A DNA stretch of 64,000 nucleotides from a virus: the IMG/VR virus record IMGVR_UViG_3300028394_000042. One strand, written 5' to 3'. Position 1 is the first letter of the stretch, and each line of letters starts with the position of its first letter. The notes below the pieces were generated by a model. That model saw only the letters and a program-made list of their open reading frames with translations, was not told where the DNA came from and ran no database searches. The translations under genes and the position numbers were made by a program. Of the stretch, positions 1 through 64,000 are shown piece after piece.

Positions 1-2
1 CG

Positions 3-1274
3 GCAGCACGACTTGATCTCGGCACCAGTCCAGTTAGCGTCGTCAGGACGGGGCTGTTTCTCGTCCAGACCGAAATGCTGGAGATAGATGCCCCAAATCT
101 GCTGCCGCTGCTCAACACCCGGCAGGTCAACAAAGAACACGCCGTCGAAGCGCTCAGCGCGCGCAAACGGCGCTGGGAGCTGGCTGGCGTCATTGCAGGT
201 GCCGATGAAGAACACGTCGCTGGTGTGGTCATTAAGCCACGTCAGCAGCGTGCCAAACAACCGGGCAGACACACCCGAGTCATTCTGACCAGAGCCGCCA
301 ACGCCGGCAAGGCCCTTCTCGATCTCGTCGACAAACAGGATGCACGGGGCCATCGCATCGACCTGCTTGAGCGCACGCCGCATGTTGCCCTCAGACTCGC
401 CCACAAACTTGCCCATCAGGCTGCCAAAGTCCAGCATGACGGTCGGGCGACCCACCTCGTTACCCAGCGCCTTGGCGAATTGCGACTTACCGCAGCCCGG
501 AGGCGACAGGAGCAGAACGCCCTTGGGCCGGCGATCCGCACTGGTCTCGTTCTGCCGGCGCATCGACCGCAGACAGAACGACTTCACGTTTTCCAAGCCG
601 CCGAGATTCTCAAAGCTGGCGTCACCGCGATAGAGCGTCATTGTGCCGCTCTTCTCCAGTGTCTGCGCCTTGATCGTCCAGACGGTGTCGGCCGTGAGCT
701 TCTCGTTGCGCACGAACGACAGGGCAAACGCGTTCTCAGCCTCGGTGTTGGTTAAACCCCGGGCAGCGTCTACGACGACCTGCACGTCTTCTTTCGTCGG
801 CGCAGCAAAGCCGCTATCCGGCGTGCACAGGCTGTTGCAGATCTTGGTCAGCTGCGCCGTGTCGGGCAGATCGTGATGCACGACCGTGAAGAGCTTCTCA
901 ATCTCAGGCTGCAGCAGCAGAGTTGGCGAGACGACTACAACGTGCTGGCTTTCAGACTTGCCAGCTACAAGCTGGTTAGCCAGCGTCTGCAGCACTTTGA
1001 CGCTGCTGAAAAACCGGTTGTAGTTCTTCAGCACCAAAACCTTAGTTGGCTTTTCAGTCGGCACCTTGAAGAACTTGAATGCGTCTTCAGGCGCCGGTGC
1101 CTTTTCAAGACCAGAATACAGGCCCTTCTCGATGTCCCACGTATCAATAGCCCAGTTCTTTTCCTTGGCGATTGCGTACAAAGACGTAATCGCCTCGTCG
1201 CACTCCTGCGACTCGACCCAGATACCGGCAAAACCGGCGTGAACGAGTTCCTGAAATTCTTTTGCGAACGACAT
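3..1274 (-). CDS. Ycf46-like AAA+ ATPase (partial, runs off the left edge)
   Basis: Not in the ORF track. Hand translation from ATG 1274 gives MSFAKEFQELVHAGFAGIWVES..., LGGLENVK, Walker A SPPGCGKS, LMGKFVGESEGNMR and Walker B ILFVDEIEKG. Lies downstream of DUF1257/DUF2997-like genes. Confidence 0.9.
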   Translation of the reverse strand, partial: MSFAKEFQELVHAGFAGIWVESQECDEAITSLYAIAKEKNWAIDTWDIEKGLYSGLEKAPAPEDAFKFFKVPTEKPTKVLVLKNYNRFFSSVKVLQTLANQLVAGKSESQHVVVVSPTLLLQPEIEKLFTVVHHDLPDTAQLTKICNSLCTPDSGFAAPTKEDVQVVVDAARGLTNTEAENAFALSFVRNEKLTADTVWTIKAQTLEKSGTMTLYRGDASFENLGGLENVKSFCLRSMRRQNETSADRRPKGVLLLSPPGCGKSQFAKALGNEVGRPTVMLDFGSLMGKFVGESEGNMRRALKQVDAMAPCILFVDEIEKGLAGVGGSGQNDSGVSARLFGTLLTWLNDHTSDVFFIGTCNDASQLPAPFARAERFDGVFFVDLPGVEQRQQIWGIYLQHFGLDEKQPRPDDANWTGAEIKSCC

Positions 1275-1282
1275 GTGTTGTC

Positions 1283-1480
1283 CTATTGGATTTGATACGT
1301 GTTGTTGGTGAGTTGGCGTAACCCGCGGCTACACGGCCAAGTAACTTTCCCAGAGGGCCAGCGCACCATAACGCGCTGGCCCCTGCATCCGTCAAGTTGG
1401 CATTTCTTCGTGCTGCCTGTGGCTACACCGCGAAGCTGCTCGTCATCACGTGCAACAACTACGGAGTCTTTGTAGCCCAT
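1283..1480 (-). CDS. small hypothetical protein
   Basis: 65-aa ORF filling the gap between two co-oriented genes. Confidence 0.65.
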   Translation of the reverse strand: MGYKDSVVVARDDEQLRGVATGSTKKCQLDGCRGQRVMVRWPSGKVTWPCSRGLRQLTNNTYQIQ

Positions 1481-1485
1481 GGGAG

Positions 1486-1674
1486 TTAGTTGCTTTCTTC
1501 GAGAGTCTGCTCGTTGGAGGCGTAATACTCAGGCGTAAACGACTCGCCGGCCTTGGCGCCGAGCGCAGCCTCAAGTGCTCGCGTGGCGTCTTGGCAAGAG
1601 CTGCCGGTGAATCCAGTGGTCTCGATTTTGGTCTCACCCTTGGGGGAAACGGTGACGTGAATCATCTTGCTCAT
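1486..1674 (-). CDS. DUF2997-family protein
   Basis: IHVTVSPKGETKIETTGFTGSSCQDATRALEAALG...TPEYY is the typical family pattern; start overlaps the upstream stop. Confidence 0.85.
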   Translation of the reverse strand: MSKMIHVTVSPKGETKIETTGFTGSSCQDATRALEAALGAKAGESFTPEYYASNEQTLEESN

Positions 1675-2042
1675 TAGTAGCTCTCCACAGTGATGTTAAG
1701 TTTGATCGAACCGTCTTCCAGAAGCTCCTCGCCCACGGTATACCCGTTGCTGCGCGCCTCGCTTGTGGCCTTCTCGATGGTGTATGCCTGCAGGAACTTA
1801 TCTAGCTCGACCTGCTTGCCCCAGCGGCCGTTGTAGTTGTCGAACGCTACCTCGCCAGTTTCGGTGTTGCAGACAACGGGGTACTGCCAGTTTGGGAGCA
1901 TTACGCCCACGCCAGTAGCTTTCTGGCCGCTGAACAAGTCAAACGTGCCAGTTGTTGGCTCTGGGAGGTTGAGCCGCGCGCAGGCTGCTGTAATAGCAGC
2001 TTCGTCGGTCACCTGTGTTTTGATCTGAACGATGTGCGACAT
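1674..2042 (-). CDS. DUF1257 (Ycf35-like) protein
   Basis: MSHIVQIKTQVTD...DNYNGRWG...LQAYTIEKA...EDGSIKL pattern. Confidence 0.85.
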   Translation of the reverse strand: MSHIVQIKTQVTDEAAITAACARLNLPEPTTGTFDLFSGQKATGVGVMLPNWQYPVVCNTETGEVAFDNYNGRWGKQVELDKFLQAYTIEKATSEARSNGYTVGEELLEDGSIKLNITVESY

Positions 2043-2044
2043 GG

Positions 2045-2350
2045 TTATGTGGCCCTTTTGTCTTTGAGGATTTCTTGTAGCGCATATTGAATAGCATGCG
2101 CAAAAATGTCAGCTGTTATTTCAGGAATACCTGCAAACCGCGCCAGAACTTTTTCAGCCGTGTCTCGGTCAAACTCGTCTAACAATGTTTTGTTGTGCCG
2201 GAAATAGTTGAGTCTGTACTCTGCAATTTCCAACATTGTGATTGGCATTGGAATACTGATGAACCGTTTGTGCTTTTCTTGCACGGCTGCCAAGTCAGCT
2301 AACGCGAGCGTAATGTGCTCAGTTATTTCAGCAAGTTCTTTCCCTATCAT
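2045..2350 (-). CDS. hypothetical protein
   Basis: Likely start MIGKELAE at 2350, overlapping the upstream stop by 4 nt. Confidence 0.65.
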   Translation of the reverse strand: MIGKELAEITEHITLALADLAAVQEKHKRFISIPMPITMLEIAEYRLNYFRHNKTLLDEFDRDTAEKVLARFAGIPEITADIFAHAIQYALQEILKDKRAT

Positions 2351-2637
2351 TGGCGACCTGCAATCTCTGCAGTGGTCTCGACCCAGACAGTGGCACCGCA
2401 GTTTAGCGGCTTGTTGGGCGAGTAGACTACGCGTGACGGGCCAAAAATCTCTACGGACTCGAAGCGGTAGGGCTTGCCTCGCCACTGCACTGTGACGACG
2501 GGTTCGCTAGCGTTGGTTTTTTTGTTGCTTCGGATAATGTGAGTGTTTACGTGGACACGTTTGAGCGTGCCGGCTGGCATGGTCATAGGGCATAACGCCC
2601 CGGTAGCCACGCTGCATTTTGCTGCAGCGGCAGGCAT
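2347..2637 (-). CDS. conserved phage hypothetical protein
   Basis: KRVHVNTHIIRSN...GPSRVVYSPNKPLNCGATVWVET, a pattern I recognise from phage hypothetical proteins. SD GAAAGGAG upstream of ATG 2637. Confidence 0.75.
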   Translation of the reverse strand: MPAAAAKCSVATGALCPMTMPAGTLKRVHVNTHIIRSNKKTNASEPVVTVQWRGKPYRFESVEIFGPSRVVYSPNKPLNCGATVWVETTAEIAGRQ

Positions 2638-2702
2638 ATGGGCTCCTTTCGCGCGCAACAGCGCGCAGACGCGGGCAGAACGCCCGACAGGATAAAGATA
2701 TC

Positions 2703-2757
2703 TAATCCGCGTGGCGCCAGCTGCTGTGAGTCGCAGACTGGCGCCGCCGCAGATTGA
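2703..2757 (-). other. long intergenic RNA hairpin (terminator or processing site)
   Basis: AATCTGCG-GC-GGCGCCAG-T-CTGC...GCAG-CTGGCGCC-A-CGCGGATT; a G-U pair favours the minus strand. Confidence 0.6.
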
Positions 2758-2771
2758 TGTAGCGCTGCTGA

Positions 2772-3605
2772 CTAAAGCGTGGCGTTTTTGATCGTGTCCA
2801 TCGTCATGGTCATACGGCGGTAAGTCGCCAACGTGCAAAGCGCGGCGTCAAAATTGCCTTCGCACGTCTTCACAAATTGCGCTGCGGCGATCAGCATCTC
2901 GGTTGTCATGAGCGGATCTTCCGCCATATCCATGACAGGCTGCGCCGCAACTGCTGTCGGGGCTGTTGCAACGCGAGGCTTCGCAGATGCAAGCACCGCG
3001 TTGTTTGGCACCCGTGTCCGACCCGGCTTGTCTTTCAGCTTGAACTGATTGGCAATCCGGCTGCGGTCTTCGCTGCTGATTGTCATAGCCATACCGCGCG
3101 GCTTACCGCCCATGCCAGCCTTCTTCAGCAGCTGACTGACCTGTGCTGGACTGACCACAATCTTCTTCTTAGCCAACGCAGCCACGATATCGACGCCACG
3201 CAGTGACTCGCCGCTAGCCGTGCGCTGAGCGATCATGTCACGAATGTGGTCGGCGCCGCTTTTCTTTTCAGCCATATGTTCACGTTCCTTCTCGTTAGTG
3301 GGCATTTCAACTGTTTCTGCAGCAGCGCTAGTCTGGGCAACAATAGTTTCCTCTGGCGCTACTACGTCTTCTTCTTCTTCTTCGGTCTCATCCTCTTCGT
3401 CGCCTTCTTCGTCGTCGAAGTCTTCGTCGTCTTCATCGTCGATGGCTTCGTCTTCTTCTGGCTCGTCGTCATCCGGCAGCGCGTCTGTCACGGCAGGCGT
3501 TTCTTCCTGTGCAACAACGGGCTCTTTCTTGCCGCTGTAACCCGGCAGTGGCTTGCCCCACAGATTTGCGGGGCTGATAAACTGCTCGGGAGCTTTCTTG
3601 GCCAT
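2772..3605 (-). CDS. protein with D/E-rich tract and putative DNA-binding C-terminal domain
   Basis: Start MAKKAPEQF; ~35-residue acidic tract; then basic helical segment KSGADHIRDMIAQ...VDIVAALAKKKIVVSPAQVSQLLK. Confidence 0.75.
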   Translation of the reverse strand: MAKKAPEQFISPANLWGKPLPGYSGKKEPVVAQEETPAVTDALPDDDEPEEDEAIDDEDDEDFDDEEGDEEDETEEEEEDVVAPEETIVAQTSAAAETVEMPTNEKEREHMAEKKSGADHIRDMIAQRTASGESLRGVDIVAALAKKKIVVSPAQVSQLLKKAGMGGKPRGMAMTISSEDRSRIANQFKLKDKPGRTRVPNNAVLASAKPRVATAPTAVAAQPVMDMAEDPLMTTEMLIAAAQFVKTCEGNFDAALCTLATYRRMTMTMDTIKNATL

Positions 3606-3715
3606 TTGATCCCTCTGTTCTTTTTTACGGCTCCAGACCTCGTTAGGTTGGACGCCTATTTCAAAATACGCTGTGCAAAACAAAAAGCAACTGCCTGTGC
3701 AATTTTTGCCAGAAG

Positions 3716-4027
3716 CTACAGAGTAGCGGGCGGCAGGGGCTTAAAATCTAGGTAAAAACCGCCGGCAACGTCGATAAAAATTGCCGTGCCCGGCGCGCCA
3801 GTTTGCTTCTTTGTGGCAAACGCGTACGGCCGAGTGTGGTGCAAGATATCAAAATCGCGTTTGAATTCTTCTGCGTCCCACACCTTTAAGCCGCTGGTCT
3901 CAAGAGCAGCGCGGACATCGCCTTTTTCCAGTTTTGCAAGATTAGATTCAAACGTGTTGACGAGCACCATGGCTGCGTCATTTGGCAGCGGCACTGTCGT
4001 TGTCGGGGGCAGCGGGGTTGTTGTCAT
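3716..4027 (-). CDS. hypothetical protein
   Basis: ORF in a co-oriented run; probable start MTTTPLPP. Confidence 0.7.
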   Translation of the reverse strand: MTTTPLPPTTTVPLPNDAAMVLVNTFESNLAKLEKGDVRAALETSGLKVWDAEEFKRDFDILHHTRPYAFATKKQTGAPGTAIFIDVAGGFYLDFKPLPPATL

Positions 4028-4397
4028 CGGTTTGTTGTGCGCCAAGGTTGTTTAACTTTGTTTCCTGTTCGTTAATAGCTGTGCGCAAGTCTGCCGCATA
4101 CTTGTCGAAGATATGCAGCTGCCCAAGCAGATCCTTGTGCACATTGATACTGAATTTTGCCAGCTCACTCTGAAGCATCAGCATGCTTGCAACATAGGGC
4201 GGCTCTGGATCGCGCAGGTGGAGCAAGCCAGCCGGCAAGTTCTCTGGCTTTTTCTCCCAGAGTGCCACAAGCGCGATTCCATGCAAATTAGGAAACTGCG
4301 CAGCTAGTAGTTCACACATGTTCTGGCTGGCCTGTAGAAAACTGGCAGCTGTATCTGTTGGCTCTGCTGCCGGCTGGTCAGCATTTGGTTCGGTCAT
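3978..4397 (-). CDS. hypothetical protein (C-terminal coiled coil)
   Basis: 139-aa ORF in a co-oriented run. Confidence 0.7.
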   Translation of the reverse strand: MTEPNADQPAAEPTDTAASFLQASQNMCELLAAQFPNLHGIALVALWEKKPENLPAGLLHLRDPEPPYVASMLMLQSELAKFSINVHKDLLGQLHIFDKYAADLRTAINEQETKLNNLGAQQTDDNNPAAPDNDSAAAK

Positions 4398-4410
4398 TTA
4401 ACTTGTCCTG

Positions 4411-4755
4411 TTAGGGTACGTACTTTGATTGCTGCGGTAAAAAGCCTTCGATGATATTGCCCAGCCGCGTAGCAGCTAGGCCATAAATTGCTACCACAAA
4501 AAGGCCACCAGTTGCGCCGCCGACCCACTTAGCTGCCAAAAGCAGCAGCAACAAGTAGAAGGGCACGTGATAAGATTTGCAGAACGGGCAATTCACCCAC
4601 TCAAGGAAGAGCCCTTTCAGGCTATCGTGCGGGGTGATGTCTTGCAACGCCTGCGCTTCTGCCCGGCGTGTAGCGAAGATTGAGCCCTTGTGCCACAGCT
4701 CAATAATGGCGCCGGAAGCGAGCGCAACTGCCAGAAACTCAATTGGCGTAAACAT
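4411..4755 (-). CDS. DUF1360-like membrane protein
   Basis: Three hydrophobic segments and the motif EWVNCPFCKSYH. Confidence 0.6.
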   Translation of the reverse strand: MFTPIEFLAVALASGAIIELWHKGSIFATRRAEAQALQDITPHDSLKGLFLEWVNCPFCKSYHVPFYLLLLLLAAKWVGGATGGLFVVAIYGLAATRLGNIIEGFLPQQSKYVP

Positions 4756-4763
4756 GGGTTTGG

Positions 4764-4937
4764 TTATCGCTTTCTACGTTCCGCTGTGAACCCGCGCATA
4801 AAGCACGCGCCAGTGTAAATAGCGGCACCTGCGCCGAGTAGCCCTGCAATACCAAGCTGGGGCACTGTGATGATGCCGGCAACGAGCATGAGCGCTGCGT
4901 AGCCGGCGAACGTTTTGTTGGGATCGGATTTTGGCAT
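4764..4937 (-). CDS. small two-TM membrane protein
   Basis: MPKSDPNKTFAGYAALMLVAGIITVPQLGIAGLLGAGAAIYTG..., basic C-terminus. Confidence 0.6.
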   Translation of the reverse strand: MPKSDPNKTFAGYAALMLVAGIITVPQLGIAGLLGAGAAIYTGACFMRGFTAERRKR

Positions 4938-4941
4938 CGTG

Positions 4942-5157
4942 TCATTGATTTCCATTTGGCCACACAGTCGTAAGGGCTGAGTCTGGGCCGTTAGGGTTGA
5001 AAGCAAATGCGGGATTTGGCAACGGCGCCTCTAGTTTGATGTTATGCACCGCGTTATCGGGCAGGTATACTTGCGGGCCGGGGCCGCGCCGAGTACCTTC
5101 GACGTACGCGCGTTTGCGCTCTTGATAGAGTCGGGCTGATTGGCCGATGATTGGCAT
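4942..5157 (-). CDS. hypothetical protein
   Basis: MPIIGQSARL... with SD GGAGG upstream. Confidence 0.7.
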   Translation of the reverse strand: MPIIGQSARLYQERKRAYVEGTRRGPGPQVYLPDNAVHNIKLEAPLPNPAFAFNPNGPDSALTTVWPNGNQ

Positions 5158-5213
5158 AGAACCTCCTACAAAATAATGGCGGACCACCGTTTAGTATATC
5201 CGCCGGCTAGCTG

Positions 5214-5390
5214 TTATTTCTTGAGTTTTTCTTGGGCTGCAGAAGCAGCGGCTTGGCATGTCTGCGCAAGGGCGGACGCCAAACCAACTACACCGCACAG
5301 GAACACGTAGCCTGTGAATTTAAGGCTGTCTTCCACCCACTGAAACTCCCAATCTTCGCTGGGCTGAATATTCGGACTGTTATTGCTCAT
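5214..5390 (-). CDS. 58-aa single-TM protein (below the ORF-track cutoff)
   Basis: Hand translation: MSNNSPNIQPSEDWEFQWVEDSLKFTGYVFLCGVVGLASALAQTCQAAASAAQEKLKK*. Confidence 0.55.
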   Translation of the reverse strand: MSNNSPNIQPSEDWEFQWVEDSLKFTGYVFLCGVVGLASALAQTCQAAASAAQEKLKK

Positions 5391-7305
5391 GATAAACGCT
5401 CGCTGTGACGATAAAGCTCACGCTGTGCCGCCAGACGGCATAGCTGAGTTAATCAGTAACTTGATGACAATCGACGCTACTGACCCGGCGTCTGTTCACG
5501 CCAAGGCCGGTATATTGAAAGAGCTGGCGGCTCGCTACGCGTTTCCGTCGCTGGAGCCAATCCTGCCTCTTGTGTTGAATTTGAATGGCTCGCCGTACAC
5601 CCTTCGCGACCACTTTGCTTTTTCGCCTTTGTTTCGCGTGCTTACGCCAAAGAGCCAAGTGTGGTGTACTGGGCGGCAGGTGTCTAAGTCTACGTCGCTT
5701 GCCGCGCACGGAGTTGTATTTGCGAACTCCGTGCCGTTTTCTAAGACGCTATACGTCACGCCACGGTTCGAGCAGGTGCGCCGGTTCAGCAACAATTACG
5801 TGCGCCCGTTTATAGATCAGTCGCCGGTAAAAGCGCAGTGGAGCGACACGACCACAGAGAACTCGGTGTTGCAGCGCTCGTTTCGCAACAACTCGATGAT
5901 GCTGTTCAGCTTTGCGCTGTTAGACGCTGATAGAACCCGCGGAGTGAGCGCCGACCGCGTTAATTTTGACGAGGTGCAGGATATGGATCCTGACCACGTG
6001 CCAATTATTCAAGAGACCATGTCTTACTCCAAGTGGGGTATCACATACTATACGGGTACTCCAAAAACGCTCGACAACCTGTTGTATGGGTTGTATCAAC
6101 GGTCGTCACAAGCTGAGTGGTTTGTTCCGTGCCATTCGTGCGGCAAGTGGAACATCCCGTCGCTTGAGCACGACCTTGACGCCATGATTGGCGACTACAG
6201 CATTCACATCAGCGAGAAGTATCCCGGGACTGTGTGCGCTAAGTGCCGGCAACCGATTAACCCGCGACACGGCAGGTGGGTACATAGATACCCAGACAGG
6301 CGTTGGCAGTTTGCTGGCTATCATGTGCCGCAGCTTATCTTGCCGCTGCATTTTGCCGACCCTGAAAAGTGGTCGACGCTGCTGCTCAAGCGCGAAGGCT
6401 ACGGCAATATGACACAAGCACAGTTCTATAACGAAGTCATGGGCGAAAGCGTAGACACAGGCCAGCGCCTTATCAGCGAAACTGATTTGCGCGCTGCTTG
6501 CCTTTTGGACTGGGAAAACAAAAAAGAACCTGACCCAAAGTGCATGAAGAACCTGAACGACTACAAGCACAGAATGCTGGCTATCGACTGGGGTGGTGGC
6601 GGAGAAGCCGGGGTCAGTTTTACCGTGTTGGCTGTGCTTGGGTTCCGCAATGACGGCACAATTGACGTCTTGTGGGCCAAACGACTGCTCATTGGCGGCG
6701 ACCACCTGCAGGAAGCAATTGAGTGCATGAAGTGGTGCAACTTGTTCAACTGCGACTTCGTAGCTCACGACTACACTGGCGCCGGCACAGTTCGCGAGAC
6801 TGTGATGGTGCAGGCTGGATTCAACCTCGACCGCGTAATGGCGATGCGGCTTGTCCGGTCGGCGGCTCAAGATTTACTTATCTATAAGCCGCCGACCGAG
6901 ATCAATCACCGCGCGCACTACAGCCTCGACAAGACCAGATCGCTGCTGTACACGTGCCAAGCCATCAAGCTGAAACAAGTCAGGTTTTTCCAGTACGACC
7001 GTATCTCGCAGGAATCCCCGGGGCTTGTCTCAGATTTTCTGGCCCTTGTCGAAAACAAAGCTGACGCTAGGTCAGGCAGCGACATATACACCATTACGCG
7101 CAACGTACTTCTGACAGACGACTTTGCGCAGGCTGTCAATATTGGCTGCGCGGCGTTGTGGCATATTAGCGACGCATGGCCAAACTTTGCCGCTATTGCT
7201 GGCGTAGCCCGGCTTACTGAGAAACAGGTAGAAACTGAAACCGTGAACTCTGCCGACGACTGGGCTGACGATTCAATTGGCAACAGTTACTTTGGCCGAT
7301 ACTAG
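5389..7305 (+). CDS. terL: terminase large subunit (lambda gpA-like)
   Basis: Walker A GRQVSKST, Walker B RVNFDEVQD, motif C TGTP, Zn pair CHSC/CAKC, nuclease motif LAIDWGG. Start uncertain (5389 or 5464). Confidence 0.92.
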   Translation: MINARCDDKAHAVPPDGIAELISNLMTIDATDPASVHAKAGILKELAARYAFPSLEPILPLVLNLNGSPYTLRDHFAFSPLFRVLTPKSQVWCTGRQVSKSTSLAAHGVVFANSVPFSKTLYVTPRFEQVRRFSNNYVRPFIDQSPVKAQWSDTTTENSVLQRSFRNNSMMLFSFALLDADRTRGVSADRVNFDEVQDMDPDHVPIIQETMSYSKWGITYYTGTPKTLDNLLYGLYQRSSQAEWFVPCHSCGKWNIPSLEHDLDAMIGDYSIHISEKYPGTVCAKCRQPINPRHGRWVHRYPDRRWQFAGYHVPQLILPLHFADPEKWSTLLLKREGYGNMTQAQFYNEVMGESVDTGQRLISETDLRAACLLDWENKKEPDPKCMKNLNDYKHRMLAIDWGGGGEAGVSFTVLAVLGFRNDGTIDVLWAKRLLIGGDHLQEAIECMKWCNLFNCDFVAHDYTGAGTVRETVMVQAGFNLDRVMAMRLVRSAAQDLLIYKPPTEINHRAHYSLDKTRSLLYTCQAIKLKQVRFFQYDRISQESPGLVSDFLALVENKADARSGSDIYTITRNVLLTDDFAQAVNIGCAALWHISDAWPNFAAIAGVARLTEKQVETETVNSADDWADDSIGNSYFGRY

Positions 7306-7796
7306 TTGTTTTCTGGATTGCCGTTGCAGCCAAACTTGCGTACAGCAGAGTTAATGTCGCTGTTCATAAGTTCGATGCCTTTTTCTGTAGGCGTAAAATC
7401 AAACTCGTTGGTTTCGGTGTTGAAGTCAACGCTCAGAAAGCCGTCTGCCGCAGCGCGCTGGCGGATGTTGCTAAACAACCGCTCGCCAATTGCCACCATC
7501 AGCGCGCCAATCTTTTTATTAGCTTCTTCTATTGAGTCTGCACCAATTGCGCTTACACCGTTTTCGTGAACAGTGGTGTGGTCTCTCACGATAGCCGACA
7601 CTTCTTCGGCCGGCAGGAAATCGCGTAATGAGTTGGCCATGGCCATAAAGTTTTGCGGGTTTGACAGAACCTCGGTCATTTGTGACGGATCTCGCATAAC
7701 CACGTTGGCCATGAACGAGCCAACTATGTAGTTGCGCAAATCATCGATAGACCCGCCAAAAAACCGCTTTGGTTCGCTGTTTTCCTCAAACAACAT
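7302..7796 (-). CDS. hypothetical protein
   Basis: 164 aa; its stop overlaps the terL stop in CTAG; AAGGAG upstream. Confidence 0.75.
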   Translation of the reverse strand: MLFEENSEPKRFFGGSIDDLRNYIVGSFMANVVMRDPSQMTEVLSNPQNFMAMANSLRDFLPAEEVSAIVRDHTTVHENGVSAIGADSIEEANKKIGALMVAIGERLFSNIRQRAAADGFLSVDFNTETNEFDFTPTEKGIELMNSDINSAVRKFGCNGNPENN

Positions 7797-8103
7797 TGTG
7801 GGCTCCTTGCATTAGGTTGGCATTGGCGACAGCGGCGTGATAAACGCCTTGCGCCAAAGTACGGGCTCCCGCTGCAATACGCAAGCGTTCCAGATGGCTG
7901 GCATAGTTTTCGTCGGAATAGACCATAGCTTCCGCGCTCGAAAACGAGTGCGGCTTGCCGGTCATGCGATTCTCGCCAGTCATGATGCGCCCGATTGCGG
8001 CCATCTTGATAGCCTGCCGGGCGTCTTCCAGCTCCATCTCGTGCATGACGGCGTCGCCCCATTGGCGGGCGGCTGTTTCGATTGCAATTGCTAGGTGATG
8101 CAT
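7786..8103 (-). CDS. hypothetical protein
   Basis: 105-aa helical protein containing TGKPHSFSSAE. Confidence 0.75.
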   Translation of the reverse strand: MHHLAIAIETAARQWGDAVMHEMELEDARQAIKMAAIGRIMTGENRMTGKPHSFSSAEAMVYSDENYASHLERLRIAAGARTLAQGVYHAAVANANLMQGAHNVV

Positions 8104-8124
8104 GTGCTTCTTTCTTTTTGTGGG

Positions 8125-8841
8125 TTACTCTCTACACAGGCCGCCGACCAGCCACATAGAGCCAAGGTCTATTGTTTGTTCCGTGTACAGCTCGGCTGTA
8201 AACTGTTCGTCTAATGCGCGCAACGTCATTGCCGCGGCGTCGGCGTCTAGCCGCAGTTCGTGGCGCTGATTGCCAAAACGCAACAACGGTTCGAGCGTTT
8301 CAGGCGTGATCAGCTCTTTGGTGCGAGCAATCCCGCTTAACGTCGCGTCAAAGTTTTCCGCAACTCTGTCGGCCGTTTTCTTTTTTACGCGCCACGTATC
8401 GTATGCGGTAGCGAGCGTCTTTTTCTGCTCGGGCGTAAGCTGATCGGCAACTGCTGGCGCTACGGTGCTGACTAAACAACGCATCGTGTAGCTCCAATCA
8501 GTCGCGTCGACTACTCTAAAATACGCGCCGCCATCCCATTGCTTGAGTTTTTTGCCGTTAAACGTGGGTTCTTTTGTGTACTCTTTGCGCGTGTCAGTGT
8601 ATTTGACCGCAATAGCGGACTCCCCTTTCGTGCAGATGTCGGCAAGGTATTCCCCAGCGGCAGCTTTGGTCGTAAATACGTAGTCAGTAACTTCAAAACC
8701 TGACAGCGTTGAGAACGTTCCGTTATATGCGTTATCGCCGTAAGCGTTGCGTAGCTCGTCTACGGTAGCAAAATAGTGCTCAGTCAATTCTTTCTTTGTG
8801 AGTTTTCCGTCAAATGCACAAGTGACAAAACACGCACCCAT
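8125..8841 (-). CDS. conserved phage hypothetical protein
   Basis: MGA...YGDNAYNGTFST...WLVGGLCRE pattern. Confidence 0.75.
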   Translation of the reverse strand: MGACFVTCAFDGKLTKKELTEHYFATVDELRNAYGDNAYNGTFSTLSGFEVTDYVFTTKAAAGEYLADICTKGESAIAVKYTDTRKEYTKEPTFNGKKLKQWDGGAYFRVVDATDWSYTMRCLVSTVAPAVADQLTPEQKKTLATAYDTWRVKKKTADRVAENFDATLSGIARTKELITPETLEPLLRFGNQRHELRLDADAAAMTLRALDEQFTAELYTEQTIDLGSMWLVGGLCRE

Positions 8842-8843
8842 GG

Positions 8844-9089
8844 TTACTCCGGGTTGTTGAGATCTCGCGTAGCTAGCTGTTCTTTGCGCGTTAGCTTGCG
8901 CTTGGGAAACTTATCCGCGTGGCACATAGCGCACCGGCTTTGCCGACACCCTGAGCACCGCTGCGTTTTGCGAAAGCGGCCGACGTCAGGAACAAATTTG
9001 TTATCGTCCGGCCCGAAGTGTCCGGCTAACCGCTTGTATTCTTTTGCGCGGTTCTCAATAAGTTGTTTTTCTTCGTGATAGCGTTTCAT
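8844..9089 (-). CDS. small basic Cys-containing protein
   Basis: Start MKRYHEEK; CSGCRQSRCAMCH motif. The 5' extension in the ORF track overlaps the RNA gene and is rejected. Confidence 0.7.
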   Translation of the reverse strand: MKRYHEEKQLIENRAKEYKRLAGHFGPDDNKFVPDVGRFRKTQRCSGCRQSRCAMCHADKFPKRKLTRKEQLATRDLNNPE

Positions 9090-9128
9090 TGCTGTTATGC
9101 CTCGCACAAGAGCTGTATGTAACACAAA

Positions 9129-9315
9129 AGCAGCAGGCCGGAGTCGAACCGGCTGTGATAGATTTGTACGGTTACCTGTCAATTCAGGCTTTAAGACGCC
9201 ACATCGGCTTGCGAATCAAGCAACCGGCGACGCCCCGACGCTTCGTCCGTTCAGGTGATCAGCCCATATCCGTCTATCACTTCAAGCTAAAACGCGCACC
9301 CCGCGTATCTGCTGC
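9129..9315 (-). ncRNA. tRNA-like / reduced tmRNA-like RNA (187 nt)
   Basis: Acceptor stem GCAGCAG/CTGCTGC plus U73; T-arm GCCGG-TTCGACT-CCGGC; an 8-bp helix GTGATAGA/TCTATCAC encloses ~110 nt containing the frame ADHLNGRSVGASPVA* (9263-9216). Confidence 0.75.
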
Positions 9316-9316
9316 A

Positions 9317-9347
9317 AAAGCCAGTGGCCGGGTACGACCCGGCAACA
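9317..9347 (-). repeat. duplicated 3' end of tRNA-Thr
   Basis: aaagccagtggccgggtacgacccggcaaca matches 9559-9589 at 29 of 31 positions. Confidence 0.9.
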
Positions 9348-9545
9348 CTATTTGGCGATATCTTTTTTGCTTTCCCTCAAATATTTGGACGCCTCAATTA
9401 GCCAGTACCCCATCTGTTCCATTTTTTCAGCTTCTTTCCCGGTCAGGTAAGAGGCTACATGAATGAAGGCGTAATCAATTTTACCCCTAGACACAATCTC
9501 TAGTGTGCCAAACGTTGGATCACTGAACTTTTCTGGCTTGTCCAT
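9348..9545 (-). CDS. small hypothetical protein between the two tRNA 3'-end repeats
   Basis: MDKPEKFSDPTFG..., GGAG SD. Confidence 0.7.
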   Translation of the reverse strand: MDKPEKFSDPTFGTLEIVSRGKIDYAFIHVASYLTGKEAEKMEQMGYWLIEASKYLRESKKDIAK

Positions 9546-9560
9546 AAGGTCTCCAATTAA

Positions 9561-9633
9561 AGCCAGTGGCCGGGTACGATCCGGCGACATGCAGTTTACA
9601 AAACTGCTGCTCTACCAACTGAGCTACACTGGC
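9561..9633 (-). tRNA. tRNA-Thr(UGU)
   Basis: GCCAGTG TA GCTC AGTTGGTA GAGC A GCAGT TTTGTAA ACTGC ATGTC GCCGG ATCGTAC CCGGC CACTGGC T; no encoded CCA; atypical T-loop. Confidence 0.92.
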
Positions 9634-9640
9634 GGCGGCT

Positions 9641-10105
9641 CTATTGTACAGCCTCTTGTGATACCGGCCAGACGTAAGGTAGATCTACTGGCTCAACCCA
9701 TTCAAACTGGCCGTAATACACAGGGTCTTTGCGCAAGAGATTACTGCGGTGGCTGGCGTGAAAGTTTTCGTCTTCTAACCACTCAGGCACGTCGTCGCTG
9801 TAGTCTTTGAAGCGCAACGCGTCTTCTACGGCGACAAACTGCGCTCGCAGCGTGTCTTTGAACCCGCGAATACGCCACTCGGTGCAGATATACTGAGCGT
9901 AAATAGCCAGTTGCACTTCATGCCCGCGCCACATGACTACAGCCGGATGGTTTTTCCAGCCGCGCTTGCCGGGAACATGTTCGCCAACAGGAACGCCCAG
10001 AGCGAGCAGGATTTGCTTGCACTCTAGGCGTTGTTTACCGAGTCTTTTGTTATCTAAAACACTTGCCGAATCTGCGTAGCTGGGCAGAGGCAAAAATGTC
10101 TGCAT
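9641..10105 (-). CDS. pyrimidine-dimer DNA glycosylase family (MSMEG_6728-like / endonuclease V-like)
   Basis: MQTFLP...LDNKRLGKQRLECKQIL...WKNHPAVVMWRG...HASHRSNLLRKDP. Confidence 0.88.
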   Translation of the reverse strand: MQTFLPLPSYADSASVLDNKRLGKQRLECKQILLALGVPVGEHVPGKRGWKNHPAVVMWRGHEVQLAIYAQYICTEWRIRGFKDTLRAQFVAVEDALRFKDYSDDVPEWLEDENFHASHRSNLLRKDPVYYGQFEWVEPVDLPYVWPVSQEAVQ

Positions 10106-10111
10106 GGTCGG

Positions 10112-10420
10112 TCAGTCCTCGTTTTCTTCTGTGTTTTCGGTGTCGTCGTCAATTGGTTCTTCGGCGGCTGTGCTTGGATCATCTTCGTTGTCTGGATCCC
10201 ACTCGCCGCTCCACTCAGAGTCGCTATTGTCTTCGTCGTCATCGTCGTCGATAACAAAGTTGATTTGCGGCTGCGGCATAAACTCGCCGTCATCGCTGTC
10301 GTCTGCGTTATCCTCGCGTACGACTTCCCACTGCCACTCGTCTTGATTGAAGTCGCCATCAAGCCCGTCGTCATGACGTGCGCGCCCAGCGCAGTGCCCT
10401 GTTCGAGTGTTGTGCAACAT
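10112..10420 (-). CDS. extremely acidic small protein
   Basis: 102 aa; D/E-dominated after residue ~16. Confidence 0.7.
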   Translation of the reverse strand: MLHNTRTGHCAGRARHDDGLDGDFNQDEWQWEVVREDNADDSDDGEFMPQPQINFVIDDDDDEDNSDSEWSGEWDPDNEDDPSTAAEEPIDDDTENTEENED

Positions 10421-10422
10421 GG

Positions 10423-13056
10423 TTATCCGATTTCTTGCGCCGTGGTGGTCTCTTGCGGGTCTTGCCAGAATTTATCGCACCAACCAGTCGGTACGAGAAT
10501 ACCCGGCATATTCTGCACAATTTCTTCTCCAGAAAAAAGCCCCGCTTTACTGAGCAGCTCAATTATCGCCAGCCAATTGGGCGGCGCGCTTTTCTGTAGT
10601 TCAAAATACCGGTCTATGGCGCGGCGGTTGAGCCACCAATTATCGGCACGGCGCAACAGGTAGTTGTACGCTTGCTGCTTGTTTCTAGGGCGCGGTAACA
10701 CGGCCAGCTTACCTAGTTGGATAGCATTGTTTAGCTCGCCCATAAGCGTGATGTGCGCTGTTTTTGGGCTGACCAATTTGTTCAGCGCGCACGGCAAATG
10801 GAACGCTGTGCCGTAAGTCTCGTCTAGCCAGCGGTGCAGGTCACGCAGCACGACCTCGGTAAGCGTGCCGGTTTGGGCGGCTAGGCTCATGCGGCTACGC
10901 AGCGTGCGCTGGATGTAAGCGGGAAGCACATGTTGCAGCACCGAGAAGTCTGTATTAGCTGCAGGGGCTGTGCCGTTGATCAGCTGCCAGCCGTAACCAG
11001 TTGCTATAGCGGCGCACGTTGGAGTTAACCGCACGGTCACAGGCAGGTTATGGCACCGTGTAACTGCCGCGCTGAATACGGTGTCGTCAAAGGCGTTTGA
11101 AGCTAGTAGCGGCCAGTCTGATTCGTTGCTGGCTTTAACCAGCTGTTGTGCGTTGTGGCTTTTACGCAACCCCGCATATTGTATATGAGCGCAGTTCAAG
11201 GCTGCGGCAATGCGTACAGCCGCGTTAAAGTTTGCGCCGACTATGCCAATAGCCGCGCTGTCTTTACGCAGCACCGGCGCCAGTAGCTGCGCTGTGATCC
11301 CGGCAAACACAGTCCAGATGAACGAGTTTTCATAGCTGGGTGTTAAAAACTGCCGGATAGCTGGCGGGGCTACAGGCGTTGGCTCGGGAAAAGATATCTT
11401 TGATCGGTTGCGCTGCAGTAGATTAGCCAGCGTGATTTCGCCGTCTGTGCCAAGTTCGTATTGCGCGAACCGGAACACAGACGCATACTCGTCCCAGCCA
11501 GCGCGCCCTGACACCATGATTAGCTCAGGTTGGTGTAGCTGGATTGCGAGCAAGTGGCTGCGCCTATTCCACGCCCGGTCAAACACAATGAGTTTGCCGT
11601 GGGGCGCTGCGTGGGCCGCGGCGAAAGACAGCAGGCCCATGCGCTCTATCTTTGTAGCCGTGTCGCAGAACTCCAGCGCGTCGTTTTTTATGTAGATAGT
11701 GCCGGAGTACAGCTTTTCGCCGTTGTCAGCTTGGATGATTTTTTTGATCACGGGCCGGGCTGAGCAAATCTGGTGGCCAAGCTGGTTCCACCAGCTGTTG
11801 TCTTTCTCTACGATGACCCAGCGTCGGTGCGCTTTTGTCGGCGCTGTGGGCGCGACGGCTAAGGCTGTTATGACCCGGCTGGCGAACGTCGCAGACAAGT
11901 TTACGTCGCACTTCAGCAGAAAATGCTGCAGCTTATCGTGCGGCACCATGAGCCTAGACGCGAACGAGTAGGCTGATATTTCATTCATGCCGCGCAGTGT
12001 TTTCTGCAAGCTGTTTTGCCAAGTCGCAGCGCTACGCCGGATTTCAGCGAGCGTGGTAATGGCGGGAGCTTCGCGCACCCTAGCAGCTGGCGCGAGCGGC
12101 GTTACGCAGACGTAACCTTTGGCGTGGCATGCCCGGCTGACAAGTTCTGGCGTAATCGTGTTGCCGTGAAACATGCGCGGAATAGGCGGGAACGCAAGCC
12201 AGCTGGGGCCGTAGCTGGTAGCTTCGGGGCCATTGTAGCTGGCCATGATGGGCAGCAGATCCAAGCCGTGCGCGCGTTGTTTACACTGAGCACGCAAGGC
12301 CCAGAATGGGTCGTCTACTACAAACTGCGAGCTTTTGAGTAGCTCAGGCCCCGGTAGTGTGGCTGTCTTGAGCAGGAAGTACCCAGCTTCTGGGCGTTGC
12401 CGGGTGTAGCCGCTGGTCGGTATGAACGTGCTTTTGGTCGCGAAGTCCTCGGCGTACTGCACGACTAGCACGCCTGTTGGGCGCCCGGGTAGATCGTAGA
12501 ACGGGAACACGATGCTGGCGCCGTCTGCCCTGAGCTTAGTGGGTTTGGGGCGGCCCACTTCTGAGCACAAGTTTACGATCTGGTCGTGGTGCGCTACGCC
12601 GACTAGGCCGTCAGCGCAAATTTCTTTGCCGACGCCTAGTTCCCGCAGGCGGCAGGCGATCACGTCGTCGCCGTGGTTCCAGATCTGCGCCTCAGCGTCG
12701 CACCAGAAGTTCTCGACAGCCAACTGGCGCCGTAACCCTCGGTCGTACTGCCCGGCTAAGTTATCTTTATCCCCGGAATTTACCAGTCCAAGGTCGGCAA
12801 ACCGGGTCAATGCAGCCGGCAGGCTTGTATTCCATATCAGCGCGCCAAACGTTATGATATCTCCATGGGCCGCGCACCGGTCGCAGTGCAGCCAAATACC
12901 GTCTGTTGTGATATCGTCGAACAGGTGCAACGCAGTTTGTTGGCATAGCGGACACTGAACAACTGCTGGAAACGCAGGTTTTTCCAGCTCAATACCCAAA
13001 GCTGACAGCGCCCCCATGTGGTGCTGACGGCGGACTAAACAGGTAGGCAAACCCAT
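10423..13056 (-). CDS. large protein with N-terminal primase-type zinc finger (divergent primase-like)
   Basis: CPLC...WLHCDRCAAHGDII, later IVFPFYDLPGRPTG. No convincing TOPRIM or Walker motifs. Confidence 0.55.
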   Translation of the reverse strand: MGLPTCLVRRQHHMGALSALGIELEKPAFPAVVQCPLCQQTALHLFDDITTDGIWLHCDRCAAHGDIITFGALIWNTSLPAALTRFADLGLVNSGDKDNLAGQYDRGLRRQLAVENFWCDAEAQIWNHGDDVIACRLRELGVGKEICADGLVGVAHHDQIVNLCSEVGRPKPTKLRADGASIVFPFYDLPGRPTGVLVVQYAEDFATKSTFIPTSGYTRQRPEAGYFLLKTATLPGPELLKSSQFVVDDPFWALRAQCKQRAHGLDLLPIMASYNGPEATSYGPSWLAFPPIPRMFHGNTITPELVSRACHAKGYVCVTPLAPAARVREAPAITTLAEIRRSAATWQNSLQKTLRGMNEISAYSFASRLMVPHDKLQHFLLKCDVNLSATFASRVITALAVAPTAPTKAHRRWVIVEKDNSWWNQLGHQICSARPVIKKIIQADNGEKLYSGTIYIKNDALEFCDTATKIERMGLLSFAAAHAAPHGKLIVFDRAWNRRSHLLAIQLHQPELIMVSGRAGWDEYASVFRFAQYELGTDGEITLANLLQRNRSKISFPEPTPVAPPAIRQFLTPSYENSFIWTVFAGITAQLLAPVLRKDSAAIGIVGANFNAAVRIAAALNCAHIQYAGLRKSHNAQQLVKASNESDWPLLASNAFDDTVFSAAVTRCHNLPVTVRLTPTCAAIATGYGWQLINGTAPAANTDFSVLQHVLPAYIQRTLRSRMSLAAQTGTLTEVVLRDLHRWLDETYGTAFHLPCALNKLVSPKTAHITLMGELNNAIQLGKLAVLPRPRNKQQAYNYLLRRADNWWLNRRAIDRYFELQKSAPPNWLAIIELLSKAGLFSGEEIVQNMPGILVPTGWCDKFWQDPQETTTAQEIG

Positions 13057-14233
13057 GTCAAATATTCCGTTGGATCAGATACAGGACGTTAGTGGCCGCG
13101 AAACCCACAGGCTTACCGCTCTTCATCCCGCGCCCGATTTTGTTAAATCAGCTGCGCCGGAACGGCTTTCTGGCGATGGCACACTTCCTCGCCACTTGTA
13201 TGCTGATCCGCGCAACAAACTTTACCCATGTCACACTGCGCCTGCAACATGGATGTCTGCGTTGTTTTTCACAGACAAACAAGCCAGCTTTGATAAGGCG
13301 ACAGCGGACGCTATCCAATCCAAGATACACAAAGCAGCTGAGTATTTCGGCATTTCTGGTCTTGTAGCCGAACTGGAGAAGACGTCGGCAGCCCAAAGCG
13401 GGTTGTCTGAAAGCCAACTGCCGGACGACGCTTTTGCTGTTGTCTGGGTAGGCGACAATGGCAACACAGAACGCCACTGGCCGATGCGCAACGCTACGGA
13501 AGTCAAGTTTGCCGCTGCGCATTTCCAGAAGTACCGGGACGAGTTTGTATTCGAAGACCGGCACATGATTGCCACCAAGATCCTGAAGAAAGCCGCGCAG
13601 TACAGCGCTGACACGTCTGATACAAACGGCTCGCTGGAAATGGCCGCTGGCCTCGGCGCCTGTGCGGCAAAGGTCGCCAGCCAAATGATTAAAGACCGCG
13701 TACGGCTCACGCAACGGGACCATGGCCCGCTGGCCGCTGAGTTGTCAAAGTTAGCTACTGTGATTGACCAGCACCCGGAGAAAGCTCGGGAACTGGACAC
13801 GCGGCTAAAGTTGGCGAGCGCGGTCGACCAATTTGACAAGAGCACGCAGCTGCACCGGCTTTACGACGCCGGCGGGTTGTCGCGGCCCGAAGAAGTGCTT
13901 TTTGCCATTACCGAGAAAGTCGCTCGTGACTTCATGCAGCACAACGTCGAGACCACCACGGGCAACGTGTATGCCCTTGATGATCTGGAGAAGCTGGCCG
14001 TTGAAGACGTCCGCGAATGGATGGGCGACGACTTCGCTGACGCTGTGAGCGCTGGCGGTGTTTACATGGACCGCGACAAGCTGGCTGAGATTGTCCCCAC
14101 ACTTGACCGGGGTATGGCAGCCACGCTTGACCGGCTTGTGCAAGAGAAGAACGCCGGCGCTGTTGTGAAGCAGGCGGCAGCAGCTGATACGCTGCTGCCA
14201 TTGAGCAAGCTATACGAGTTGGCTAAAGGCTGA
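13055..14233 (+). CDS. K-x-A-rich putative virion head protein
   Basis: 392 aa, SD AGGTAGG; about 14 K-x-A motifs by hand count (VKSAA, DKQAS, EKVAR, EKLAV, VKQAA...). Confidence 0.75.
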   Translation: MSNIPLDQIQDVSGRETHRLTALHPAPDFVKSAAPERLSGDGTLPRHLYADPRNKLYPCHTAPATWMSALFFTDKQASFDKATADAIQSKIHKAAEYFGISGLVAELEKTSAAQSGLSESQLPDDAFAVVWVGDNGNTERHWPMRNATEVKFAAAHFQKYRDEFVFEDRHMIATKILKKAAQYSADTSDTNGSLEMAAGLGACAAKVASQMIKDRVRLTQRDHGPLAAELSKLATVIDQHPEKARELDTRLKLASAVDQFDKSTQLHRLYDAGGLSRPEEVLFAITEKVARDFMQHNVETTTGNVYALDDLEKLAVEDVREWMGDDFADAVSAGGVYMDRDKLAEIVPTLDRGMAATLDRLVQEKNAGAVVKQAAAADTLLPLSKLYELAKG

Positions 14234-14243
14234 TTATCCCGTT

Positions 14244-14282
14244 TTATCTGGGCTTAGATAATTTATGCGGGCTTAGATAATT
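14244..14282. terminator. hairpin and short tandem duplication between convergent genes
   Basis: TTATCT-GGGCTT-AGATAA inverted repeat; gggcttagataatt occurs twice. Confidence 0.4.
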
Positions 14283-14523
14283 CAGTTTGTCGCTTTTCAG
14301 CTGCTTTGAGCTTTGCAATCAGCTCATTTAACGACGCGCGCACGTCGGTATCTTGCTGTGCAGCTACGCGCGTAGCCGGGTCAATGTTTTGCGACGTTAA
14401 CCCAAAACACGGCTCTGCGGCTTCTGCGGCGCGTAGCTCTTCCGAGTACAACAGCCACCCTTCGTAACTGTCTTCCTCACTTGGCAGGGCCGGGTCTTCC
14501 CTTAGCCTGTCGTTCCAGCCCAC
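14263..14523 (-). CDS. hypothetical protein
   Basis: 86 aa, overlaps the 3' end of csrA. Confidence 0.65.
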   Translation of the reverse strand: MGWNDRLREDPALPSEEDSYEGWLLYSEELRAAEAAEPCFGLTSQNIDPATRVAAQQDTDVRASLNELIAKLKAAEKRQTELSKPA

Positions 14524-14698
14524 GTTTCACCGGTTTTTCTTTAGTGCGCGGCGCGCCTAATTCACCGCGCATGATGGTTACATTAGCCGGCGCTGTTAGG
14601 CCCAGTCGCACGCGGCCTTTCTCAATCGATAGAACGCGGATAACCACGTTATCGCCAATCATGATGTCTTCATTCAGTTCCCGCGATAGCACTAACAT
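14477..14698 (-). CDS. csrA: carbon storage regulator (translational regulator)
   Basis: MLVLSRELNEDIMIGDNVVIRVLSIEKGRVRLGLTAPANVTIMRGEL; SD GAGGGGTG. Confidence 0.93.
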   Translation of the reverse strand: MLVLSRELNEDIMIGDNVVIRVLSIEKGRVRLGLTAPANVTIMRGELGAPRTKEKPVKRGLERQAKGRPGPAK

Positions 14699-14708
14699 TG
14701 TTCACCCC

Positions 14709-15380
14709 TCAAGCGTCTTGCTTCTTAGCGCCGCGCAACATGTCTACGACATACTGCGTGGATCCATTTTTTAAGTTCAACGCGGCCATCTGCTGGGCTA
14801 ACAGGTCTGCCCGTAGCTGCAGCGTACGCGTGATGTCATCTGTCTTGCCTGCTTCAACGTCGTATATGGCGCTGAACATTGCCGGGTCATCCGAGAAATC
14901 TGTCATGTGCGGCGACGTTCTAGTCTTGCGGAAAGCGATGCGCAAGATATCAGGCGGGTTCATGATGCCTTCTTGGTCAAGCATGGTGCCGATGTAGGCG
15001 CGGATCTCGTCTGTAAACGGATCTGCTTCTTCAGGCGGCTCGATTAGCAGGGCTTCGGTAATCCCCCACGCGATCTCCTCAACGTCTGCAGGATCCCACA
15101 TGTCAGGCTGGTACGTGTCGCCGCTGAGCACGTTGCAGAACGAGATGAAGTCAGGCAGGCTTTTGAAGAACCTATCTGTCGTCAGGATCTGGATGCCGAC
15201 GATTAACTTATCTAAAGGCAGCTGCGGCAGATCGACCTTGAACTCTTCTTCGATCTCCAGCGTGATAGTGGCCGGATCCCATTCCAGCGCCTCCATCCCG
15301 AACCTGTCGAGGAACAACGTGAGCAGTACGCTGGCAAATGTGTCAGGACTCTTCCACGCTTCTTGCAGTAGGTTTGACAT
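14709..15380 (-). CDS. hypothetical protein
   Basis: Probable start MSNLLQEAWK; acidic helical protein. Confidence 0.75.
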   Translation of the reverse strand: MSNLLQEAWKSPDTFASVLLTLFLDRFGMEALEWDPATITLEIEEEFKVDLPQLPLDKLIVGIQILTTDRFFKSLPDFISFCNVLSGDTYQPDMWDPADVEEIAWGITEALLIEPPEEADPFTDEIRAYIGTMLDQEGIMNPPDILRIAFRKTRTSPHMTDFSDDPAMFSAIYDVEAGKTDDITRTLQLRADLLAQQMAALNLKNGSTQYVVDMLRGAKKQDA

Positions 15381-15837
15381 GCTTCCCGGCCCTATTCTCG
15401 ATCTGCAGTACACCCCGGCGGTACAGCTCATTTAGATTGTACCCAATTGTCTCCATAGGCGGATTAGGAAGAGACGTAACCTCTTCCCCAGACTCAAGAT
15501 CTGTAAAGCCCGCGTGAGTGGTCCATGTGGCGTATTGGCCGTCTGCAAAGACCAGCTGCATCAGGCACTCCCGGCACGACTCTGGTTCTGTGAGCACTGG
15601 TTTGAGCGCCGTGAGCAAAAGCGTGCGCTGCTCTGGCTTGAGAAATACCAGTTTCTCCAGCATGTCAGCTATCAGCAGAAACATGACGGTAATCTGGTCT
15701 AGTGAGTCAGCAGCTGCAGCGGGTTTAACGCCAAGCACAGTTGTAAAAATTGCCCGCACTTGCAGCTTGCTTAACTTCACGACTCGCATTACCATATCAA
15801 GCGTTACGGTTTTTTCTACTTCGGAGGTATTTTCCAT
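15343..15837 (-). CDS. hypothetical protein
   Basis: Start at MENTSEVEK (15837) or METMEN (15846). Confidence 0.7.
   Translation of the reverse strand: MENTSEVEKTVTLDMVMRVVKLSKLQVRAIFTTVLGVKPAAAADSLDQITVMFLLIADMLEKLVFLKPEQRTLLLTALKPVLTEPESCRECLMQLVFADGQYATWTTHAGFTDLESGEEVTSLPNPPMETIGYNLNELYRRGVLQIENRAGKHVKPTARSVEES
15767..15795 (+). promoter_or_regulatory. candidate sigma70 promoter for the plus-strand gene at 15836
   Basis: TTGCTT-N17-TACCAT, located inside the opposite-strand CDS. Confidence 0.4.
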
Positions 15838-16111
15838 GGTTTCCATCGTTGACGGTCTTTCCAAGGTGGCGTCGGGTCGGGCGGAGTTTGTGGTCAGCGG
15901 TAGCGGCGTGGAGGAACTCATGTCGGCCGCAACGTCGAACATTGTGATCCAGAAGGCTGCAGAGCTGGGTTTGAACCGCCCGGGTGTGTCTAACGCCAGC
16001 GGGCCGTACCCCGTTGACGCCGAAGGCAAGACCGACGATGACCTCCTGCTCGGCAAGCGCGGCCCAGTGGCTGCTTACCAGCGGGATTTTGTTATCTTAG
16101 CGTCGATCTAA
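15836..16111 (+). CDS. small putative virion protein
   Basis: MVSIVDGLSKVASGRAEF... with GGAGG SD; contains KVA and KAA motifs. Confidence 0.75.
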   Translation: MVSIVDGLSKVASGRAEFVVSGSGVEELMSAATSNIVIQKAAELGLNRPGVSNASGPYPVDAEGKTDDDLLLGKRGPVAAYQRDFVILASI

Positions 16112-16578
16112 GCGTCGTCGCGGCGGTCTACGACGAAAAAGTGTACAGGCGCGCCGTTGTCAAACTGCACGACTGCAAAACAAACCGGCGTAGCGCAATC
16201 GATTTCGAGCCGCTTGCTGATTTCGTAGGCTTTTTGACGGCGCATTGTTGTTGCAAACTTGACAGCGTCATCATAATCTGAAAACAGGCCGACCGGCACA
16301 TCATCCATTGTGTGCCGCCAAATCACTAAAAAACCTGTTAACCCGGATTTAGGAGCCGCGCTGCGTGTTTTACGCGGCGCGGTTTTCTTTTTGCGCGCAG
16401 CAACCGGCGTCTGCCGCGGGGCTAACTTGCCTGCGTAGTCCACCATTGTGAACCCGGTTAACCGCGCTGTTGGTTTCTTTTTGCTTACGGGGTTTTTCTT
16501 TTTGCCCGCAGCAGCTACCTTGCCTGCGTAGTCCACCATTGTGAACCCGGTTAACCGCGCTGTTGGTTTCTTTTTCAT
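16108..16578 (-). CDS. basic protein with N-terminal tandem repeat
   Basis: KKKPTARLTGFTMVDYAGK occurs twice; K/A-rich linker; small globular C-terminus. Confidence 0.75.
   Translation of the reverse strand: MKKKPTARLTGFTMVDYAGKVAAAGKKKNPVSKKKPTARLTGFTMVDYAGKLAPRQTPVAARKKKTAPRKTRSAAPKSGLTGFLVIWRHTMDDVPVGLFSDYDDAVKFATTMRRQKAYEISKRLEIDCATPVCFAVVQFDNGAPVHFFVVDRRDDA
16426..16575. repeat. perfect 57-bp direct repeat, two copies (16426-16482 and 16519-16575)
   Basis: cttgcctgcgtagtccaccattgtgaacccggttaaccgcgctgttggtttcttttt is identical in both copies. Confidence 0.95.
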
Positions 16579-16579
16579 G

Positions 16580-17044
16580 TCATTCCTCTACGCCAAAGGT
16601 GTCAATGTGGGCTAAGCGAGCGGCGTAAAACTCCGCAACAGCCCCGGCTACTTCTTCAAATCGCCGTTCGATCTCTGGAATGATAGTAGCCTCGAACACT
16701 TTCATAACGGTCTTTTTGTATTTTGCAAGCGCCGCCGTGGAGTACTTGGCTGCGCGTGCTTTTTCGGCGCCTTCTCTAATCGCTGGACTTGCGTCGAGCA
16801 GTAGCTGCAAGAACGCTGGGCACACGAAGTCGATTGTGTGCCCGTAGGTTTGCCGCACTTCAATTGGCGCAGCGACGCTGAACATGCCGTTGCCGGGCCA
16901 TATGTCGCCGGGTTTTGAGTCGGACGTCGGGTACCGCAATTTTCCCAGCGCCCAACCATACGCGGCGGCATCGTCGTTCGGCTCTTCCATACGGAACTTG
17001 GGCTTACGCTTTTCTATCGGCGTGTCGAGTTTTGCTTTTCGCAT
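16580..17044 (-). CDS. hypothetical protein
   Basis: 154-aa ORF in a co-oriented run. Confidence 0.7.
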   Translation of the reverse strand: MRKAKLDTPIEKRKPKFRMEEPNDDAAAYGWALGKLRYPTSDSKPGDIWPGNGMFSVAAPIEVRQTYGHTIDFVCPAFLQLLLDASPAIREGAEKARAAKYSTAALAKYKKTVMKVFEATIIPEIERRFEEVAGAVAEFYAARLAHIDTFGVEE

Positions 17045-17068
17045 TTGTTTGATAGCTAAGGAAAACGG

Positions 17069-17163
17069 GGCACGTTAACGCACTGGCCGTGTAACCGGGA
17101 GCACACAATACACCCCGGTAAGGGGGCGTAAAGGTGTCCCGGCTACACAGCCAGTGACGTGCC
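17069..17163 (-). ncRNA. rod-like intergenic RNA hairpin
   Basis: Continuous 20-bp stem CACUGGCUGUGUAGCCGGGA/UCCCGGUUACACGGCCAGUG (two G-U pairs), inner 8-bp stem UACGCCCC/GGGGUGUA, outer GGCACGU/ACGUGCC. Confidence 0.7.
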
Positions 17164-17166
17164 AGC

Positions 17167-17562
17167 TTACTGCAAGCTGGCGGAGCATGCCGCGTAAGCG
17201 GCGGAGCGGACAGACAACTCGATGTTGTCGTCCACTTTTCTGACAGCGCCATCGTCGTCGATGGTCGCCATCTCTCCCCGCAGCATAGCTGCGGTATAGT
17301 CGCTGTACCAGCGGGCCATTGGGCCGCGCAGGCCAGCAGCGGTGCGCTTGAGAACGCGCCGCCGGATGAACTCGGCACGGGCCCAGAATCCTTCGATTCT
17401 GTTCAGGCCGCGCGCCGATTTGCGCATCGTATCTTCAAATAACATGATCGCCTTTTCAGGGACGATCTGAAATTGTGGAGGTTGCTTATGCAACCGCCTG
17501 ACAACAGCCAGTTTGAGTCTGGCTGCCGGCTCCTTTATTGCGTGATGAGCAGAATCACGCAC
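17167..17562 (-). CDS. hypothetical basic protein
   Basis: GTG start with AAGGGAG SD. Confidence 0.7.
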   Translation of the reverse strand: MRDSAHHAIKEPAARLKLAVVRRLHKQPPQFQIVPEKAIMLFEDTMRKSARGLNRIEGFWARAEFIRRRVLKRTAAGLRGPMARWYSDYTAAMLRGEMATIDDDGAVRKVDDNIELSVRSAAYAACSASLQ

Positions 17563-17677
17563 GCGATACTCCCTTGTACGCAGGAAAGAGTGCTACCAAT
17601 ACGATGCAGTAGCGACATTAAATATGCCGTGTTTTTGCAAAGAATTTAGCGGCACTTTTGCGCGGGAGACAGCGCGA

Positions 17678-17980
17678 CTAGAAATTATGCTGCACGACTT
17701 GGCCGCTGGAGTTTGCGTACACGATGCGAATGTCGTCAGCGCCAAGCAGCTTTTTGAACTCGTTCTTTTTCTCTGTGCTCATGCTTGCTAGGCACGATTT
17801 AATTCGGGCCATCTCGCTGCGCTGCCGCTCCTGCTTTTTGTTTCCGCAAGAACCACACCCTGTACGGGACGTGTTAAAGATATCCCGCTTGTTCATGAAA
17901 CAAGGGATTGTCTCGGCAAACCGGGTGTCGCTAAGCAGTGTAATGATTGTGCTGTCTTCGATAACGACTGTTCTGGCCAT
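17678..17980 (-). CDS. small CxxC protein
   Basis: GCGSCG motif; last gene of the structural operon. Confidence 0.75.
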   Translation of the reverse strand: MARTVVIEDSTIITLLSDTRFAETIPCFMNKRDIFNTSRTGCGSCGNKKQERQRSEMARIKSCLASMSTEKKNEFKKLLGADDIRIVYANSSGQVVQHNF

Positions 17981-17995
17981 GATGCGCTCTCTTGT

Positions 17996-18511
17996 TTACT
18001 CGGGTGGAATACCGACCCACAGCTGCCCGCCCGGCAACAACGTGTCGGCTGTATCAAGCGCAGTTTTAAGCCGCTGCACGTCTTCTGCCACGTCAGCAAT
18101 AAACGCGTTTACCTCAGCCCGGGAACGCAGCAGCACGTCAACGTAGTCGAGCCGGAACCAAGCTGGGCGCACGTTCGGCAGCGGTTCGTCTTCTGGATAC
18201 TCTTCCAAATCAACCGGCGAGCACACATGATCGAACGCCCCGACGGCTGTGTTTGCGCCCGGCTTCATTGGCAGCATCAAGTACGCAAAGACTTTCGACG
18301 CCATTTCTGCGGCGTCAGTAGCTGTGATCCTGACGCGAATGCCGTCTGTCTCGCTGAAGTTGTACCGGCTCACAGTCCACGTTAACTTAATGCGCCGGCC
18401 GTTATCTGGTTGTGGCGGCGGTGGCGTAATGATCGGATTGTAGAAGTCCAGCCCGATGGCGTCCGGCAGTACGATAGTTCCGTCGAGTGGCTCTGGATCA
18501 CATGTCGACAT
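17996..18511 (-). CDS. hypothetical structural-module protein
   Basis: Probable start MSTCDPEPLDG. Confidence 0.7.
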   Translation of the reverse strand: MSTCDPEPLDGTIVLPDAIGLDFYNPIITPPPPQPDNGRRIKLTWTVSRYNFSETDGIRVRITATDAAEMASKVFAYLMLPMKPGANTAVGAFDHVCSPVDLEEYPEDEPLPNVRPAWFRLDYVDVLLRSRAEVNAFIADVAEDVQRLKTALDTADTLLPGGQLWVGIPPE

Positions 18512-18518
18512 ACGGCAC

Positions 18519-18797
18519 CTACGGAGAAACGGGTAAAACGACGGCTGTGATGTTAACCGGCCCAACTGTATCGGCTGTCACGTAACCCAGCGCCAAGCCG
18601 TGTTCGTCTGTCAGTCCCGGTTGTTGAATTGTGACGCCCGCGCGGCTTGCCGAAAGTTGTGCTTGCCTGCCGGCGACGGGTTGGTCGTTGTGATCGCGCA
18701 GGCGGACTTTGACGACAGCTTGGTGCGTACCGTCTGCGGGCACGTGCGGACTAGACCCGTGAAGGATGCGCGAGTTAGCTGGTTGGACATTGCTCAT
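18519..18797 (-). CDS. stand-alone bacterial Ig-like (Big_1, invasin/intimin-type) domain
   Basis: VPADGTHQAVVKVRLRDHNDQPVAG...TDEHGLALGYVTADTVGPVNITA. Confidence 0.75.
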   Translation of the reverse strand: MSNVQPANSRILHGSSPHVPADGTHQAVVKVRLRDHNDQPVAGRQAQLSASRAGVTIQQPGLTDEHGLALGYVTADTVGPVNITAVVLPVSP

Positions 18798-19159
18798 GGG
18801 AACACGTATCGGCGCAGCGAGTTAGTTCCGGGGTGGATGTAATGTATTGTAACTCCTGTGTGCGCAATATCCTCAGCTTTCGCCACGTACCGGATAAACT
18901 GCTGCACTGTTTCAGGCTCTGTCTGGCGCGCTGCTTCAAGCCTGTCGAGTAGCGCCATAATTGCGTTTGTGAGCAGCGACGTGTCTGCGCGGCACCTACA
19001 GCCAGCTTTTTTGGCCGACTCGTAGAACGCGGCAAGGCTGGACGCGGCGAGGGGCTGGATATCTACAAGTGCTTGATTGCGCGTGAAAAAGTCCGGCTGC
19101 TCAAACATGTTGATGATGTTGTCGCGGCTAATCGAGACCATGCGTGTGATCGTGGCCAT
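18794..19159 (-). CDS. small Cys-motif protein, likely paralog of 17678..17980
   Basis: GCRC motif and similar overall layout. Confidence 0.7.
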   Translation of the reverse strand: MATITRMVSISRDNIINMFEQPDFFTRNQALVDIQPLAASSLAAFYESAKKAGCRCRADTSLLTNAIMALLDRLEAARQTEPETVQQFIRYVAKAEDIAHTGVTIHYIHPGTNSLRRYVFP

Positions 19160-19180
19160 GCCGAGTTCCTTTAGTTATCT

Positions 19181-19825
19181 TTACGCGCTGGCTGCCGCCT
19201 TAATCGCCGCCCGCAGCGCTGTGTTTGTCTGTAGTTCACTGATAAGTAGCGCAACTGTCAACTCGCCTTGTACGCCAGTAGCCCCCGGCGGGCCACACGC
19301 GCCAGTGGCGCCAGCCACGCCAGTCACGCCTATCAAGCCAGACGGCCCGACAGGCCCGGTTATGCCGCGCGGCCCGCTAGGCCCACTAGGTCCAGTTGCG
19401 CCTGTAGCGCCAGCTGCGCCAACGGGCCCAGAGACACCGCGTAAACCAGACGGGCCTTGCCTGCCTGCGTTACCTGTAATCCCAGTCATGCCAGTAGGCC
19501 CAGCAGAACCAGCCGGGCCAGATTGGCCTGTCAAACCGCTTGGACCAACTTCGCCGCGCAGCCCGCTGATACCGGGAATGCCGCTTGGGCCAGATAACCC
19601 GCGCAAACCAGACGGCCCGCTAGGTCCACTTGGTCCACTGGGGCCACTGGGGCCTTGAGTTCCTTGTGGCCCCTGTTTGCCGGTTAAGCCAGACGGCCCC
19701 GCTATGCCCGGGTCGCCCTGCGGCCCCGGCGGCCCCTCTGGGCAGATGCCACAGTTGTTAAGCTCTGTTACAGCCATCGGCGTGCCGACGTACTGGACAA
19801 ACTCTACAGGATGCTTGTCGGCCAT
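19181..19825 (-). CDS. collagen-like fibre protein
   Basis: About 52 uninterrupted G-X-Y triplets; C-terminus ISELQTNTALRAAI. Confidence 0.9.
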   Translation of the reverse strand: MADKHPVEFVQYVGTPMAVTELNNCGICPEGPPGPQGDPGIAGPSGLTGKQGPQGTQGPSGPSGPSGPSGPSGLRGLSGPSGIPGISGLRGEVGPSGLTGQSGPAGSAGPTGMTGITGNAGRQGPSGLRGVSGPVGAAGATGATGPSGPSGPRGITGPVGPSGLIGVTGVAGATGACGPPGATGVQGELTVALLISELQTNTALRAAIKAAASA

Positions 19826-19826
19826 G

Positions 19827-22800
19827 TTATGTACTCACGATAGCGAGAATAGCGGCGCGTAAAGTAGGGTTTGTTTGCAGCTGGCTGATAAACGCCGTCA
19901 TAAACGCTGCGTTGCCGGGTATATCACCGGGGTAGCCACTTGGCAGCACGCCAGTAGCACCCGGCGGGCCGCACGGCCCTGTGGCCCCTGTGTGGCCCAC
20001 GCCGGCCGTTCCGGGCACACCAGACACTCCAGACACCCCTCTGTCGCCCGTGGCGCCACGCGGGCCTGTAGGGCCTGTAGCGCCCGTAAAACCGGCCGGT
20101 CCTTGGGTGCCAGCTACGCCGGGAAGCCCCTGTAAGCCCCGGGCGCCAGAAATACCGCGCAAGCCAGATACGCCGTTCGTGCCAGCGTCGCCTTTATCGC
20201 CCTTTGCGCCTGTATCGCCCTTTGCTCCAGCGTCACCAGTTTTTGTGAACGACAACAAGCACTGCCCGGTGAACAATCCTGCCGCCGCGGGTATGTTTGC
20301 CGGATTTGCCTGCGTTACGTAATTTACCGCCAGCTCGTAGTAGTTGCTGTGGTTTGTAGCGCCAGCCACGTTATAGATAACAAAACCGGGGGCTTGCGTA
20401 GCCGCGAATGTCGGCGTCGAGACAGTGAGCGTGCCTTTGATGGCACTAGAGCTAGCTGCGAAGTTAGCCAGCCACAGATCTACACCAATACTGTCGGCGG
20501 CGGTCGTGCTGATGTACACAGCCGTAGTTGTAGCGACGTCTGCGCCACTGAAGTTGATTTTGCCACCGCCCGGGTTGCCTGCTCCCTGCGAGAACAATCC
20601 GTAAGTGAATCGGATTGAGTCGCCGCCGTAATTTCCAGACATTCCGGTTACGCCCGGCAGGCCCTGCACACCAGTTTCGCCTGTCAAACCAGTGGGGCCA
20701 GTCATACCTGTGGGGCCGGTTTTACCAGTCAGCCCGGAAGGCCCTACCGCGCCGCGGTCGCCGGTGTTGCCTTTGGCGCCAGTTACGCCGCGGTCGCCCG
20801 TGCAGCCTGTAGCACCTGTTGCGCCGGCGCGGCCCGGCGCGCCTACGCCCGTCGCGCCAGTTGCGCCTGTTACGCCTACGCCAGTTGCGCCAGCTGGGCC
20901 AGATGGGCCGGATGGTCCGCGCTCACCTTCTACACCGTCAGCTCCGTTTTGGCCAGCCTGTCCCGGTATGCCAGTTGGGCCGCGCAACCCAGTCGGGCCC
21001 GCTGGGCCGGCAATCCCGCGGTCACCTTGCGGGCCGTCTGGTCCTTGCGGCCCAGTTGGGCCTGTGGGGCCTTCGGGTCCGGTTGGGCCGCTGCCGCTGC
21101 CACCAGAACTAGACGAGCTACTCCCAGAGCATGTTGCAACTTCCAGTTCAATCAACGCGGTTAGTTTTGTGTCTTTGCCGGCTGGGGTGAAAGTGAATTT
21201 GCCAGAACCTACTTGTTTGCCATCAGCTTTAACAACGATTCCGCCGTTGTCGCTGACCAACTGCGACATAGCAAACGTTTGCTTAACAGAGTACTGCGAA
21301 CATTCTGCCGACTGCGGATTAGTTTTTGTGATTTCTGTTTTTGTGCCATCAGCGCGAACTGGTGAGTAAGTTACTTGCCCGCCCCAGCTAACATCAACAT
21401 CAACTTTTGTTGGTTCTGGCGTAAATGTTAAACAATCTGTCAGTGCGCCAATACGCAAGTCCTGTGAGATCACGTACTCGCACGTGTCGATTTGCCTGAT
21501 AGATATGTAGCCGTAACCTTTGGACCCGTTGTTGATATATTGCGGACCAACGTCCACAGACGACGAACCTTGATCAAAGTTGAATTTCAGGTTTTGGCAT
21601 GGCCGCGGAATCGTCAAGTCCATCTGGATGCCAAAACTACACTCGTTGCTATTTACGTCGATTGCCGACATAGAGCCGGTTGCGTACGTATTGCCGTATT
21701 CATCTTTTACGTAGATGTAACCGCCGCTAAACGTCGTGCATTTAGGCGTTGGCAGAAACAGCTCAAGGCCGAGCTGGAAATCAAACAAGCACTGGCCGTT
21801 CTCACCGCTACCGACGTTGCCGCCCGATACAGTGAAGTACCCACGAGGCTCGTTGCTTTCGTAGATGCTTACCTCGCCGGATCGCATGTAGATAACAGGG
21901 CACGCAATCTGCGGGATTGGAATATCGATAAACGTGTCAAACAGGAACGTACACGTACCGGGGTCTGTACATGTAGCCGGTGTACTGCGTGTGCGCAGGT
22001 CAAACCGGCTTCGGCTTGTGAAGTCTCCGTTTTGCGGTACTTGCCGAGTTTGCGCTGTACCGGTGTATGTAATGTCCGGGCATTTAGGCGTCGGTACAGG
22101 TATGACCAGATCTAGTGTGATTTCAAAGTCGCACGTGTCGGGTACGTCGCAACCATTACCCGGGGTTACCACGCGCACAATGTTGAACTGGCTGGTGCGG
22201 TTGCTGACGCAGGACGTACCAGCGTAACCCACAGTCGTTGTGAACGACTTGCTTTGTATGTCGATACAGGGCGGCACAGGAATGGGGACGACAATCTCTA
22301 GGTCAATATCAAACGCGCACGTTGGAATACTGCAGTCGTCGGTAGGTATCTTCGACGCTGTGATTGTGAACTTGTTGCTGGCGTCTTCTACGCACGGCGA
22401 ATTGGCATAGCCGGAGTTCACCGCAAACGTCTTAACGTTGATCTGCGGGCAAGGCGGTTCTGGAATCGGGATGTTGAGGCGTAGATCTAGAGCAAAATCG
22501 CAACGCAGCTCTGAGTTGCAATCAAGCGGGTCTGGCGGCGGGTGGTTTACCGTAAGCGTCGACACAGAGCCGACCATGCAGCTTTCCCAACCCACTGTCT
22601 GCTGTACTGGCAAGACGGATATCGACGGGCAGGCAGGCGGAGGAATGGGAATGACCAGATCAAGATTGAGTTCAAACTCGCATGACTTCTGGTTGGTGCA
22701 GTCAATGCTCGGGTCTAGTTCAACGTAGTTAGCGCTGACCCACTGGTAGCTCTTAGCGTGCGTCAGATCTACGTAGATAATTCCGTCTACGCCAATTTCT

Positions 22801-23897
22801 GGAAAATCGGTAAGTGATTCGTACTCGCGGCGGTTTGACGTTGACGTGACCGTAAACGTTGACGCGCGTTGCACACACGATGACCCCGCGTAGCCAACTG
22901 TTACAGCCGGGCTGTTTGCGTTGATACTGGGACACGGTGGCCGCGGGATCGGCACTACAAGATCGAGGTTTAAGTCGAATGCGCACGCGTCTGTGTCCGG
23001 CACGCGATCCATCGTGAGCGTCGATTCGCGGTCAACACACGCGCTGCCGGTATAGCCAGACGTGACAGATAGCGTTGGCGGGTTGATCGTCGGGCATTCT
23101 GGCAACGGAACTGGTATGACAATTTCTATTTTGAGGTCGAACTCGCAAGGCTTGAGCTGGTTGCAGTTCTCGCTTGGCGCCAGCTCAGTTGCGGCGTACG
23201 TTGCTAACTCAGGCTGCCAGAAGTACACAGCGCTATCGGCAAGATAGAAAGTATCTGTAGCGCCTGTAGTCGGCAGCTGCCCAAAAGTATTTGAGGCCAC
23301 TACGGTGGTTGTGTCGTTAAGCTCGTATGCAGTGCCAGTCCACTTATATGCGGCAAGTCCGTCGATGTCGATGTAATCTACAGCGTCATCGCCTGTAGCT
23401 GGGAAGTTCGCCGTTGTGACGTATTGCTGCGCGTATTTTGTCACGCGCGGGGCAACAACGAATATCGACGGCCGCTGAACAGCTTCTGAGTTTTCGTAGC
23501 CAGTGATAACCGTGACGCCGGTAGTGTTGATGATCGGGCACGGCGGTTTCGGGATCGGCACAGCCAGATCAAAATTGAAGTCGTATTTACACGGATCTAC
23601 GTCAACTTTGGCGAGCGTCAGAATAGCGGAGGGCTCAGTGGGGATACCGCACCGCGCAGCCTCCGACGCGCCAGTTGGAGCGTACCCAGCCACAATGCTG
23701 GACGTAATCGAGAACTCGGGGCAATTTATGCCAACGTCTGTGAAAATATCGCGCGGCACGTTGGGCAGCGCGCAGTTGTAGATCGGCTTCGGCAGCGGAG
23801 TGATATTGCAGACGTCGAGCTGGATGAAGTCGAAATCGACTTTATCTACTGGCTCAATGTCGCACTGCGTATTGCTAGCAAATAAATTTTCGGCCAT
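19827..23897 (-). CDS. long tail-fibre/appendage protein with Cys/Pro-rich repeats and two collagen segments
   Basis: About 11 C-x-F-x-L-x-L-x-L-x-IPIP-x-P-x-CP units; two G-X-Y blocks; C-terminus [14 protein letters not shown]. Confidence 0.85.
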
Positions 23898-23899
23898 GG

Positions 23900-24844
23900 T
23901 TACGTCGTAGGTTGTGCGCAGGCAGAAGATGGGGCGGCTGTTACGGCTATGCTGCTTTGATTATCGACGGTTTGCACGGTGATTGTCACCCCTGTTCCGC
24001 CGATAATGTTTTGTTGGCTGCCACTGACTCCGTTGATGGTCGTAATTAACTCGCTACACGCCGGGCCACCGCTGTAGAAACCGGTAACGGTGTCGTACGG
24101 CTCGTCTGGGTAGAGCGGTATCTCGCCGCCGTGGGCGCAGAGTGCAGCGTCCTGTGGCGCGCCGGCCCCGACCGCTGCCGATATAGACAGGTTGTTTGCC
24201 CTGTCTGTTTGCGTAATCTGGCAGTTGTAGCCTTCTTTGAGCCGGATGTCGCCTTTCATACAGCGGGCGTTAACAATGATTGATTTGTACGGCACGAGTC
24301 CAGCTGAGTCGCAGTCTGGTACGCGCGTCCGGTCGTAGTTACCTACGCTGATAGAGCGCAGGTAAGCTTTGGCTAGGCTTTGAATACGGCCCGGCTCAAT
24401 CTTGTAGTCGGTACTGCCAAACGTGAACTCGTTCCCGTTGGCAAGAAGTTCATCTTTAAGTTCACACAGTGGCCCAGTCACTAGGAAGCCGCGCCAACTG
24501 GGTTCTTCGGCGCAGTTTGTTTCGTTGTAGCCACTGATAGTTGCGGCGTCGGCGTACTCGATCAGCCACTCTGGGTTGACGCAGTCGTCAGGAATAGGCC
24601 GGGAGAATGTAAGCGTAGCGGCAGTAGCGTTAGTCTTGAATACGAACACAAAGTCTGTGGCCGTGAGCGAAATACTGTGCAGCCAGATGCTGTGCGCGCT
24701 GAAGTCGAAATTGATATCTAAACCCATCACGAACCCGGCATCTACGACAACGCTATTTGGTATCGTTGTAGCTGGCGGAACGGGAGTGTAGATGAACGGA
24801 TACGCTCGGTATTCGTTGTCGTTGTAGAAACCGGGTTGCGGCAT
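23900..24844 (-). CDS. baseplate/fibre-associated protein (paralog array)
   Basis: [12 protein letters not shown]-terminal motif; ITTINGVSG motif. Confidence 0.7.
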
Positions 24845-25605
24845 TACAGCACACTCCTGCCCACAGAAGAAATAACAATAGCGTCGTTTTCTTGGTAGAT
24901 CCGCAGCACAGTGTCGGTGCCGGTGGCTGTGATGGTGAAATTGCCAAACTCGTCTGGCGGCACGTTGTTAATTGTCTTCAGGTAGCGCGGCGCCGGGGCA
25001 GAACTGCCGGGCGCGTTACACAGACTGCGCTTGAACAGCGGGTTGCCGACAATGTCTACCCGGATTACGTTGTCGCCTTCTTTGCGCAGCACAACGCCCT
25101 GATCGCCAACCAGCCAGATGTCGCCATACAGCGTGCGTCCTGTGTCAGCGTCTGTTATGCCGCGAACGCCGGGTTCGTTAGCCGGTATGACCACGCTGCT
25201 GACAAACTCAGTCGCTTTGGCCGTGAACGTGTATGTCCCGATGTCCCATGTGGTAAAGCTGGCCAGATTGTTAGCCAGAAGCATGCCAGCTGGGCGCCCG
25301 TATGCGTCTGTAAATGGCAAGACACCATCTGCCGGCGGGTCGAACGTGCCGTACGAGGCTGTAATCAGAAAGGCGCTGTTTGCATCGCCGATTGTGACGG
25401 TTACGTTTTGCGCGCTAACGACTACAGCCGAGATATACAGCTTGCCGACAGACCGGATAGGGAAGAGCGATGCGTCGATAAACGTGTCCCCGCCAATAGC
25501 GACTTTGCCTGAAGTTGATTTCAGGGTGGCGTTGTCGGCAAACGGGTACTTGGAGTCTTGCTGCTCGTCACGGAACTGCGGGTAAAGTATGCGCGCGCTT
25601 GTCAT
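24844..25605 (-). CDS. baseplate/fibre-associated protein (paralog array)
   Basis: QDSKYPFAD; LKTINNVPPDEFGNF. Confidence 0.7.
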   Translation of the reverse strand: MTSARILYPQFRDEQQDSKYPFADNATLKSTSGKVAIGGDTFIDASLFPIRSVGKLYISAVVVSAQNVTVTIGDANSAFLITASYGTFDPPADGVLPFTDAYGRPAGMLLANNLASFTTWDIGTYTFTAKATEFVSSVVIPANEPGVRGITDADTGRTLYGDIWLVGDQGVVLRKEGDNVIRVDIVGNPLFKRSLCNAPGSSAPAPRYLKTINNVPPDEFGNFTITATGTDTVLRIYQENDAIVISSVGRSVL

Positions 25606-25608
25606 GCT

Positions 25609-27321
25609 TTACTCCACTGTAAATTTGTTGAAGAACGTCAGCGACTGGTTGGAGAACAATCCAACCATACCAGTCAGGCTACCCGGGTTTAAAATCGTGG
25701 CTACGCCCGAAACTTGATTCGCGCCAGAGAGCTCTTCTGCGGCGTACTGCACGTCTACATTGCTGCCGTTCAGAATCATCGTGGCGGATAACGTGTACCA
25801 AGTGTTGGTTTTAACCGGCACAGCTGTATGCGCCTCTTCGACAAAAGAACTGCCGGTGTAACGCAGCACCCGGATACGGCCCCGGATAGCGTCAAGCTGC
25901 ACGGCCAGATATGTCGTAGTGATTGAAAGCGTCTGCGGGTTTTGCGTCTGCACGTAATTCAGGATAAGCCCGCCGTTTCGTGCAACGCCGTCTGCGCTGA
26001 TTTTCAACTGCAGCGATATTTTGTGCCCGTACGCCCAGTCAGTCGGGCAGTTTTTTAACACAGCCAAATTGACTGCGCCGGTACCAGTAGTCGTGTACGT
26101 TTGGTGGCTTGTGTACTCTTCGACAGTCGCGTCACACAGGGCAGGCGCGTCTGTGTAGCGCACGTCAAAGAAACCCTGCCGTTGCGCAAAATACTCTTCC
26201 GGGTAGCACGAGGCAAACCCGATGCACAGCGGTAAAGTCAGGCATGTGTAATCTGTAGTCGGCAGCGTTTCGTTAACAACCACGTCAATGGCTGTGGTGG
26301 GATCTGGCCAGCAGTAAGCGTCTAGTGCGTCTGCTTGTTGGTAAGCAGGCGGCGTAGCTGCTGGATTCCAGTCATACGAAAAGTTAGTGTCCAGCGCGAC
26401 GTACAGATATTGCGGGTCGCCAGTAGCCGGAAAAGCCTCAAAGCTGCTGTAGGCCCGTGTTGTCTTGCCGTCAGGTTTGCAGCACGCGTCTTGAAACGCT
26501 TGCGGCTGTTTAAGCTGATTTGCCGTGCATAGGTCAGTAAGCGTGGCGTCCGTGAGTAGATTTATGCCGCCCGTGAACTGCTCTTGATTGAAGTTGAACG
26601 CAATATTGATGTTGCCATTGCAGTCTGGCTCAATACCGTTTAGCGTCATAATCGGCTGCTTCGGGCATGTGCCGCTTTCAGGGCGCTGGCTGCAAGGGCC
26701 CAAGAACTCCGTCAGCGGGTTGTAGGCTGTCGTGATCTGAGCGCTGTCGAGCCTGAACACAATCGCTGGATATACTGTGCCGTCGTATTCAATGGGTTCG
26801 TATGTCGCTGTTACAGGAGTAGACGCCGCCATGGTGACAACACCCTGCAGCGCCGTTCCGACGTTCAACTTGCCAATAGACGGCACGGGCAAGGGCTTGT
26901 AGGGCTGGGCGCAACGTGGCTGTATCAGTGTCTGCGTGGGCTGTGTATAGCGCCCGGCAAAAGTCTCAGTCAGCCCCGGGCCAAATACAACCCAGCCAGA
27001 TACGCCGGGTTGCAGGGCCGTGATCGCGTAGTTCACATAGCTGTTGATTGGTTTTGGAAGCGAGACAACAGCGACAGGTGTGCCCGACGTAGCAAGAATG
27101 TCGTTCACCGCGCCGAACAGCACAGTCACAATCCCAGCCGACACTGTTACGCCCTGCACATACAAGTAGCGCCCAATTGCTGCCGGGAACCGGATATTGC
27201 AGTCGACTAAGATATCATTACGCAGAAACGCGCCGGCATCGTCTACGCCTGTACTTGACTCGTCAAGCGGGTAGCTCCGGTTGGCCTGCAGGTTGTACCA
27301 ATTTTGGTTGCGTACAGACAT
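25609..27321 (-). CDS. baseplate/fibre-associated protein with beta-rich (possibly lectin-like) C-terminal domain
   Basis: WYNLQANRSYPL; IMTLNGIEPDCNGNI; FPATG module. Confidence 0.7.
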   Translation of the reverse strand: MSVRNQNWYNLQANRSYPLDESSTGVDDAGAFLRNDILVDCNIRFPAAIGRYLYVQGVTVSAGIVTVLFGAVNDILATSGTPVAVVSLPKPINSYVNYAITALQPGVSGWVVFGPGLTETFAGRYTQPTQTLIQPRCAQPYKPLPVPSIGKLNVGTALQGVVTMAASTPVTATYEPIEYDGTVYPAIVFRLDSAQITTAYNPLTEFLGPCSQRPESGTCPKQPIMTLNGIEPDCNGNINIAFNFNQEQFTGGINLLTDATLTDLCTANQLKQPQAFQDACCKPDGKTTRAYSSFEAFPATGDPQYLYVALDTNFSYDWNPAATPPAYQQADALDAYCWPDPTTAIDVVVNETLPTTDYTCLTLPLCIGFASCYPEEYFAQRQGFFDVRYTDAPALCDATVEEYTSHQTYTTTGTGAVNLAVLKNCPTDWAYGHKISLQLKISADGVARNGGLILNYVQTQNPQTLSITTTYLAVQLDAIRGRIRVLRYTGSSFVEEAHTAVPVKTNTWYTLSATMILNGSNVDVQYAAEELSGANQVSGVATILNPGSLTGMVGLFSNQSLTFFNKFTVE

Positions 27322-27324
27322 GGT

Positions 27325-28920
27325 TTAGCACGGCGCCTCTGTTGTTCCGGTTTCGCTGCAGTAAAGCGCTTGCGCCACCGTGGCTACGGCAGGCTCGATT
27401 ATGATGCGCAGGTATTCGTTGACCCATTGATACACGAAACCGTTAGACAGGTCGGTATACAGTGTATTCGCTTTGCCCGTGGCCGGAAACACTGACAGGC
27501 TGCTGTAGCTTTCACGCGCGTCTTGGCTGCCGCAGTTATTCCGCATGAGCGACTGGTCGCTGAGCGCACCTGTAAGTACACCGGTGACAATAACTGGCCC
27601 GGCGGGCTTGCTGCCGTCTGCGGCCAAGAATTTCACGCGGAACTTCAGGTATGCAGAATCCCCCGGCGGTATCTGTGGCAACGTCGACGAGTATGTCAGG
27701 CCATCGGGCGACGGGTACACAGCGACCGGCTTGCCATTTACGTTAGGCCCGAAAAGCGCTGTGTTGCCGCAGACCAGTGATGCTGTTACGCCGGGGCTGC
27801 TAACTGTAAGCATGACCGACAGCGTGACCGGCGGCAGGCATGTGGTGCATGGATTGCAGGCCATCATGACAATGTCCATGTATGGACACATCTGCGGCGT
27901 TAACATCAACCGCAGCGGGTTAGCTGTGCTACAGCCACGTTGCGCGTTCCAGCGGGCTATGTTGTTCTCGTGAGCTGTGCGAACATTCTCTGCGCGCTGC
28001 CCAATAAGGGCATATCGGTCCCGAGTTAGGTTGAGGTATTTTGCCAGATCAGAGTAGTCTGAGCATTTGCAGCAGGGCGCTGTGCAACCTGTGCCAATGT
28101 GCAGCTGGTTATCTGGATCTACGGCGCCGTCGACTAGAGGCCGGCGCGCAAACAAGCAGTCTGTGGCAGAGATCAGGAAGTCGCCGCTGGCGCTAGGAGA
28201 CACGCCATTGATAGACGTAATTGGCACGTCTCCTGTGCTTGAGCACGGCGCCAGCCCGGCACCAGAGCCAGCTTGTGCTGAGACAGTGATAGCCGTGTTG
28301 TTGCGAAACGGGCTATTGCTCGATACCTGCCCGGCCAGCTCAGTGTTGTAACTATTCTTGAGCAGTATGTTGCCAGCGTACGGCCCATGCTCGCTCTGGC
28401 CGTTGCGGACGCTGATCGTGCGCAACCTGCGGGGCATTTGATATGTAGCGCGGCCAGCAAGTTTAGCGCTGGTTGGGGTCAGGTACTTATCGTACTGTTG
28501 CTGTTCGGCTGTGTCGGGCGCCCATGTCGTATGCGTAACCAGTCGACACACGGCTGCACTACCCAGCCACTCGTATATCTTGTAGTCTGTGCCCCACGCG
28601 CTTACAGTGAACGCGGTGTTTACGGCACTGTTGAACACGACGCGGTTGGCGGCGTCGACCACAACAATGTCGGCGGCGTGCGTTGGCGTGAAGAAGTCAA
28701 CAGCTGGGGTGTTCTCTACACACCCTACGCCATAAAGATATCTAATCGACAGCGGGTATGTGATCTCAAACGCTGGCGGTTCAAAAGCCAAATAGAAATC
28801 AGCCAACAGGTAGTCGATGTCGCTAGACGGTCGGACAAGCGGGTAGTCCAGTCCGGCATCTTGGTTTACGCCGATACCGGCCCGGCCGCTTGACGATATT
28901 ACGTAATCAGGGCACGCCAT
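27325..28920 (-). CDS. baseplate/fibre-associated Cys-rich protein (paralog array)
   Basis: Probable start MACPDY; GLDYPL; ITSINGVSPSASGDF; CTAPCCKC. Confidence 0.7.
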   Translation of the reverse strand: MACPDYVISSSGRAGIGVNQDAGLDYPLVRPSSDIDYLLADFYLAFEPPAFEITYPLSIRYLYGVGCVENTPAVDFFTPTHAADIVVVDAANRVVFNSAVNTAFTVSAWGTDYKIYEWLGSAAVCRLVTHTTWAPDTAEQQQYDKYLTPTSAKLAGRATYQMPRRLRTISVRNGQSEHGPYAGNILLKNSYNTELAGQVSSNSPFRNNTAITVSAQAGSGAGLAPCSSTGDVPITSINGVSPSASGDFLISATDCLFARRPLVDGAVDPDNQLHIGTGCTAPCCKCSDYSDLAKYLNLTRDRYALIGQRAENVRTAHENNIARWNAQRGCSTANPLRLMLTPQMCPYMDIVMMACNPCTTCLPPVTLSVMLTVSSPGVTASLVCGNTALFGPNVNGKPVAVYPSPDGLTYSSTLPQIPPGDSAYLKFRVKFLAADGSKPAGPVIVTGVLTGALSDQSLMRNNCGSQDARESYSSLSVFPATGKANTLYTDLSNGFVYQWVNEYLRIIIEPAVATVAQALYCSETGTTEAPC

Positions 28921-28924
28921 TGTT

Positions 28925-29878
28925 TCACCCTGACGTGCAGCCAGAGTCTCCCAGCTTGCTGCCGAGCACGACAAGGCTCATTTGTGTTACTTCGCCGCCC
29001 ATCCGGGTAAGAAAGTTCTGCAGTGTTGCAGCCCCGTCTCCAAATCGGTTGACCTGATTTTTCAGCGCGTCTAGCTCTTTGCAGCCGCAGCATGGCGTGG
29101 CGCACGTGTCGGCAAACTTGAGCCCGCTGTTATTGGCGCCATTCAATGGGGTGATAGCCAAGCATGAGTCCGGCGCAAACATGAAGTTGCCGTCCAGCGA
29201 CGTCACGCCGTTGATAGACCGGATACAGGGCCCAGTCGAGTTTGTCACGCACGCGCATGTCTCGTTTAGATTCGCGCCAGAGATTGCTTTGATCGTAATC
29301 TCAGTCGTGCTACCAACAGTGGCTACGTCGATGTTGATGTTGCCGCCAGCAACCAGTGTGACGTCGCCGTAGATAGGCGCGCTAAGTTCATTGTTGTTGC
29401 TGATCTGCAGTCGTTGCACCCCGCGGATCATAGGCCGGATGCAGTCTGTCTCCAGTTCACCGGCAGCTTGTGTGAACTCATAAAGCCCGGGCGGCAACTT
29501 GTCGATATCGTCAAGCGAGCCAAGCACCAGTTGGCCGACGCAGTCAGCGAAGTCGTTTATTCCGCCCAGCGCATAAGTTTGGTCGGCAACGTAGCCCGTG
29601 CGGATGATGTTGGCTGCTGCTACGTCTACAGTGTCACCAGCCGCCTCGTAACCCACCGTAATATTGAAGCCAGTGGGGGAGATCAGCACGCGCCGCACAA
29701 AGAAGTTGCTGGGCGCGAACGTCAGGCCAGAATGAATAGGCAAATACAGGCCGACGAGAAAGCTGTCTGGCAGCGTGAGCGTGCCGGTAGTGTCAGTTTT
29801 TGTAGCCCGAGTTGTGAACGGGTACGAGCGCTGGGCGTTGTGGTTCAGCCACTCTAAATTCCAGTTTCCGATAACCAT
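28925..29878 (-). CDS. baseplate/fibre-associated protein (paralog array)
   Basis: WLNHNAQRSYPF; IRSINGVTSLDGNF; CATPCCGC followed by a coiled coil. Confidence 0.7.
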   Translation of the reverse strand: MVIGNWNLEWLNHNAQRSYPFTTRATKTDTTGTLTLPDSFLVGLYLPIHSGLTFAPSNFFVRRVLISPTGFNITVGYEAAGDTVDVAAANIIRTGYVADQTYALGGINDFADCVGQLVLGSLDDIDKLPPGLYEFTQAAGELETDCIRPMIRGVQRLQISNNNELSAPIYGDVTLVAGGNINIDVATVGSTTEITIKAISGANLNETCACVTNSTGPCIRSINGVTSLDGNFMFAPDSCLAITPLNGANNSGLKFADTCATPCCGCKELDALKNQVNRFGDGAATLQNFLTRMGGEVTQMSLVVLGSKLGDSGCTSG

Positions 29879-29894
29879 GACAGTTCACACACCC

Positions 29895-31781
29895 TTATGT
29901 AGCGCTGTACACAATTCCGGCGATCCTCAACACGCCTACGTCGCCCAAATACGCATCAGCATCAGTGCGGCCGATGGTCACAAGCACTGTATCGCCAGCT
30001 GCAATACTGAACGGCGCGCTGTCTTTGACAATCGCAATGTCAGACGACAGCGTTACGACCGAGTTGAACGTTAAGTTTGTGTCGTTTTGTTCAAGAGGAG
30101 TGCCCGTGATAGCGGCGGGAGCCGGCAGACGGCGGTACGTCATGTAAAGCGCCGGCAATGACTGGCTTGCACCACCGCGGCCGAAGAACTGCACGCGGAT
30201 CTTCATTTGCAGGTTATCGCCAAGATTGCTGTCGGGTACGTTGAGCCGTACGCGCAGCAATGAAGCTTGGCCGGGCGGGAAGCCGATATATGGAATGTCC
30301 ATATACAGCCGCTCGACGGTATCGCTGAGCCGGATGATCTGCGGCGAAATCTCGCGCTCGACCAGCTGATCTGTGTAGTCGAGTTTCACCACGCCTTGAT
30401 GCAGCACGTGGTTGCCGCTCAGGCCAAACTCGTCCAGCTCGGCAGTAGTTAAGTTACGCTTTGTGCCGCGGGTGCTGGAGAGCGAAAGCTGGTTAGACGT
30501 TGTGAATACGCCTTCTGTGACCCAGCCGGCTTTCAGTTTGTTACCGCCGGGGGCTTCTTTCAGCGCCTGCCCACCAATAGCCTCTGCTGGAAGTATGGGC
30601 AGGTTGATGTCGAGCATCAGGTCGCCGGTGCCGGTGGTGCTTGGCGTCCCGTCGCAGCTCTCGACAAGAATGGGGCTGCCGGGAGCCGACTCAAGCTTTG
30701 TTACAGCTGTACGGTCATTGCCGTACAGCATGCGCAGAAACACAACCTCTACGCGCATGTCTTCCTGCACGGGGCACGCTGTTGACTCAGGTGCGTAGTC
30801 TGCGTCTGTAGTATCTGTGTCAGCGGGCCACGGCACTTCGCCAAAGCAGTCTTTCATCCACCAGATGCCGTTGCGGTCACAAATAACAAAACCAGCTGCG
30901 CCCTGCGCTACTTCACTCGCGCCGCGTTGTTTTGGCGCTGTTGGCGAGCCCGCTGTCTCATCGTGACCCTTGTCCCACAGCACAGCGACGGACTGAATTG
31001 GCACCGGGGGCCAGACATTGGCCAGCGTGGTGTGTTGCGACAAGTTGTAGCCGAACTTAGCTCCGGCTGGCGCCTTGCCGTTGAAACTACCGTGCGCTGC
31101 CGGGAGCCAACCCTGCAAGTTAGCGTCAGCGTCTGTGATCACGTGTGCGTCGGTGTCTTCTGGCTGCGTGTGCGTGCCAGCTGGCTTGGCGTACAGCGCA
31201 AACCTGTAATGAGTGTGCTCGTCAATGAAGTCGCGCAGGTGCGGCATAACAACAACACGCGGCACATCGGAGCAGTTGTCTTTGGGGCCCTGCACGTGGC
31301 ATACGCTCACGTTTACAGACGGCTTCTGCTGCGTGAGCTTCCCGGGCTCAGATGTTGAAAGGTAGTAGCGACCGGGCAGTACGGCGCCGGTGATGGCGTT
31401 GTCCAAGTTCGAGATATCGACGATGCCCTGCAGCACAATGTCGCCCAGTGTGGCTGTGCGCTTTGTGAGACACAGGCCCACGCAGTCAGATGACGGCTGC
31501 ACGGTCGGGAGCTGGGTGACAGTGTCGTTAGCGACAGAAGCAAGCGCCTGCTCGTAGCGCTGCGTAGTGTAGTTCCAGTACACCGGCTGGCCGGGCATTA
31601 CGTTTGTTGCGATTGTTGCGTTTGAGTCAACAATGGCCCGGCCGACCACAGCTGCGTCCAGCCGGTCTTTCAGGTGGTCCGTACGGTCGGCCAGCGTGCG
31701 GTCAGCGCGATTGACGACGTCTGCCTGCACCGGCTCGCCGGGGGCGACGTACGACACTTTATTGAGCCAGTTACTGGGCAT
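29895..31781 (-). CDS. putative baseplate/tail-fibre attachment protein
   Basis: GEPVQADVVNRADRTLADRTDHLK N-terminus resembles fibre anchors; PGRYYLSTSEPGKLT; position after baseplate genes. Confidence 0.6.
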   Translation of the reverse strand: MPSNWLNKVSYVAPGEPVQADVVNRADRTLADRTDHLKDRLDAAVVGRAIVDSNATIATNVMPGQPVYWNYTTQRYEQALASVANDTVTQLPTVQPSSDCVGLCLTKRTATLGDIVLQGIVDISNLDNAITGAVLPGRYYLSTSEPGKLTQQKPSVNVSVCHVQGPKDNCSDVPRVVVMPHLRDFIDEHTHYRFALYAKPAGTHTQPEDTDAHVITDADANLQGWLPAAHGSFNGKAPAGAKFGYNLSQHTTLANVWPPVPIQSVAVLWDKGHDETAGSPTAPKQRGASEVAQGAAGFVICDRNGIWWMKDCFGEVPWPADTDTTDADYAPESTACPVQEDMRVEVVFLRMLYGNDRTAVTKLESAPGSPILVESCDGTPSTTGTGDLMLDINLPILPAEAIGGQALKEAPGGNKLKAGWVTEGVFTTSNQLSLSSTRGTKRNLTTAELDEFGLSGNHVLHQGVVKLDYTDQLVEREISPQIIRLSDTVERLYMDIPYIGFPPGQASLLRVRLNVPDSNLGDNLQMKIRVQFFGRGGASQSLPALYMTYRRLPAPAAITGTPLEQNDTNLTFNSVVTLSSDIAIVKDSAPFSIAAGDTVLVTIGRTDADAYLGDVGVLRIAGIVYSAT

Positions 31782-31828
31782 CCTTGCCTCCCGCGAAATG
31801 GAACACTAGTGGGCCGCGAAACGGTGCA

Positions 31829-32452
31829 CTACTCAAATGCGATATCCCAAGTAATGCCGATCTGGGAGGACGCTTCTTTTGTTACCTGATTGGCGCCTGT
31901 AAACATCGTGCGCGCAAACACGGCATCTTTTGTGCGGTCGCTAAACACTGGCGCGGCAACAAGCGTTGCGGCAAACACCTTGCTGTTCACGACATTGCTA
32001 AACGCCTTGCCGCGCACGCCAGTAGTGCCGGACGTCTGTGCAAAGAACGTCAACTGGTTGGCCTGCTGGCTGATCGGCAGGTTCGCCTCAAAGCCGCTGG
32101 ATACCCCAAGTGCCGGCTCCAGACTCAGCGGAATACGCAAAAAGTCGCGCTCACCGGAAAGTGAGTTGTAGTAATTAATGCCGACATCCCGGGCAAAACC
32201 TGTTGTCGCGATAACGTCGGCTGGGTTTTCTTGGTTCTCAAACTCGATATACAGCGCCGAGATGTGATAAGACGGCCGGTCAGCCTGTGCGCGGTAGCCA
32301 AGTTGCTTGGCAGCGATAAAGCCCCACGAATACTGGATTTGGTTGTGCTGCGAAAAAATAGGCGTGTGCAAGCCGGTTTTTTCGTCAATGCTCCAAAGCG
32401 TGACGTGACCGCGAACGCCAAAATTTTCCGGTGTGATTTTGTCAGCAGCCAT
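31829..32452 (-). CDS. putative baseplate/collar protein
   Basis: GHVTLW...HNQI...VFARTMF...KEASSQIGITWDIAF pattern and position. Confidence 0.55.
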   Translation of the reverse strand: MAADKITPENFGVRGHVTLWSIDEKTGLHTPIFSQHNQIQYSWGFIAAKQLGYRAQADRPSYHISALYIEFENQENPADVIATTGFARDVGINYYNSLSGERDFLRIPLSLEPALGVSSGFEANLPISQQANQLTFFAQTSGTTGVRGKAFSNVVNSKVFAATLVAAPVFSDRTKDAVFARTMFTGANQVTKEASSQIGITWDIAFE

Positions 32453-32461
32453 TGTGGTTCC

Positions 32462-34189
32462 TTACTGGCACGTACCTGATACCAACCTGACCGTTACGCC
32501 CAAATCCTGCACAAGTGTTACCGGCACAGTGTCGCTTTGGGGCGCCATTCCGGTAAAAACACGCGCTGTATCGCTGATAACGTCTTCGGCGTTTACAACG
32601 TCTAGCCCGCCTGTCAGCTCGAAAATCACTATCATTGCGACCTGCGGCGGGAGCAACTGCCGTAGGTGTCTAACATTGTACAGGCCGAGGTGATTTTGCC
32701 CCAACGCAGAAATTTGAATTCTGACTACAAATATGTTGTTTCGCAGCACATTTTCTACCAAAAACTGCATTGGGTTAATGGTTCTTGGCAGATGGGTTAC
32801 TTCCGGCTCTGTAACTGAGTTTGCCCGCCTGTCGAGGATGTGCGCAAGCGTTCCCCGGCGTTTACTGCGCACAATACACGGCTGGTCGTTCGCTTGGGCA
32901 GACGCTACGCCCCGGCTGTGAATCTCGTCAAAGAACCGGTCTACTTCTGCCGGTAAGCCCCCGAGCGCGAACTTCAGGTAGGTGTAGCCGCTTGGGTGGT
33001 CTGTAATCACCTCCAAGGGCACATCTACGTTCTCAAATACCAGCTCGCCGTAAAAGCAGGCAGACAGGAAACCGCCGTCGAGGGTCAGGGCGTTAATAGC
33101 CTTGCGGGTTCGGCGGCATACTTCTGAATTGGGGTCTAGCAGGATCTCGTCGTCGCCTTCGGTCGTAAGGCTTTCCCACAGGTTATCGGCCAGCACAGTG
33201 TCAGCAGGCGGGCAGCACACGAATTCCGGGTTTGTGGTGGTGAGTTGCGCGTATTTGTTGCCGACGAAGAACTCTGTGATCTCTAAGCCAGAAATTAGCT
33301 GTGTGCCGGCGCTGATCTGCTGGCCTACCGTCACTTTGGCTGTAGCGCCGGTGTTGAACCTGTAAACAGCCTTGTCGGTTATGATAAGTAAACCCGTGGC
33401 GTCCCGGTCAACCACTTCTACGGTTTCAGTGGGCTCAAGGCTAACCGGGATGCCACTGATCGCCGCGAGGGCCAAATCCAGTGTCGCCGCGCTAGCGCCG
33501 CCTTCGATAAGGCCGTTTATGATCGCGTTGGTGAGGTCTTTGTAGCCCTGACTGGTCTTTAGGTACAGCCCGACAGCGTACGCAAACTGGCGGAACACGT
33601 ACTCGTAATCGAACTGGCCGCAGAACCCCCAGAGCACTATTTCTTCGTCGTTCTCTACGCCTGCGATTGGTTTGCGCACCAGCCCGAGGTTGTCGAACGG
33701 ATTGACCGGGAAAACAATCGAGTTGCGCGTCGAGTCGATTGTGAAATCTATGTTTTTCAGCAGCGCCACTGTCGGATACGTAATCCGGTTGAACAGTTGG
33801 CGCACATCAGCGAGCTTGGCCGGCAGCGGGAAGGCAAAGCTTGTTTGAACAGGTGTTACGTCAAACTGGAGGCCGGAGTAGTCAAATACACCGGCGTTGT
33901 CGTCAAACCGGCTACCGGCTACAGCCGCAGAGTTCAGCTCAGACTTCTTTATCGTGATTGGCGTGATTGTCTCAGTGTGGAACAGCGGCACGTCATACCG
34001 GCTGAGCATTGCCAGCGTTTCAAGCAAGTTTTGGTACGTCTGGTTGGCTATCTGCCCTGTCGCTGCCGCATAAGACGAGACTTGGTCGGAGCTTGTGTAC
34101 GTGCGGGACCAGAAGCTTCCGAGCACAGCAACGAGATTGCGTGCGCGGTCAAAGTCAGAGCCCGGGTATACAAATGTCGGTGTGTCCAT
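32462..34189 (-). CDS. putative baseplate wedge protein
   Basis: Directly downstream of the baseplate J-like gene; LGSFWSRTY N-terminus. Confidence 0.55.
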   Translation of the reverse strand: MDTPTFVYPGSDFDRARNLVAVLGSFWSRTYTSSDQVSSYAAATGQIANQTYQNLLETLAMLSRYDVPLFHTETITPITIKKSELNSAAVAGSRFDDNAGVFDYSGLQFDVTPVQTSFAFPLPAKLADVRQLFNRITYPTVALLKNIDFTIDSTRNSIVFPVNPFDNLGLVRKPIAGVENDEEIVLWGFCGQFDYEYVFRQFAYAVGLYLKTSQGYKDLTNAIINGLIEGGASAATLDLALAAISGIPVSLEPTETVEVVDRDATGLLIITDKAVYRFNTGATAKVTVGQQISAGTQLISGLEITEFFVGNKYAQLTTTNPEFVCCPPADTVLADNLWESLTTEGDDEILLDPNSEVCRRTRKAINALTLDGGFLSACFYGELVFENVDVPLEVITDHPSGYTYLKFALGGLPAEVDRFFDEIHSRGVASAQANDQPCIVRSKRRGTLAHILDRRANSVTEPEVTHLPRTINPMQFLVENVLRNNIFVVRIQISALGQNHLGLYNVRHLRQLLPPQVAMIVIFELTGGLDVVNAEDVISDTARVFTGMAPQSDTVPVTLVQDLGVTVRLVSGTCQ

Positions 34190-34197
34190 GCGTCACA

Positions 34198-35835
34198 TCA
34201 ATTCAGAAAGCCAGCAGCGACGACCGAAATCGATACGTCTTGCGGGCTTGTGAGGAATACTGTCGTGCGGCCGGTAACCAGTCTTTCGGGGTCTGTCGGT
34301 ATGCGCAGAATAGCGCTATCGCGTACAAAGCTTAAATCGCCATTGGGGCGCCGGATCTTACCGAACATATCGATGCTGCTAACGGCTTGCTGGCCTGTCA
34401 GGTAGTCATGCACAACGTTTGTAATGACCGACGCATGCAATTGGCCAGAGAAGCCAATCTTGGACACAGCGGCACTTACAGCAGCTTGAATCTCTGCAAC
34501 AGGCGGCGTTGGGTCACTGGCTTGGGTGCGAATCTCAAATGAAATCTTGGTGAAGCACGGCACTGCGGCTTTGACCAGAATATCAGCGCTGCGCGATCTG
34601 TTAGCGCGAGAACTCAAGAAGTCCTGCATCTCGGCAATCAACGGCATAGCTGATGTCGTGACCACATACAGCGCGCGGGACTCGTTTGCAACCAAAGAAC
34701 TGGTGGCGGCGTCAGTGTCGTTGAAGCGGATCACGGCGTTTTGATATCTAGTGTACGTGCCTTCGTGCAGGTACAACACGTCTGGGACAAAGTCTGTGTT
34801 CAAGAAATCAATGTTGCGGATATCTTCAGCTACGCCGTATCCGCTGGACACTGTGTCGCCAGCCCGGGCAATACGGGTAACTTCGTAGAAACCGGGCGCG
34901 GTGTCTCTCGGCAGAATGAGCTGCCACTGATTCCCGCCCATATATGTAGCTTCAAGCAAGTGGTCTTGCAGCTGAGCGTAATCGCTGGTCTGCACATAGA
35001 TGTCGACCTTGCCGCCGCCTGATACTGGAAACAAGCTGTGCTGGTCGCGCTGCTGCTCTGGGTCGCCGCAGCCCAGCACCGAGACGTGCAGCGTGTTAGA
35101 GAACGCGGGCTGGTTGAGAATAGCTGCGGTGTAGCTCTGCCGACTGCCGATTGTCTTTGCGGCAAGGGCGGGCGCAAGCTTGGTCAGGTACTCTGCGTTT
35201 GAACTGGCGTCGCGACCGTGGATAAAGTCAGTGTTGGCGTATACGTCGGCGGTGTTGTTCAGCACGCTGTTTGGCGTGAGTTTAACGCCGCGGCGAATGT
35301 TGCCAGCTGCGCCAATAGTCGTAGCCTGCACAGTGATGTTAGCCGCGTAAGTACCGTCGCCTACCGGGATCATTACGCGCTCGTTTGCTGCCGTGGCTAC
35401 GTTACCGGCGCGCAGAATAACAAACGCCTCAGTGGGTTGAAATACAACACCAGTATCTGCGGCCGTGAGGCGCACATTAGCCGCAATGGCTGTTGTGACG
35501 TTCAGGTGAAAAATAACAGTGGCTACGCCTGTGGCTGGCGTACCGTTATCGCGGGTGATGTTGTAGTTCGACAACACCTGATCAACGACGCTCGTGTCTG
35601 CAAGTGTCGGATCGGTATTGATATCTAAAAGACTGTTGCTCTGCTGCAGGCGTGTGATGTTCTCTTGAATCGCTGCGTTCAGCACGCCGTCAAAGTACAG
35701 CACAAGATCGTGAAACACACCCCGAGTTAACTCAACCTCTGGGTGGCTTTCGGCCATAAGCTGCGTCAATTGAGCAATCATGGCCGCCACTTTTGTAGCG
35801 TCCAGCTGCTTTAAACTTGTGATCTCAATAGCCAT
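34198..35835 (-). CDS. baseplate J / T4 gp6-like protein
   Basis: GVFHDLVL...TRDNGTPATG...VQATTIGAAGNI...GGKVDIYV. Confidence 0.85.
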   Translation of the reverse strand: MAIEITSLKQLDATKVAAMIAQLTQLMAESHPEVELTRGVFHDLVLYFDGVLNAAIQENITRLQQSNSLLDINTDPTLADTSVVDQVLSNYNITRDNGTPATGVATVIFHLNVTTAIAANVRLTAADTGVVFQPTEAFVILRAGNVATAANERVMIPVGDGTYAANITVQATTIGAAGNIRRGVKLTPNSVLNNTADVYANTDFIHGRDASSNAEYLTKLAPALAAKTIGSRQSYTAAILNQPAFSNTLHVSVLGCGDPEQQRDQHSLFPVSGGGKVDIYVQTSDYAQLQDHLLEATYMGGNQWQLILPRDTAPGFYEVTRIARAGDTVSSGYGVAEDIRNIDFLNTDFVPDVLYLHEGTYTRYQNAVIRFNDTDAATSSLVANESRALYVVTTSAMPLIAEMQDFLSSRANRSRSADILVKAAVPCFTKISFEIRTQASDPTPPVAEIQAAVSAAVSKIGFSGQLHASVITNVVHDYLTGQQAVSSIDMFGKIRRPNGDLSFVRDSAILRIPTDPERLVTGRTTVFLTSPQDVSISVVAAGFLN

Positions 35836-35842
35836 GTTGCAC

Positions 35843-36310
35843 CTACGGCAGTGTTTCTACGGGTAAGATGATTGTACGGGCATCGCCGGCTACACTTGAG
35901 ATAGCTACGCGTAGATTTAAGTAGCCCGGGCCTATGACAACAGATAGCAACTCAGCGTCGTCGAGGCGCTCGTCGGCGGGCATTGCGTCGTATTCTTCCA
36001 GCTGGAGCGCTGTTCGTACTCGTAACGCAGAGGCATAGAACGACTGCTCTACGTTTAGCTGTGTGCGCAACCGGCCTTGGCGCACGGCCGCCATAAAATC
36101 GCAACCCCTGTCAGGTAGGCCGGGCATAGAACCTTTTTCGGTCAAAAACTCCAGCACCCAGCGCTGCGTAAGCTTTTGGGCGCCGACGCAAATTTTGCCA
36201 GCTGTTTGCCCGGAGTAAAGCGCCATGTCCAGCTGCGCTTCCCCATTAGGTGTGGCGCCTTGAAACGCCAAGAAGTCGTATTTACGTACAGCGTAGTCTG
36301 CAAGGCTCAT
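35843..36310 (-). CDS. gp25/gpW-like baseplate (sheath initiator) protein
   Basis: GAQKLTQRWVLEFLTEKGS...PDRGCDF...DERLDDAEL; immediately upstream of J. Confidence 0.75.
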   Translation of the reverse strand: MSLADYAVRKYDFLAFQGATPNGEAQLDMALYSGQTAGKICVGAQKLTQRWVLEFLTEKGSMPGLPDRGCDFMAAVRQGRLRTQLNVEQSFYASALRVRTALQLEEYDAMPADERLDDAELLSVVIGPGYLNLRVAISSVAGDARTIILPVETLP

Positions 36311-36319
36311 GGTTTACTC

Positions 36320-36790
36320 CTAGCTACCGCGGCCAGCGCGAATGTAAGAAACCACGCCGTTTTTGACCACAGAGAACACGCTTTTGTTTACCTGCGCGTG
36401 TCCGTCAAGCCGCCCGTGCATAAAAGCCATACAGCGAGGATATGACGCATGGCGCATACGCCACGCGCGCTCTTCTACGGCCATGAAGTCTGCCTGCCAC
36501 TTCATTGCGATAAGATCACCAGTTGTGCCGCTGTCTTTACCAGACCCGCCCAGTATGTCAGCGGAATAGATCTTATTGATATCATTACGGTCCCATGACG
36601 GCGAGTGCATACCCGGCACGTCCAGCAGCTCTTTTTCTTTAAGCTCGTCGGGCGTGTGCCATGGCCTCGCGTCACTCATGTACCTGAAAGTAGCGGCCAT
36701 TTGCCCGGCGCGGTCTTCTAGCTGAGCTACGCGCGCGGCAAATTTAGCGTCAAGCTGTCCGCGGCTTGTGCCGTCAATTGGTGCTGACAT
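36320..36790 (-). CDS. hypothetical protein
   Basis: 156-aa ORF within the operon. Confidence 0.7.
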   Translation of the reverse strand: MSAPIDGTSRGQLDAKFAARVAQLEDRAGQMAATFRYMSDARPWHTPDELKEKELLDVPGMHSPSWDRNDINKIYSADILGGSGKDSGTTGDLIAMKWQADFMAVEERAWRMRHASYPRCMAFMHGRLDGHAQVNKSVFSVVKNGVVSYIRAGRGS

Positions 36791-36792
36791 GA

Positions 36793-37605
36793 TTAAAATC
36801 CGCCGTAGGTGTGTCGTTTGTCTAGCATGCCCTGAATCTTAGCCGCGCGTTGGCTTACAGCGCCCGGTGTAATTTTCAATTTCTGCGCAATTTCCTGTGT
36901 GCTTGTACGCCGCCGCCCGTTACGCCCGAGCGTCATATCTGCAATGAGTTTATCGGTCGGTCCCAAATCGTCATAGACAAAGTTGAACCACGCATCTGCA
37001 GCGTTGTTCGCGCCGGGAATGCTGCTGGCCATTCCGTCTCCGTAGCTGTCTTCGCTTGTCTCGCGTGTCGTTGTGCCTTCTGCGAGCGGCTGGTTGAATC
37101 GCCTGATTTTTTGAATACGGCGCTTGGACAGGCCGGTGGAATCAGCCAGCTCGTCATCTGTCGGGTCGCGCCCAAGAACGTCGTTAAGTTCTATTTCGTG
37201 TTCGTTCAATCTGGAGAAATCAAGGCCAGCCTGCTCTGGCACGTTGATAATATTTTGCGATTGCGCCGACAACCGCCGAATACCCTGTAACTGTGAAAGC
37301 AAATGCGTGCGGACATTACCCCGCTCTGGGTCAAAACTGCCTAGAGCCTTGAGCGCCATAATTTTTGCCCGCGACTTGATCGTTGGCCCGGCCGTGTTAC
37401 CGGCATAACTCGACACAGCCGTGTCGATTACGGGCTGGATTGTCTTCAACATAGCCGTGCTTGCTTCGGGCGTTTTGTTTGTCTGCCACTGCGCATATGC
37501 GTTGCTGAAATCATCATGCACACCAGCCGGGCGAGAACCAGAAAACGGTCCGCGAATATCGCCAAGAATAGACGGCGCGCCAGTAGTTGTGATTTTGTCG
37601 CTCAT
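36793..37605 (-). CDS. sigma70-family RNA polymerase sigma factor (FliA/SigF-like architecture)
   Basis: Region 2 ALKALGSFDPERGNVRTH; region 3 LGRDPTDDELADSTGLS; region 4 STQEIAQKLKITPGAVSQR. Confidence 0.88.
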   Translation of the reverse strand: MSDKITTTGAPSILGDIRGPFSGSRPAGVHDDFSNAYAQWQTNKTPEASTAMLKTIQPVIDTAVSSYAGNTAGPTIKSRAKIMALKALGSFDPERGNVRTHLLSQLQGIRRLSAQSQNIINVPEQAGLDFSRLNEHEIELNDVLGRDPTDDELADSTGLSKRRIQKIRRFNQPLAEGTTTRETSEDSYGDGMASSIPGANNAADAWFNFVYDDLGPTDKLIADMTLGRNGRRRTSTQEIAQKLKITPGAVSQRAAKIQGMLDKRHTYGGF

Positions 37606-39284
37606 ATTGTTGTTCTATTTTGCGTGGTTGTTTTTAAGTTGCCGCCGTACCAAGCAGTGTCTTTTCCGTACAGCGGCGCGTGCGTTCCCGAAACCTCTAC
37701 TGTGTCTGCATCTTCTTCTTCTGTGCGCACGTAAGCCAGTGTAAAAGATGTCCCCGCTAGCCCGCGTTCGGCGTTAATTGCGTATGACACCTGCGTTACA
37801 GCGGCAATCATAGCGCCGTCAGACGCAATCTCTGTTGTTGGTGTTTCAATTCTAACAATACTGCCCGGCGCAATATCAAAACGCAACTTACCGGACAATT
37901 CGCCCTGTCGGTGGCTCAATTTTTCTGTTTTGTACCAGTGTTCTGCCAGTCGTGTGTATATGTCACTTTGCTGCAACTGAAACAGTGTCTCTGTTGGCGT
38001 GAGCGCGCCGTCTGGCGCTTTTGGCTCTCCAGTCCCCGGCGCTGCGCAATCGCCCGGCGATTTTCCGCCGACGCCGGTTGTAGGCCCAGCAAGTAGCGCC
38101 ATTGGCGTCACATTTGATAGCCATGTTGGCGGCTCTTTGAACAGTTTCATGCCTACGCGGTCAGTGCCCGCTTCGGCCGGCGGGTATTCGCCCGCTGGCC
38201 TGTTCAGATTTGCAGGAAATTGCGTCTCGCCGCTATCGTTAATTTCAGATGGGTCAAAATCATTTTGCGGCGACCAAACAATCATTACGCTCTCTAGCAG
38301 CTGTGTAAGGCTCGCATTAAAATTTGCGTAACTGTACTCGTCGCCGCGAATGTGTTTTGCGTGCTCGCTTTTTTCGTTGAATTGCAACCCAGCAAAAAAC
38401 GGGACTACAAGTGCGTGCTCAACACCCGGCGACACCGCAAAGAAAAACTGTGCGGCGTACTCACCAATCAGTTTGCCCCAGAAAGTTGTGTGCGCAAAAG
38501 AATCTAGCCCTGTTTTTACCAACGCCGTGCGGATTGAGTCGAGCAAGCAGTCTTCAGCATTTGCGCCAAGATCTAACGCAAGTGGTACGTTATTTATCTC
38601 TGCGGCCGTGCCGGGCATTTTATCTAGAGCTTTAAGCGCCGCGGTATTAGGTGTATTGTCGGGCATTGGGCAATTAGCTAATGCTTTAAATAACGGTTTG
38701 ATTACCAAATCCCAAAAATCTGTTGTTACATTGCCGCCGCGCACCAATAAGTTGTCGCCATCGATCATCGGCACAGAGGATAAACCGCCCGCTACTGCGC
38801 CTTGTTCGCCCCCGCCGCTTGTCTGCTCCAGTGACTGAAAACCGGCATTTGTCTGCAACGCGTACATTGCGCCGGGAAACCAGTTGCCGTTCATGGCAGA
38901 TGAATTGTTAAGCGCATCGAGCCAATGCACCAGCTGTATAGTGTAATTTGCGCTATTATGACTGCGTTGATAACCAATTCCGGCATACGCGCCCTCGAAA
39001 ATGACGAATGTGCCCGCTTCCATTTTCAGTTTCGCGCCTTCTTCGGGCGTAATGGTCAACGTCACAATCGCTTTTGCCCGCGGCTTCATTTTTTTCCGCG
39101 CTGTGTGTATTTTGGCCTGTTTTTGTCCGCCGCTACTTGCTTCATGCCCTACGGCAACGGTTAAAGAAGCTGTTGGAATAGAGTTCAAACCAAATGTGGC
39201 AGACATAGCCACAATATCGTTGAACACTTGGCCGTCTATAACCGCAGAGAGCCTGAAACTTGAATATACGTACGGATCAGCCAT
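37602..39284 (-). CDS. putative baseplate hub (gp27/gpD-like)
   Basis: FGLNSIPTASLTV...IFEGAYAG...GELSGKLRFDIAPG...VTQVSY; position. Confidence 0.65.
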   Translation of the reverse strand: MADPYVYSSFRLSAVIDGQVFNDIVAMSATFGLNSIPTASLTVAVGHEASSGGQKQAKIHTARKKMKPRAKAIVTLTITPEEGAKLKMEAGTFVIFEGAYAGIGYQRSHNSANYTIQLVHWLDALNNSSAMNGNWFPGAMYALQTNAGFQSLEQTSGGGEQGAVAGGLSSVPMIDGDNLLVRGGNVTTDFWDLVIKPLFKALANCPMPDNTPNTAALKALDKMPGTAAEINNVPLALDLGANAEDCLLDSIRTALVKTGLDSFAHTTFWGKLIGEYAAQFFFAVSPGVEHALVVPFFAGLQFNEKSEHAKHIRGDEYSYANFNASLTQLLESVMIVWSPQNDFDPSEINDSGETQFPANLNRPAGEYPPAEAGTDRVGMKLFKEPPTWLSNVTPMALLAGPTTGVGGKSPGDCAAPGTGEPKAPDGALTPTETLFQLQQSDIYTRLAEHWYKTEKLSHRQGELSGKLRFDIAPGSIVRIETPTTEIASDGAMIAAVTQVSYAINAERGLAGTSFTLAYVRTEEEDADTVEVSGTHAPLYGKDTAWYGGNLKTTTQNRTTI

Positions 39285-40224
39285 TTAATTTCAGCCTCAG
39301 TGCTTCAGTGCGGTAAATAAGCGCAAGCGTAAACGCTGCTAAGCGGTACGCAGGCAAGCGGTGAGCATACCACAGGTTTTTGAAAGTGGTGTAAGGTTCA
39401 ACGGTGTGTTCGCCAAACAGATCGAACAACACTGGGCCGCCAATAAGTTCCAGCGCAGGCATAATAGTGGCTATAGCTGGAGATGGGTTTGCGCGTAAGG
39501 CTAGTGCCCAGCTGGCTCTAACATCTGTCACAGGCACGGACGACAACGTATTGAACTCTGTCGCAGATATCAGCGAGCCCGCGCCCGCGTAATTTGACTC
39601 CACAAGCGTGCCGCCAACGCTGCTGGCGCTATTCAACAACAACCCCGACGCGTCTGGCGCGCCAAAACGCACAGTAACCTGTGTTTGCGGCAAAACAAAC
39701 GCCGGAATATGGTCAGTACTTGCGAATGTTGTGGTTACCGCAGGCTCAGTAGTTCCAAGTTTTTGCGTCACAAGCACACCTGTGTTTTCTGCTGTAGCGC
39801 CCACCCCGACAAAGTAATTGTTTGTCGAAACACCAGTTGCGTTACTTGCGGCAAATTCACCACTAACGGCTACAGTTCTTGGCGTAGCGGCAGTTTGCGT
39901 GACCGTCACTTTGCGTCGATACAGCACGCTTTCGGCAGTATTGTCGGGCCAGTACGTAATTCGCGGGTCAAGTGCTTTCACGTAGCCGGCTAGCCCGTCT
40001 ATTGCGTGTACGTACGACAGCAGCTCTCGCGCCCGCAAATTCAAAAACCGCTGGTCGGGTTGTTGCCCAAACAATACGCCGCGGATAACGTTTAAGCCAG
40101 ACGGTAACGTAATTTGTTTGAACGTAGTCGGTACGTATTCGTAGCCGTCGACCAGCCTATTGGCTGCTACTCCAGACAAATTCAACAGCAGTGTGCGGGC
40201 ATGGTTAATCATTGAACGACTCAC
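39277..40224 (-). CDS. hypothetical tail/baseplate protein
   Basis: 315 aa, overlaps both neighbours. Confidence 0.65.
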   Translation of the reverse strand: MSRSMINHARTLLLNLSGVAANRLVDGYEYVPTTFKQITLPSGLNVIRGVLFGQQPDQRFLNLRARELLSYVHAIDGLAGYVKALDPRITYWPDNTAESVLYRRKVTVTQTAATPRTVAVSGEFAASNATGVSTNNYFVGVGATAENTGVLVTQKLGTTEPAVTTTFASTDHIPAFVLPQTQVTVRFGAPDASGLLLNSASSVGGTLVESNYAGAGSLISATEFNTLSSVPVTDVRASWALALRANPSPAIATIMPALELIGGPVLFDLFGEHTVEPYTTFKNLWYAHRLPAYRLAAFTLALIYRTEALRLKLNG

Positions 40225-40724
40225 TTACTGTTCTTTTTCGGCACAACGCTGAAACGCATCGACCACTGACCTACCATGGTTGCAGCGTCTTGCATCTCTA
40301 TGCGCATGCCAGTTAAAAACGCATAGAACGTAGCGTTTTTGTCTCCGCCGATTGACACAGATAAACGCCCGTTTGACGATAGTTTTTGCGCTCTGTAGAA
40401 ATCAAACACGCGCCCTAGTCTCGCTGCGTACGTGTTCAAATCCGGTGTCGATGTAAACGCTCTGTCGGTGCACGTGCGCACAAAACCAATTCCAGACATT
40501 GTCAATTCGCCCATGCGATTGCCGAAGCTGTACACATATATGAAATCGTTGACAGTGTGTAAAAACTGGTAGTTGCCGTTCATTTCTAATGCGAACCCGG
40601 TTAGCGGCGCTGTGAGCGCTATGCCATCGTTCAGACCTTCCATGTTGAGCGAAAAAAACGGTTCTGTATTGCAGCCGGCGACTTTAACTACGGCGCCGAA
40701 GCATGGACTAAAAATTACGGCCAT
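40221..40724 (-). CDS. putative tail tube initiator / distal tail protein
   Basis: YQFLHTVNDFIYVYSFGNRMGELTMSG; follows the tape measure gene. Confidence 0.55.
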   Translation of the reverse strand: MAVIFSPCFGAVVKVAGCNTEPFFSLNMEGLNDGIALTAPLTGFALEMNGNYQFLHTVNDFIYVYSFGNRMGELTMSGIGFVRTCTDRAFTSTPDLNTYAARLGRVFDFYRAQKLSSNGRLSVSIGGDKNATFYAFLTGMRIEMQDAATMVGQWSMRFSVVPKKNSK

Positions 40725-40738
40725 ATGTCACCTGTTGC

Positions 40739-43700
40739 TTAAAGCATGCCGAAGTCGACTGATGCCCCGCCGCCGCTTGGCTCTTCCATGCGTCGGCCCG
40801 CCGCGCGCATGATCACTTCATTAAGGCCCTGCAACACCAGTGTGCCGCCAATGTCTATTTTACCGCCGCTATTGTTGTTAACGGCGCCAGCATTATTTCC
40901 ACCACCAGCCTGTGTAGCTTTATTCGTTGTCTGTTGCGCGCCCTGCATCAAATTTTGTGAGTAGTTATCCGCGTCGCCAGCGAGCGCGTTCCGTCGGCTT
41001 ATTAAAAATGCGTGTCGTTTTTGGTCTTCTGGATTATCAAAAGCTTCTTCGCCTGTTTTAGCGCCTAAGCCAAATGTGGCCCAAAACCCAGTTTGTTCGC
41101 GTATCGGCACCACTTTTTTATTCACTTCAAAAATCTGCTTGTCGACATAGGCAAGCGGATTGCCAGACTCTAATTCTGCTTTGCGCTGGGTAAGTTCTTC
41201 GTAGCGCTGTACGCCTTTTGCTTTATCTTCGCCGCCTAATTGCTTCAGCATTGCCTCTCGCTCGGCTTGTACTTTAGCCAGTTCTTGCGGGTCTACCGGC
41301 CGCTGCTCTGCGTACGATACTGACGTGCCCATGCCCTGTTGGTGTGCTTGTTGCGTGGCTTCTGGTGTCATACCTACTGTCGGTGTTTGCTGCTCATTTT
41401 TGTCTATTGCTGTAACAAGCCGGTCAAAATTTTGTGCTTCAGCGCCACTCAATCCAATTCCATATTTACTGAGTGCGCTGTTGTTGAGCCCCTTCATTCT
41501 TTCAAGGGCCGCTTTGCGTTCGGCCGCTGGCAACTTGTTGAACATATCAACAGCCGCTTGGTCTGGAATAGTAAGCAACTGCGCACGCAAGCCGCGCTTA
41601 TCTTTATCCTGCATTATGGCGGCAAACGTGCCGCCAGTCGGATCTTGGCTTATGTCCTGCAACAGTTTTTTCTGTTCTGCTGTCAGTTCTTTCTTAACGC
41701 CCAGTTTGTCGTAATCGTAGTTCAGCTGACCGTCTGAGCTCACGCCAGTTACGTTGCCAACAGCAGCGGCTGCTGCCGCCGCCTCTGCTTCTCTCGCGGC
41801 CCGCGCTTCGGGTGTTTGCTCCAGCCCCGCGCTCTCTAGCCCGCCAAGTCGTGAAGCTTCTCTAAGCGACTTGGACAACGCCAGCGCCTCTTCTTGTCGC
41901 TGCTTAGACAGCCCACCGCCAAAAAAGCCGCCTTTGATTTTCTTTTCAAATCCCGCTGAGTCGCTATCAAGGGCCAGCTTTGCAAATTCTTTGATATCTT
42001 TTTCACTAGCCCTCGGCCCAAGGAACTGCTGCGCCATAGCGCGCGCGCCAGCTGCCACGTGCTCTGGCGTGCCGATGTTATGCGCGTTAAAAATGATGTT
42101 GGCGCGTTGTTTTTCAGCGTCGCTTTTTGCATTCTGGTACATACTACTTGCAACTTTAAGCCCGCCTCGCATTTCGGGCGCATACCGCTGCAAGATATCT
42201 TCACCAAATTGCACGTTACCCACGCGCTTTAACGAGTCACTGAAGCTACCGGACTTGCCTTCCCCCAGACGATCCAATTCTTCGCCAATACGCTGCGATA
42301 ACGCCGCTTCGTTTCCGGCAGAGACAGCAGCGCTTTGGTCTGCTTGCGCGCTAACAGTACCGCGCTGTTGTTCTGCCGCTTTGAGCACTTTTTCTGCGTA
42401 CGTCTGCGTATGCGCTGCCATGTTGCGCCCGGTTGTGTACGTTAGCCGCGCGCTCATTTCGCCGTATATGGTGTTAAACCCAGTCGCACGTTCCGATTCG
42501 GTTTTCCCCACCATATGTTCGAGATGTTGCTGCGCCATAGCTTTTGCTTTTGAGGCGCTATGTCCGCCGCCGGCTTTAGACATGAAGTGCTCGGTCAGTA
42601 TTTCTTTACTGCGGCGCTCCATTACTTTTGCTCGCGAGTCTGCCGACATGTCCGCTGTTTCGTCCATGATGACGTCGGCTAGTTTTCTAGTTAACAGCGT
42701 AGACGTCTGCTCACTGCGATTGCGGTATTCTGTGTCTGACATGCCGCTAGGCTTTAACGCCTGCTTTGCCTCTTTTGACGACAATCTACCGCGCATTTCG
42801 CCGCTGCTTGTTACTGACGCGTCGTTCAACAGGCGCTCTCGTTGAATTCGCATGCCGTAATCGGTCGTTGTGTAGGCTTCCGTATTTTCTTTGTCTCGAA
42901 AATACGCGTAGAGCTGTGCGTTAGACGCACCAGACTCGCGGGCCATGTTAAACACGCCGCTTACACCACGCTTAGCGGCCATTTCGGTAAGATTGACAGT
43001 CTTGCCGTTATACTCATACGTAGCCGCACCTTTGCGGTATGCTTCTACGGCAGCTGCCAGTTCGGTGCCCTTGTACTTATCTGGGCTTTCGCTGACCACG
43101 CGATTTAGGGTCGCTAACGACTGCCCAATACTAGATTTGTCGCCGCGTAGGCTGAGCATGCGCCTATTCTGTTCGGCTTCTGCTCGGTTCATTTTCCCTG
43201 CGCCCGCGGTGTCAAACATACCCGCGTCGGCCATTGCTTTTCCGCCAAGATTGCGCATCGCCTGTCCGCGATCAACAGTGCTTTCAGACAGCCCAATTTG
43301 TTGGCCGTAATTAAGGTCTTGTTGATGCGTTGCGACTAATTCAGCTGCGGACATGCCAGTCTGCCGCGCGACTACGCGCATCTCACGAACGAGCTTTTCG
43401 ACCTTTTGCGGCGACAGCGCTGTTTGCGCGCCATTTGTTAACTGTTGCAACGCAGCCATTAACTCTGGCACTGGCGCGTTTGGCCGCCCGTTGTCGCCAA
43501 AAATTTCTCGCATTGCTGCAAGTGCGCCGGTATGTTCTTTGACAATTCTGCCCGCACGTCGCGCGTCGAGCGCATTTGCGGCGGTAGAGAAACCGCCCAT
43601 TTGCTCAATCTCTTCTGCAGATTTAGAGCGCGGATCATTTTTGCTGAACTTGTCAATTTCTTTAAACGTTGTTTGCAGTTGCGTTTTATACTTACCGACT

Positions 43701-44545
43701 TTTTGCGCAAGTATGCCTTTACGTTCATCGCCATTCGCGGCTGCGTAATCTGAGTCTGTTGCCATTAAATCATCGTGGCCAAACTTTTCCGCCATGCGCT
43801 GTATTGTCTTGTCGTCGCGTTTTGCCGTGCCCATGACACGCACACGCTCCGCTGCCGTCATACCGCCAAGACTGCGCGACAACTTGCCCTGTTGAAAGAG
43901 CGTTTTTGTTATTTCACCGGCAGCGATTCCGCCAAAACCGTGCATTTCATCAAGGTTAGCGTCTTCGCCAAACATCGTGTCGTGCATCTGCGTCGAAAAA
44001 CTATCCAACGACGCAGCCGACATACGCCGCGCGCCCGTAGCCGCGTCTGGTCGGTAAAATCCCATGCTGTGCACGGCTGCGGCAGTAGCTGAAGGATCGC
44101 CACGCCGGCCAAACATAACGCCTTCTAGGTTCTCTGGCCCTATTTGCTGAGCCATAAAACTTTTGAACACCGGGTTATTCAACACAGCCGCGCCTGTATG
44201 GGCGTTAGCTATGTCTAGCTTCGAGGCTGGTTTTCCACCGTTTTTGGCAGCTTCAAAACCCAGCAGCTTTTTGGCTACCTCGGCGTTACCCGCAGCGTTG
44301 GCCGTAGCAATGGCCTGCTCGCCGGCTTGTTGATATTGCGCAGCCCGGAACGTGTCGGTTAGCGCTTGGCCGGGGTTTTGGTTGGCTAAGAAAGCATCTG
44401 GACCGCCCAAGCCGCGTACAAGCCCGGGGCCGTAAGTATTGGCCAGATACCCAAATGCGTTATCTATCTGGTACGGATTGCCCACAGGCGAGTACGCTGG
44501 CGCGGAGTACGGCTGCTGTATCCGGTTTGTAACGTATCCAGCCAT
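40739..44545 (-). CDS. tape measure protein
   Basis: ~1268-aa Ala/Gly-rich helical protein after the chaperone genes; probable start MAGYVTN with GAGG SD. Confidence 0.8.
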   Translation of the reverse strand: MAGYVTNRIQQPYSAPAYSPVGNPYQIDNAFGYLANTYGPGLVRGLGGPDAFLANQNPGQALTDTFRAAQYQQAGEQAIATANAAGNAEVAKKLLGFEAAKNGGKPASKLDIANAHTGAAVLNNPVFKSFMAQQIGPENLEGVMFGRRGDPSATAAAVHSMGFYRPDAATGARRMSAASLDSFSTQMHDTMFGEDANLDEMHGFGGIAAGEITKTLFQQGKLSRSLGGMTAAERVRVMGTAKRDDKTIQRMAEKFGHDDLMATDSDYAAANGDERKGILAQKVGKYKTQLQTTFKEIDKFSKNDPRSKSAEEIEQMGGFSTAANALDARRAGRIVKEHTGALAAMREIFGDNGRPNAPVPELMAALQQLTNGAQTALSPQKVEKLVREMRVVARQTGMSAAELVATHQQDLNYGQQIGLSESTVDRGQAMRNLGGKAMADAGMFDTAGAGKMNRAEAEQNRRMLSLRGDKSSIGQSLATLNRVVSESPDKYKGTELAAAVEAYRKGAATYEYNGKTVNLTEMAAKRGVSGVFNMARESGASNAQLYAYFRDKENTEAYTTTDYGMRIQRERLLNDASVTSSGEMRGRLSSKEAKQALKPSGMSDTEYRNRSEQTSTLLTRKLADVIMDETADMSADSRAKVMERRSKEILTEHFMSKAGGGHSASKAKAMAQQHLEHMVGKTESERATGFNTIYGEMSARLTYTTGRNMAAHTQTYAEKVLKAAEQQRGTVSAQADQSAAVSAGNEAALSQRIGEELDRLGEGKSGSFSDSLKRVGNVQFGEDILQRYAPEMRGGLKVASSMYQNAKSDAEKQRANIIFNAHNIGTPEHVAAGARAMAQQFLGPRASEKDIKEFAKLALDSDSAGFEKKIKGGFFGGGLSKQRQEEALALSKSLREASRLGGLESAGLEQTPEARAAREAEAAAAAAAVGNVTGVSSDGQLNYDYDKLGVKKELTAEQKKLLQDISQDPTGGTFAAIMQDKDKRGLRAQLLTIPDQAAVDMFNKLPAAERKAALERMKGLNNSALSKYGIGLSGAEAQNFDRLVTAIDKNEQQTPTVGMTPEATQQAHQQGMGTSVSYAEQRPVDPQELAKVQAEREAMLKQLGGEDKAKGVQRYEELTQRKAELESGNPLAYVDKQIFEVNKKVVPIREQTGFWATFGLGAKTGEEAFDNPEDQKRHAFLISRRNALAGDADNYSQNLMQGAQQTTNKATQAGGGNNAGAVNNNSGGKIDIGGTLVLQGLNEVIMRAAGRRMEEPSGGGASVDFGML

Positions 44546-44552
44546 GGCAGCC

Positions 44553-44939
44553 TCAATTGTTGTCCGCAACCATTTTTTTGTACCGCTCAATCAATTCGGC
44601 GGTTTCGCTGTCTATTATTGTATCGTTTTGCCCTGTAGATGACGGCGCTGCCGTTTTTGCCCACGGAAACGTTATTTGCCGCAATTCACTGAGTAATTCA
44701 ACTGTTTCTTGTTTAGTCTGTTTGAAACTGTCCTCAGTCAGATTACCGTGAGCCAACAACGCAAGGCGATGCGCGTAAGTATCGCGCAACACCGACAAAT
44801 TTTCTTTTCTCGCTACTTCGGACAGCAACAGCTGGTGCTTTATTCGCCATTTGGTGTTTCGGGGATCGGCACCGGTGTAGTCCATTACACCAGTCGCGGC
44901 AGCGCGCACCATCATCGCTGCTATTCGATCCCTGTCCAA
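44553..44939 (-). CDS. tail assembly chaperone, second ORF (GT-like)
   Basis: Overlaps the upstream gene in the -1 frame and immediately precedes the tape measure gene. Confidence 0.6.
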   Translation of the reverse strand: MDRDRIAAMMVRAAATGVMDYTGADPRNTKWRIKHQLLLSEVARKENLSVLRDTYAHRLALLAHGNLTEDSFKQTKQETVELLSELRQITFPWAKTAAPSSTGQNDTIIDSETAELIERYKKMVADNN

Positions 44940-45940
44940 AAACTTGGCTCAAGCGCTACAGCTTCCAGAGCCTCTACAAGCCGCTGAAACCGCCGCAACT
45001 GCGCTTGCACAATCCTGCGCGTTACTTCGTGTGCCAGTGCTGTTTTGTTAAGCGTGGCGCGCATTGTGACAAGCGCAGTTTCGTTTTGTTTATCCGCAGG
45101 TGGCGTAAATACAACGTCTGCTAATTCTGGGTGCATCAGTACAGGTTTTCCGCGGCTGTCGATAATGCGTTCCAGAGAACAAGCCATTCGATACTCGGCA
45201 AACCGCACAAACCACTCAGACTCAGACAGGATGTCGCCGGCTGCTTGATCTAGCAGCAATTGGCGCTGCACCAAAAAATTCTCGTCAGCAAGCATGCTTC
45301 GAAACGTCACAATCATTTTTCCGCCGGCAATCTCGTAATCGCGACGAAACCGCGCGCCGCCGAGCAGCACAGCGATGAAATCTTCTTTGTCGTTCTCGGC
45401 AATTTCTACGTCAAATTTCTGTTTCATGTCCCAGCCGCAACGAGGACAAAACGGCAACACTGGCTCTGGCCCGCCAAGACCCGCGTCTGCCGCCCCCTCA
45501 ATTGTCGGGTCAATTGGCGCGTCCGGCGCTGCTTCTGGGGTCGCCGCCGCTGTTGGCTCTGGCGCTACAGTAGCTGGCGCTGTTACGTTGGCGCGGTCGT
45601 CGACAATTTGCGGGGTTTCTTGAAGAAACTTCTGGTACACCTCACGTACACTCGGCGACATATTGGCGGTCTGTGCTTCTAGTTGTTGCGCCGCAGCGTT
45701 GTTAGCCTCGACATTTATTGCGGCCGCAAGCACATTTTTTACCTGTGCAATGTCGTCGGGCTGCATGTCCTCAATTGCGATAAGCACGTCGCTACGCGCG
45801 GAGGCTGTTGGCAGGCGATCTTTGATCTGCACTAGCAGTTCGCCTAATGTGTGCGGAATAGGCTGTCCGTCTTGCCAGCCAAACTGCGTCAGCGTTTTTT
45901 TCGTGAAGTCAGACAGGTACGCGCTTTCGATAAGTTCCAC
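44921..45940 (-). CDS. tail assembly chaperone (G-like)
   Basis: Position; Pro/Ala linker; CPRC; C-terminus ALEPSFW. Confidence 0.6.
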   Translation of the reverse strand: MELIESAYLSDFTKKTLTQFGWQDGQPIPHTLGELLVQIKDRLPTASARSDVLIAIEDMQPDDIAQVKNVLAAAINVEANNAAAQQLEAQTANMSPSVREVYQKFLQETPQIVDDRANVTAPATVAPEPTAAATPEAAPDAPIDPTIEGAADAGLGGPEPVLPFCPRCGWDMKQKFDVEIAENDKEDFIAVLLGGARFRRDYEIAGGKMIVTFRSMLADENFLVQRQLLLDQAAGDILSESEWFVRFAEYRMACSLERIIDSRGKPVLMHPELADVVFTPPADKQNETALVTMRATLNKTALAHEVTRRIVQAQLRRFQRLVEALEAVALEPSFWTGIE

Positions 45941-45950
45941 TGGTTACTCC

Positions 45951-48827
45951 TTAGCGTCCAATAATGGGGTAGTTGCCGTTAATCTTTTTCTTCTGACTGG
46001 CATTGCTTTTGAACGACGGCGCTTTGTACGCGTCGTTCAGGTTATCTACAGCGCCGCGGTCTTTATCCCGCAGTGCGCCGCCGTTGTTTTCAACAATGCC
46101 CATATCCTGTTCAATATACGCATCGTTGTCGGCAAGCCATTTTTTGCCCGGGAACGGCCAAGTCTCGTCGCAGATCTTAGACTTAACTGGCTTCTCTGTC
46201 CACTTGTCTAGGCTGGCGTTGCCTATTCGCGCCATTTGCTGCCACCGGTCTTCATACAGCAAGAAGTCTGGAATGGCGTACTGCTCGTCAGTCCTGAATG
46301 AGAACTCCATAATGTCGACAACGCGGTCATTTCCGGGTTGTTTGTCGTCGTACCACAGTTGGCCCAGATACGTTTCGTCGACGTTTGTGCCCAGCTCTGG
46401 TAGCGTCTTGTCGATGTAATCGCGTACCTTGTCAATGCCTTCGTTGACCTGCGTCTGGCATTTGTCGTCACATGGCGCCACAAACTGCGCGCCTTTTGCG
46501 GCGGCTTTTGTGATGATGTGCCCCTTGCTGGCCAGAAAACCAATCGAGCCGTTGCAGAGCACATTGCCGTTGAGAATGATATCTTTATCAATCCCCAGCG
46601 GCCCGTTTAGCAGCGTAAAACCGCCACGGAACATGTTCGACTTCGTAACTGGGCCTTCTTCAGTTGGCTTAAAGAAGTGCAGGATCTCGCCGTCTTCAGA
46701 GACGTAGTTGTACATAGCCTGCGACTTCGTGACGATATCTGCTGTGCCCTTACCGGCGTCTAGCATGATATTGCCGGCGCCGCTATTCTCGCCATCAACT
46801 GTGCGCAGGTACATCTGGTTACCGAGCGCGACAATATTGGAGTTGGGCGCCCGCAGCACTACCCCGCCAAATTGCACGTCGTCACCGCACTTTTCGAAGT
46901 CATACGTCTTTTTGGCTGACCGGCTCTCGATAAGCACGCCGCCGTCATTGTTGCCGTTGCCAGCCATCACCATGACGTGCTTTTCGCTCTTGATGCGCAC
47001 ACTTTGCTTGGTTGTCGAAACGTCTACGCCCTCGTTAGCTCGCAGCACGCAGTTACCGCCAGCCCACATTTGCGCGTCACGGCCCGACTTGATCCAAACG
47101 TCTCCGGGCGCAGAAAGCACAAGGCAGCCGGCAGACATGCGAATTTCAGCACCATAGCCGTCTCCGATGACAACGCTGCCGTCTTCCAGCAACGACACAA
47201 AGCTTTCTGTCTCGTAGAAGTTCTGTTTGCCGTAGCGGTGGTCGATATTCAGCGAAACAGGCTGCGGCTCTTTCAGGTACATAGAGCCTTTGAGCGAGCT
47301 AAAGTCAGGCAGGCGCTGGTTGCATGTTGCGTACTCCAGCTCAGACTGTTCCCACGTTTTGTAGTCTTTGGTGTGCCAGTAAAACGGGTGCAGGCCGGAG
47401 TAGTTGAACAGGTAGCCGTGAAGGTCTAAAACAGCCGCTGCGCGCTGTAGGTTAGGGTGCGCGCTGTCTGTAGTCTGGATGTCGCCCGTAATCTTGTGCT
47501 CAGGGCCGTTGCCGTACTTACTGGCGGCTTTGTACGCTTGTTCGGTGTCGTCGCCCTTGCCAGACTCGGGTCGCTTGAGACGCTGCGGCATAGGGAGCAG
47601 CATGCGTTTAGATATCACAATCCCCTTGGCCGACGCTATGAACCGCCGCCCGTCTTGCCCGGTGTTGTCTTCAGCCAGCCCGTAAGCTGGTTTTTCTTCG
47701 TGCGTACGGGATTTGTCTTTACCGTTACCGGGGGCATCTGGCGCAAAACCACCTGTACTTGTGACTTTGGAGTCGTACGGCTGTGGCGGCGTACCAGCTG
47801 TATCGGGCTTGTAGGTCCAGAAATCAAGGCCCTGTGGCGGCGCGTGGACCACAGTTCGTCCGCCTTGCCCCAGATAACCAAAAAACTTCTGGGTGCGGTG
47901 ATACGGCTGCTGGAACTCGTTTTTGTTTTCCCAGTGCGAGTAGTGGGGTCTGCCTAGTGTGTTGTGGTAATCATCGGGCATGTAGACTTCAATGCCGTCA
48001 CCGGGTTTCAACATCCCGACAGCTTCCCACGGATATGGCGAGTAACCGTTTGTGTCGTTGCACTCTGCCTGATCCATGTAGGCGTCACGCTCGCTGCCAG
48101 CTGTCCACACCTGCAGGTTGTAGCCAGCCACGCGCAGCAACTGATCGTGGTAGAACCCGTAAATACCGCAAAACTCATTTACGGCAAGCTGCAGCATGAA
48201 GTCGTCAATGCTTAGCCGAATGCCGGTTGTTGAGATAGCGCCCCACTCGCCGGCAAGCGTAGCGTCGAACGGCCGCCAGTTGCTCCAATCAACCATCTGA
48301 CCGTTGAGCCGCTCTTTGATGTATTTCTTGTGGCAGTCGTCGACACGCTTGCGCGACGCCTGCGCGATGTAATCGTGGTACGCGCCACGACCAGTGCCCA
48401 GTACGCTAGGGTACGCGCCAAGGATGAACGCCTGCCCGATTTTGTCGTGCAGCATAATAATTACAGACGTGCCGGGCGTGTACGTATTAATTGACGTAGC
48501 GCCAAGGCAATTATTGCTTGTGTGCGTTGTCGCCTGCGCAATTACAGGCGCACGACCCTTCTCGACGAACACCTTGTAGCAATTCGCTATTGCTGTTCCG
48601 TCGACAATTTTGCCTAGACACACCCGGCCGGTGTCCTGAAACCCAAGCTTAAATCCGCATAGCTTAGAGAGCGGATCTGCTGCCGCCACACCTTGATTGC
48701 CGTTAGGCGGACTGGCAAATTGCGTATTGTTCTGCAGCCGCCTAACAGCCTGTGTCGGGTCGTAAGCGTACTGCGACGCGGAAGCCATAGGTTGCCCCAC
48801 CGGCTTCGAAGGCGGATTGCTGCTCAT
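45951..48827 (-). CDS. VgrG/gp5-like central spike protein
   Basis: N-terminal OB-like segment (PGTSVIIM...AFILG); beta-helix-like GDGYGAEIRMSAGCLVLSAPGDVWIKSGRD. Confidence 0.65.
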   Translation of the reverse strand: MSSNPPSKPVGQPMASASQYAYDPTQAVRRLQNNTQFASPPNGNQGVAAADPLSKLCGFKLGFQDTGRVCLGKIVDGTAIANCYKVFVEKGRAPVIAQATTHTSNNCLGATSINTYTPGTSVIIMLHDKIGQAFILGAYPSVLGTGRGAYHDYIAQASRKRVDDCHKKYIKERLNGQMVDWSNWRPFDATLAGEWGAISTTGIRLSIDDFMLQLAVNEFCGIYGFYHDQLLRVAGYNLQVWTAGSERDAYMDQAECNDTNGYSPYPWEAVGMLKPGDGIEVYMPDDYHNTLGRPHYSHWENKNEFQQPYHRTQKFFGYLGQGGRTVVHAPPQGLDFWTYKPDTAGTPPQPYDSKVTSTGGFAPDAPGNGKDKSRTHEEKPAYGLAEDNTGQDGRRFIASAKGIVISKRMLLPMPQRLKRPESGKGDDTEQAYKAASKYGNGPEHKITGDIQTTDSAHPNLQRAAAVLDLHGYLFNYSGLHPFYWHTKDYKTWEQSELEYATCNQRLPDFSSLKGSMYLKEPQPVSLNIDHRYGKQNFYETESFVSLLEDGSVVIGDGYGAEIRMSAGCLVLSAPGDVWIKSGRDAQMWAGGNCVLRANEGVDVSTTKQSVRIKSEKHVMVMAGNGNNDGGVLIESRSAKKTYDFEKCGDDVQFGGVVLRAPNSNIVALGNQMYLRTVDGENSGAGNIMLDAGKGTADIVTKSQAMYNYVSEDGEILHFFKPTEEGPVTKSNMFRGGFTLLNGPLGIDKDIILNGNVLCNGSIGFLASKGHIITKAAAKGAQFVAPCDDKCQTQVNEGIDKVRDYIDKTLPELGTNVDETYLGQLWYDDKQPGNDRVVDIMEFSFRTDEQYAIPDFLLYEDRWQQMARIGNASLDKWTEKPVKSKICDETWPFPGKKWLADNDAYIEQDMGIVENNGGALRDKDRGAVDNLNDAYKAPSFKSNASQKKKINGNYPIIGR

Positions 48828-48883
48828 TATGCCACCAAATGGTGTGGTTACGGGCTGTTGCCCAAGGCGTATAGCCTAATACC

Positions 48884-48920
48884 ATAAACGGCGGTCGCGT
48901 AAAACGCAACCGCCGTTTAT
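48884..48920 (-). terminator. intrinsic terminator after the tail tube gene
   Basis: ATAAACGGCGGTTGCGT-TTT-ACGCGACCGCCGTTTAT hairpin. Confidence 0.75.
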
Positions 48921-48985
48921 TTTGTCTTCCATTACAGTTAGCGCCGCAAAAATTAAACGCGCGGCTAAACTGCTATCGTGCTTGC

Positions 48986-49456
48986 TCAGGTCTGGGCGTA
49001 ATCAAGATCCAGAAACATAAACGCCAAATTTTCGCTGACCACTACTTCTTGCGCGGACACGCTGCCGCCAATGCTGGTCAGTGTTGCGCTCTTTAATTCG
49101 TAGGACAGGCTTGCTTTGTTTTTGCCGCAGGCAGAACTAGACATTCCCAGCTTAAGGTGCGCCGGCGTGCACATATTTCCGTACGCCGTAACCATAGCCC
49201 CGAAGTTTTTTGAGCCGCTAACGAGTCGCGTGATCTGCGCCTGCCCTTGGCGCCGATTACCAGAATAATACACGTTTGCCGACCCAATTTCATACAGCAT
49301 GTTAATTTGACGCGTTAACGTAAATTGAATCTGCTGCACAAGTGCGCCTGTGCCGTCGCCAACGCCGTTGGGCAACGTTAACGTCAGATCTTCTGCGCGA
49401 AAAGATCCGCCGTGCGTTTGAAAAGGAAGCGCTGCTGAACCAAAAACTGAGGCCAT
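48986..49456 (-). CDS. tail tube protein
   Basis: 156 aa directly after the sheath gene; LVQQIQFTLTRQINMLYEIGS...VSENLAFMF. Confidence 0.8.
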   Translation of the reverse strand: MASVFGSAALPFQTHGGSFRAEDLTLTLPNGVGDGTGALVQQIQFTLTRQINMLYEIGSANVYYSGNRRQGQAQITRLVSGSKNFGAMVTAYGNMCTPAHLKLGMSSSACGKNKASLSYELKSATLTSIGGSVSAQEVVVSENLAFMFLDLDYAQT

Positions 49457-49492
49457 AGTTCACCTAATGGTTGTGAGATGTGCGTACAAACC

Positions 49493-52384
49493 TTAAACGA
49501 CCAAGTGCAGCTCAATATTGTTAAGCGGCGCCGGGACAACCAGATCAAGCACAATCTCGATCCGGTCTTTGAGAAGCGGATGGAGTTGCAGGGTACGAAT
49601 TGTGCCCGAGATCAACTGTGACCCCAGTTCTTCTGTGTAACCGTTTGCGGTCAGAAAATCGATGACTGTGGTTACTTCGAACCGCAGCCGGCGAACCATG
49701 CCCTCTTGCGCGTTGGTGCGCCCGATAAACGGACGCAGCCGGCGCAGGAACAAGTAAGACATGCTGTCGACGTTTCGGCGGATCATCTCTTCCCGACGAT
49801 TCAGGTCAAGATTGTCCGTGGTCAGAGCGTGACGAGTAAACGGCGTGCCATCCTTGTCTTCAGTGACGATCCACACGCCAGCTTCGGCAAGCCGATTGAG
49901 CTGTGTCTCGTTGAAGTACTGGTACGACCGGCTGTAGTCGTCAAACCCGGCAACCTCGACGTTCGTGAGGGGCTGGTGTGGCACAACGCCGCTCGCCAGA
50001 CCACCAAGAGCCGCAGCAAGGAAAAATCCGGGCTGAATAACGCCAGCCTCGCCAACCTGATCGGGCCACACGCCGCACACGCGCCGGTTCGACAGCGAAC
50101 CAGCCTGCTGCACAACGTCTTCAACGATCTCGTTACGGTTTCGATTGTGATAGATTTCAACCCGCTGCGGAACGGTCACAACCTCGTCAACACCCGAGAA
50201 CAGGAGGAGCGTAGATTCAGAAAGCACGCTGTCTACAACGTACTCGCTGTACTGCTCTTCGCCGAACGAGTCCACCGTGTACATGTACCGGACAATGTCG
50301 CCGGGCCGCACGTCATTGGTGATGAAATAACCGTTGCCGCTGGTGACTTCCAGCCGCGTGTACTGCGTGCCAGTAGCCCCGGGATCATCGGCAACCGTGG
50401 CCAGCACCAAAGAATCAACAGTGTTAGCCAGCACGCCACCAATGGTCACGCCCTGCCCAACAACCTTGGCGACCGGATGCGCCTGCAGCGCAAAGAAAGC
50501 GGCTTTCCAGTTGTTGGCAACTTCGTTCGACTCGCCGCCGATGTGTGCAGCGTAAAGATCCTGCACAAGCCGGTCAAACGTGAGCGGGACGAGATTGTAC
50601 ATATCGTCGCGGCCCTTGATTCGCGTCAGCACCTCAACCCAGCTATCGAGCGATCCGGGGTTGGTGACAGCCGTATACTTCACCGCCGTGCCGTTAGAAT
50701 TGGACAGCGCCTTGTAGACGCCCCACTTCAACGGGTTGTCGGGGTGCAGCTGGCCGGGAATGTTATCAATATCTGCCACGTCTGTGAGCGTATTGACCTG
50801 ATCCGCCAGCGTCGACAGCCACTCACGGTACTCGATGTACAGCTTGCCGCCGTGTACTTCTAGCGGCAGCTCAACGCCACCGTCGGTCCACTCGGGATAG
50901 TAGGCAACCATGCCTTCTTGCACGCACAGCTGCGTAGCTTCGGCGTAGTAGTTAGTCAGCGGAGCAAAACCAAGCCGGCTAGCCGAGACTTCAATGTCAT
51001 CCTTGATGAACATTTTCATTTCAAGGTGGCAATTCTCGTCACGCATAGCGACCGGCAGGTCGTCACGCAGAATGAGCTCGTTCACAGCGCCGCTACCTGA
51101 CGCTGTAACCGTGATATACCACTTGTCGCCCTTGCGCATTCCGGCCACAGCGTCAGCTGCGCCGCTAACGCCAGTGAACTTCACCTTAACGCCGCGCGTG
51201 CCAATTGCTGTGCTAACAGCGTTGGTGCTGACGCCGTCGTCCGACACGACAGTTGGGCCGGAGAAATCAAGACCCTTCACAGTGCGCGCCGTGATCTGTG
51301 GCTTAACAGTTCCGGCAAACGTTCCACCGCGCACGCACTCGATGATGTACGTGTCGTCCTTGGCGCCCGTGTAGCCGGCAAGAATATTGCCGCTGCCGTC
51401 TGTACCGTCACTCGAAACGGCGTCAGAAATAGCGTTGACTTTTTCAAACACGCTGGTCACAACAACCCGCCATGTCTGCCCGGGCACAAACTCTTCGGGG
51501 CTTACACCAGCGGCAGTCGCAGCGGCACTGCATCCAACTGCGCCGTCGTTGTTGTAAAACACAACTTTCAGGCCGCGGGTGCCGATGTTGGTGTCTTCGC
51601 CGAACTCGGCCAACACCTCAGCCACGTCGTCTGTACCGCTCGCCGACCTGACCCGCAGGTTAGCCTGACTGCAATTACCAGCAGACGCGGTGATAGCCTC
51701 GATCACGTACTCTTCAGTGACCCGGCCAGAAGCCGCGCCGTCGTAGGCGTTGTTATCAGAAATCTCGACTGTAATGCAGTTATCTGGCCCGGCAACTTTC
51801 GTGACGGTAGCCGACGCGGCCACTGTGCCTTGATTGTTGACGTCAGAAACAGCAGGCGCAATCAAAGAGTCCGTCTTGCGGCTAACAAAACCGGTGATTG
51901 TCGTAGTCAGGTTGCTCTCAACACACGCGTTGTCGGGGTCAACAAACCGCAGCTTCACAACATCGCCAATCTTGACATCGCGGTCCTTGAAAGCAGCGCT
52001 GCGCGGATAGGCTGCGCCATTCGACTTAAACGACAGGCCCCACGCTTTAACATGATTTGGCTTGTTGCAAACAGCGTGAATGTGCGAGCAACCACAGGCG
52101 CTAGCAGCAAAGTCGTAATACAGCAACAGCGCGTCGTCGACGTACAGCTTTGTGTACTTGTCGTCAACGAGCGAACCGGGATTGCGGTGCGGCCACGCGT
52201 AGCACACATCTTGCAGCCGGTCGTACTCGCCGAGCAGGCTTTGTGGCTTTTCCGAAGAAACAGCATACCGGTGCAGCACAGCATTCGGACCAGAGATATG
52301 CGCGCGCAGCGGCTCCGTGATCTCAGTCGGGATGATCTTGAACTCTTGGAAAACAAGAACTTGGGGTTTTACGTAGCTCGACAT
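49493..52384 (-). CDS. contractile tail sheath protein
   Basis: MSSYVKPQVLVFQEF N-terminus; HQPLTN, RHALTT and EIVLDLVVPAPLNNIELHLVV at the C-terminus. Confidence 0.9.
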   Translation of the reverse strand: MSSYVKPQVLVFQEFKIIPTEITEPLRAHISGPNAVLHRYAVSSEKPQSLLGEYDRLQDVCYAWPHRNPGSLVDDKYTKLYVDDALLLYYDFAASACGCSHIHAVCNKPNHVKAWGLSFKSNGAAYPRSAAFKDRDVKIGDVVKLRFVDPDNACVESNLTTTITGFVSRKTDSLIAPAVSDVNNQGTVAASATVTKVAGPDNCITVEISDNNAYDGAASGRVTEEYVIEAITASAGNCSQANLRVRSASGTDDVAEVLAEFGEDTNIGTRGLKVVFYNNDGAVGCSAAATAAGVSPEEFVPGQTWRVVVTSVFEKVNAISDAVSSDGTDGSGNILAGYTGAKDDTYIIECVRGGTFAGTVKPQITARTVKGLDFSGPTVVSDDGVSTNAVSTAIGTRGVKVKFTGVSGAADAVAGMRKGDKWYITVTASGSGAVNELILRDDLPVAMRDENCHLEMKMFIKDDIEVSASRLGFAPLTNYYAEATQLCVQEGMVAYYPEWTDGGVELPLEVHGGKLYIEYREWLSTLADQVNTLTDVADIDNIPGQLHPDNPLKWGVYKALSNSNGTAVKYTAVTNPGSLDSWVEVLTRIKGRDDMYNLVPLTFDRLVQDLYAAHIGGESNEVANNWKAAFFALQAHPVAKVVGQGVTIGGVLANTVDSLVLATVADDPGATGTQYTRLEVTSGNGYFITNDVRPGDIVRYMYTVDSFGEEQYSEYVVDSVLSESTLLLFSGVDEVVTVPQRVEIYHNRNRNEIVEDVVQQAGSLSNRRVCGVWPDQVGEAGVIQPGFFLAAALGGLASGVVPHQPLTNVEVAGFDDYSRSYQYFNETQLNRLAEAGVWIVTEDKDGTPFTRHALTTDNLDLNRREEMIRRNVDSMSYLFLRRLRPFIGRTNAQEGMVRRLRFEVTTVIDFLTANGYTEELGSQLISGTIRTLQLHPLLKDRIEIVLDLVVPAPLNNIELHLVV

Positions 52385-52426
52385 GCGTCAGCCTCCGTGC
52401 CTATTTGTGTGCGGTTTTGCGGTCAC

Positions 52427-52461
52427 TGGGTAGTATACCTCACTACCCATTTCAAAAACAA
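52427..52461 (-). promoter_or_regulatory. candidate sigma70-type promoter with overlapping palindrome upstream of the sheath gene
   Basis: TTGTTT-N18-TATACT; TGGGTAGT-N7-ACTACCCA inverted repeat spans the -10 box. Confidence 0.5.
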
Positions 52462-52477
52462 AACCAGTAAAGTGAAT

Positions 52478-53188
52478 TTAACAAGACAGTAAATCTGATG
52501 CCTTGAAGACAATCCGCTTTAGGCGCGGTGCATACGGCTGGAGCGTCCAAGCTTCCTCGGCCATGTATGACACAGTGACAGGTACGGCATATCCCTGCAC
52601 AACTTCTTGAACCTCTCCTGCTCCGCCAACCTCAGACACAATGAACTTATGCAAGTCCATTTGGTCGCGAATCATTGGCGAAAAATGACCTAAAAACCTG
52701 ACAACTTCGGCGGCTAAGTATTCGTTCTCAGAGCCGGTGGCAGCTAAACAGAACAATGTGTGGCTGCCGGCCCAAAGCCCGGCATATGAGTTAGCTCCAG
52801 TATAATCATTCTGCCCACTCAAATCACCAATACCCTGCCGCTGCCATTGCCACGCATTTCGTTTAATCAACACGGCCGGGCGTTTATCAGCTGTATTTGG
52901 GGCCCAGCGCGTAATACTCTCAATCAGAATTCCGCCGGCGTTTAACCCGTTATCAACCGGTCGCCAAGCTCCAAGATCTTGTACCTGCCTACGCACACGC
53001 GGCTCGTCTACATTGTCGGCGTCTGCAAAGTGCGTAATAAGCAGTTGGCGCAGCAGTCCTGTCATTACGTGGGGGCGCATGCCGTAAGAACACAGCGAGC
53101 TAACTTTGCCTACGCGGTTCTCTGGTGTGCTGCCGGCCGGGAATTCAGCTTCTACTTCTGGCGGGTTTAACGGATCGCAGGTGCTCAC
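52478..53188 (-). CDS. putative tail terminator / neck protein
   Basis: Immediately upstream of the sheath gene; KRPAVLIKRN. Confidence 0.55.
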   Translation of the reverse strand: MSTCDPLNPPEVEAEFPAGSTPENRVGKVSSLCSYGMRPHVMTGLLRQLLITHFADADNVDEPRVRRQVQDLGAWRPVDNGLNAGGILIESITRWAPNTADKRPAVLIKRNAWQWQRQGIGDLSGQNDYTGANSYAGLWAGSHTLFCLAATGSENEYLAAEVVRFLGHFSPMIRDQMDLHKFIVSEVGGAGEVQEVVQGYAVPVTVSYMAEEAWTLQPYAPRLKRIVFKASDLLSC

Positions 53189-53202
53189 GGCAAAATCCTT
53201 TG

Positions 53203-54528
53203 TTAGATGTTCCAGAAGTCGTCGGCTGGGTCAACCGGGCCGCAGATCTTTTCTGTGCCGTCTGTAACCACATCGACGTTGTCTTCAGTAATGATAAGCT
53301 CTTCTTCGTTAACAACTGGCGTGGTCGGATCGTCGGAAGTGCCTTGCAGTTGTTGCTCGGACAGCCAGACGCAGCGGAGAGTAGCGCCGGCAGCCACAAC
53401 CGTAATAATTTGAATGTCCGGGCCGTAATCGCCGGGTTTTTCAAACAACAGCGCGTAATCACCCTCGTCTAGCTGCACAGCCGTTGTCCAGCGCCCGTTT
53501 GCGGATGTTGTTGTCACAGCGACGGCGTCAGTGCGGTCTGGCATAGCTGGATACGCTGCGTCATACACTGCTTTTGTGAACACATAGACATACGCGCCTT
53601 CGACAGCGCAATCTGTTCCGTCTGTGTAGGCTAAAGCGTCTGGCGCGCCGTAATTGTGGTCAACCGTGATCGCGCCACAGCCTTCAATAGGCAGCGCATA
53701 CACGGGCGGCGGGTTTGCTTCGCCGTACACTTCAAGTCCGTACGCCGTGTTGTTGAATGGAAGCAGGCCAAGCTGCACTGTATATACGAGCGGTACGTTA
53801 CGAATAGCGGCAGCTGTCTGGATGCTTTCAACCAGCCAGCGTTCGTCACTAGCGCCGTTGACCCAGATATCGTTTTTACTGAGCGCCGGAAAACCGATTA
53901 CGCGCGCTGTCACATACGGGTTATCGCGGGTTGTGCCCTTCGCCTGATCGTCAATCTGGGTCTGATTTGTCTGCGGTGACAAGTCCCAACACTGCATTTC
54001 AAGCGGCGGGTGATAGCCTGTCTCAAAGCCTGTACCTTTGCAAACAGCGCAGTTCGAGTCTGTGATCTCTTGCGTCAACGGGTCTAAACACCGCCGACAG
54101 GGCTGACCAAACCGCATGGGCTTTAAGAGGTACCCGGGAGTTGATACATACCGGTGGCGCAGTTTCTCTTTACGGATAACCTCGCGCGACAACACCCAGT
54201 CTTTTTCGGGTAGCTCGCCAAAACAGCTTGCGGCCTGAGATACGTACAGGTCGCTGGGCGTGGTTAGCGTAACGCGGTAGTGGCTAAGCAGCTCATAGCC
54301 AGATGTGTGCCAGCTTGGGTCATACGCTAAGTAGCTATCTGTGACCGGCGCGCCGATGTTTGTCCAGTCTACGGCGTCACGCAGGCCGGTTTTGCCGAGC
54401 TGTAACTGGAATACATACGGGCCGGGCTGGTTAAAAGTCGGCTCCAGCTGCCACCAAACGCGCGTGTTGCCGCGGACCATATGATCCACGGACACACGGC
54501 GGAACGGGAAAATACGAGATTGCGACAT
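53203..54528 (-). CDS. putative neck / head-completion protein with Zn-binding motif
   Basis: GQPCRRCLD...CAVCKGTGFETGY; position. Confidence 0.6.
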   Translation of the reverse strand: MSQSRIFPFRRVSVDHMVRGNTRVWWQLEPTFNQPGPYVFQLQLGKTGLRDAVDWTNIGAPVTDSYLAYDPSWHTSGYELLSHYRVTLTTPSDLYVSQAASCFGELPEKDWVLSREVIRKEKLRHRYVSTPGYLLKPMRFGQPCRRCLDPLTQEITDSNCAVCKGTGFETGYHPPLEMQCWDLSPQTNQTQIDDQAKGTTRDNPYVTARVIGFPALSKNDIWVNGASDERWLVESIQTAAAIRNVPLVYTVQLGLLPFNNTAYGLEVYGEANPPPVYALPIEGCGAITVDHNYGAPDALAYTDGTDCAVEGAYVYVFTKAVYDAAYPAMPDRTDAVAVTTTSANGRWTTAVQLDEGDYALLFEKPGDYGPDIQIITVVAAGATLRCVWLSEQQLQGTSDDPTTPVVNEEELIITEDNVDVVTDGTEKICGPVDPADDFWNI

Positions 54529-54530
54529 GC

Positions 54531-55547
54531 TTAGTACCGAATACGAATAGCGTCTGTGTAAGAGCTGTACTTATACGTAGAAGACACCTCGCCGTAGCAG
54601 CTTTCCAGATTGATACTCGCCTTCGTAGCCCGCACCCAGTCCTTGTAGGCTTGCCAGCGCATTTGGGCAGCGCGCTCGTAGCTAGACTCTTTGTTCTGGT
54701 CAGCAACAGACAGGCCGGCAGCGCTGTAGTCGAGCTGATTGCGCCGAAACTGCTCTGCTACCATCATAAACAAATTGGCGCAGATACCTTCCAGCCAATG
54801 ATATCTAAACGGAAAATTCTGAGTGTTGTAAACAGCGTCCAGCGGCGGCGGGATCTCGTTCCAGTACATAACAGGCCGCGTAATCGCTAGCGCAATCTCT
54901 GCGTTGTCGAACATTAAGTTATCTAAAAGAAAACTCTCGGACGGCGCTGAATCGCGCAAGTGCAGGCGAATCTCGGCAATACTGGGCGGGCCGCCTTGCG
55001 TATTCAACGTGTCAAACGTGCTGCGCGCGATCACCACCGAAAACGTATTCGAAAAGATGACGCACGGCGTATTGGCTGCTTGGGCCGGAATACTGACCAG
55101 CGCAAACTCGCCGTAGTAGATACCCGGCACGCCGACCATATTGGCGGTAAGGTCGGCCTCTACTTGGCCAACTGTGCCATCGCCCACGCGCGCCAGCACC
55201 TCTACGGGCAACTGCCAGTTACCGAGCGACAGCTGCTCTTTCAGGCGCAGTACAACCTTGAAATTACCGGTCTGCTCGTTGTTTACGCCAGCGCCTAACC
55301 CGGCGCCAGTGAGATTTACGGGGTTGCCAGCTTTATCGTGCATCTGCCACGCAATTGTGCTGCACTGCCCCTGCGTAAGCTCCACAGAGCGCATACGGGT
55401 GTTGTTCGGCACCCCGTTCACGGTAGAGATAGCCGGGCTGATGATATTCTGGCCCACGCACGAAACAGGCGTCAGCTCCTGCCCGCTTGTGTCGTTAACA
55501 CAGCAGTTTACGATAGGATGCGGGGCAGGAGTGGCAATAACAGGCAT
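54531..55547 (-). CDS. putative head-tail adaptor
   Basis: EIRLHLRD...LLDNLMFDNAEI...WNEIPP...RNQLDYSAAGLSV; beta-rich N-terminal domain. Confidence 0.65.
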   Translation of the reverse strand: MPVIATPAPHPIVNCCVNDTSGQELTPVSCVGQNIISPAISTVNGVPNNTRMRSVELTQGQCSTIAWQMHDKAGNPVNLTGAGLGAGVNNEQTGNFKVVLRLKEQLSLGNWQLPVEVLARVGDGTVGQVEADLTANMVGVPGIYYGEFALVSIPAQAANTPCVIFSNTFSVVIARSTFDTLNTQGGPPSIAEIRLHLRDSAPSESFLLDNLMFDNAEIALAITRPVMYWNEIPPPLDAVYNTQNFPFRYHWLEGICANLFMMVAEQFRRNQLDYSAAGLSVADQNKESSYERAAQMRWQAYKDWVRATKASINLESCYGEVSSTYKYSSYTDAIRIRY

Positions 55548-55591
55548 AGCGACTCTCCGTTAGTGAGTTAAGCATCCAATATACAAATAGA

Positions 55592-55619
55592 AAGGGCTGG
55601 CCAGTGACGGCCAGCCCTT
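55592..55619 (-). terminator. intrinsic terminator of the capsid operon
   Basis: AAGGGCTGGCC-N6-GGCCAGCCCTT followed by TCTATTT on the minus strand. Confidence 0.8.
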
Positions 55620-55644
55620 CCGTAAAACTGCTGTTGCAAAACGA

Positions 55645-56010
55645 CTAGGCGTCGTTGGCGTTGAGGTCGCCTTCGGTGTAGTCGCCACCACCCGTCCACG
55701 ACGGAGCCGTCGTGCCGAGTTCCTTGGTCGACGCCATACCGAGTTCGCGCGTCACGCCACCGGTCTCGCTGAGGATGTACACAGACGGAGACTTGATGAT
55801 CGACAAATCACCGTTCACCAGCGCGCTTTCGAGCGCCTTGAACTGCCGCTGTGCCCGCTTGCTGCCCAGCTTGGTGACAAGGTCACCCGGCTGAGTGTAC
55901 GTCTCGTTATTCGCGAGGCGCTTGCCGTGCGTGCCAAGAAATCCGAACACTCGCTCGGCTCCCGACACATTTTTCACGGTCGTATACAGATCTGTTGACG
56001 TATTAGGCAT
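55645..56010 (-). CDS. small putative virion protein
   Basis: 121 aa after the capsid gene, GGGAG SD. Confidence 0.75.
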   Translation of the reverse strand: MPNTSTDLYTTVKNVSGAERVFGFLGTHGKRLANNETYTQPGDLVTKLGSKRAQRQFKALESALVNGDLSIIKSPSVYILSETGGVTRELGMASTKELGTTAPSWTGGGDYTEGDLNANDA

Positions 56011-56029
56011 GTGTTGTCACTCCCATTGT

Positions 56030-56416
56030 TCACTGTGTGTCTTGCAGAGCCGAAGCAGCAGCTGCCTGTAACATCAGAACAGCCTGCGCAATAGCCGGCT
56101 GCTCTGCTGCCACGTCGGCCGCACTGCTGAACGCAGCCGATTTCTCAACCGGACCACCGAGGCCCGCGGCGGCAAGCATCGCGTCGAGTTGCTGGTTATG
56201 AGCAACTAACGTCGATGCTTGCGCAGCCGCGACCTTTTCCTGCTCTGCCGTGTAGAGCACGTGGAGCTTAGAGGCAGCTGACCACATTTCTGCAGCTTCA
56301 CTCTCGGAACGCGGGTTAACCCCGTATGCCGAAAGCTTCTCGAAGAAATACGGCGCGGCAAGCTCCGTCACCATTGTGGCGTACGCCTGCTCAGCCGCCT
56401 CTTTGACATTGTCCAT
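56030..56416 (-). CDS. K-x-A-motif head protein
   Basis: VKEAA, FFEKLSA, EKVAA, EKSAA. Confidence 0.75.
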   Translation of the reverse strand: MDNVKEAAEQAYATMVTELAAPYFFEKLSAYGVNPRSESEAAEMWSAASKLHVLYTAEQEKVAAAQASTLVAHNQQLDAMLAAAGLGGPVEKSAAFSSAADVAAEQPAIAQAVLMLQAAAASALQDTQ

Positions 56417-56453
56417 GACTAGTGCTCCTGTGGTTTTTAACCGTTACACGACA

Positions 56454-57380
56454 TTACTTGAAGTCAACGCGAGCCAGACCGTTGGTATGGCCGAAAGAGC
56501 CACCCTGTGTCTGGTAGGCAAAGTACTCAAGCATGAAAGCTTCACGACGGATGTACATCGTGGTGGGTTCCAGCTCGTAGTTCTTGCCGATGAACTTGGG
56601 CGAGGCAAACATAAAAAGACTATCGTCGGGGACCAAATCGCGCTTGATAGTCACAATCCAACGGCAGTTGAGGAAGTTAGTTTCCGCCCAGCCGTTCTTG
56701 ATGATGTCCTGCGAGAAGTCACCGCCCATTTCGTCGCGGCCGAACTTCAGCAGCTCCTTGATGGTGATGTTATTCACCAAGCAAGTTTCAACTTCGAAGT
56801 GGCTGGACGTACGGGGCATGACCTTCAGGGCGTCAACAAGGGTCTCACGAGTGATACCGCCGCTGATCTCCTCGTACTGCACATAGCCAGAAGCCGGATT
56901 AGTGGCGCCAGCGGTGGGCAGCACAGCATTGAAGGCAGCAATGAACTTGCTATCTTCTTCAGCCAGCATGTCCTTGATCATGTTGTCCGACAGAACCTGA
57001 CGAATGTCGATCACATACGTCCGCAGCTCGTCGACGTCCTTCACAGCGCGAGGCGACACGATCCGGTCAAACATGACGCGGTAACGTGGGCCACGGATGT
57101 AGAAGTTAATCGGGAGCGTCGCGAACGGAAGCGACACAGCCGCCGGGGAATCGGGTTCCTTGTCCACAACCTTAACGGGCTTGTCAGTATCAACCTGACG
57201 GTCAAGCTCGTCGTTGGTGATGGTCAGCGGGGGCATAATCCGCCGATAGAACCCGTCTTCACGCATCTTGGTGCGCGTGAAGTCGTTAACAGCGTCGATG
57301 GCCTGCTTCTGCATGCCGGGGGTATCGAGCTGCTCAAAAAGAGTCTCATTGAGCAATTGAACTTCTTGCTGAGTGGGCAT
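56454..57380 (-). CDS. major capsid protein (HK97 fold, compact)
   Basis: Start MPTQQE with GGAGG SD; RTKMREDGFYRRIMPP...KDVDEL...IKDMLAEEDSKF; follows protease, scaffold and decoration genes. Confidence 0.85.
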   Translation of the reverse strand: MPTQQEVQLLNETLFEQLDTPGMQKQAIDAVNDFTRTKMREDGFYRRIMPPLTITNDELDRQVDTDKPVKVVDKEPDSPAAVSLPFATLPINFYIRGPRYRVMFDRIVSPRAVKDVDELRTYVIDIRQVLSDNMIKDMLAEEDSKFIAAFNAVLPTAGATNPASGYVQYEEISGGITRETLVDALKVMPRTSSHFEVETCLVNNITIKELLKFGRDEMGGDFSQDIIKNGWAETNFLNCRWIVTIKRDLVPDDSLFMFASPKFIGKNYELEPTTMYIRREAFMLEYFAYQTQGGSFGHTNGLARVDFK

Positions 57381-57418
57381 TATTGGAACCTCCATGTTCC
57401 TAGTAGTTAGTAAGTGGG

Positions 57419-57988
57419 TCAGTCGATAGTGGCGGCAGTGCCAGCTGGCAGGTACACGCTCCAGAACGAAAGAGTCAGCACGCCATTGTGATTACGGGAT
57501 GCGCCGCTGGAAACAACGCCGCAAACCGCGTTAACGTACTGGACAGCGCTCTGATTGGTCAGCACGCCGCCTGTGGAGAGAGCACTTGTCGACGTACCAG
57601 CTGTGAGCGTGTCGCCCGGGGCGTACGTCTGCGTGGAATCAAATTCCGTGGACGCAATTTCGTACCCGCCAGTTGCAACAAGACCAGACAACTTGCCCGA
57701 AGGCGAAATAGCCTGATGCATGAAGTTACCGCCAGCTGTGGTGCCGGGGTTGCTCACATCAGCATCGCCGGAGCCATTGAGCAAGAAGATGCCCATGTGC
57801 GCAGCGCTGACGCCCGGAAGGAACACTTCCTTGCCGCCAGACAACTCAAGATGCACAACGCGACCGCGCGGAACTGTGAACGAAACGCTGCTCGACAACT
57901 TTGCAGAGTAGTCGAGGCTAGCCATATCGAACCAGCCCTTCTTCACGTCAAGGCCGTGCTCGAACATCAAATCAGGGGCAGTAGCCAT
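57419..57988 (-). CDS. putative capsid decoration/cement protein
   Basis: Directly upstream of the capsid gene; small, beta-rich; TEFDSTQTYAPGDTLTA. Confidence 0.65.
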   Translation of the reverse strand: MATAPDLMFEHGLDVKKGWFDMASLDYSAKLSSSVSFTVPRGRVVHLELSGGKEVFLPGVSAAHMGIFLLNGSGDADVSNPGTTAGGNFMHQAISPSGKLSGLVATGGYEIASTEFDSTQTYAPGDTLTAGTSTSALSTGGVLTNQSAVQYVNAVCGVVSSGASRNHNGVLTLSFWSVYLPAGTAATID

Positions 57989-58047
57989 CGTAAGACCTCC
58001 ATGTCTTTGTCAATTTCGGGAATCATTCCCGGGGTAGTAAAACGAGC

Positions 58048-58479
58048 TCAAGAAGTGGGCGGATTGAGTCCAAGACCCGTGAAAAATTTCACGTCGGAAG
58101 CTTTGAGGCGACCGTCGCGGGCACCCACATACCCGCTCGTCAAACTAGAGTCAGGGTTGTAGCCGGCGGTCTTCGTGGTCGACCCAACCGGTGTGCCAAT
58201 ACGAGCCATCTCGGCAGCGTTTTTGTGCGACGCCAGCTTGATAACAAGCTCCATCGCGCGCACCGGATCACGAAGCGCTGCATCCAACGCTTCCTTCTGG
58301 TGTGCTTCGATGCGCTCGTTATCGAGGCAAGCTTTAACAGCAGCAGGAACTAAGCTAGCCAGCTTTGCCTGCGTGTCGTCTTGCGCCTTGATAGCGGCCG
58401 CGGCCTTTGTCAGCGCTGCATCGGAATAACCGATGTAGTCGATGACTTTCTGGACAAGAGCGGTATTGCTTGTGGACAT
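58048..58479 (-). CDS. K-x-A-motif head/scaffold-associated protein
   Basis: Start MSTSNT with GGAGG SD; TKAAA, AKLAS, QKEA, IKLAS, HKNAA, TKTAG. Confidence 0.75.
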   Translation of the reverse strand: MSTSNTALVQKVIDYIGYSDAALTKAAAAIKAQDDTQAKLASLVPAAVKACLDNERIEAHQKEALDAALRDPVRAMELVIKLASHKNAAEMARIGTPVGSTTKTAGYNPDSSLTSGYVGARDGRLKASDVKFFTGLGLNPPTS

Positions 58480-58495
58480 GAAAACCTCCAAGAAA

Positions 58496-59833
58496 TTAAC
58501 GACTGATCAGTTCGATGATGTGCTGCTTCATGCTGTCACGCAACTGGCGCGACCGCTTAGTGCGAGCTTCCTTAACCTGAAACTTACCGGAGCGCTTGAA
58601 GTCAACAACCATGCGCCCAATCGAGTCCAGAGCCGCCGCCATCTTGGCCTCAGCAGCTGCGGGATCGCCGCCCATAGCGGCAGCAGGGTCAGCCGGCGGC
58701 ATGCCGCCAGCTTCTGCGCCGGGAGCGCCGCCAGCCTCAGCGCCACCGTGTGACAGGGCCTGCAGCAGCGCTTCCGGTGGGATGCCAAGCTCTTCGAGGG
58801 CCATGGCCAACTCCTGAACAGCCTCTTCGTTACCGGGCTGTCCGCCACCCTCTTCGCCGCCCATCTCACCGCCCATTTCGCCACCCATCTCGCTGCCCAT
58901 TTCGCCGCCCGCCATCGGCGGAGCCTCGCTCAGGCCAGATTCCATGTCGCCGGGAGCGGAGTGATCTTCACCCTCTGCAGCGTCATCGGTCGGATCGGCA
59001 CCAGCGGCTTTGGACGACAAGAACCCGATAAACAGGTCAGCCATCTCGTCGGCCTCGCGCAGTGTGTTTGCGCACACCTCGCGAACAGACGCTTCAGCAG
59101 CTTCCTTATCCAGTCCAATCGCAGCCGCCAGTTCGTAGCCGGCCTTGAAGGCAGAAGCCTTAACACCAGCGTCAGAAGGCTCAAGGTCAACAGACTTGTC
59201 CTTGCCTTCGCCCGGCATCTTCACAGCCTTCGTGCCCGACTCTTCAGCCTTTTCCTTAGCCGAAGACTCAGACGACTCGTGAGCCGAGCTGCCCTCAATC
59301 TTCTTCTTCAAGAACTCAGGCATCTCAGACTGTTTGGTCAAGTTAGCTGTACCGAAGTTAATCAGGTTCGCAAGGATCTCGTTACCAAGCGCGCCGCAAT
59401 TAGCGCGGGCTTCCTTGAACGACACAGCGCTGTACTTCTCGCCGCTGTCAGCCTTAGCTGGGTGAGTAGTGCCCGGATCGTCCTTGGTGCCCTTGTAATC
59501 CTTTTCAGCTGCGGGGTCTTCACCAGTGGCAGCGGTGTTCGTGTTGATATTCAGCTGGACGTCATCCTGCCGGCCTTCTTGCGAAAGGGGAGCAGTGCTG
59601 TCAACACCGAGCGGGCCCTGCTGCTTCTTCATGTCCGCTTCGTACTCAGCGCTGCGCGCGCCCTCTGAGGCGACCTGCACGTTGTTGTCAACATGGGCCG
59701 TGGGGTGCGTGGACGCACCGACGTAAGTACCCGGATCAGCTGGCGTAGGCGCTGCCGACTTTACAGCGCCTTCCGAGATCTCAGCAGCCAGCGCGTTGAG
59801 TTGTGCGAACAGTGAACGTGTCGTCCGTGCCAT
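58496..59833 (-). CDS. putative scaffolding protein
   Basis: Acidic, low-complexity (GGEM repeats), between protease and capsid genes; several K-x-A motifs. Confidence 0.7.
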   Translation of the reverse strand: MARTTRSLFAQLNALAAEISEGAVKSAAPTPADPGTYVGASTHPTAHVDNNVQVASEGARSAEYEADMKKQQGPLGVDSTAPLSQEGRQDDVQLNINTNTAATGEDPAAEKDYKGTKDDPGTTHPAKADSGEKYSAVSFKEARANCGALGNEILANLINFGTANLTKQSEMPEFLKKKIEGSSAHESSESSAKEKAEESGTKAVKMPGEGKDKSVDLEPSDAGVKASAFKAGYELAAAIGLDKEAAEASVREVCANTLREADEMADLFIGFLSSKAAGADPTDDAAEGEDHSAPGDMESGLSEAPPMAGGEMGSEMGGEMGGEMGGEEGGGQPGNEEAVQELAMALEELGIPPEALLQALSHGGAEAGGAPGAEAGGMPPADPAAAMGGDPAAAEAKMAAALDSIGRMVVDFKRSGKFQVKEARTKRSRQLRDSMKQHIIELISR

Positions 59834-59877
59834 GGTCATCTCCTTTGGGGTCTAATCGTTAAACGATTAGCTTCCGT

Positions 59878-61338
59878 TCATGTGACATAATTTTGCAGTA
59901 CACAATGGTTTGTTGTCAACCAATTCTTTCCATATTTTTCGCAAACAACGGCGAGGGCAGCAATCTTATACAACGCGTAATGTTGCGCAAGTGCTGTTTC
60001 TGCATTACTGCTCGCCCGCTTCTCCGATGGAAACTCAACTGATTGAACGTTACGCAATGCAGCCAAATAAGCGCGTTTTTCAACGTTACTCGGCAACACG
60101 CTGTGCGTATAACTCACACGCTCTGCCCACGCTCTAGTGAGCGGCGAAGCAGCGGGTGCAGGTAAATATGCGTTGTGTTCAAGCTGGCTCACAATGTCTG
60201 CATCGTTAGCCAACTTAGAGAAAATGTTAGGCAGCGCATATGCAACAGCGCCTACCAGTTTCTCGTCCGCAGACTTAACTGTCAACGCTAAGAAATCCCG
60301 CAACGGCAGAATTACACCAGCGTCGGCAAGTCCACGTAACACCTCGGCCATTTTAACAGATTGGCACTGCATAACATCAATAGCTGGTTGCACATCTCGC
60401 GATGTTGCAAGCGCTACTTGTGTCCAACTCGGCGCCATGTGTGTAGCTTGCTTCTCTGCCTGTACCAGCTCAGCCAATACTTCCAGTTGCAGTTGTGCAT
60501 ACTTGGATGTAACGCCATCAGTATCAAACCCAATCGGAGCTGTTACGCCAAGCTGCTCAGCCAGCTCTGCGCCTGACAGCGTGACTGCGCCAGCGGCTTT
60601 TTCCAGCCGACCGGACACATAGGCAATACGGTCAGCCGGGCGGAAAACGTGGGAGATATCGAAGAAACTGGGGTTTGGATTATCAGCGTGCAGCACATGC
60701 CCATCTTCAAGCACGCGGCCAATGTTGCGCTTCAATCCGCCAGCTTTACAATGGCCGCCGCTCTCGACTGCATCACAATACTCAGCGCGGGTCTTGGCTG
60801 TGTTGCCGCAAGCAGAGCACTTATCAAACGGAATCTTGCAGGCCATAGAAACGGCGATGTCTCTGTCTTGCGACAGCTTCTCCATTTCTTTGTCTGCAAT
60901 CAGCCCGCCATTACGGTCGGCAGCTTCTTTCGAGCCGTTCAGCGCAACAACAAGTTCGATCCGGCGCATGGGTTCGTGGTAAGCAGACGCCTTTACGATA
61001 CCGAAGCTTTTGGCTTGATCCTTGTTGGCGTGGTCGCGATAGAACCGAGCAAACTTTGTGAACGTCGGGTGATACCGCTGGCAGCATTCGCGCGTGAAAC
61101 CGTCGCCGTTGCGGTTCGGGCCGTAGTCTTCCGTAGCGCCAATAGCGATCATGTGTACGGGAATCTCGTCTTTGGCAAACTTGATGTTTTCAAGCTTGTG
61201 CGCAAACTCCGCGCCGGCCCGTTTGATCAGGTCAGCCTTGTCTGAGCCGAGCAGCCCGCGACTAGATAACTTAATCAACGAAGCAACTGGCTCGCTGAAG
61301 TCTTGCGCGTGCGGCTGGATAACTTTGATCATGCTCAT
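59878..61338 (-). CDS. prohead maturation protease with Zn-ribbon insertion
   Basis: NRNGDGF, YRDHANKD (His), VSMAC (Ser), CSACGN...C...C, FFDISHVFRPAD. Confidence 0.82.
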   Translation of the reverse strand: MSMIKVIQPHAQDFSEPVASLIKLSSRGLLGSDKADLIKRAGAEFAHKLENIKFAKDEIPVHMIAIGATEDYGPNRNGDGFTRECCQRYHPTFTKFARFYRDHANKDQAKSFGIVKASAYHEPMRRIELVVALNGSKEAADRNGGLIADKEMEKLSQDRDIAVSMACKIPFDKCSACGNTAKTRAEYCDAVESGGHCKAGGLKRNIGRVLEDGHVLHADNPNPSFFDISHVFRPADRIAYVSGRLEKAAGAVTLSGAELAEQLGVTAPIGFDTDGVTSKYAQLQLEVLAELVQAEKQATHMAPSWTQVALATSRDVQPAIDVMQCQSVKMAEVLRGLADAGVILPLRDFLALTVKSADEKLVGAVAYALPNIFSKLANDADIVSQLEHNAYLPAPAASPLTRAWAERVSYTHSVLPSNVEKRAYLAALRNVQSVEFPSEKRASSNAETALAQHYALYKIAALAVVCEKYGKNWLTTNHCVLQNYVT

Positions 61339-61350
61339 GTTGGTACTCGG

Positions 61351-62724
61351 TTAGCTGAGTGCGCGGCCTATTTCTTGCGATTCCAGATTGTTCTTCCGGC
61401 TTTCGGCTTTCAGCTTCTCTAGTTCGACCATCTGTTTCACGTCAAAATCAGCGAATTGCCCAGCCTCCAGCCGCTTGCGCAACAGCGACTGCATTGCCGC
61501 GCCGGAGTCCGTAAAGCTGGGCGCCATCTCTGCAATCTGGTTGTAGGCTGATGCAACTTCGTGCGGGTCATAGCCAGAGATTACAGGGTCGTTCAAAATA
61601 AGGTCGTTCAGCACGCCGCGGGACTTGATTTGCTGCAGTTTCTGCTCGTGATCAGCGTCTGACAGTGACGCGTAGGCTTTTTGGCGCTGTGCTGTTGGCT
61701 CTGTCTTCTTGCTCATATCCGGCGGTAAGTCTGAGCCCTGACCCATAATGCCACCCAGCGTGGCCATCGTGTTGCCAAATGACATACCGGGTGTAGGCGC
61801 CGGCGCAGCAGGGCCGGGTTCTTTAGCGGCTGACTTCAACGTCAGCGGCTCGTTTTGCTGCTCAAACATAATTGAGCCTGTAAGAAACTCTGGCGCTGTT
61901 TTCTTCCAGTTGGCCGCCGCAGTCTTCTCGGGCAGCACGTAACTTTGCGCTAAGTTGTACGCAGCAACGTCTTCCAGCACACCTGCAACAAGTCGCACTG
62001 GCAGCAAATCACCAAAGTGCGATTCTTTTGTCGCGGCTTGCTTTTCAACATGCGGGTAAACAGCGGCTACCTTGCGCAGCACCATCTCGCCGTCATTGCC
62101 AAGGCGCCGGCTAACTTCTCGCACAGCGTCACCGAATGTCATGCTGCCGGGTACGCGGAAATAGCTGCACAGCTTTTCCATGCTGGCGGCTGCTTTTTGA
62201 TACGCCGCGCTAGCCTGTCGGCGCAGTTCTTCTGCCGCGCGCTTGTCAGCCATCTTTTTGCTGTAAACACGCTCTGCCGCAGACTTCTCGTCACGGGGCG
62301 GCGGTGTCCATTGATTCGCGGGCAAGGCAACTGTCGCGGCTGCTTGTTTGGTCAGCGCGCTGTTACGCCGGGCAAGAAAGCCAGTTGGCGACACTGCATA
62401 CTCAGTCGACACGATGGACGACTGTGTAACTTCGCCAGCTGTCTTGACATGCTTGGGGTACAGTGCGTCCATGACAACATTGACGTCGGCTAACTGGAAG
62501 TCAGCGGCTTTTTCCAGCGCGTCTTCACCTTGTTCGCGCTGCTTTGTTGTCCGCCCGGTGTTGTAGGCGTGCACCATGAGATTGATGTGGCCAGCCGGGA
62601 TGTTAGACGCTGTGGCACTCTTGATGATTGCGTCGTTCGGGCTGGAGCCGGCGTTGACAAGCTCAGCCGCTTTTTCAATAGCGGCAATCAGCGTCTGCTC
62701 GGCTTGTTTATTTAGTGGCCGCAT
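61351..62724 (-). CDS. K-x-A-rich putative internal head protein
   Basis: About 15 K-x-A motifs in the first ~300 aa. Confidence 0.75.
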   Translation of the reverse strand: MRPLNKQAEQTLIAAIEKAAELVNAGSSPNDAIIKSATASNIPAGHINLMVHAYNTGRTTKQREQGEDALEKAADFQLADVNVVMDALYPKHVKTAGEVTQSSIVSTEYAVSPTGFLARRNSALTKQAAATVALPANQWTPPPRDEKSAAERVYSKKMADKRAAEELRRQASAAYQKAAASMEKLCSYFRVPGSMTFGDAVREVSRRLGNDGEMVLRKVAAVYPHVEKQAATKESHFGDLLPVRLVAGVLEDVAAYNLAQSYVLPEKTAAANWKKTAPEFLTGSIMFEQQNEPLTLKSAAKEPGPAAPAPTPGMSFGNTMATLGGIMGQGSDLPPDMSKKTEPTAQRQKAYASLSDADHEQKLQQIKSRGVLNDLILNDPVISGYDPHEVASAYNQIAEMAPSFTDSGAAMQSLLRKRLEAGQFADFDVKQMVELEKLKAESRKNNLESQEIGRALS

Positions 62725-63655
62725 CGGTAGCCTCCGGGTAACGCAGTTCTTGAATCATTTTTTGATCTTGCACGTCGCCGCCAACAGCAAGGGTCATGAG
62801 TTCGTCATTGCGTAACTCAGCAGCGCCATTATCAAAAGGTAACATTTTTAGGGTCGAAGAATCCAGTTTTGTACCCACGCGGAACGGCAGGGCTGCAAGC
62901 ATAGCCCCGATGTTCTCGACAATTGTGCTGTGTGCTTTACTGGCGTTTGCAGTTGTACGCTCAATTTCGACGTATTTAACAAACGAGTCGATGAGCGGCA
63001 GTTGCGTGTGCGAGTTAACCTGCACGGTCAACGCCGCAAGCGCTGCCTTGTACTTCATTGTATTAACAGCGAAGTCTTGGAAGAAACCAGCCACGGCGTC
63101 AGGCGCCTCTGGCTTAGCGGTAGGCGTAAACTTGCCGATAATGGCGCTTAGCGTGTGCTCGCCACCGTGATAGCCCATAAGCTTCCACAGCAGGTCATAT
63201 TGGCGCTCTGATAGGCCGCGGGTAACAGCGTCGGCAAGGACCACGTTCAAGATGTAGTCCGTATGCGCCATTTTCTCGCGAATGTCAAAGAAGACATGCG
63301 CGAAAGCTGCAACAACGCTTGGCTCTATGCCTAATTTGGCCGCAATGCTCTCGTCTGTTTCGCCAGCCAGAATGCGGGCCTCGATAGCCCAGCGTGTTGG
63401 GGCTTTGTCTTCTATCCAGATTGAGTGGGCCCAGAAAAGATCCCTGTCGCGCTGCAGCAACGCGTAAAGCGCAGCCGGGCGACTGTTAGCCAGATCAAAA
63501 TGGCGCTTGAGCTTGACGGCCCTGCGGATCCACGTAAAGCCCTCTGCGCCGTCTAGCGTGCGCGAAGCCCGTGGCCCGCCCTTGTCGATCTGTAGCGCGC
63601 GCAACCAGCGCCAGTGCGGCGCGCGTTGCGGGCTATCGCGGAAATCATTGAGCAT
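62708..63655 (-). CDS. HTH-containing protein (possible small terminase subunit)
   Basis: IEARILAGETDESIAAKLGIEPSVVAAFAHVFFD; located in the head module. Function is a guess. Confidence 0.5.
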   Translation of the reverse strand: MLNDFRDSPQRAPHWRWLRALQIDKGGPRASRTLDGAEGFTWIRRAVKLKRHFDLANSRPAALYALLQRDRDLFWAHSIWIEDKAPTRWAIEARILAGETDESIAAKLGIEPSVVAAFAHVFFDIREKMAHTDYILNVVLADAVTRGLSERQYDLLWKLMGYHGGEHTLSAIIGKFTPTAKPEAPDAVAGFFQDFAVNTMKYKAALAALTVQVNSHTQLPLIDSFVKYVEIERTTANASKAHSTIVENIGAMLAALPFRVGTKLDSSTLKMLPFDNGAAELRNDELMTLAVGGDVQDQKMIQELRYPEATDAATK

Positions 63656-64000
63656 TAGCGCAGCGTCGGGGTGTCAACGGTTACAGACAACACGAAGTTC
63701 TTGGCCCCAGACCCCGCTGGCGTGATCTTCAGATAAAGATATCTTTGCGGGTTTGTGGGCGTTCCGTCACGATTGAGATAAGACAGTGACAGGTCATTGT
63801 TTTCAGAAACAGCCACATTGTTAGCGGCCGTAAACGTAGCAAGGTGGAACACGCTGGCGGGCAGGGTGCTATTTGGCTCGGTGTCCTGCTTGCTGGTATA
63901 CAAGTCGGCCGTAAACCCGGCGTTTGTGCCGGAAGCCTGCGCCAAGGTAGCCCGCTTCAGGATACCGCGATGCGGCATCGGGATAGCGACGACAGTGGCA
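63655..64000 (-). CDS. putative virion protein (partial; frame open to the window edge)
   Basis: Frame stays open upstream of ATG 63978 (ATVVAIP-M). Confidence 0.65.
   Translation of the reverse strand, partial: ATVVAIPMPHRGILKRATLAQASGTNAGFTADLYTSKQDTEPNSTLPASVFHLATFTAANNVAVSENNDLSLSYLNRDGTPTNPQRYLYLKITPAGSGAKNFVLSVTVDTPTLR

Follow-up and report, generated by a model that had tools for sequence, protein, structure and literature searches.

Three conserved single-gene inversions without spacers in an uncultured phage family with one-directional genomes

Nearly all genes in an uncultured family of ~200-kb phages run one way, and three conserved genes point backward on the plus strand: terL, a 392-aa gene and a 91-aa gene. 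In the window (the whole 64,000-nt stretch analyzed, IMG/VR record IMGVR_UViG_3300028394_000042) each of them starts in a CATG shared with a divergent minus-strand gene, and two of them also end in a 4-nt stop-stop overlap. This raises the question whether these starts are real, where the expression signals of such genes lie, and whether the shared CATG is itself a signal. A first-pass annotation had listed the three CATGs and both stop-stop overlaps, and all five were found where it had placed them (Table 1).

About 99% of the genes of complete relatives (198-205 kb) are located on one strand (229 minus against 3 plus calls in one, 213 against 4 in another), the extra plus-strand genes being lineage-specific. 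The plus-strand calls common to all three genomes compared are terL and the 392-aa gene; the 91-aa gene, which the gene caller had missed, was located in this comparison by homology. The 120-kb contig has a coding fraction of about 94% and yielded 146 calls with a crude caller. Only three of these are on the plus strand, namely terL, the 392-aa gene and an ORF of 115 aa that lies outside the window and is not conserved; the 91-aa gene is absent from these calls because it is masked by its antisense ORF. Homology searches gave only a weak, sub-threshold match to DUF6582 for the 392-aa gene and no match for the 877-aa and 91-aa proteins.

Table 1. Features of the three inversions, with coordinates in the window.
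Feature	Position	Strand	Description
Hairpin, conserved loop (GTATAC core)	5178..5204		Short gap after the 58-aa gene; alignments with compensatory stem changes, fold
58-aa small protein gene	5214..5390	minus	Divergent partner of terL; ORF, ATG at the junction in all relatives
Junction 1, CATG	5388..5391		terL ATG 5389; minus ATG ending 5390
terL, terminase large subunit	5389..7305	plus	638 aa from the conserved ATG; phrog_675, E 4e-59; Pfam GpA_ATPase, 3e-13
CTAG stop-stop overlap	7302..7305		terL and convergent 164-aa minus gene (7302-7796)
877-aa gene	10423..13056	minus	Divergent partner of the 392-aa gene; N-terminal Cys/His cluster
TTATGATATC block with -10-like TATGAT	12852..12861	plus	Within the 877-aa gene; start of the 392-aa gene ~200 nt downstream
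AGGTAGG, Shine-Dalgarno-like	13041..13047	plus	7 nt upstream of the 392-aa ATG; codons 4-6 of the 877-aa gene
Junction 2, CATG	13054..13057		392-aa ATG 13055; 877-aa ATG ending 13056
392-aa gene	13055..14233	plus	40-77% identity in 65 loci
167-aa gene	15343..15846	minus	Divergent partner of the 91-aa gene; 165 aa from 15837
TTGCTT-N17-TACCAT, promoter-like, sigma-70-type	15767..15795	plus	Within the 167-aa gene; 91-aa ATG 41 nt downstream
GGAGG, Shine-Dalgarno of the 91-aa gene	15823..15827	plus	Codons T7, S8 (ACC TCC) of the 167-aa gene
Junction 3, CATG	15835..15838		91-aa ATG 15836; in-frame minus ATG 15837; second minus ATG 15846 (11-nt overlap)
91-aa gene	15836..16111	plus	Frame test, alignment
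CTAA stop-stop overlap	16108..16111		91-aa gene and convergent 156-aa minus gene (16108-16578)
GC-rich hairpin, then T-run	16352..16395	plus	Inside the 156-aa minus gene coding sequence

Abutting starts could be an artefact of annotation, the true starts lying elsewhere (5464 for terL, 13017 for the 877-aa gene) or the small ORFs not being genes, so that normal spacers would remain. Public gene calls are indeed split, both for terL (638 or 613 aa) and for the large minus gene (877 or 864 aa), and the window has two candidate minus starts at junction 3. However, the ATG at 5389 is the sole start codon kept in all 37 related loci, while position 5464 reads CTG, ATC, GCG etc. in relatives and no conservation is seen for the Met at 13017; neither position is a start codon in most relatives, and the residues upstream of both are conserved as protein. 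In most relatives the ATG of the 877-aa gene has a stop 15-18 nt ahead of it, and both starts at junction 2 are fixed by the homologues. The 58-aa ORF, the loss of which in relatives would have spoken against the junction, belongs to a conserved family of small, membrane-type proteins (motif E[FL]QW[VL]EDS followed by a hydrophobic segment in the family alignment), and the plus-strand frames across it contain stops in most relatives. The 91-aa frame is free of stops and scores higher than the antisense frame (BLOSUM 4.13 vs 3.32 per residue); its product is predicted to adopt a small alpha/beta fold (pLDDT 84), for which a PDB search gave no structural match. The plus ATG of this gene, or an ATG one codon upstream, is conserved together with the GGAGG. 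In one relative, L064, a stop occurs nine codons upstream with no start codon between, leaving the shared CATG as the sole minus candidate at junction 3. Conservation across the homologues thus largely refutes an artefact, which we consider extremely improbable. The starts at 5389, 13055, 13056 and 15836 and the ATG of the 58-aa gene are upheld, whereas the minus start at junction 3 may be 15846 or 15837.

The spacing of the starts was compared among relatives. Junction 1 reads CATG in 11 and CATATG in 11 of 24 distinct small-protein sequences, and the other two have a spacer of 11-12 nt; a distant relative, L034, has a spacer of ~160 nt at terL. At junction 3 of 35 distinct relatives the minus gene begins 11 nt (12 cases), 14 nt (12) or 2 nt (9) inside the plus gene, the 2-nt cases being relatives whose sole nearby minus ATG is in the shared CATG. 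The overlap thus spans 2-14 nt in the family, and the 167-aa form is the version found in public gene calls. Junction 2 has the CATG in 27/27 loci and in 46 of the 53 distinct junctions from 65 loci, down to 40% protein identity; it is also present in the distant contig behind L034 and L062. All three start junctions, conserved across dozens of divergent genomes, are more than chance. The CATG itself is conserved at junction 2, but not at junctions 1 and 3, where spacing varies.

The persistence of the CATG at junction 2 could mean that the overlap itself is selected as a regulatory device, a reciprocal either/or switch between inverted gene and partner, which is the reading of the first-pass annotation. 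The complementary 5' ends would cover both ribosome-binding sites, and the paired messages would block initiation and invite RNase III cleavage. The presence of the arrangement at all three inverted genes, and the position of each partner's Shine-Dalgarno sequence within the first codons of the other, are in line with such a device, and overlapping transcripts with reciprocal regulation are documented for excludons and noncontiguous operons (PMC7154746, PMC11087260). Against it, any overlapping divergent transcripts have complementary 5' ends, for which zero spacing is not needed; some relatives do have a spacer; purifying selection on two start codons alone predicts conservation of the CATG; and if long read-through RNAs serve as messages for the minus genes, the whole inverted gene is already covered by antisense RNA, to which a start overlap adds little. 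We regard a selected switch as rather unlikely. The variable spacing at junctions 1 and 3 and the long spacer of L034 are best read as compaction rather than a fixed CATG signal. The shared CATG would then be the end point of spacer loss and, because any substitution in it destroys at least one start codon, would behave as a trap, from which only a two-base insertion giving CATATG would separate the genes again. At junction 2, where the CATG is kept at very deep divergence, either such a trap or positive selection for the overlap could account for it.

Since the starts abut or overlap, the coding sequence of each partner must contain the ribosome-binding site of the other gene, as had been proposed. 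The first-pass annotation had also guessed that the GGAGG at ~15823 and the TTGCTT-N17-TACCAT at 15767 serve the 91-aa gene; both coincide with invariant, mostly rare codons of the partner in 13 divergent relatives. The GGAGG is written in codons of which TCC makes up 8% of Ser and ACC 17% of Thr codons, and the promoter-like site covers the invariant codons V19 GTA, S26 AGC, K27 AAG and Q29 CAA of the 167-aa gene. Of 35 distinct relatives, 31 have the two-hexamer pattern ahead of the 91-aa gene, although the entire 120-kb contig contains it only 5 times on one strand and 4 times on the other. At junction 2 the AGGTAGG block falls on the invariant rare codons CCT, ACC and TGT with an adjoining TTA, and a purine-rich, Shine-Dalgarno-like block occupies this position in all relatives, including distant ones. 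Farther inside the 877-aa gene, the TTATGATATC block corresponds to the invariant codons D66, I67 and I68 (ATA accounts for 12% of Ile codons); of 41 distinct sequences at 58% identity or more, 39 have the block at positions -198 to -204. Only 4 of the 98 conserved degenerate residues of the 877-aa gene are single-codon, and these are grouped in two clusters. The block is a candidate embedded promoter element of the 392-aa gene, for which no convincing -35 was found, only TTCCAn-N17-TATGAT with the -10-like block. Judging by these codons, the embedded signals are held in the neighbor genes by selection on synonymous sites. Inside the inverted genes no constrained clusters were seen, the single-codon sites (3/202 in terL, 7/218 in the 392-aa gene, 2/47 in the 91-aa gene) all being scattered. 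This fits a reliance of the minus genes on upstream promoters, but, as the phage has a sigma-like gene and may follow promoter rules of its own, scans of synonymous sites may miss minus-strand promoters.

Junction 1 differs in that no Shine-Dalgarno-like sequence precedes terL in any relative, though such sequences are the rule ahead of other genes and the 58-aa gene also has one. No plus-strand promoter was identified for terL. The conserved hairpin downstream of the 58-aa gene reads TATACT on the minus and TAGTAT on the plus strand, and fits a minus-strand promoter better; a similar element is located upstream of the sheath gene. We consider it a candidate promoter, perhaps active in both directions, for the minus gene that follows. 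The missing Shine-Dalgarno sequence and a start that is always ATG could be explained if terL, and possibly its partner, were expressed as a leaderless mRNA from the A of the ATG, with codons 3-5 of the small gene holding the -10; the lack of any spacing would follow from two face-to-face promoters around the palindromic CATG or CATATG. Consistent with this, 15 of 25 distinct relatives have a -10-like hexamer (at least 4/6 matches, A2 and T6 required) whose end is 5 or 7 nt from the ATG, compared with an average of 0.5/25 at other offsets. However, the window's own sequence fails this test, many of the 15 matches come from close relatives, and the hexamers arise from Asn/Tyr codons at the N-terminus of the small protein. 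Neither a -35 nor an extended -10 is seen, and junctions 2 and 3 would stay unexplained, the 58-aa, 392-aa and 91-aa genes all having Shine-Dalgarno-like sequences. The late motif TATG of phiKZ-type phages initiates at the G (PMC4666361) and would not yield a leaderless AUG. A leaderless terL therefore appears improbable.

The convergent ends are nearly as tight. Among 22 distinct relatives terL ends in the 4-nt stop-stop overlap in 14, the others having overlaps of 7-24 nt or gaps of 2-5 nt, and the gap after the 91-aa gene is -4 or 0 nt in 10 of 11 distinct relatives. With flush ends there is, as far as the layout tells, no room for terminators between the genes, and no strong minus-strand terminator was found within the inverted genes. 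Past the stop of the 91-aa gene, at a distance of 247-306 nt, a hairpin with a T-run is present in nine loci (the window and eight relatives); the relatives have a different stem sequence while the structure is kept. The hairpin falls in the basic N-terminal tail of the 156-aa minus protein, where it also encodes a conserved basic peptide. It is a candidate intrinsic terminator of the 91-aa gene transcript, but could act in the minus mRNA instead.

Taken together, we find it probable, if by no wide measure certain, that these loci are three conserved, spacer-free single-gene inversions of the noncontiguous-operon or excludon type in an otherwise one-strand ~200-kb genome. At its 5' end each inverted gene runs up to or into the start codon of the following minus gene (as CATG, as CATATG or with an overlap of 11-14 nt), and two of the three overlap the stop codon of the preceding one at the 3' end. 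Because no intergenic DNA is left, their ribosome-binding sites are written into the neighbors' coding sequence, as are the sigma-70-type promoter-like site and the terminator-like hairpin of the 91-aa gene. The minus genes downstream of each inversion would most likely be served by read-through, antisense across the inverted gene.

Such an architecture is known to work in this way in bacteria (menE-menC-MW1733-ytkD-MW1731 of S. aureus) and in phage 80alpha (ith-1/tha-1 and other antisense genes), as described in PMC7154746 and PMC11087260. As in these noncontiguous operons, an opposite-strand gene is nested here in a co-directional array with its own, here predicted, promoter, co-transcription of the flanking genes being predicted from the layout; overlapping RNAs, polymerase collisions and reciprocal expression are the expected consequence (PMC7154746, PMC11087260). 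In contrast to them, no intergenic DNA is present at either end (starts overlap by 2-14 nt, stops by 4 nt), neighboring coding sequence holds the signals found for the nested genes, and the nested genes include an essential packaging enzyme, not an accessory regulator. In excludons (Listeria and others) the 5' regions of divergent genes are likewise transcribed across each other, with mutual exclusion by antisense pairing and RNase III as the proposed logic (PMC7154746); there, however, long UTRs span the intergenic region and the neighboring gene, whereas here the coding sequences themselves meet or overlap, and opposing functions are known for none of the partners.

Divergent overlaps are rare in prokaryotes, 331 of 14,958 overlapping pairs in 58 genomes, and phase 123:213 is the commonest reported (PMC2174442). 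The CATG has this phase: codon positions 1 and 2 face each other and third positions coincide. Unlike many of those overlaps, which are often suspected to be mis-annotations, the present ones are confirmed by homologues and kept across dozens of divergent phage genomes. The nearest cultured relative by terL, Salmonella phage Arash (about 31% identity), is a large myovirus whose virion contains a sigma factor and subunits of a multisubunit RNA polymerase (PMC10585845). The sigma factor has its likeness in the sigma-like gene here, but terL of Arash is co-directional with the following genes and has ordinary spacers, so the flush inversion is not shared.

The layout is thus a real, conserved and extreme form of an already known arrangement. 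The excludon or noncontiguous-operon logic of the first-pass annotation agrees with it in anatomy and in the embedded signals; the idea of late genes within non-structural operons is not supported, a function being assigned only for terL and structural genes (tail fibre, sheath) lying on the minus strand like everything else. As read from the sequence, the mRNA of an inverted gene would have its complement in the polycistronic RNA and in the 5' end of the partner message. Transcription of the surrounding array should then dampen expression of the inverted genes, which, timing included, would be anti-correlated with it, and mutually exclusive expression of the partners is plausible.

The window corresponds to bases 14759-78758 of a 120-kb IMG/VR record, which is estimated to be 59% complete. 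A near-identity DNA search matched it to no cultured phage, and a search with the terL protein returned only distant matches among cultured phages (at most 31% identity), the best being Salmonella phage Arash (about 31%), which lacks the flush layout of the window's terL. Scanning IMG/VR with terL yielded 37 loci at 74-86% identity and one at 49%, and scanning with the alignment of the 392-aa protein yielded 65 loci at 40-77% identity; several contigs of these relatives are 193-226 kb long, one of them with terminal repeats.

On the 120-kb contig, a self-trained codon-usage caller placed all confident genes on the minus strand except terL and the 392-aa gene; an antisense ORF concealed the 91-aa gene from the caller. 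A complete relative of 198 kb with terminal repeats has 229 minus versus 3 plus calls and a complete relative of 205 kb has 213 versus 4, the additional plus genes being lineage-specific. In this strand census of the contig and the two complete relatives, terL, the 392-aa gene and the 91-aa gene are the sole conserved inversions in a one-strand genome (Table). Each lies between minus genes, that is, as an opposite-strand gene within a co-directional run, which is the layout of a noncontiguous operon. A fourth plus ORF of 115 aa, outside the window, was dropped as non-conserved and of odd composition. One of the lineage-specific plus genes encodes a thioredoxin-like protein with a signal-peptide-like start in complete relative G002; it has ordinary spacers of 190 and 31 nt, in contrast to the flush conserved inversions, and its homologue in complete relative G003 lies on the minus strand.

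Table. Coordinates of the inverted genes, their neighbors and associated elements (window coordinates unless another sequence is named)
Feature	Coordinates	Strand	Remarks
terL	5389-7305	+	inverted gene
58-aa gene	5214-5390	-	partner of terL
Junction 1	5388-5391		CATG
164-aa gene	7302-7796	-	convergent with terL
392-aa gene	13055-14233	+	inverted gene
877-aa gene	10423-13056	-	partner of the 392-aa gene
Junction 2	13054-13057		CATG
91-aa gene	15836-16111	+	inverted gene
167-aa gene	15343-15846	-	partner of the 91-aa gene
Junction 3	15835-15838		CATG
156-aa gene	16108-16578	-	convergent with the 91-aa gene
Hairpin with GTATAC core	5178-5204		loop 5185-5198; between the 58-aa gene and the next minus gene
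Look-alike of this hairpin	52424-52437		upstream of the sheath gene
Plus shadow ORF	5232-5408	+	rejected
Direct repeat	14250-14283		14-nt unit, two copies 20 nt apart; bridges the convergent gap of 29 nt that follows the 392-aa gene, plus the end of the minus gene beyond it
TTGCTT-N17-TACCAT	15767	+	inside the 167-aa gene
GGAGG	~15823	+	inside the 167-aa gene
Tandem duplication	16400-16578	-	N-terminus of the 156-aa protein; about 19 aa, lysine-rich
Sigma-like factor, 270 aa	36793-37605	-	inside the baseplate region
TTGNNN-N16-TACCAT	48858-48885	+	second such site; intergenic between minus genes, no plus gene after it
TGGACA-N17-TACCAT	contig 100596-100676 (window 85838-85918, outside the window)	-	intergenic, upstream of a minus gene
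Thioredoxin-like gene	G002 52338-52661	+	lineage-specific
Homologue of this gene	G003 86218-86457	-	
Loci of the distant relative with the 877-aa-like gene directly after terL	L034 1184-1360, L062 2650-2653		distant relative

The first-pass annotation had described three CATGs, each containing the start codons of two divergent genes, and two stop-stop overlaps; all of them are present where it placed them. Public gene calls made on identical DNA from different contigs disagree about the starts: terL is called as 638 or 613 aa, the minus gene at junction 2 as 877 or 864 aa, and the 167-aa gene as 167, 150 or 148 aa; the positions concerned are 5389/5464, 13056/13017 and 15846. It seems that gene callers do not treat head-to-head overlaps consistently, avoiding them in some calls only. 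Mis-annotation of the starts as the source of the overlaps is essentially excluded by the evidence from homologues, and the findings offer a practical annotation rule for a phage group in which callers are now split between overlapping and truncated starts.

The junction of the 877-aa and 392-aa genes is deeply conserved. Its CATG was found in 27 of 27 loci of the first set, and in a wider set 46 of 53 distinct junctions have both a long minus ORF and the CATG common to the two genes, which answers positively the question whether the overlap is conserved across related phages. The CATG is kept in members at 40-45% identity and in the contig whose terL is 49% identical; exceptions (CATATG or short spacers) are all in the most distant members. 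Most relatives have a stop codon 15-18 nt ahead of the ATG of the 877-aa gene and do not share the Met at 13017, and the N-terminal peptides of both genes are conserved with synonymous variation, which upholds the starts in the CATG against the alternative at 13017.

At junction 1 the identity of the plus gene is clear: residues 67-597 match the terminase ATPase/nuclease profile phrog_675 (E 4e-59), and Pfam GpA_ATPase is matched with 50.4 bits (cut-off 25.6). ATG 5389 is the only start codon common to all relatives; position 5464 elsewhere reads CTG, ATC, GCG etc., and the peptide between the two positions is conserved, so the homologues decide for 5389. The 58-aa minus ORF belongs to a conserved family of small proteins that combine the motif E[FL]QW[VL]EDS with a hydrophobic stretch and a tail of basic residues, and the plus-strand frames across it are broken in most relatives. 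The plus shadow ORF, considered as a real gene or as an ORF coupled to terL, was discarded because it contains stops in most relatives. Among 24 distinct family members, the small gene's ATG meets that of terL in CATG (11), in CATATG (11) or at a distance of 11-12 nt (2). In distant locus L034 (terL 49% identical), about 160 nt that include a GC hairpin separate the two genes at the terL junction; in the distant relative behind L034 and L062, the CATG common to the 877-aa-like and 392-aa-like genes is retained.

At junction 3, the plus strand carries a genuine gene of 91 aa, whose frame scores 4.13 per residue (BLOSUM) versus 3.32 for the co-open antisense frame, contains no stops, and encodes a protein 67-84% identical among relatives. 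Extension of the minus ORF to 16056 (237 aa), which would replace this gene, was rejected by the frame comparison and is absent from public calls. Conserved at this junction are the ATG of the 91-aa gene and a GGAGG 8-11 nt upstream. The minus start varies: among 35 distinct junctions it lies inside the 91-aa gene by 11 nt (12), 14 nt (12), 2 nt (9) or 38 nt (one), and in related locus L064 a stop occurs nine codons upstream with no start codon between, leaving the shared CATG as the only candidate. Thus the plus start proposed for junction 3 stands, while the window's minus start may be at 15846, as in public calls, or at 15837.

We aligned the codons of each partner gene and determined whether residues conserved in at least 85% of sequences use a single codon. 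Across 13 sequences of the 167-aa gene, a single codon is used for, among others, V19 (GTA), S26 (AGC), K27 (AAG), T7 (ACC) and S8 (TCC), and Q29 is CAA in 92% of the sequences; several are minor codons (GTA 20% of Val, TCC 8% of Ser, ACC 17% of Thr). Read on the plus strand, the constrained codons spell TTGCTT-N17-TACCAT and GGAGGT. On the entire contig, one strand has just 5 matches to the pattern TTGNNN-N16-18-TANNAT and the other 4, yet 31 of the 35 distinct relatives carry it in the 110 nt that precede the 91-aa gene. This supports the earlier proposal that candidate signals of the 91-aa gene lie in its partner's coding sequence. With 4/6 matches per hexamer, A2 and T6 of the -10 present, and the 17-nt spacing maintained in relatives, this site is a predicted sigma-70-type promoter; a stricter sigma-70 scan (9/12 matches) omits it. 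The sigma-70 scan of 4500-16700 gave fewer matches than shuffled sequences and none at the junctions. The second plus-strand TACCAT site of the window could drive an antisense or small RNA. The unusual -10 hexamer TACCAT also occurs in the minus-strand site beyond the window.

In the 877-aa gene (21 sequences), four of 98 conserved degenerate residues are single-codon, in two clusters. The first (P4, the nearly invariant T5, C6 and L7) corresponds to AGGTAGG, a Shine-Dalgarno-like block 7 nt 5' of the ATG of the 392-aa gene. The second (D66-I67-I68) corresponds to TTATGATATC, about 200 nt upstream of that gene; of the 41 distinct sequences with 58% identity or more, 39 have this block at -198 to -204. 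It includes a good -10 hexamer and lacks a convincing -35. Inside the inverted genes, constrained synonymous sites are scattered (3/202, 7/218 and 2/47) and form no clusters, and the minus starts are preceded only by weak Shine-Dalgarno-like purines as hints.

For terL, no plus-strand promoter was identified, and no relative has a Shine-Dalgarno sequence upstream of it, though other genes normally do. Among 25 distinct relatives, 15 have a -10-like hexamer whose end lies 5 or 7 nt from the terL ATG, and the window lacks it; the start codon is universally AUG. Leaderless initiation of terL at the palindrome would be a less likely alternative explanation for this junction. The sole conserved upstream element is the hairpin with the GTATAC core, which occupies the short gap between the small gene and the next minus gene and matches a TATACT promoter on the minus strand no worse than one on the plus strand. 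Its loop is conserved and its stem shows compensatory changes; one subgroup has a double GTATAC palindrome in its place. The element is a candidate promoter of the TATACT type that may act in both directions. A common motif upstream of all three plus genes, TTANNATATC, was kept only as a lead, having been defined after seeing the sites: three of its four plus-strand matches in 120 kb are upstream of plus genes and the minus strand has none, and the copy at terL lies in a palindromic element better read as a minus-strand TATACT promoter. A phiKZ-type TATG late promoter was rejected because the start site at G does not fit.

The 3' ends are similarly tight for two of the genes. Among 22 distinct relatives, 14 show a 4-nt overlap between the stops of terL and the convergent gene, and the others have overlaps of 7-24 nt or gaps of 2-5 nt. 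Behind the 91-aa gene the spacing is -4 or 0 nt in all but one of 11 relatives; behind the 392-aa gene it is variable. In the window and eight related loci, a GC-rich plus-strand hairpin followed by a T-run lies 247-306 nt past the stop of the 91-aa gene, within the next minus gene. The window and those loci have different stem sequences, so that the hairpin is conserved as a structure. It coincides with the basic N-terminal tail of the 156-aa protein; relatives have a single shorter basic tail (proteins of 105-118 aa). In the window's subgroup neither terL nor the 392-aa gene is followed by a conserved terminator; only a more distant subgroup that has spacers carries strong terminators behind the 392-aa gene. 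Within the inverted genes no strong minus-strand terminator was found.

Searches of PHROGs and Pfam with the 58-aa, 877-aa, 392-aa, 91-aa, 167-aa, 164-aa and 156-aa proteins were empty, the partner proteins matched no PDB sequence and only unnamed viral clusters in an Atlas search, and a model of the 91-aa protein (pLDDT 84) had no significant fold match. The labels "primase-like" and "late/K-x-A head protein" of the first-pass annotation are therefore without confirmation. Its claim of late genes inside non-structural operons is not demonstrable, since the tail-fibre and sheath genes are also on the minus strand. The 270-aa sigma-like protein matches Pfam Sigma70_r3 above threshold and Sigma-70 region 4 weakly.

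These results are read most economically as three ancient single-gene inversions that underwent extreme compaction. The inverted genes would use their own translation and transcription signals inside neighboring genes, where such signals were found, and transcription of the downstream minus genes would pass antisense through the inverted genes. Flush convergent ends, the lack of strong minus-strand terminators inside the inverted genes, and the lack of constrained synonymous-site clusters suggesting internal minus promoters speak indirectly for such antisense read-through. By the geometry of the junctions the 5' regions of the divergent transcripts overlap; in an excludon, overlapping transcripts of divergent neighbors give mutually exclusive expression. 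The read-through would represent the anatomy of a noncontiguous operon, a layout for which reciprocal regulation is documented in S. aureus and phage 80alpha (PMC7154746, PMC11087260). A less likely alternative is that the overlap itself is a selected reciprocal switch. The shared CATG need not be a signal, as spacing varies at junctions 1 and 3 and reaches about 160 nt at terL in a distant relative. Under compaction, two ATGs sharing bases would suffice: the deep conservation of the CATG at junction 2 would follow because both start codons are under selection, which would freeze the tetranucleotide. We consider it unlikely that the spacer-free head-to-head starts are a selected timing device of a large-phage family with its own sigma factor, in which the packaging motor and two partner-coupled genes would be translated only after one-strand read-through subsides, their ribosome-binding sites being until then duplexed with the partner's 5' end. 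A variant of the timing device would have both messages of a pair start at the palindrome itself. If the timing device were real, the 877-aa and 392-aa genes, with a CATG kept to 40% identity, would be a functionally coupled, reciprocally expressed pair.

Divergent overlaps were the rarest class in a survey of gene overlaps (331 of 14,958) and favor the same phase as the shared CATG (PMC2174442), and nested antisense genes are already known in bacteria and phages (PMC7154746, PMC11087260). What is new here is the degree and conservation of the arrangement, spacer-free at both ends and involving an essential packaging gene. Also new are candidate regulatory elements demonstrably held on rare synonymous codons and the shared CATG of one gene pair kept across a family of large uncultured phages. 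A predicted promoter, Shine-Dalgarno sequences and a terminator-like hairpin would be packed inside other genes through selection on rare synonymous codons, and two start codons with two bases in common would have been maintained over very long evolutionary time. The deep conservation of the 877-aa/392-aa pair marks a conserved module and provides a functional lead. The family may offer a compact, testable natural model of gene timing in lytic phages: does overlapping transcription set the timing of antisense-nested genes there, as has been shown in temperate phage 80alpha?

What the first reader, a model, noticed from the sequence alone, without database searches (positions are those of the whole stretch)
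56030..62724. K-x-A motif saturates head-module proteins: candidate recognition site for the prohead protease
Seen (hand counts): about 15 of 22 lysines in the first ~300 aa of 61351..62724 are K-x-A and none in its C-terminal third. There are about 13 in the protease, mostly flanking its catalytic core, several each in the scaffold, 58048.. and 56030.. proteins, and one near the capsid N-terminus (MQKQA-IDAV). The preceding residues are often hydrophobic then E/T/V (LEKAA, VEKQA, LTKQA); K-x-S variants occur. Sheath, baseplate and fibre proteins do not show this density. Established: T4 gp21 and phiKZ gp175 cut many head proteins at short recurring motifs ending in Glu. Inference: this phage uses a Lys-x-Ala site to shred scaffold and propeptides, and the motif can serve as a tag to identify internal head proteins genome-wide.
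Basis: partly seen in the sequence, partly recalled or inferred. Interest (0 to 1): 0.75.

Follow-up and report, generated by a model that had tools for sequence, protein, structure and literature searches.

The report
Lys-x-Ala head-protease cleavage code
The head-assembly proteins of this uncultured ~200-kb phage and thousands of relatives carry a short Lys-x-Ala signal that most likely marks where the phage's T4-type capsid protease cuts, a rule unlike the cut-after-glutamate rule of studied relatives, but no cut has been measured.

Summary
K-x-A occurs 15 times in the 457-aa protein (15 of the 22 lysines before residue 301, none after residue 299) and 13 times in the 486-aa protein. That is about 3x the composition-corrected expectation, and it survives shuffling within 15- and 30-residue blocks. 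The motif is directional (A-x-K 3, R-x-A 2 in p457). Of 800 residue pairs tested, it is the most enriched in the head module.

The 486-aa protein has a T4 gp21-type prohead protease fold (Z 12.5). H103 and S164 are invariant, and inteins sit at both positions in some relatives.

At most sites K and A are conserved while x and the flanking residues vary. 110 protease homologues, mutually under 50% identical, average 3.7x enrichment. Salmonella phage Arash shows the same motif.

The same blind statistic applied to T4 core proteins returns I/L-x-E, the known gp21 motif.

Two sites are placed where maturation cuts would be expected: K247-A-A249, in the only disordered linker of the protease, and K30-Q-A32, near the capsid N-terminus.

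An unrelated protein at 13055..14233 carries 14 sites.

Cleavage, most likely after Ala, is inferred and has not been shown. Scaffold, p128 and capsid are not individually enriched in this window.

This scan has flagged the same motif on at least 16 other related phage windows, so this is another instance of it. I found no paper that describes it.

The parts
61351..62724 (-). p457, an unnamed head-module protein and the strongest candidate substrate
   Evidence: 15 K-x-A against 4.8-5.4 expected. There is no Pfam or PHROG family. The Atlas model is essentially unstructured, pLDDT 0.45.
61828..62724 (-). p457 residues 1-299, the K-x-A-rich part; if every site were cut, the pieces would be 4-41 residues long
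   Evidence: Across 36 homologues K-x-A is the most enriched of 168 pairs in this part (436 vs 141.9). Positions partly turn over: the 34%-identity orthologue L037 has 11 sites and only 6 align with the window's.
61351..61827 (-). p457 residues 300-457, a conserved C-terminal domain free of K-x-A; candidate surviving product of about 17 kDa
   Evidence: Over the last 157 residues of 36 homologues there are 2 sites against 49 expected. This is the most depleted of 42 pairs; the next lowest is 0.27x.
59878..61338 (-). 486-aa prohead protease carrying 13 K-x-A
   Evidence: AF2 model from 116 sequences, pLDDT 89. T4 gp21 (5jbl_B) matches at Z 12.5, rmsd 3.0, 151 residues, with the next entry at 5.5. 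Foldseek gives probability 1.0 to 5jbl, and the viral library returns many proteins annotated as prohead protease.
60637..61338 (-). protease catalytic core, residues 1-234, with H103 (61030..61032), S164 (60847..60849) and a four-Cys cluster (C174, C177, C188, C197)
   Evidence: H103, S164, C174, C177 and C188 are invariant in 116 sequences, and C197 is at least 90% conserved. Inteins are inserted after H103 and at S164-M-A-C167 in long family members. T4 gp21 has no Cys at all.
60592..60600 (-). K247-A-A249 in the core/C-domain linker, the candidate autocleavage site
   Evidence: Residues 236-250 are the only stretch of the model with pLDDT below 50. K247 and A249 are invariant in the 18-sequence alignment. 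79 of 80 diverse homologues have K-x-A within 26 residues after the core's end (chance about 0.16 each), with consensus L-[E/Q]-K-A-A-S.
59878..60576 (-). protease C-terminal helical domain, residues 255-486, with 8 further K-x-A sites mostly at helix ends or in loops
   Evidence: In the family consensus K-x-A stands out as islands in otherwise variable sequence, around positions 286 and 440.
58496..59839 (-). 447-aa acidic, low-complexity scaffold-like protein with 6 K-x-A
   Evidence: Not enriched in this window (6 vs 4.3-4.8). Homologues have a median of 10 against 5.5, and five of the six sites are at least 94% conserved.
58048..58491 (-). p147, a small head-module protein with 6 K-x-A
   Evidence: 6 vs 1.8-2.4, p 0.002-0.011. 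K conservation at the sites averages 0.94.
56454..57395 (-). major capsid protein; the true start is probably Met6 at 57380
   Evidence: 28-29% identity to the Arash major capsid protein gp226 over 98% of its length. 107 of 120 homologues have Met aligned to window Met6 and about 105-115 have nothing aligned to residues 1-5.
57300..57308 (-). K30-Q-A32, the candidate capsid maturation site; a cut here would remove about 27-32 N-terminal residues
   Evidence: K and A are invariant in 120 homologues, while the -1 residue is 62% and x is 82% conserved. The site is kept in Arash (VKEAG) and in L039 (VKQAA) at 25-30% identity.
56030..56416 (-). p128, an Ala-rich small protein with 3 conserved K-x-A
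   Evidence: 3 vs 1.3, not significant alone. Homologues have a median of 4 against 1.6. K is 0.84-1.0 conserved at the sites.
13055..14233 (+). p392, a K-x-A-rich protein 42 kb from the head module; a new candidate substrate or internal head protein
   Evidence: 14 vs 3.6-4.4, p <= 2e-4. Its 25 homologues carry 11-15 sites each against about 3 expected, with most motif Lys invariant and most other Lys poorly conserved. It shows no homology to the protease or to p457 (hhalign probability about 1%). Database relatives are unnamed viral proteins only.

Best explanation
K-x-A, more fully [L/M/I]-x-K-x-A-[S/A/G], is the recognition motif of the phage's own gp21-fold serine prohead protease, the product of 59878..61338.

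The proposed sequence of events inside the assembled prohead is as follows.

1. The protease cuts itself at the exposed linker site L-E-K247-A-A249, separating the catalytic core from its C-terminal helical domain.
2. It removes about 27-32 residues from the capsid protein N-terminus at K30-Q-A32.
3. It chops the N-terminal 299 residues of p457 into pieces of 41 residues or fewer, leaving a C-terminal domain of about 158 residues.
4. It also processes p147, p128, the scaffold and the distant p392.

By analogy with every enzyme of this fold, where the determinants are P3 and P1 (T4 L/I-x-E, phiKZ S/A/G-x-E, SPN3US A-x-E, and herpesvirus V/L/I-x-A then Ser, the last recalled from my own knowledge), Lys would be P3, Ala P1 and the small following residue P1'. 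The cut would then fall after Ala.

Shown here: the enrichment, its specificity and conservation, the protease fold, and where the sites sit. Inferred: that cutting happens at all, which bond is cut, and the order of events.
For: 1. Enrichment of about 3x survives local-composition shuffles, and the motif is directional and Lys-specific. It is the top pair of 800 tested.
2. The adjacent gene has a gp21-fold protease core: Z 12.5, with invariant H103 and S164 and inteins at both positions.
3. K and A are conserved while x and the -1 residue vary in p457, protease, p147, scaffold, p128, capsid and p392.
4. The feature is clade-wide. 110 protease homologues under 50% identical to each other total 1433 vs 383 expected, and every one exceeds 2.2x. 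It is the top pair in the Arash head module, 44 vs 19.8, and the top pair in mycobacteriophage Catera gp94, 18 vs 8.3.
5. Site placement fits: the only disordered linker of the protease has a site in 79 of 80 homologues, the capsid N-terminal site is invariant, and 11 of 13 protease sites lie in loops or at helix ends.
6. In p457, K-x-A is the most enriched pair in the N-terminal part and the most depleted pair in the conserved C-terminal domain.
7. Positive control: the same blind statistic on T4 gp67, gp68, gp21 and gp22 returns I-x-E (15 vs 5.9) and L-x-E (16 vs 7.0), the known gp21 motif (PMC5694885).
8. p392 acquired the motif without any homology to the other carriers.
9. Precedents in SPN3US: several motif copies inside long propeptides, and C-terminal self-cleavage of the protease (PMC10052503, PMC5694885).
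Against: - No mature N-terminus or semi-specific peptide is known for this phage or any relative. The Arash virion proteome gives only coverage percentages, and its supplement holds only gene annotations.
- Every characterised gp21-type protease cuts after Glu, so this would be an unprecedented specificity for the fold.
- Four conserved sites (39, 53, 95, 137) lie inside the folded protease core, and two (421, 458) lie in mid-helix. These may have structural roles or may be cut only after unfolding.
- Scaffold, p128 and capsid are not individually enriched in this window.
- The apparent avoidance of K-x-A in the mature capsid (17 vs 113.5) is not usable, because other pairs deviate as much in that highly conserved family.
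- There is no sequence-profile link to T4 gp21 or to any Pfam peptidase family.
- I did not show by superposition that H103 and S164 are equivalent to the gp21 catalytic residues.
Confidence: 0.63

Rival explanations
1. K-x-A is a protease motif, but the scissile bond or the enzyme differs from the best reading. The cut could fall directly after Lys (Lys as P1, Ala as P2'), or a host or second phage protease could read the motif.
For: The sequence alone cannot place the bond. From my own knowledge, the HK97 capsid maturation cut is after a Lys (K103/S104). Glu is 3x over-represented at -1.
Against: An i/i+2 determinant pair matches the P3/P1 pattern of all studied enzymes of this fold (PMC5694885, PMC10052503). 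The +3 residue is Ser, Ala or Gly in 64 of 79 linker sites, which fits a small P1'. The -1 residue is too variable to be P1. The motif co-occurs with this protease family across distant hosts (Salmonella, Vibrio, Mycobacterium, lake metagenomes), which argues against a host enzyme.
Confidence: 0.12
2. K-x-A is a multivalent docking or targeting motif that is not cut. It could bind the capsid interior, the scaffold or the protease, and so recruit proteins into the prohead.
For: The motif is repeated in proteins expected inside the prohead, including the unrelated p392. T4 internal proteins use an N-terminal capsid-targeting sequence (PMC5694885).
Against: Known targeting sequences are single and N-terminal, not 10-15 copies spread over 300 residues. 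The motif is also present in the capsid protein's own N-terminus and in the protease linker. Strong depletion in the conserved C-terminal domain of p457 is expected for a destructive signal, not a binding one. The T4 control shows that this kind of statistic picks up cut sites.
Confidence: 0.12
3. K-x-A is a by-product of Ala-rich helical or low-complexity sequence, or of shared ancestry, and has no function of its own.
For: The carriers are Ala-rich (15-27% Ala). K-x-x-A is also raised in p457 (12 vs 4.8). Several sites lie in confident helices. Counts pooled over homologues are not independent.
Against: Enrichment persists in 15-residue block shuffles. The mirror A-x-K and the pairs K-A and R-x-A are not enriched. 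K and A are conserved while neighbours drift, including in disordered linkers of variable length. Unrelated proteins share the motif. The p457 orthologue L037, at 34% identity, keeps the number of sites while 5 of its 11 positions differ.
Confidence: 0.07
4. The motif marks lysines that are covalently modified or cross-linked, for example by acylation or isopeptide bonds, during head maturation.
For: A strictly conserved Lys with a small residue two positions on could suit a modifying enzyme.
Against: I noticed no candidate modifying enzyme in the module. From my own knowledge, cross-linking lysines in capsids are single structural positions. Ten to fifteen copies in disordered or scaffold-like sequence, and the depletion in the retained domain of p457, do not fit.
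Confidence: 0.03

Closest known systems
Bacteriophage T4 prohead protease gp21 (MEROPS S77, PDB 5JBL) with its substrates gp22, gp67, gp68, gp23, gp24 and the internal proteins
   Same: Same fold (Z 12.5 over 151 of 164 residues). The gene sits just upstream of the scaffold and capsid genes. There is a short P3-x-P1-type motif repeated many times in core proteins and in the protease itself, and it is recovered by the same statistic.
   Different: No sequence-profile similarity. The motif is K-x-A, not L/I-x-E. The protein is 486 aa against 212, with a four-Cys insert and a 230-residue C-terminal helical domain. T4 gp21 has no Cys.
phiKZ gp175 / SPN3US gp245 (MEROPS S80) and their processed head proteins
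   Same: A large phage with a probably virion-packaged RNA polymerase. A motif-specific protease processes many head proteins, with several motif copies inside long propeptides, and the protease cuts off its own C-terminus (PMC5694885, PMC10052503).
   Different: Those enzymes cut after Glu (S/A/G-x-E, A-x-E). Here Glu is not required, and the fixed residues are Lys and Ala. The self-cleaved C-terminal part would be about 240 residues against 64 in SPN3US.
Herpesvirus assemblin (MEROPS S21), maturation and release sites (V/L/I)-x-Ala then Ser
   Same: If the cut is after Ala, P1 Ala and P1' Ser/Ala/Gly with a determinant at P3 resemble the herpesvirus rule, which I recall from my own knowledge. 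Phage prohead proteases of this type are reported to share the fold and catalytic residues of the herpesvirus protease (cited in PMC5694885).
   Different: P3 is Lys, not an aliphatic residue. The aliphatic residue sits two positions further back. No herpesvirus protease appeared among the fold-search matches.
Salmonella phage Arash gp222 and its head module (OQ632216; PMC10585845), the nearest cultured relative
   Same: The protease core is 36% identical and the capsid 28%. K-x-A is the top pair in gp218-gp225, with gp220 at 10 vs 3.0, gp223 at 8 vs 3.0 and gp225 at 7 vs 1.8, and the capsid has the site VKEAG.
   Different: All these genes are annotated only as 'structural protein'. The paper mentions neither a protease nor cleavage.

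Membership tests
gp21-type prohead serine protease (T4 gp21 fold; MEROPS S77/S80, herpesvirus-like clan) | The gp21 / herpesvirus-protease fold of the catalytic domain | tested here: met
   5jbl_B matches at Z 12.5, rmsd 3.0 A, 151 aligned of 164, model residues 1-234, with the next entry at Z 5.5. Foldseek gives probability 1.0 and TM 0.60 on the target. Many viral-library matches are annotated as prohead protease.
gp21-type prohead serine protease (T4 gp21 fold; MEROPS S77/S80, herpesvirus-like clan) | Conserved catalytic His followed by Ser | tested here: met
   H103 and S164, 61 residues apart, are invariant in 116 sequences. Inteins are inserted exactly at these two positions in family members. 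I did not check residue-by-residue superposition on the gp21 His/Ser.
gp21-type prohead serine protease (T4 gp21 fold; MEROPS S77/S80, herpesvirus-like clan) | Third catalytic residue (an Asp aligned about 25 residues after the Ser, e.g. D178 after S153 in SPN3US gp245; PMC5694885) | tested here: inconclusive
   D172 and D227 are invariant, but a Cys-rich insert follows S164 and no coordinates were available to assign the equivalent residue.
gp21-type prohead serine protease (T4 gp21 fold; MEROPS S77/S80, herpesvirus-like clan) | Sequence-profile membership (Pfam peptidase families S77, S78 or S80; hhalign to T4 gp21) | tested here: not met
   No Pfam family at E <= 0.01. The only PHROG is 2774, of unknown function. 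hhalign against T4 gp21 gives probability 0.7%. No PDB sequence match. This is therefore a separate sequence family of the same fold.
gp21-type prohead serine protease (T4 gp21 fold; MEROPS S77/S80, herpesvirus-like clan) | Cleavage after Glu at (L/I/S/A/G)-x-E | tested here: not met
   Tested only by proxy. No x-E pair is among the top enriched pairs in any carrier or in the pooled head module, whereas the same test recovers I/L-x-E in T4. The enzymatic specificity itself cannot be tested with these tools.
gp21-type prohead serine protease (T4 gp21 fold; MEROPS S77/S80, herpesvirus-like clan) | Gene placed in the head module next to the scaffold and major capsid genes | tested here: met
   The order on the minus strand is p457, protease, scaffold-like p447, p147, p189, capsid. 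The same order is seen in 37 related loci and in Arash.
Motif-directed head maturation ('cleavage code') as in T4, phiKZ and SPN3US | A short motif over-represented in prohead core proteins and in the protease, and present near the capsid N-terminus | tested here: met
Motif-directed head maturation ('cleavage code') as in T4, phiKZ and SPN3US | Mature termini mapped to the motif by Edman sequencing or mass spectrometry | not testable with these tools
   I found no peptide-level data for any relative.
Herpesvirus assemblin (MEROPS S21) | Assemblin fold and sequence family | tested here: inconclusive
   No herpesvirus protease is listed in the Foldseek or VIA results. Absence from those lists does not exclude a distant relation.

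The most novel reading that the evidence does not exclude
A very large, uncharacterised sequence family of gp21-fold prohead proteases (3,608 cluster representatives, with cultured members in Salmonella phage Arash, Vibrio phages and, more distantly, cluster C mycobacteriophages) has changed specificity from 'after Glu' to a herpesvirus-like 'after Ala', with Lys at P3. Its substrates have co-evolved a dense K-x-A code. Motif density would then predict, from sequence alone, which proteins are loaded into and processed inside the head, including the otherwise unplaceable p392.
Probability: 0.5. Interest if true: 0.65.

Novelty: new variant of a known kind. Interest (0 to 1): 0.6.

Why it matters
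Motif-directed proteolysis governs head maturation in T4 and in the phiKZ-like giant phages, and every mapped enzyme of that fold cuts after Glu. A second specificity in the same fold (Lys at P3, Ala at P1), spread over thousands of mostly uncultured ~200-kb phages, would have three consequences.

1. It would give a simple rule for annotating propeptides, mature capsid termini and internal or ejected head proteins in a clade where about 80% of genes have no known function.
2. It would supply a natural pair of specificities for studying how S1 and S3 pockets evolve in the herpesvirus/phage protease clan.
3. It could be tested at once in cultured phages (Arash, Vibrio phage D69), partly by re-searching mass-spectrometry data that already exist.

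Tried and rejected
- **Nucleotide search.** A search of the head module against 50,697 phage records found no match.
- **Family searches.** Pfam and PHROGs on nine head-module proteins gave nothing usable. p805, p392 and p877 likewise had no family.
- **First fold.** The first AF2 run, from a shallow 18-sequence alignment, gave a core with pLDDT below 50. It was replaced by the 116-sequence model.
- **PDB sequence searches.** Profile searches with A1 and A3 returned only chance helical matches.
- **hhalign to T4 gp21.** A3 against a single T4 gp21 sequence gave no alignment, so I could not show catalytic-residue equivalence by sequence.
- **Arash data.** The paper and its supplement hold coverage percentages and gene annotations, not peptides. 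Capsid coverage of 86.6% is compatible with a missing N-terminus but does not show one.
- **Literature.** I found no paper on a K-x-A protease motif, and no mature termini for cluster C mycobacteriophages, phiRSL1 or PaBG. PaBG reports processing without sites.
- **p392 and p457 identity.** p392 matched only unnamed viral proteins (Atlas and homologue search). p457 had no usable Atlas match and its Atlas model is unstructured.
- **ORF 15518..16111.** It ranked high in the scan (3 vs 0.7), but it is Ser-rich, antisense to another ORF, and only one of its sites is conserved, so I dropped it.
- **Avoidance in the mature capsid.** The figure of 17 vs 113.5 was rejected as evidence, because K-A, K-x-S and E-x-A deviate as much in that 73-96%-identical family.
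- **Flank-weighted scan.** A scan of the whole contig found only scattered single sites.
- **DNA-level motif.** Not pursued, because the signal is confined to one frame of a few genes.

Full report
**Setting.** The window is bases 14759-78758 of a 120-kb viral contig judged 59% complete. Relatives are uncultured phages of about 200 kb. The nearest cultured ones are Salmonella phage Arash and Vibrio phages D69, D181 and D148, at 28-37% protein identity.

The flagged region is a head module on the minus strand. Its order is p315, p457 (61351..62724), a 486-aa protein (59878..61338), an acidic scaffold-like 447-aa protein, p147, p189, the major capsid protein (56454..57395) and p128.

**The observation.** The hand counts are exact.

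- p457 has 15 K-x-A among the 22 lysines before residue 301, and none in residues 300-457.
- The 486-aa protein has 13.
- The scaffold has 6, p147 has 6, p128 has 3 and the capsid has 1 (K30-Q-A32).

Observed counts against shuffles that keep composition, either globally or within 30- or 15-residue blocks:

| Protein | Observed | Expected | p |
|---|---|---|---|
| p457 | 15 | 4.8-5.4 | <= 2e-4 |
| protease | 13 | 4.4-4.7 | <= 4e-4 |
| p147 | 6 | 1.8-2.4 | 0.002-0.011 |

Scaffold, p128 and capsid are not individually enriched. Sheath, p441, p338 and p189 are at or below expectation.

The signal is directional and Lys-specific. In p457 the counts are K-x-A 15, A-x-K 3 and R-x-A 2. Pooled over the module and gaps of 0-3 residues (800 pairs), K-x-A ranks first at 43 vs 17.3, z 6.2.

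The wider context is [L/I] at -2, E/V/I at -1, and A/S/G at +3.

A scan of the whole contig found one more strongly enriched protein, p392 at 13055..14233 on the plus strand (14 vs 3.6). It also found a weaker one, an 805-aa protein just beyond the window end (10 vs 4.4). Outside these carriers the total is about as expected.

**The protease.** A shallow alignment gave a poor model.

An exhaustive profile search found 3,608 cluster representatives, 1,686 of them below 1e-30. With 116 diverse sequences the model reached pLDDT 89.

- Residues 1-234 match T4 gp21 (5JBL) at Z 12.5, rmsd 3.0 A, 151 of 164 residues, with the next entry at 5.5.
- Foldseek agrees, and the viral library returns many annotated prohead proteases.
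- H103, S164 and three of the four Cys of a cluster (C174, C177, C188) are invariant, and C197 is at least 90% conserved.
- Long family members carry inteins inserted directly after H103 or at S164-M-A-C167. By established knowledge, inteins typically home into active-site motifs.
- There is no sequence-level link to Pfam peptidase families or to T4 gp21.

So this is a separate sequence family of the gp21 fold, with a Cys-rich insert and a 230-residue C-terminal helical domain.

**Conservation.**

- In 35 p457 homologues (34-64% identity), K at K-x-A sites averages 0.78 conserved, against 0.50 for other Lys. At many sites K and A are invariant while x and -1 vary freely.
- The same holds for the protease, p147, scaffold, p128 and p392.
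- The capsid site is invariant in 120 homologues, with -1 at 62% and x at 82%. It is kept in Arash (VKEAG) and in L039 (VKQAA) at 25-30% identity.
- Across 110 protease homologues that are mutually under 50% identical, K-x-A totals 1433 against 383 expected. Every protein exceeds 2.2x, and K-x-A is by far the top pair.
- In Arash the top pair of gp218-gp225 is again K-x-A (44 vs 19.8), with a clean [L/M/I]-x-K-x-A-[S/A/G] context.
- In mycobacteriophage Catera it is the top pair of the protease-bearing gp94, 18 vs 8.3.

**Placement.**

- The only disordered stretch of the protease model, 236-250, is the linker between the core and the C-terminal domain, and it holds L-E-K247-A-A249.
- In 79 of 80 diverse homologues a K-x-A lies within 26 residues after the last core strand (chance about 0.16 each). 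The linker varies in length and sequence, and the consensus is L-[E/Q]-K-A-A-S.
- Eleven of the 13 protease sites are in loops or at helix ends.
- In p457, K-x-A is the most enriched of 168 pairs in the N-terminal part (436 vs 141.9). It is the most depleted of 42 pairs in the last 157 residues (2 vs 49; the next lowest is 0.27x).
- In eleven p457 sequences under 60% identical to each other, the totals are 133 vs 43 in the N-terminal part and 2 vs 13 in the tail.
- Only 6 of the 11 sites in the 34%-identity orthologue align with window sites, so positions turn over while density is kept.
- p392 has no detectable homology to the protease or to p457, so it acquired the motif independently.

**Control.** The same blind pair statistic on T4 gp67, gp68, gp21 and gp22 returns I-x-E (15 vs 5.9) and L-x-E (16 vs 7.0) as the two top pairs. 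K-x-A is unremarkable there. These are the experimentally known gp21 sites (PMC5694885), and their effect size is no larger than the one seen here.

**Interpretation.** The best reading is that K-x-A is the recognition motif of this protease.

In all studied enzymes of the fold the determinants are P3 and P1: T4 L/I-x-E, phiKZ S/A/G-x-E and SPN3US A-x-E with a preference for Ser at P1' (PMC5694885, PMC10052503), and herpesvirus V/L/I-x-A then Ser (my own knowledge). By analogy I place the cut after Ala, with Lys at P3 and a small P1'.

Precedents exist for several motif copies in long propeptides, and for C-terminal self-cleavage of the protease (same papers).

Cleavage itself, the bond that is cut and the fate of each product are inferences. 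I found no mature terminus for any relative.

The rivals are a different bond or enzyme, an uncut docking motif, a compositional by-product, and a Lys modification site. They are weighed in their own sections.

**Caveats.**

- Pooled counts over homologues are not independent. In the highly conserved capsid family other pairs deviate as much as K-x-A, so I do not use the apparent avoidance there.
- Sites inside the folded core (39, 53, 95, 137) and in mid-helix (421, 458) may be structural.
- The scaffold is not enriched in this window.

**Relation to earlier notes.** This scan has flagged the same motif on at least 16 windows from other related genomes, with the same reading and the same missing experiment. 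Those are unchecked AI notes and I do not count them as evidence. Notes on this genome say its RNA polymerase is probably packaged in the virion. That fits a head with many internal proteins, but I did not test it.

Noticed in passing
Homologues have K or R there. The window encodes only tRNA-Thr, with no suppressor. It could be a sequencing error, a real nonsense variant, or a difference between copies.
   Followed up: partly
protease homologues P0002, P0015, P0040, P0079 (family of window 59878..61338): About a quarter of the best 150 family representatives are 600-1300 aa because of Hint/LAGLIDADG inteins. These are inserted right after the invariant His (position 103) or at the Ser-Met-Ala-Cys block (164-167). 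P0040 carries two.
   Followed up: partly
window 60748..60819 (protease residues 174-197): Four conserved Cys (C174, C177, C188, C197) form a zinc-ribbon-like insert directly after the catalytic Ser. T4 gp21 has no Cys at all.
   Followed up: no
window 13055..14233 (+): p392 is one of the few plus-strand genes. It has 14 K-x-A and no detectable relatives with a name. There is a weak sub-threshold hit to DUF6582 at residues 48-100. It may be an internal head or ejection protein encoded away from the head module.
   Followed up: partly
L040:65-2482 (-), i.e. 65-2482 bases beyond the window end: An 805-aa protein upstream of the head module has 10 K-x-A against 4.4 expected; homologues have a median of 12 against 5.2. 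Invariant sites include residues 39, 219 and 619. It has no Pfam or PHROG family. It is syntenic with Arash gp218 ('structural protein'), whereas the portal annotated in Arash is gp204, elsewhere in that genome.
   Followed up: partly
window 57380..57395: The capsid ORF as listed starts 5 codons upstream of the Met used by most of 120 homologues, so the true start is probably the ATG at 57380.
   Followed up: yes
L068 (Mycobacterium phage Catera, gp94): In cluster C mycobacteriophages the homologous protease domain is the N-terminus of a 1369-aa protein placed just upstream of the major head protein. K-x-A is its top residue pair, and the capsid N-terminus has K42-Q-A and K45-L-A.
   Followed up: partly
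related loci such as L020, L021, L010 (between the p457 and protease genes): In several relatives about 1 kb separates the p457 orthologue from the protease gene, whereas the two are adjacent in the window. This suggests an inserted gene there (coordinates). I did not examine it.
   Followed up: no
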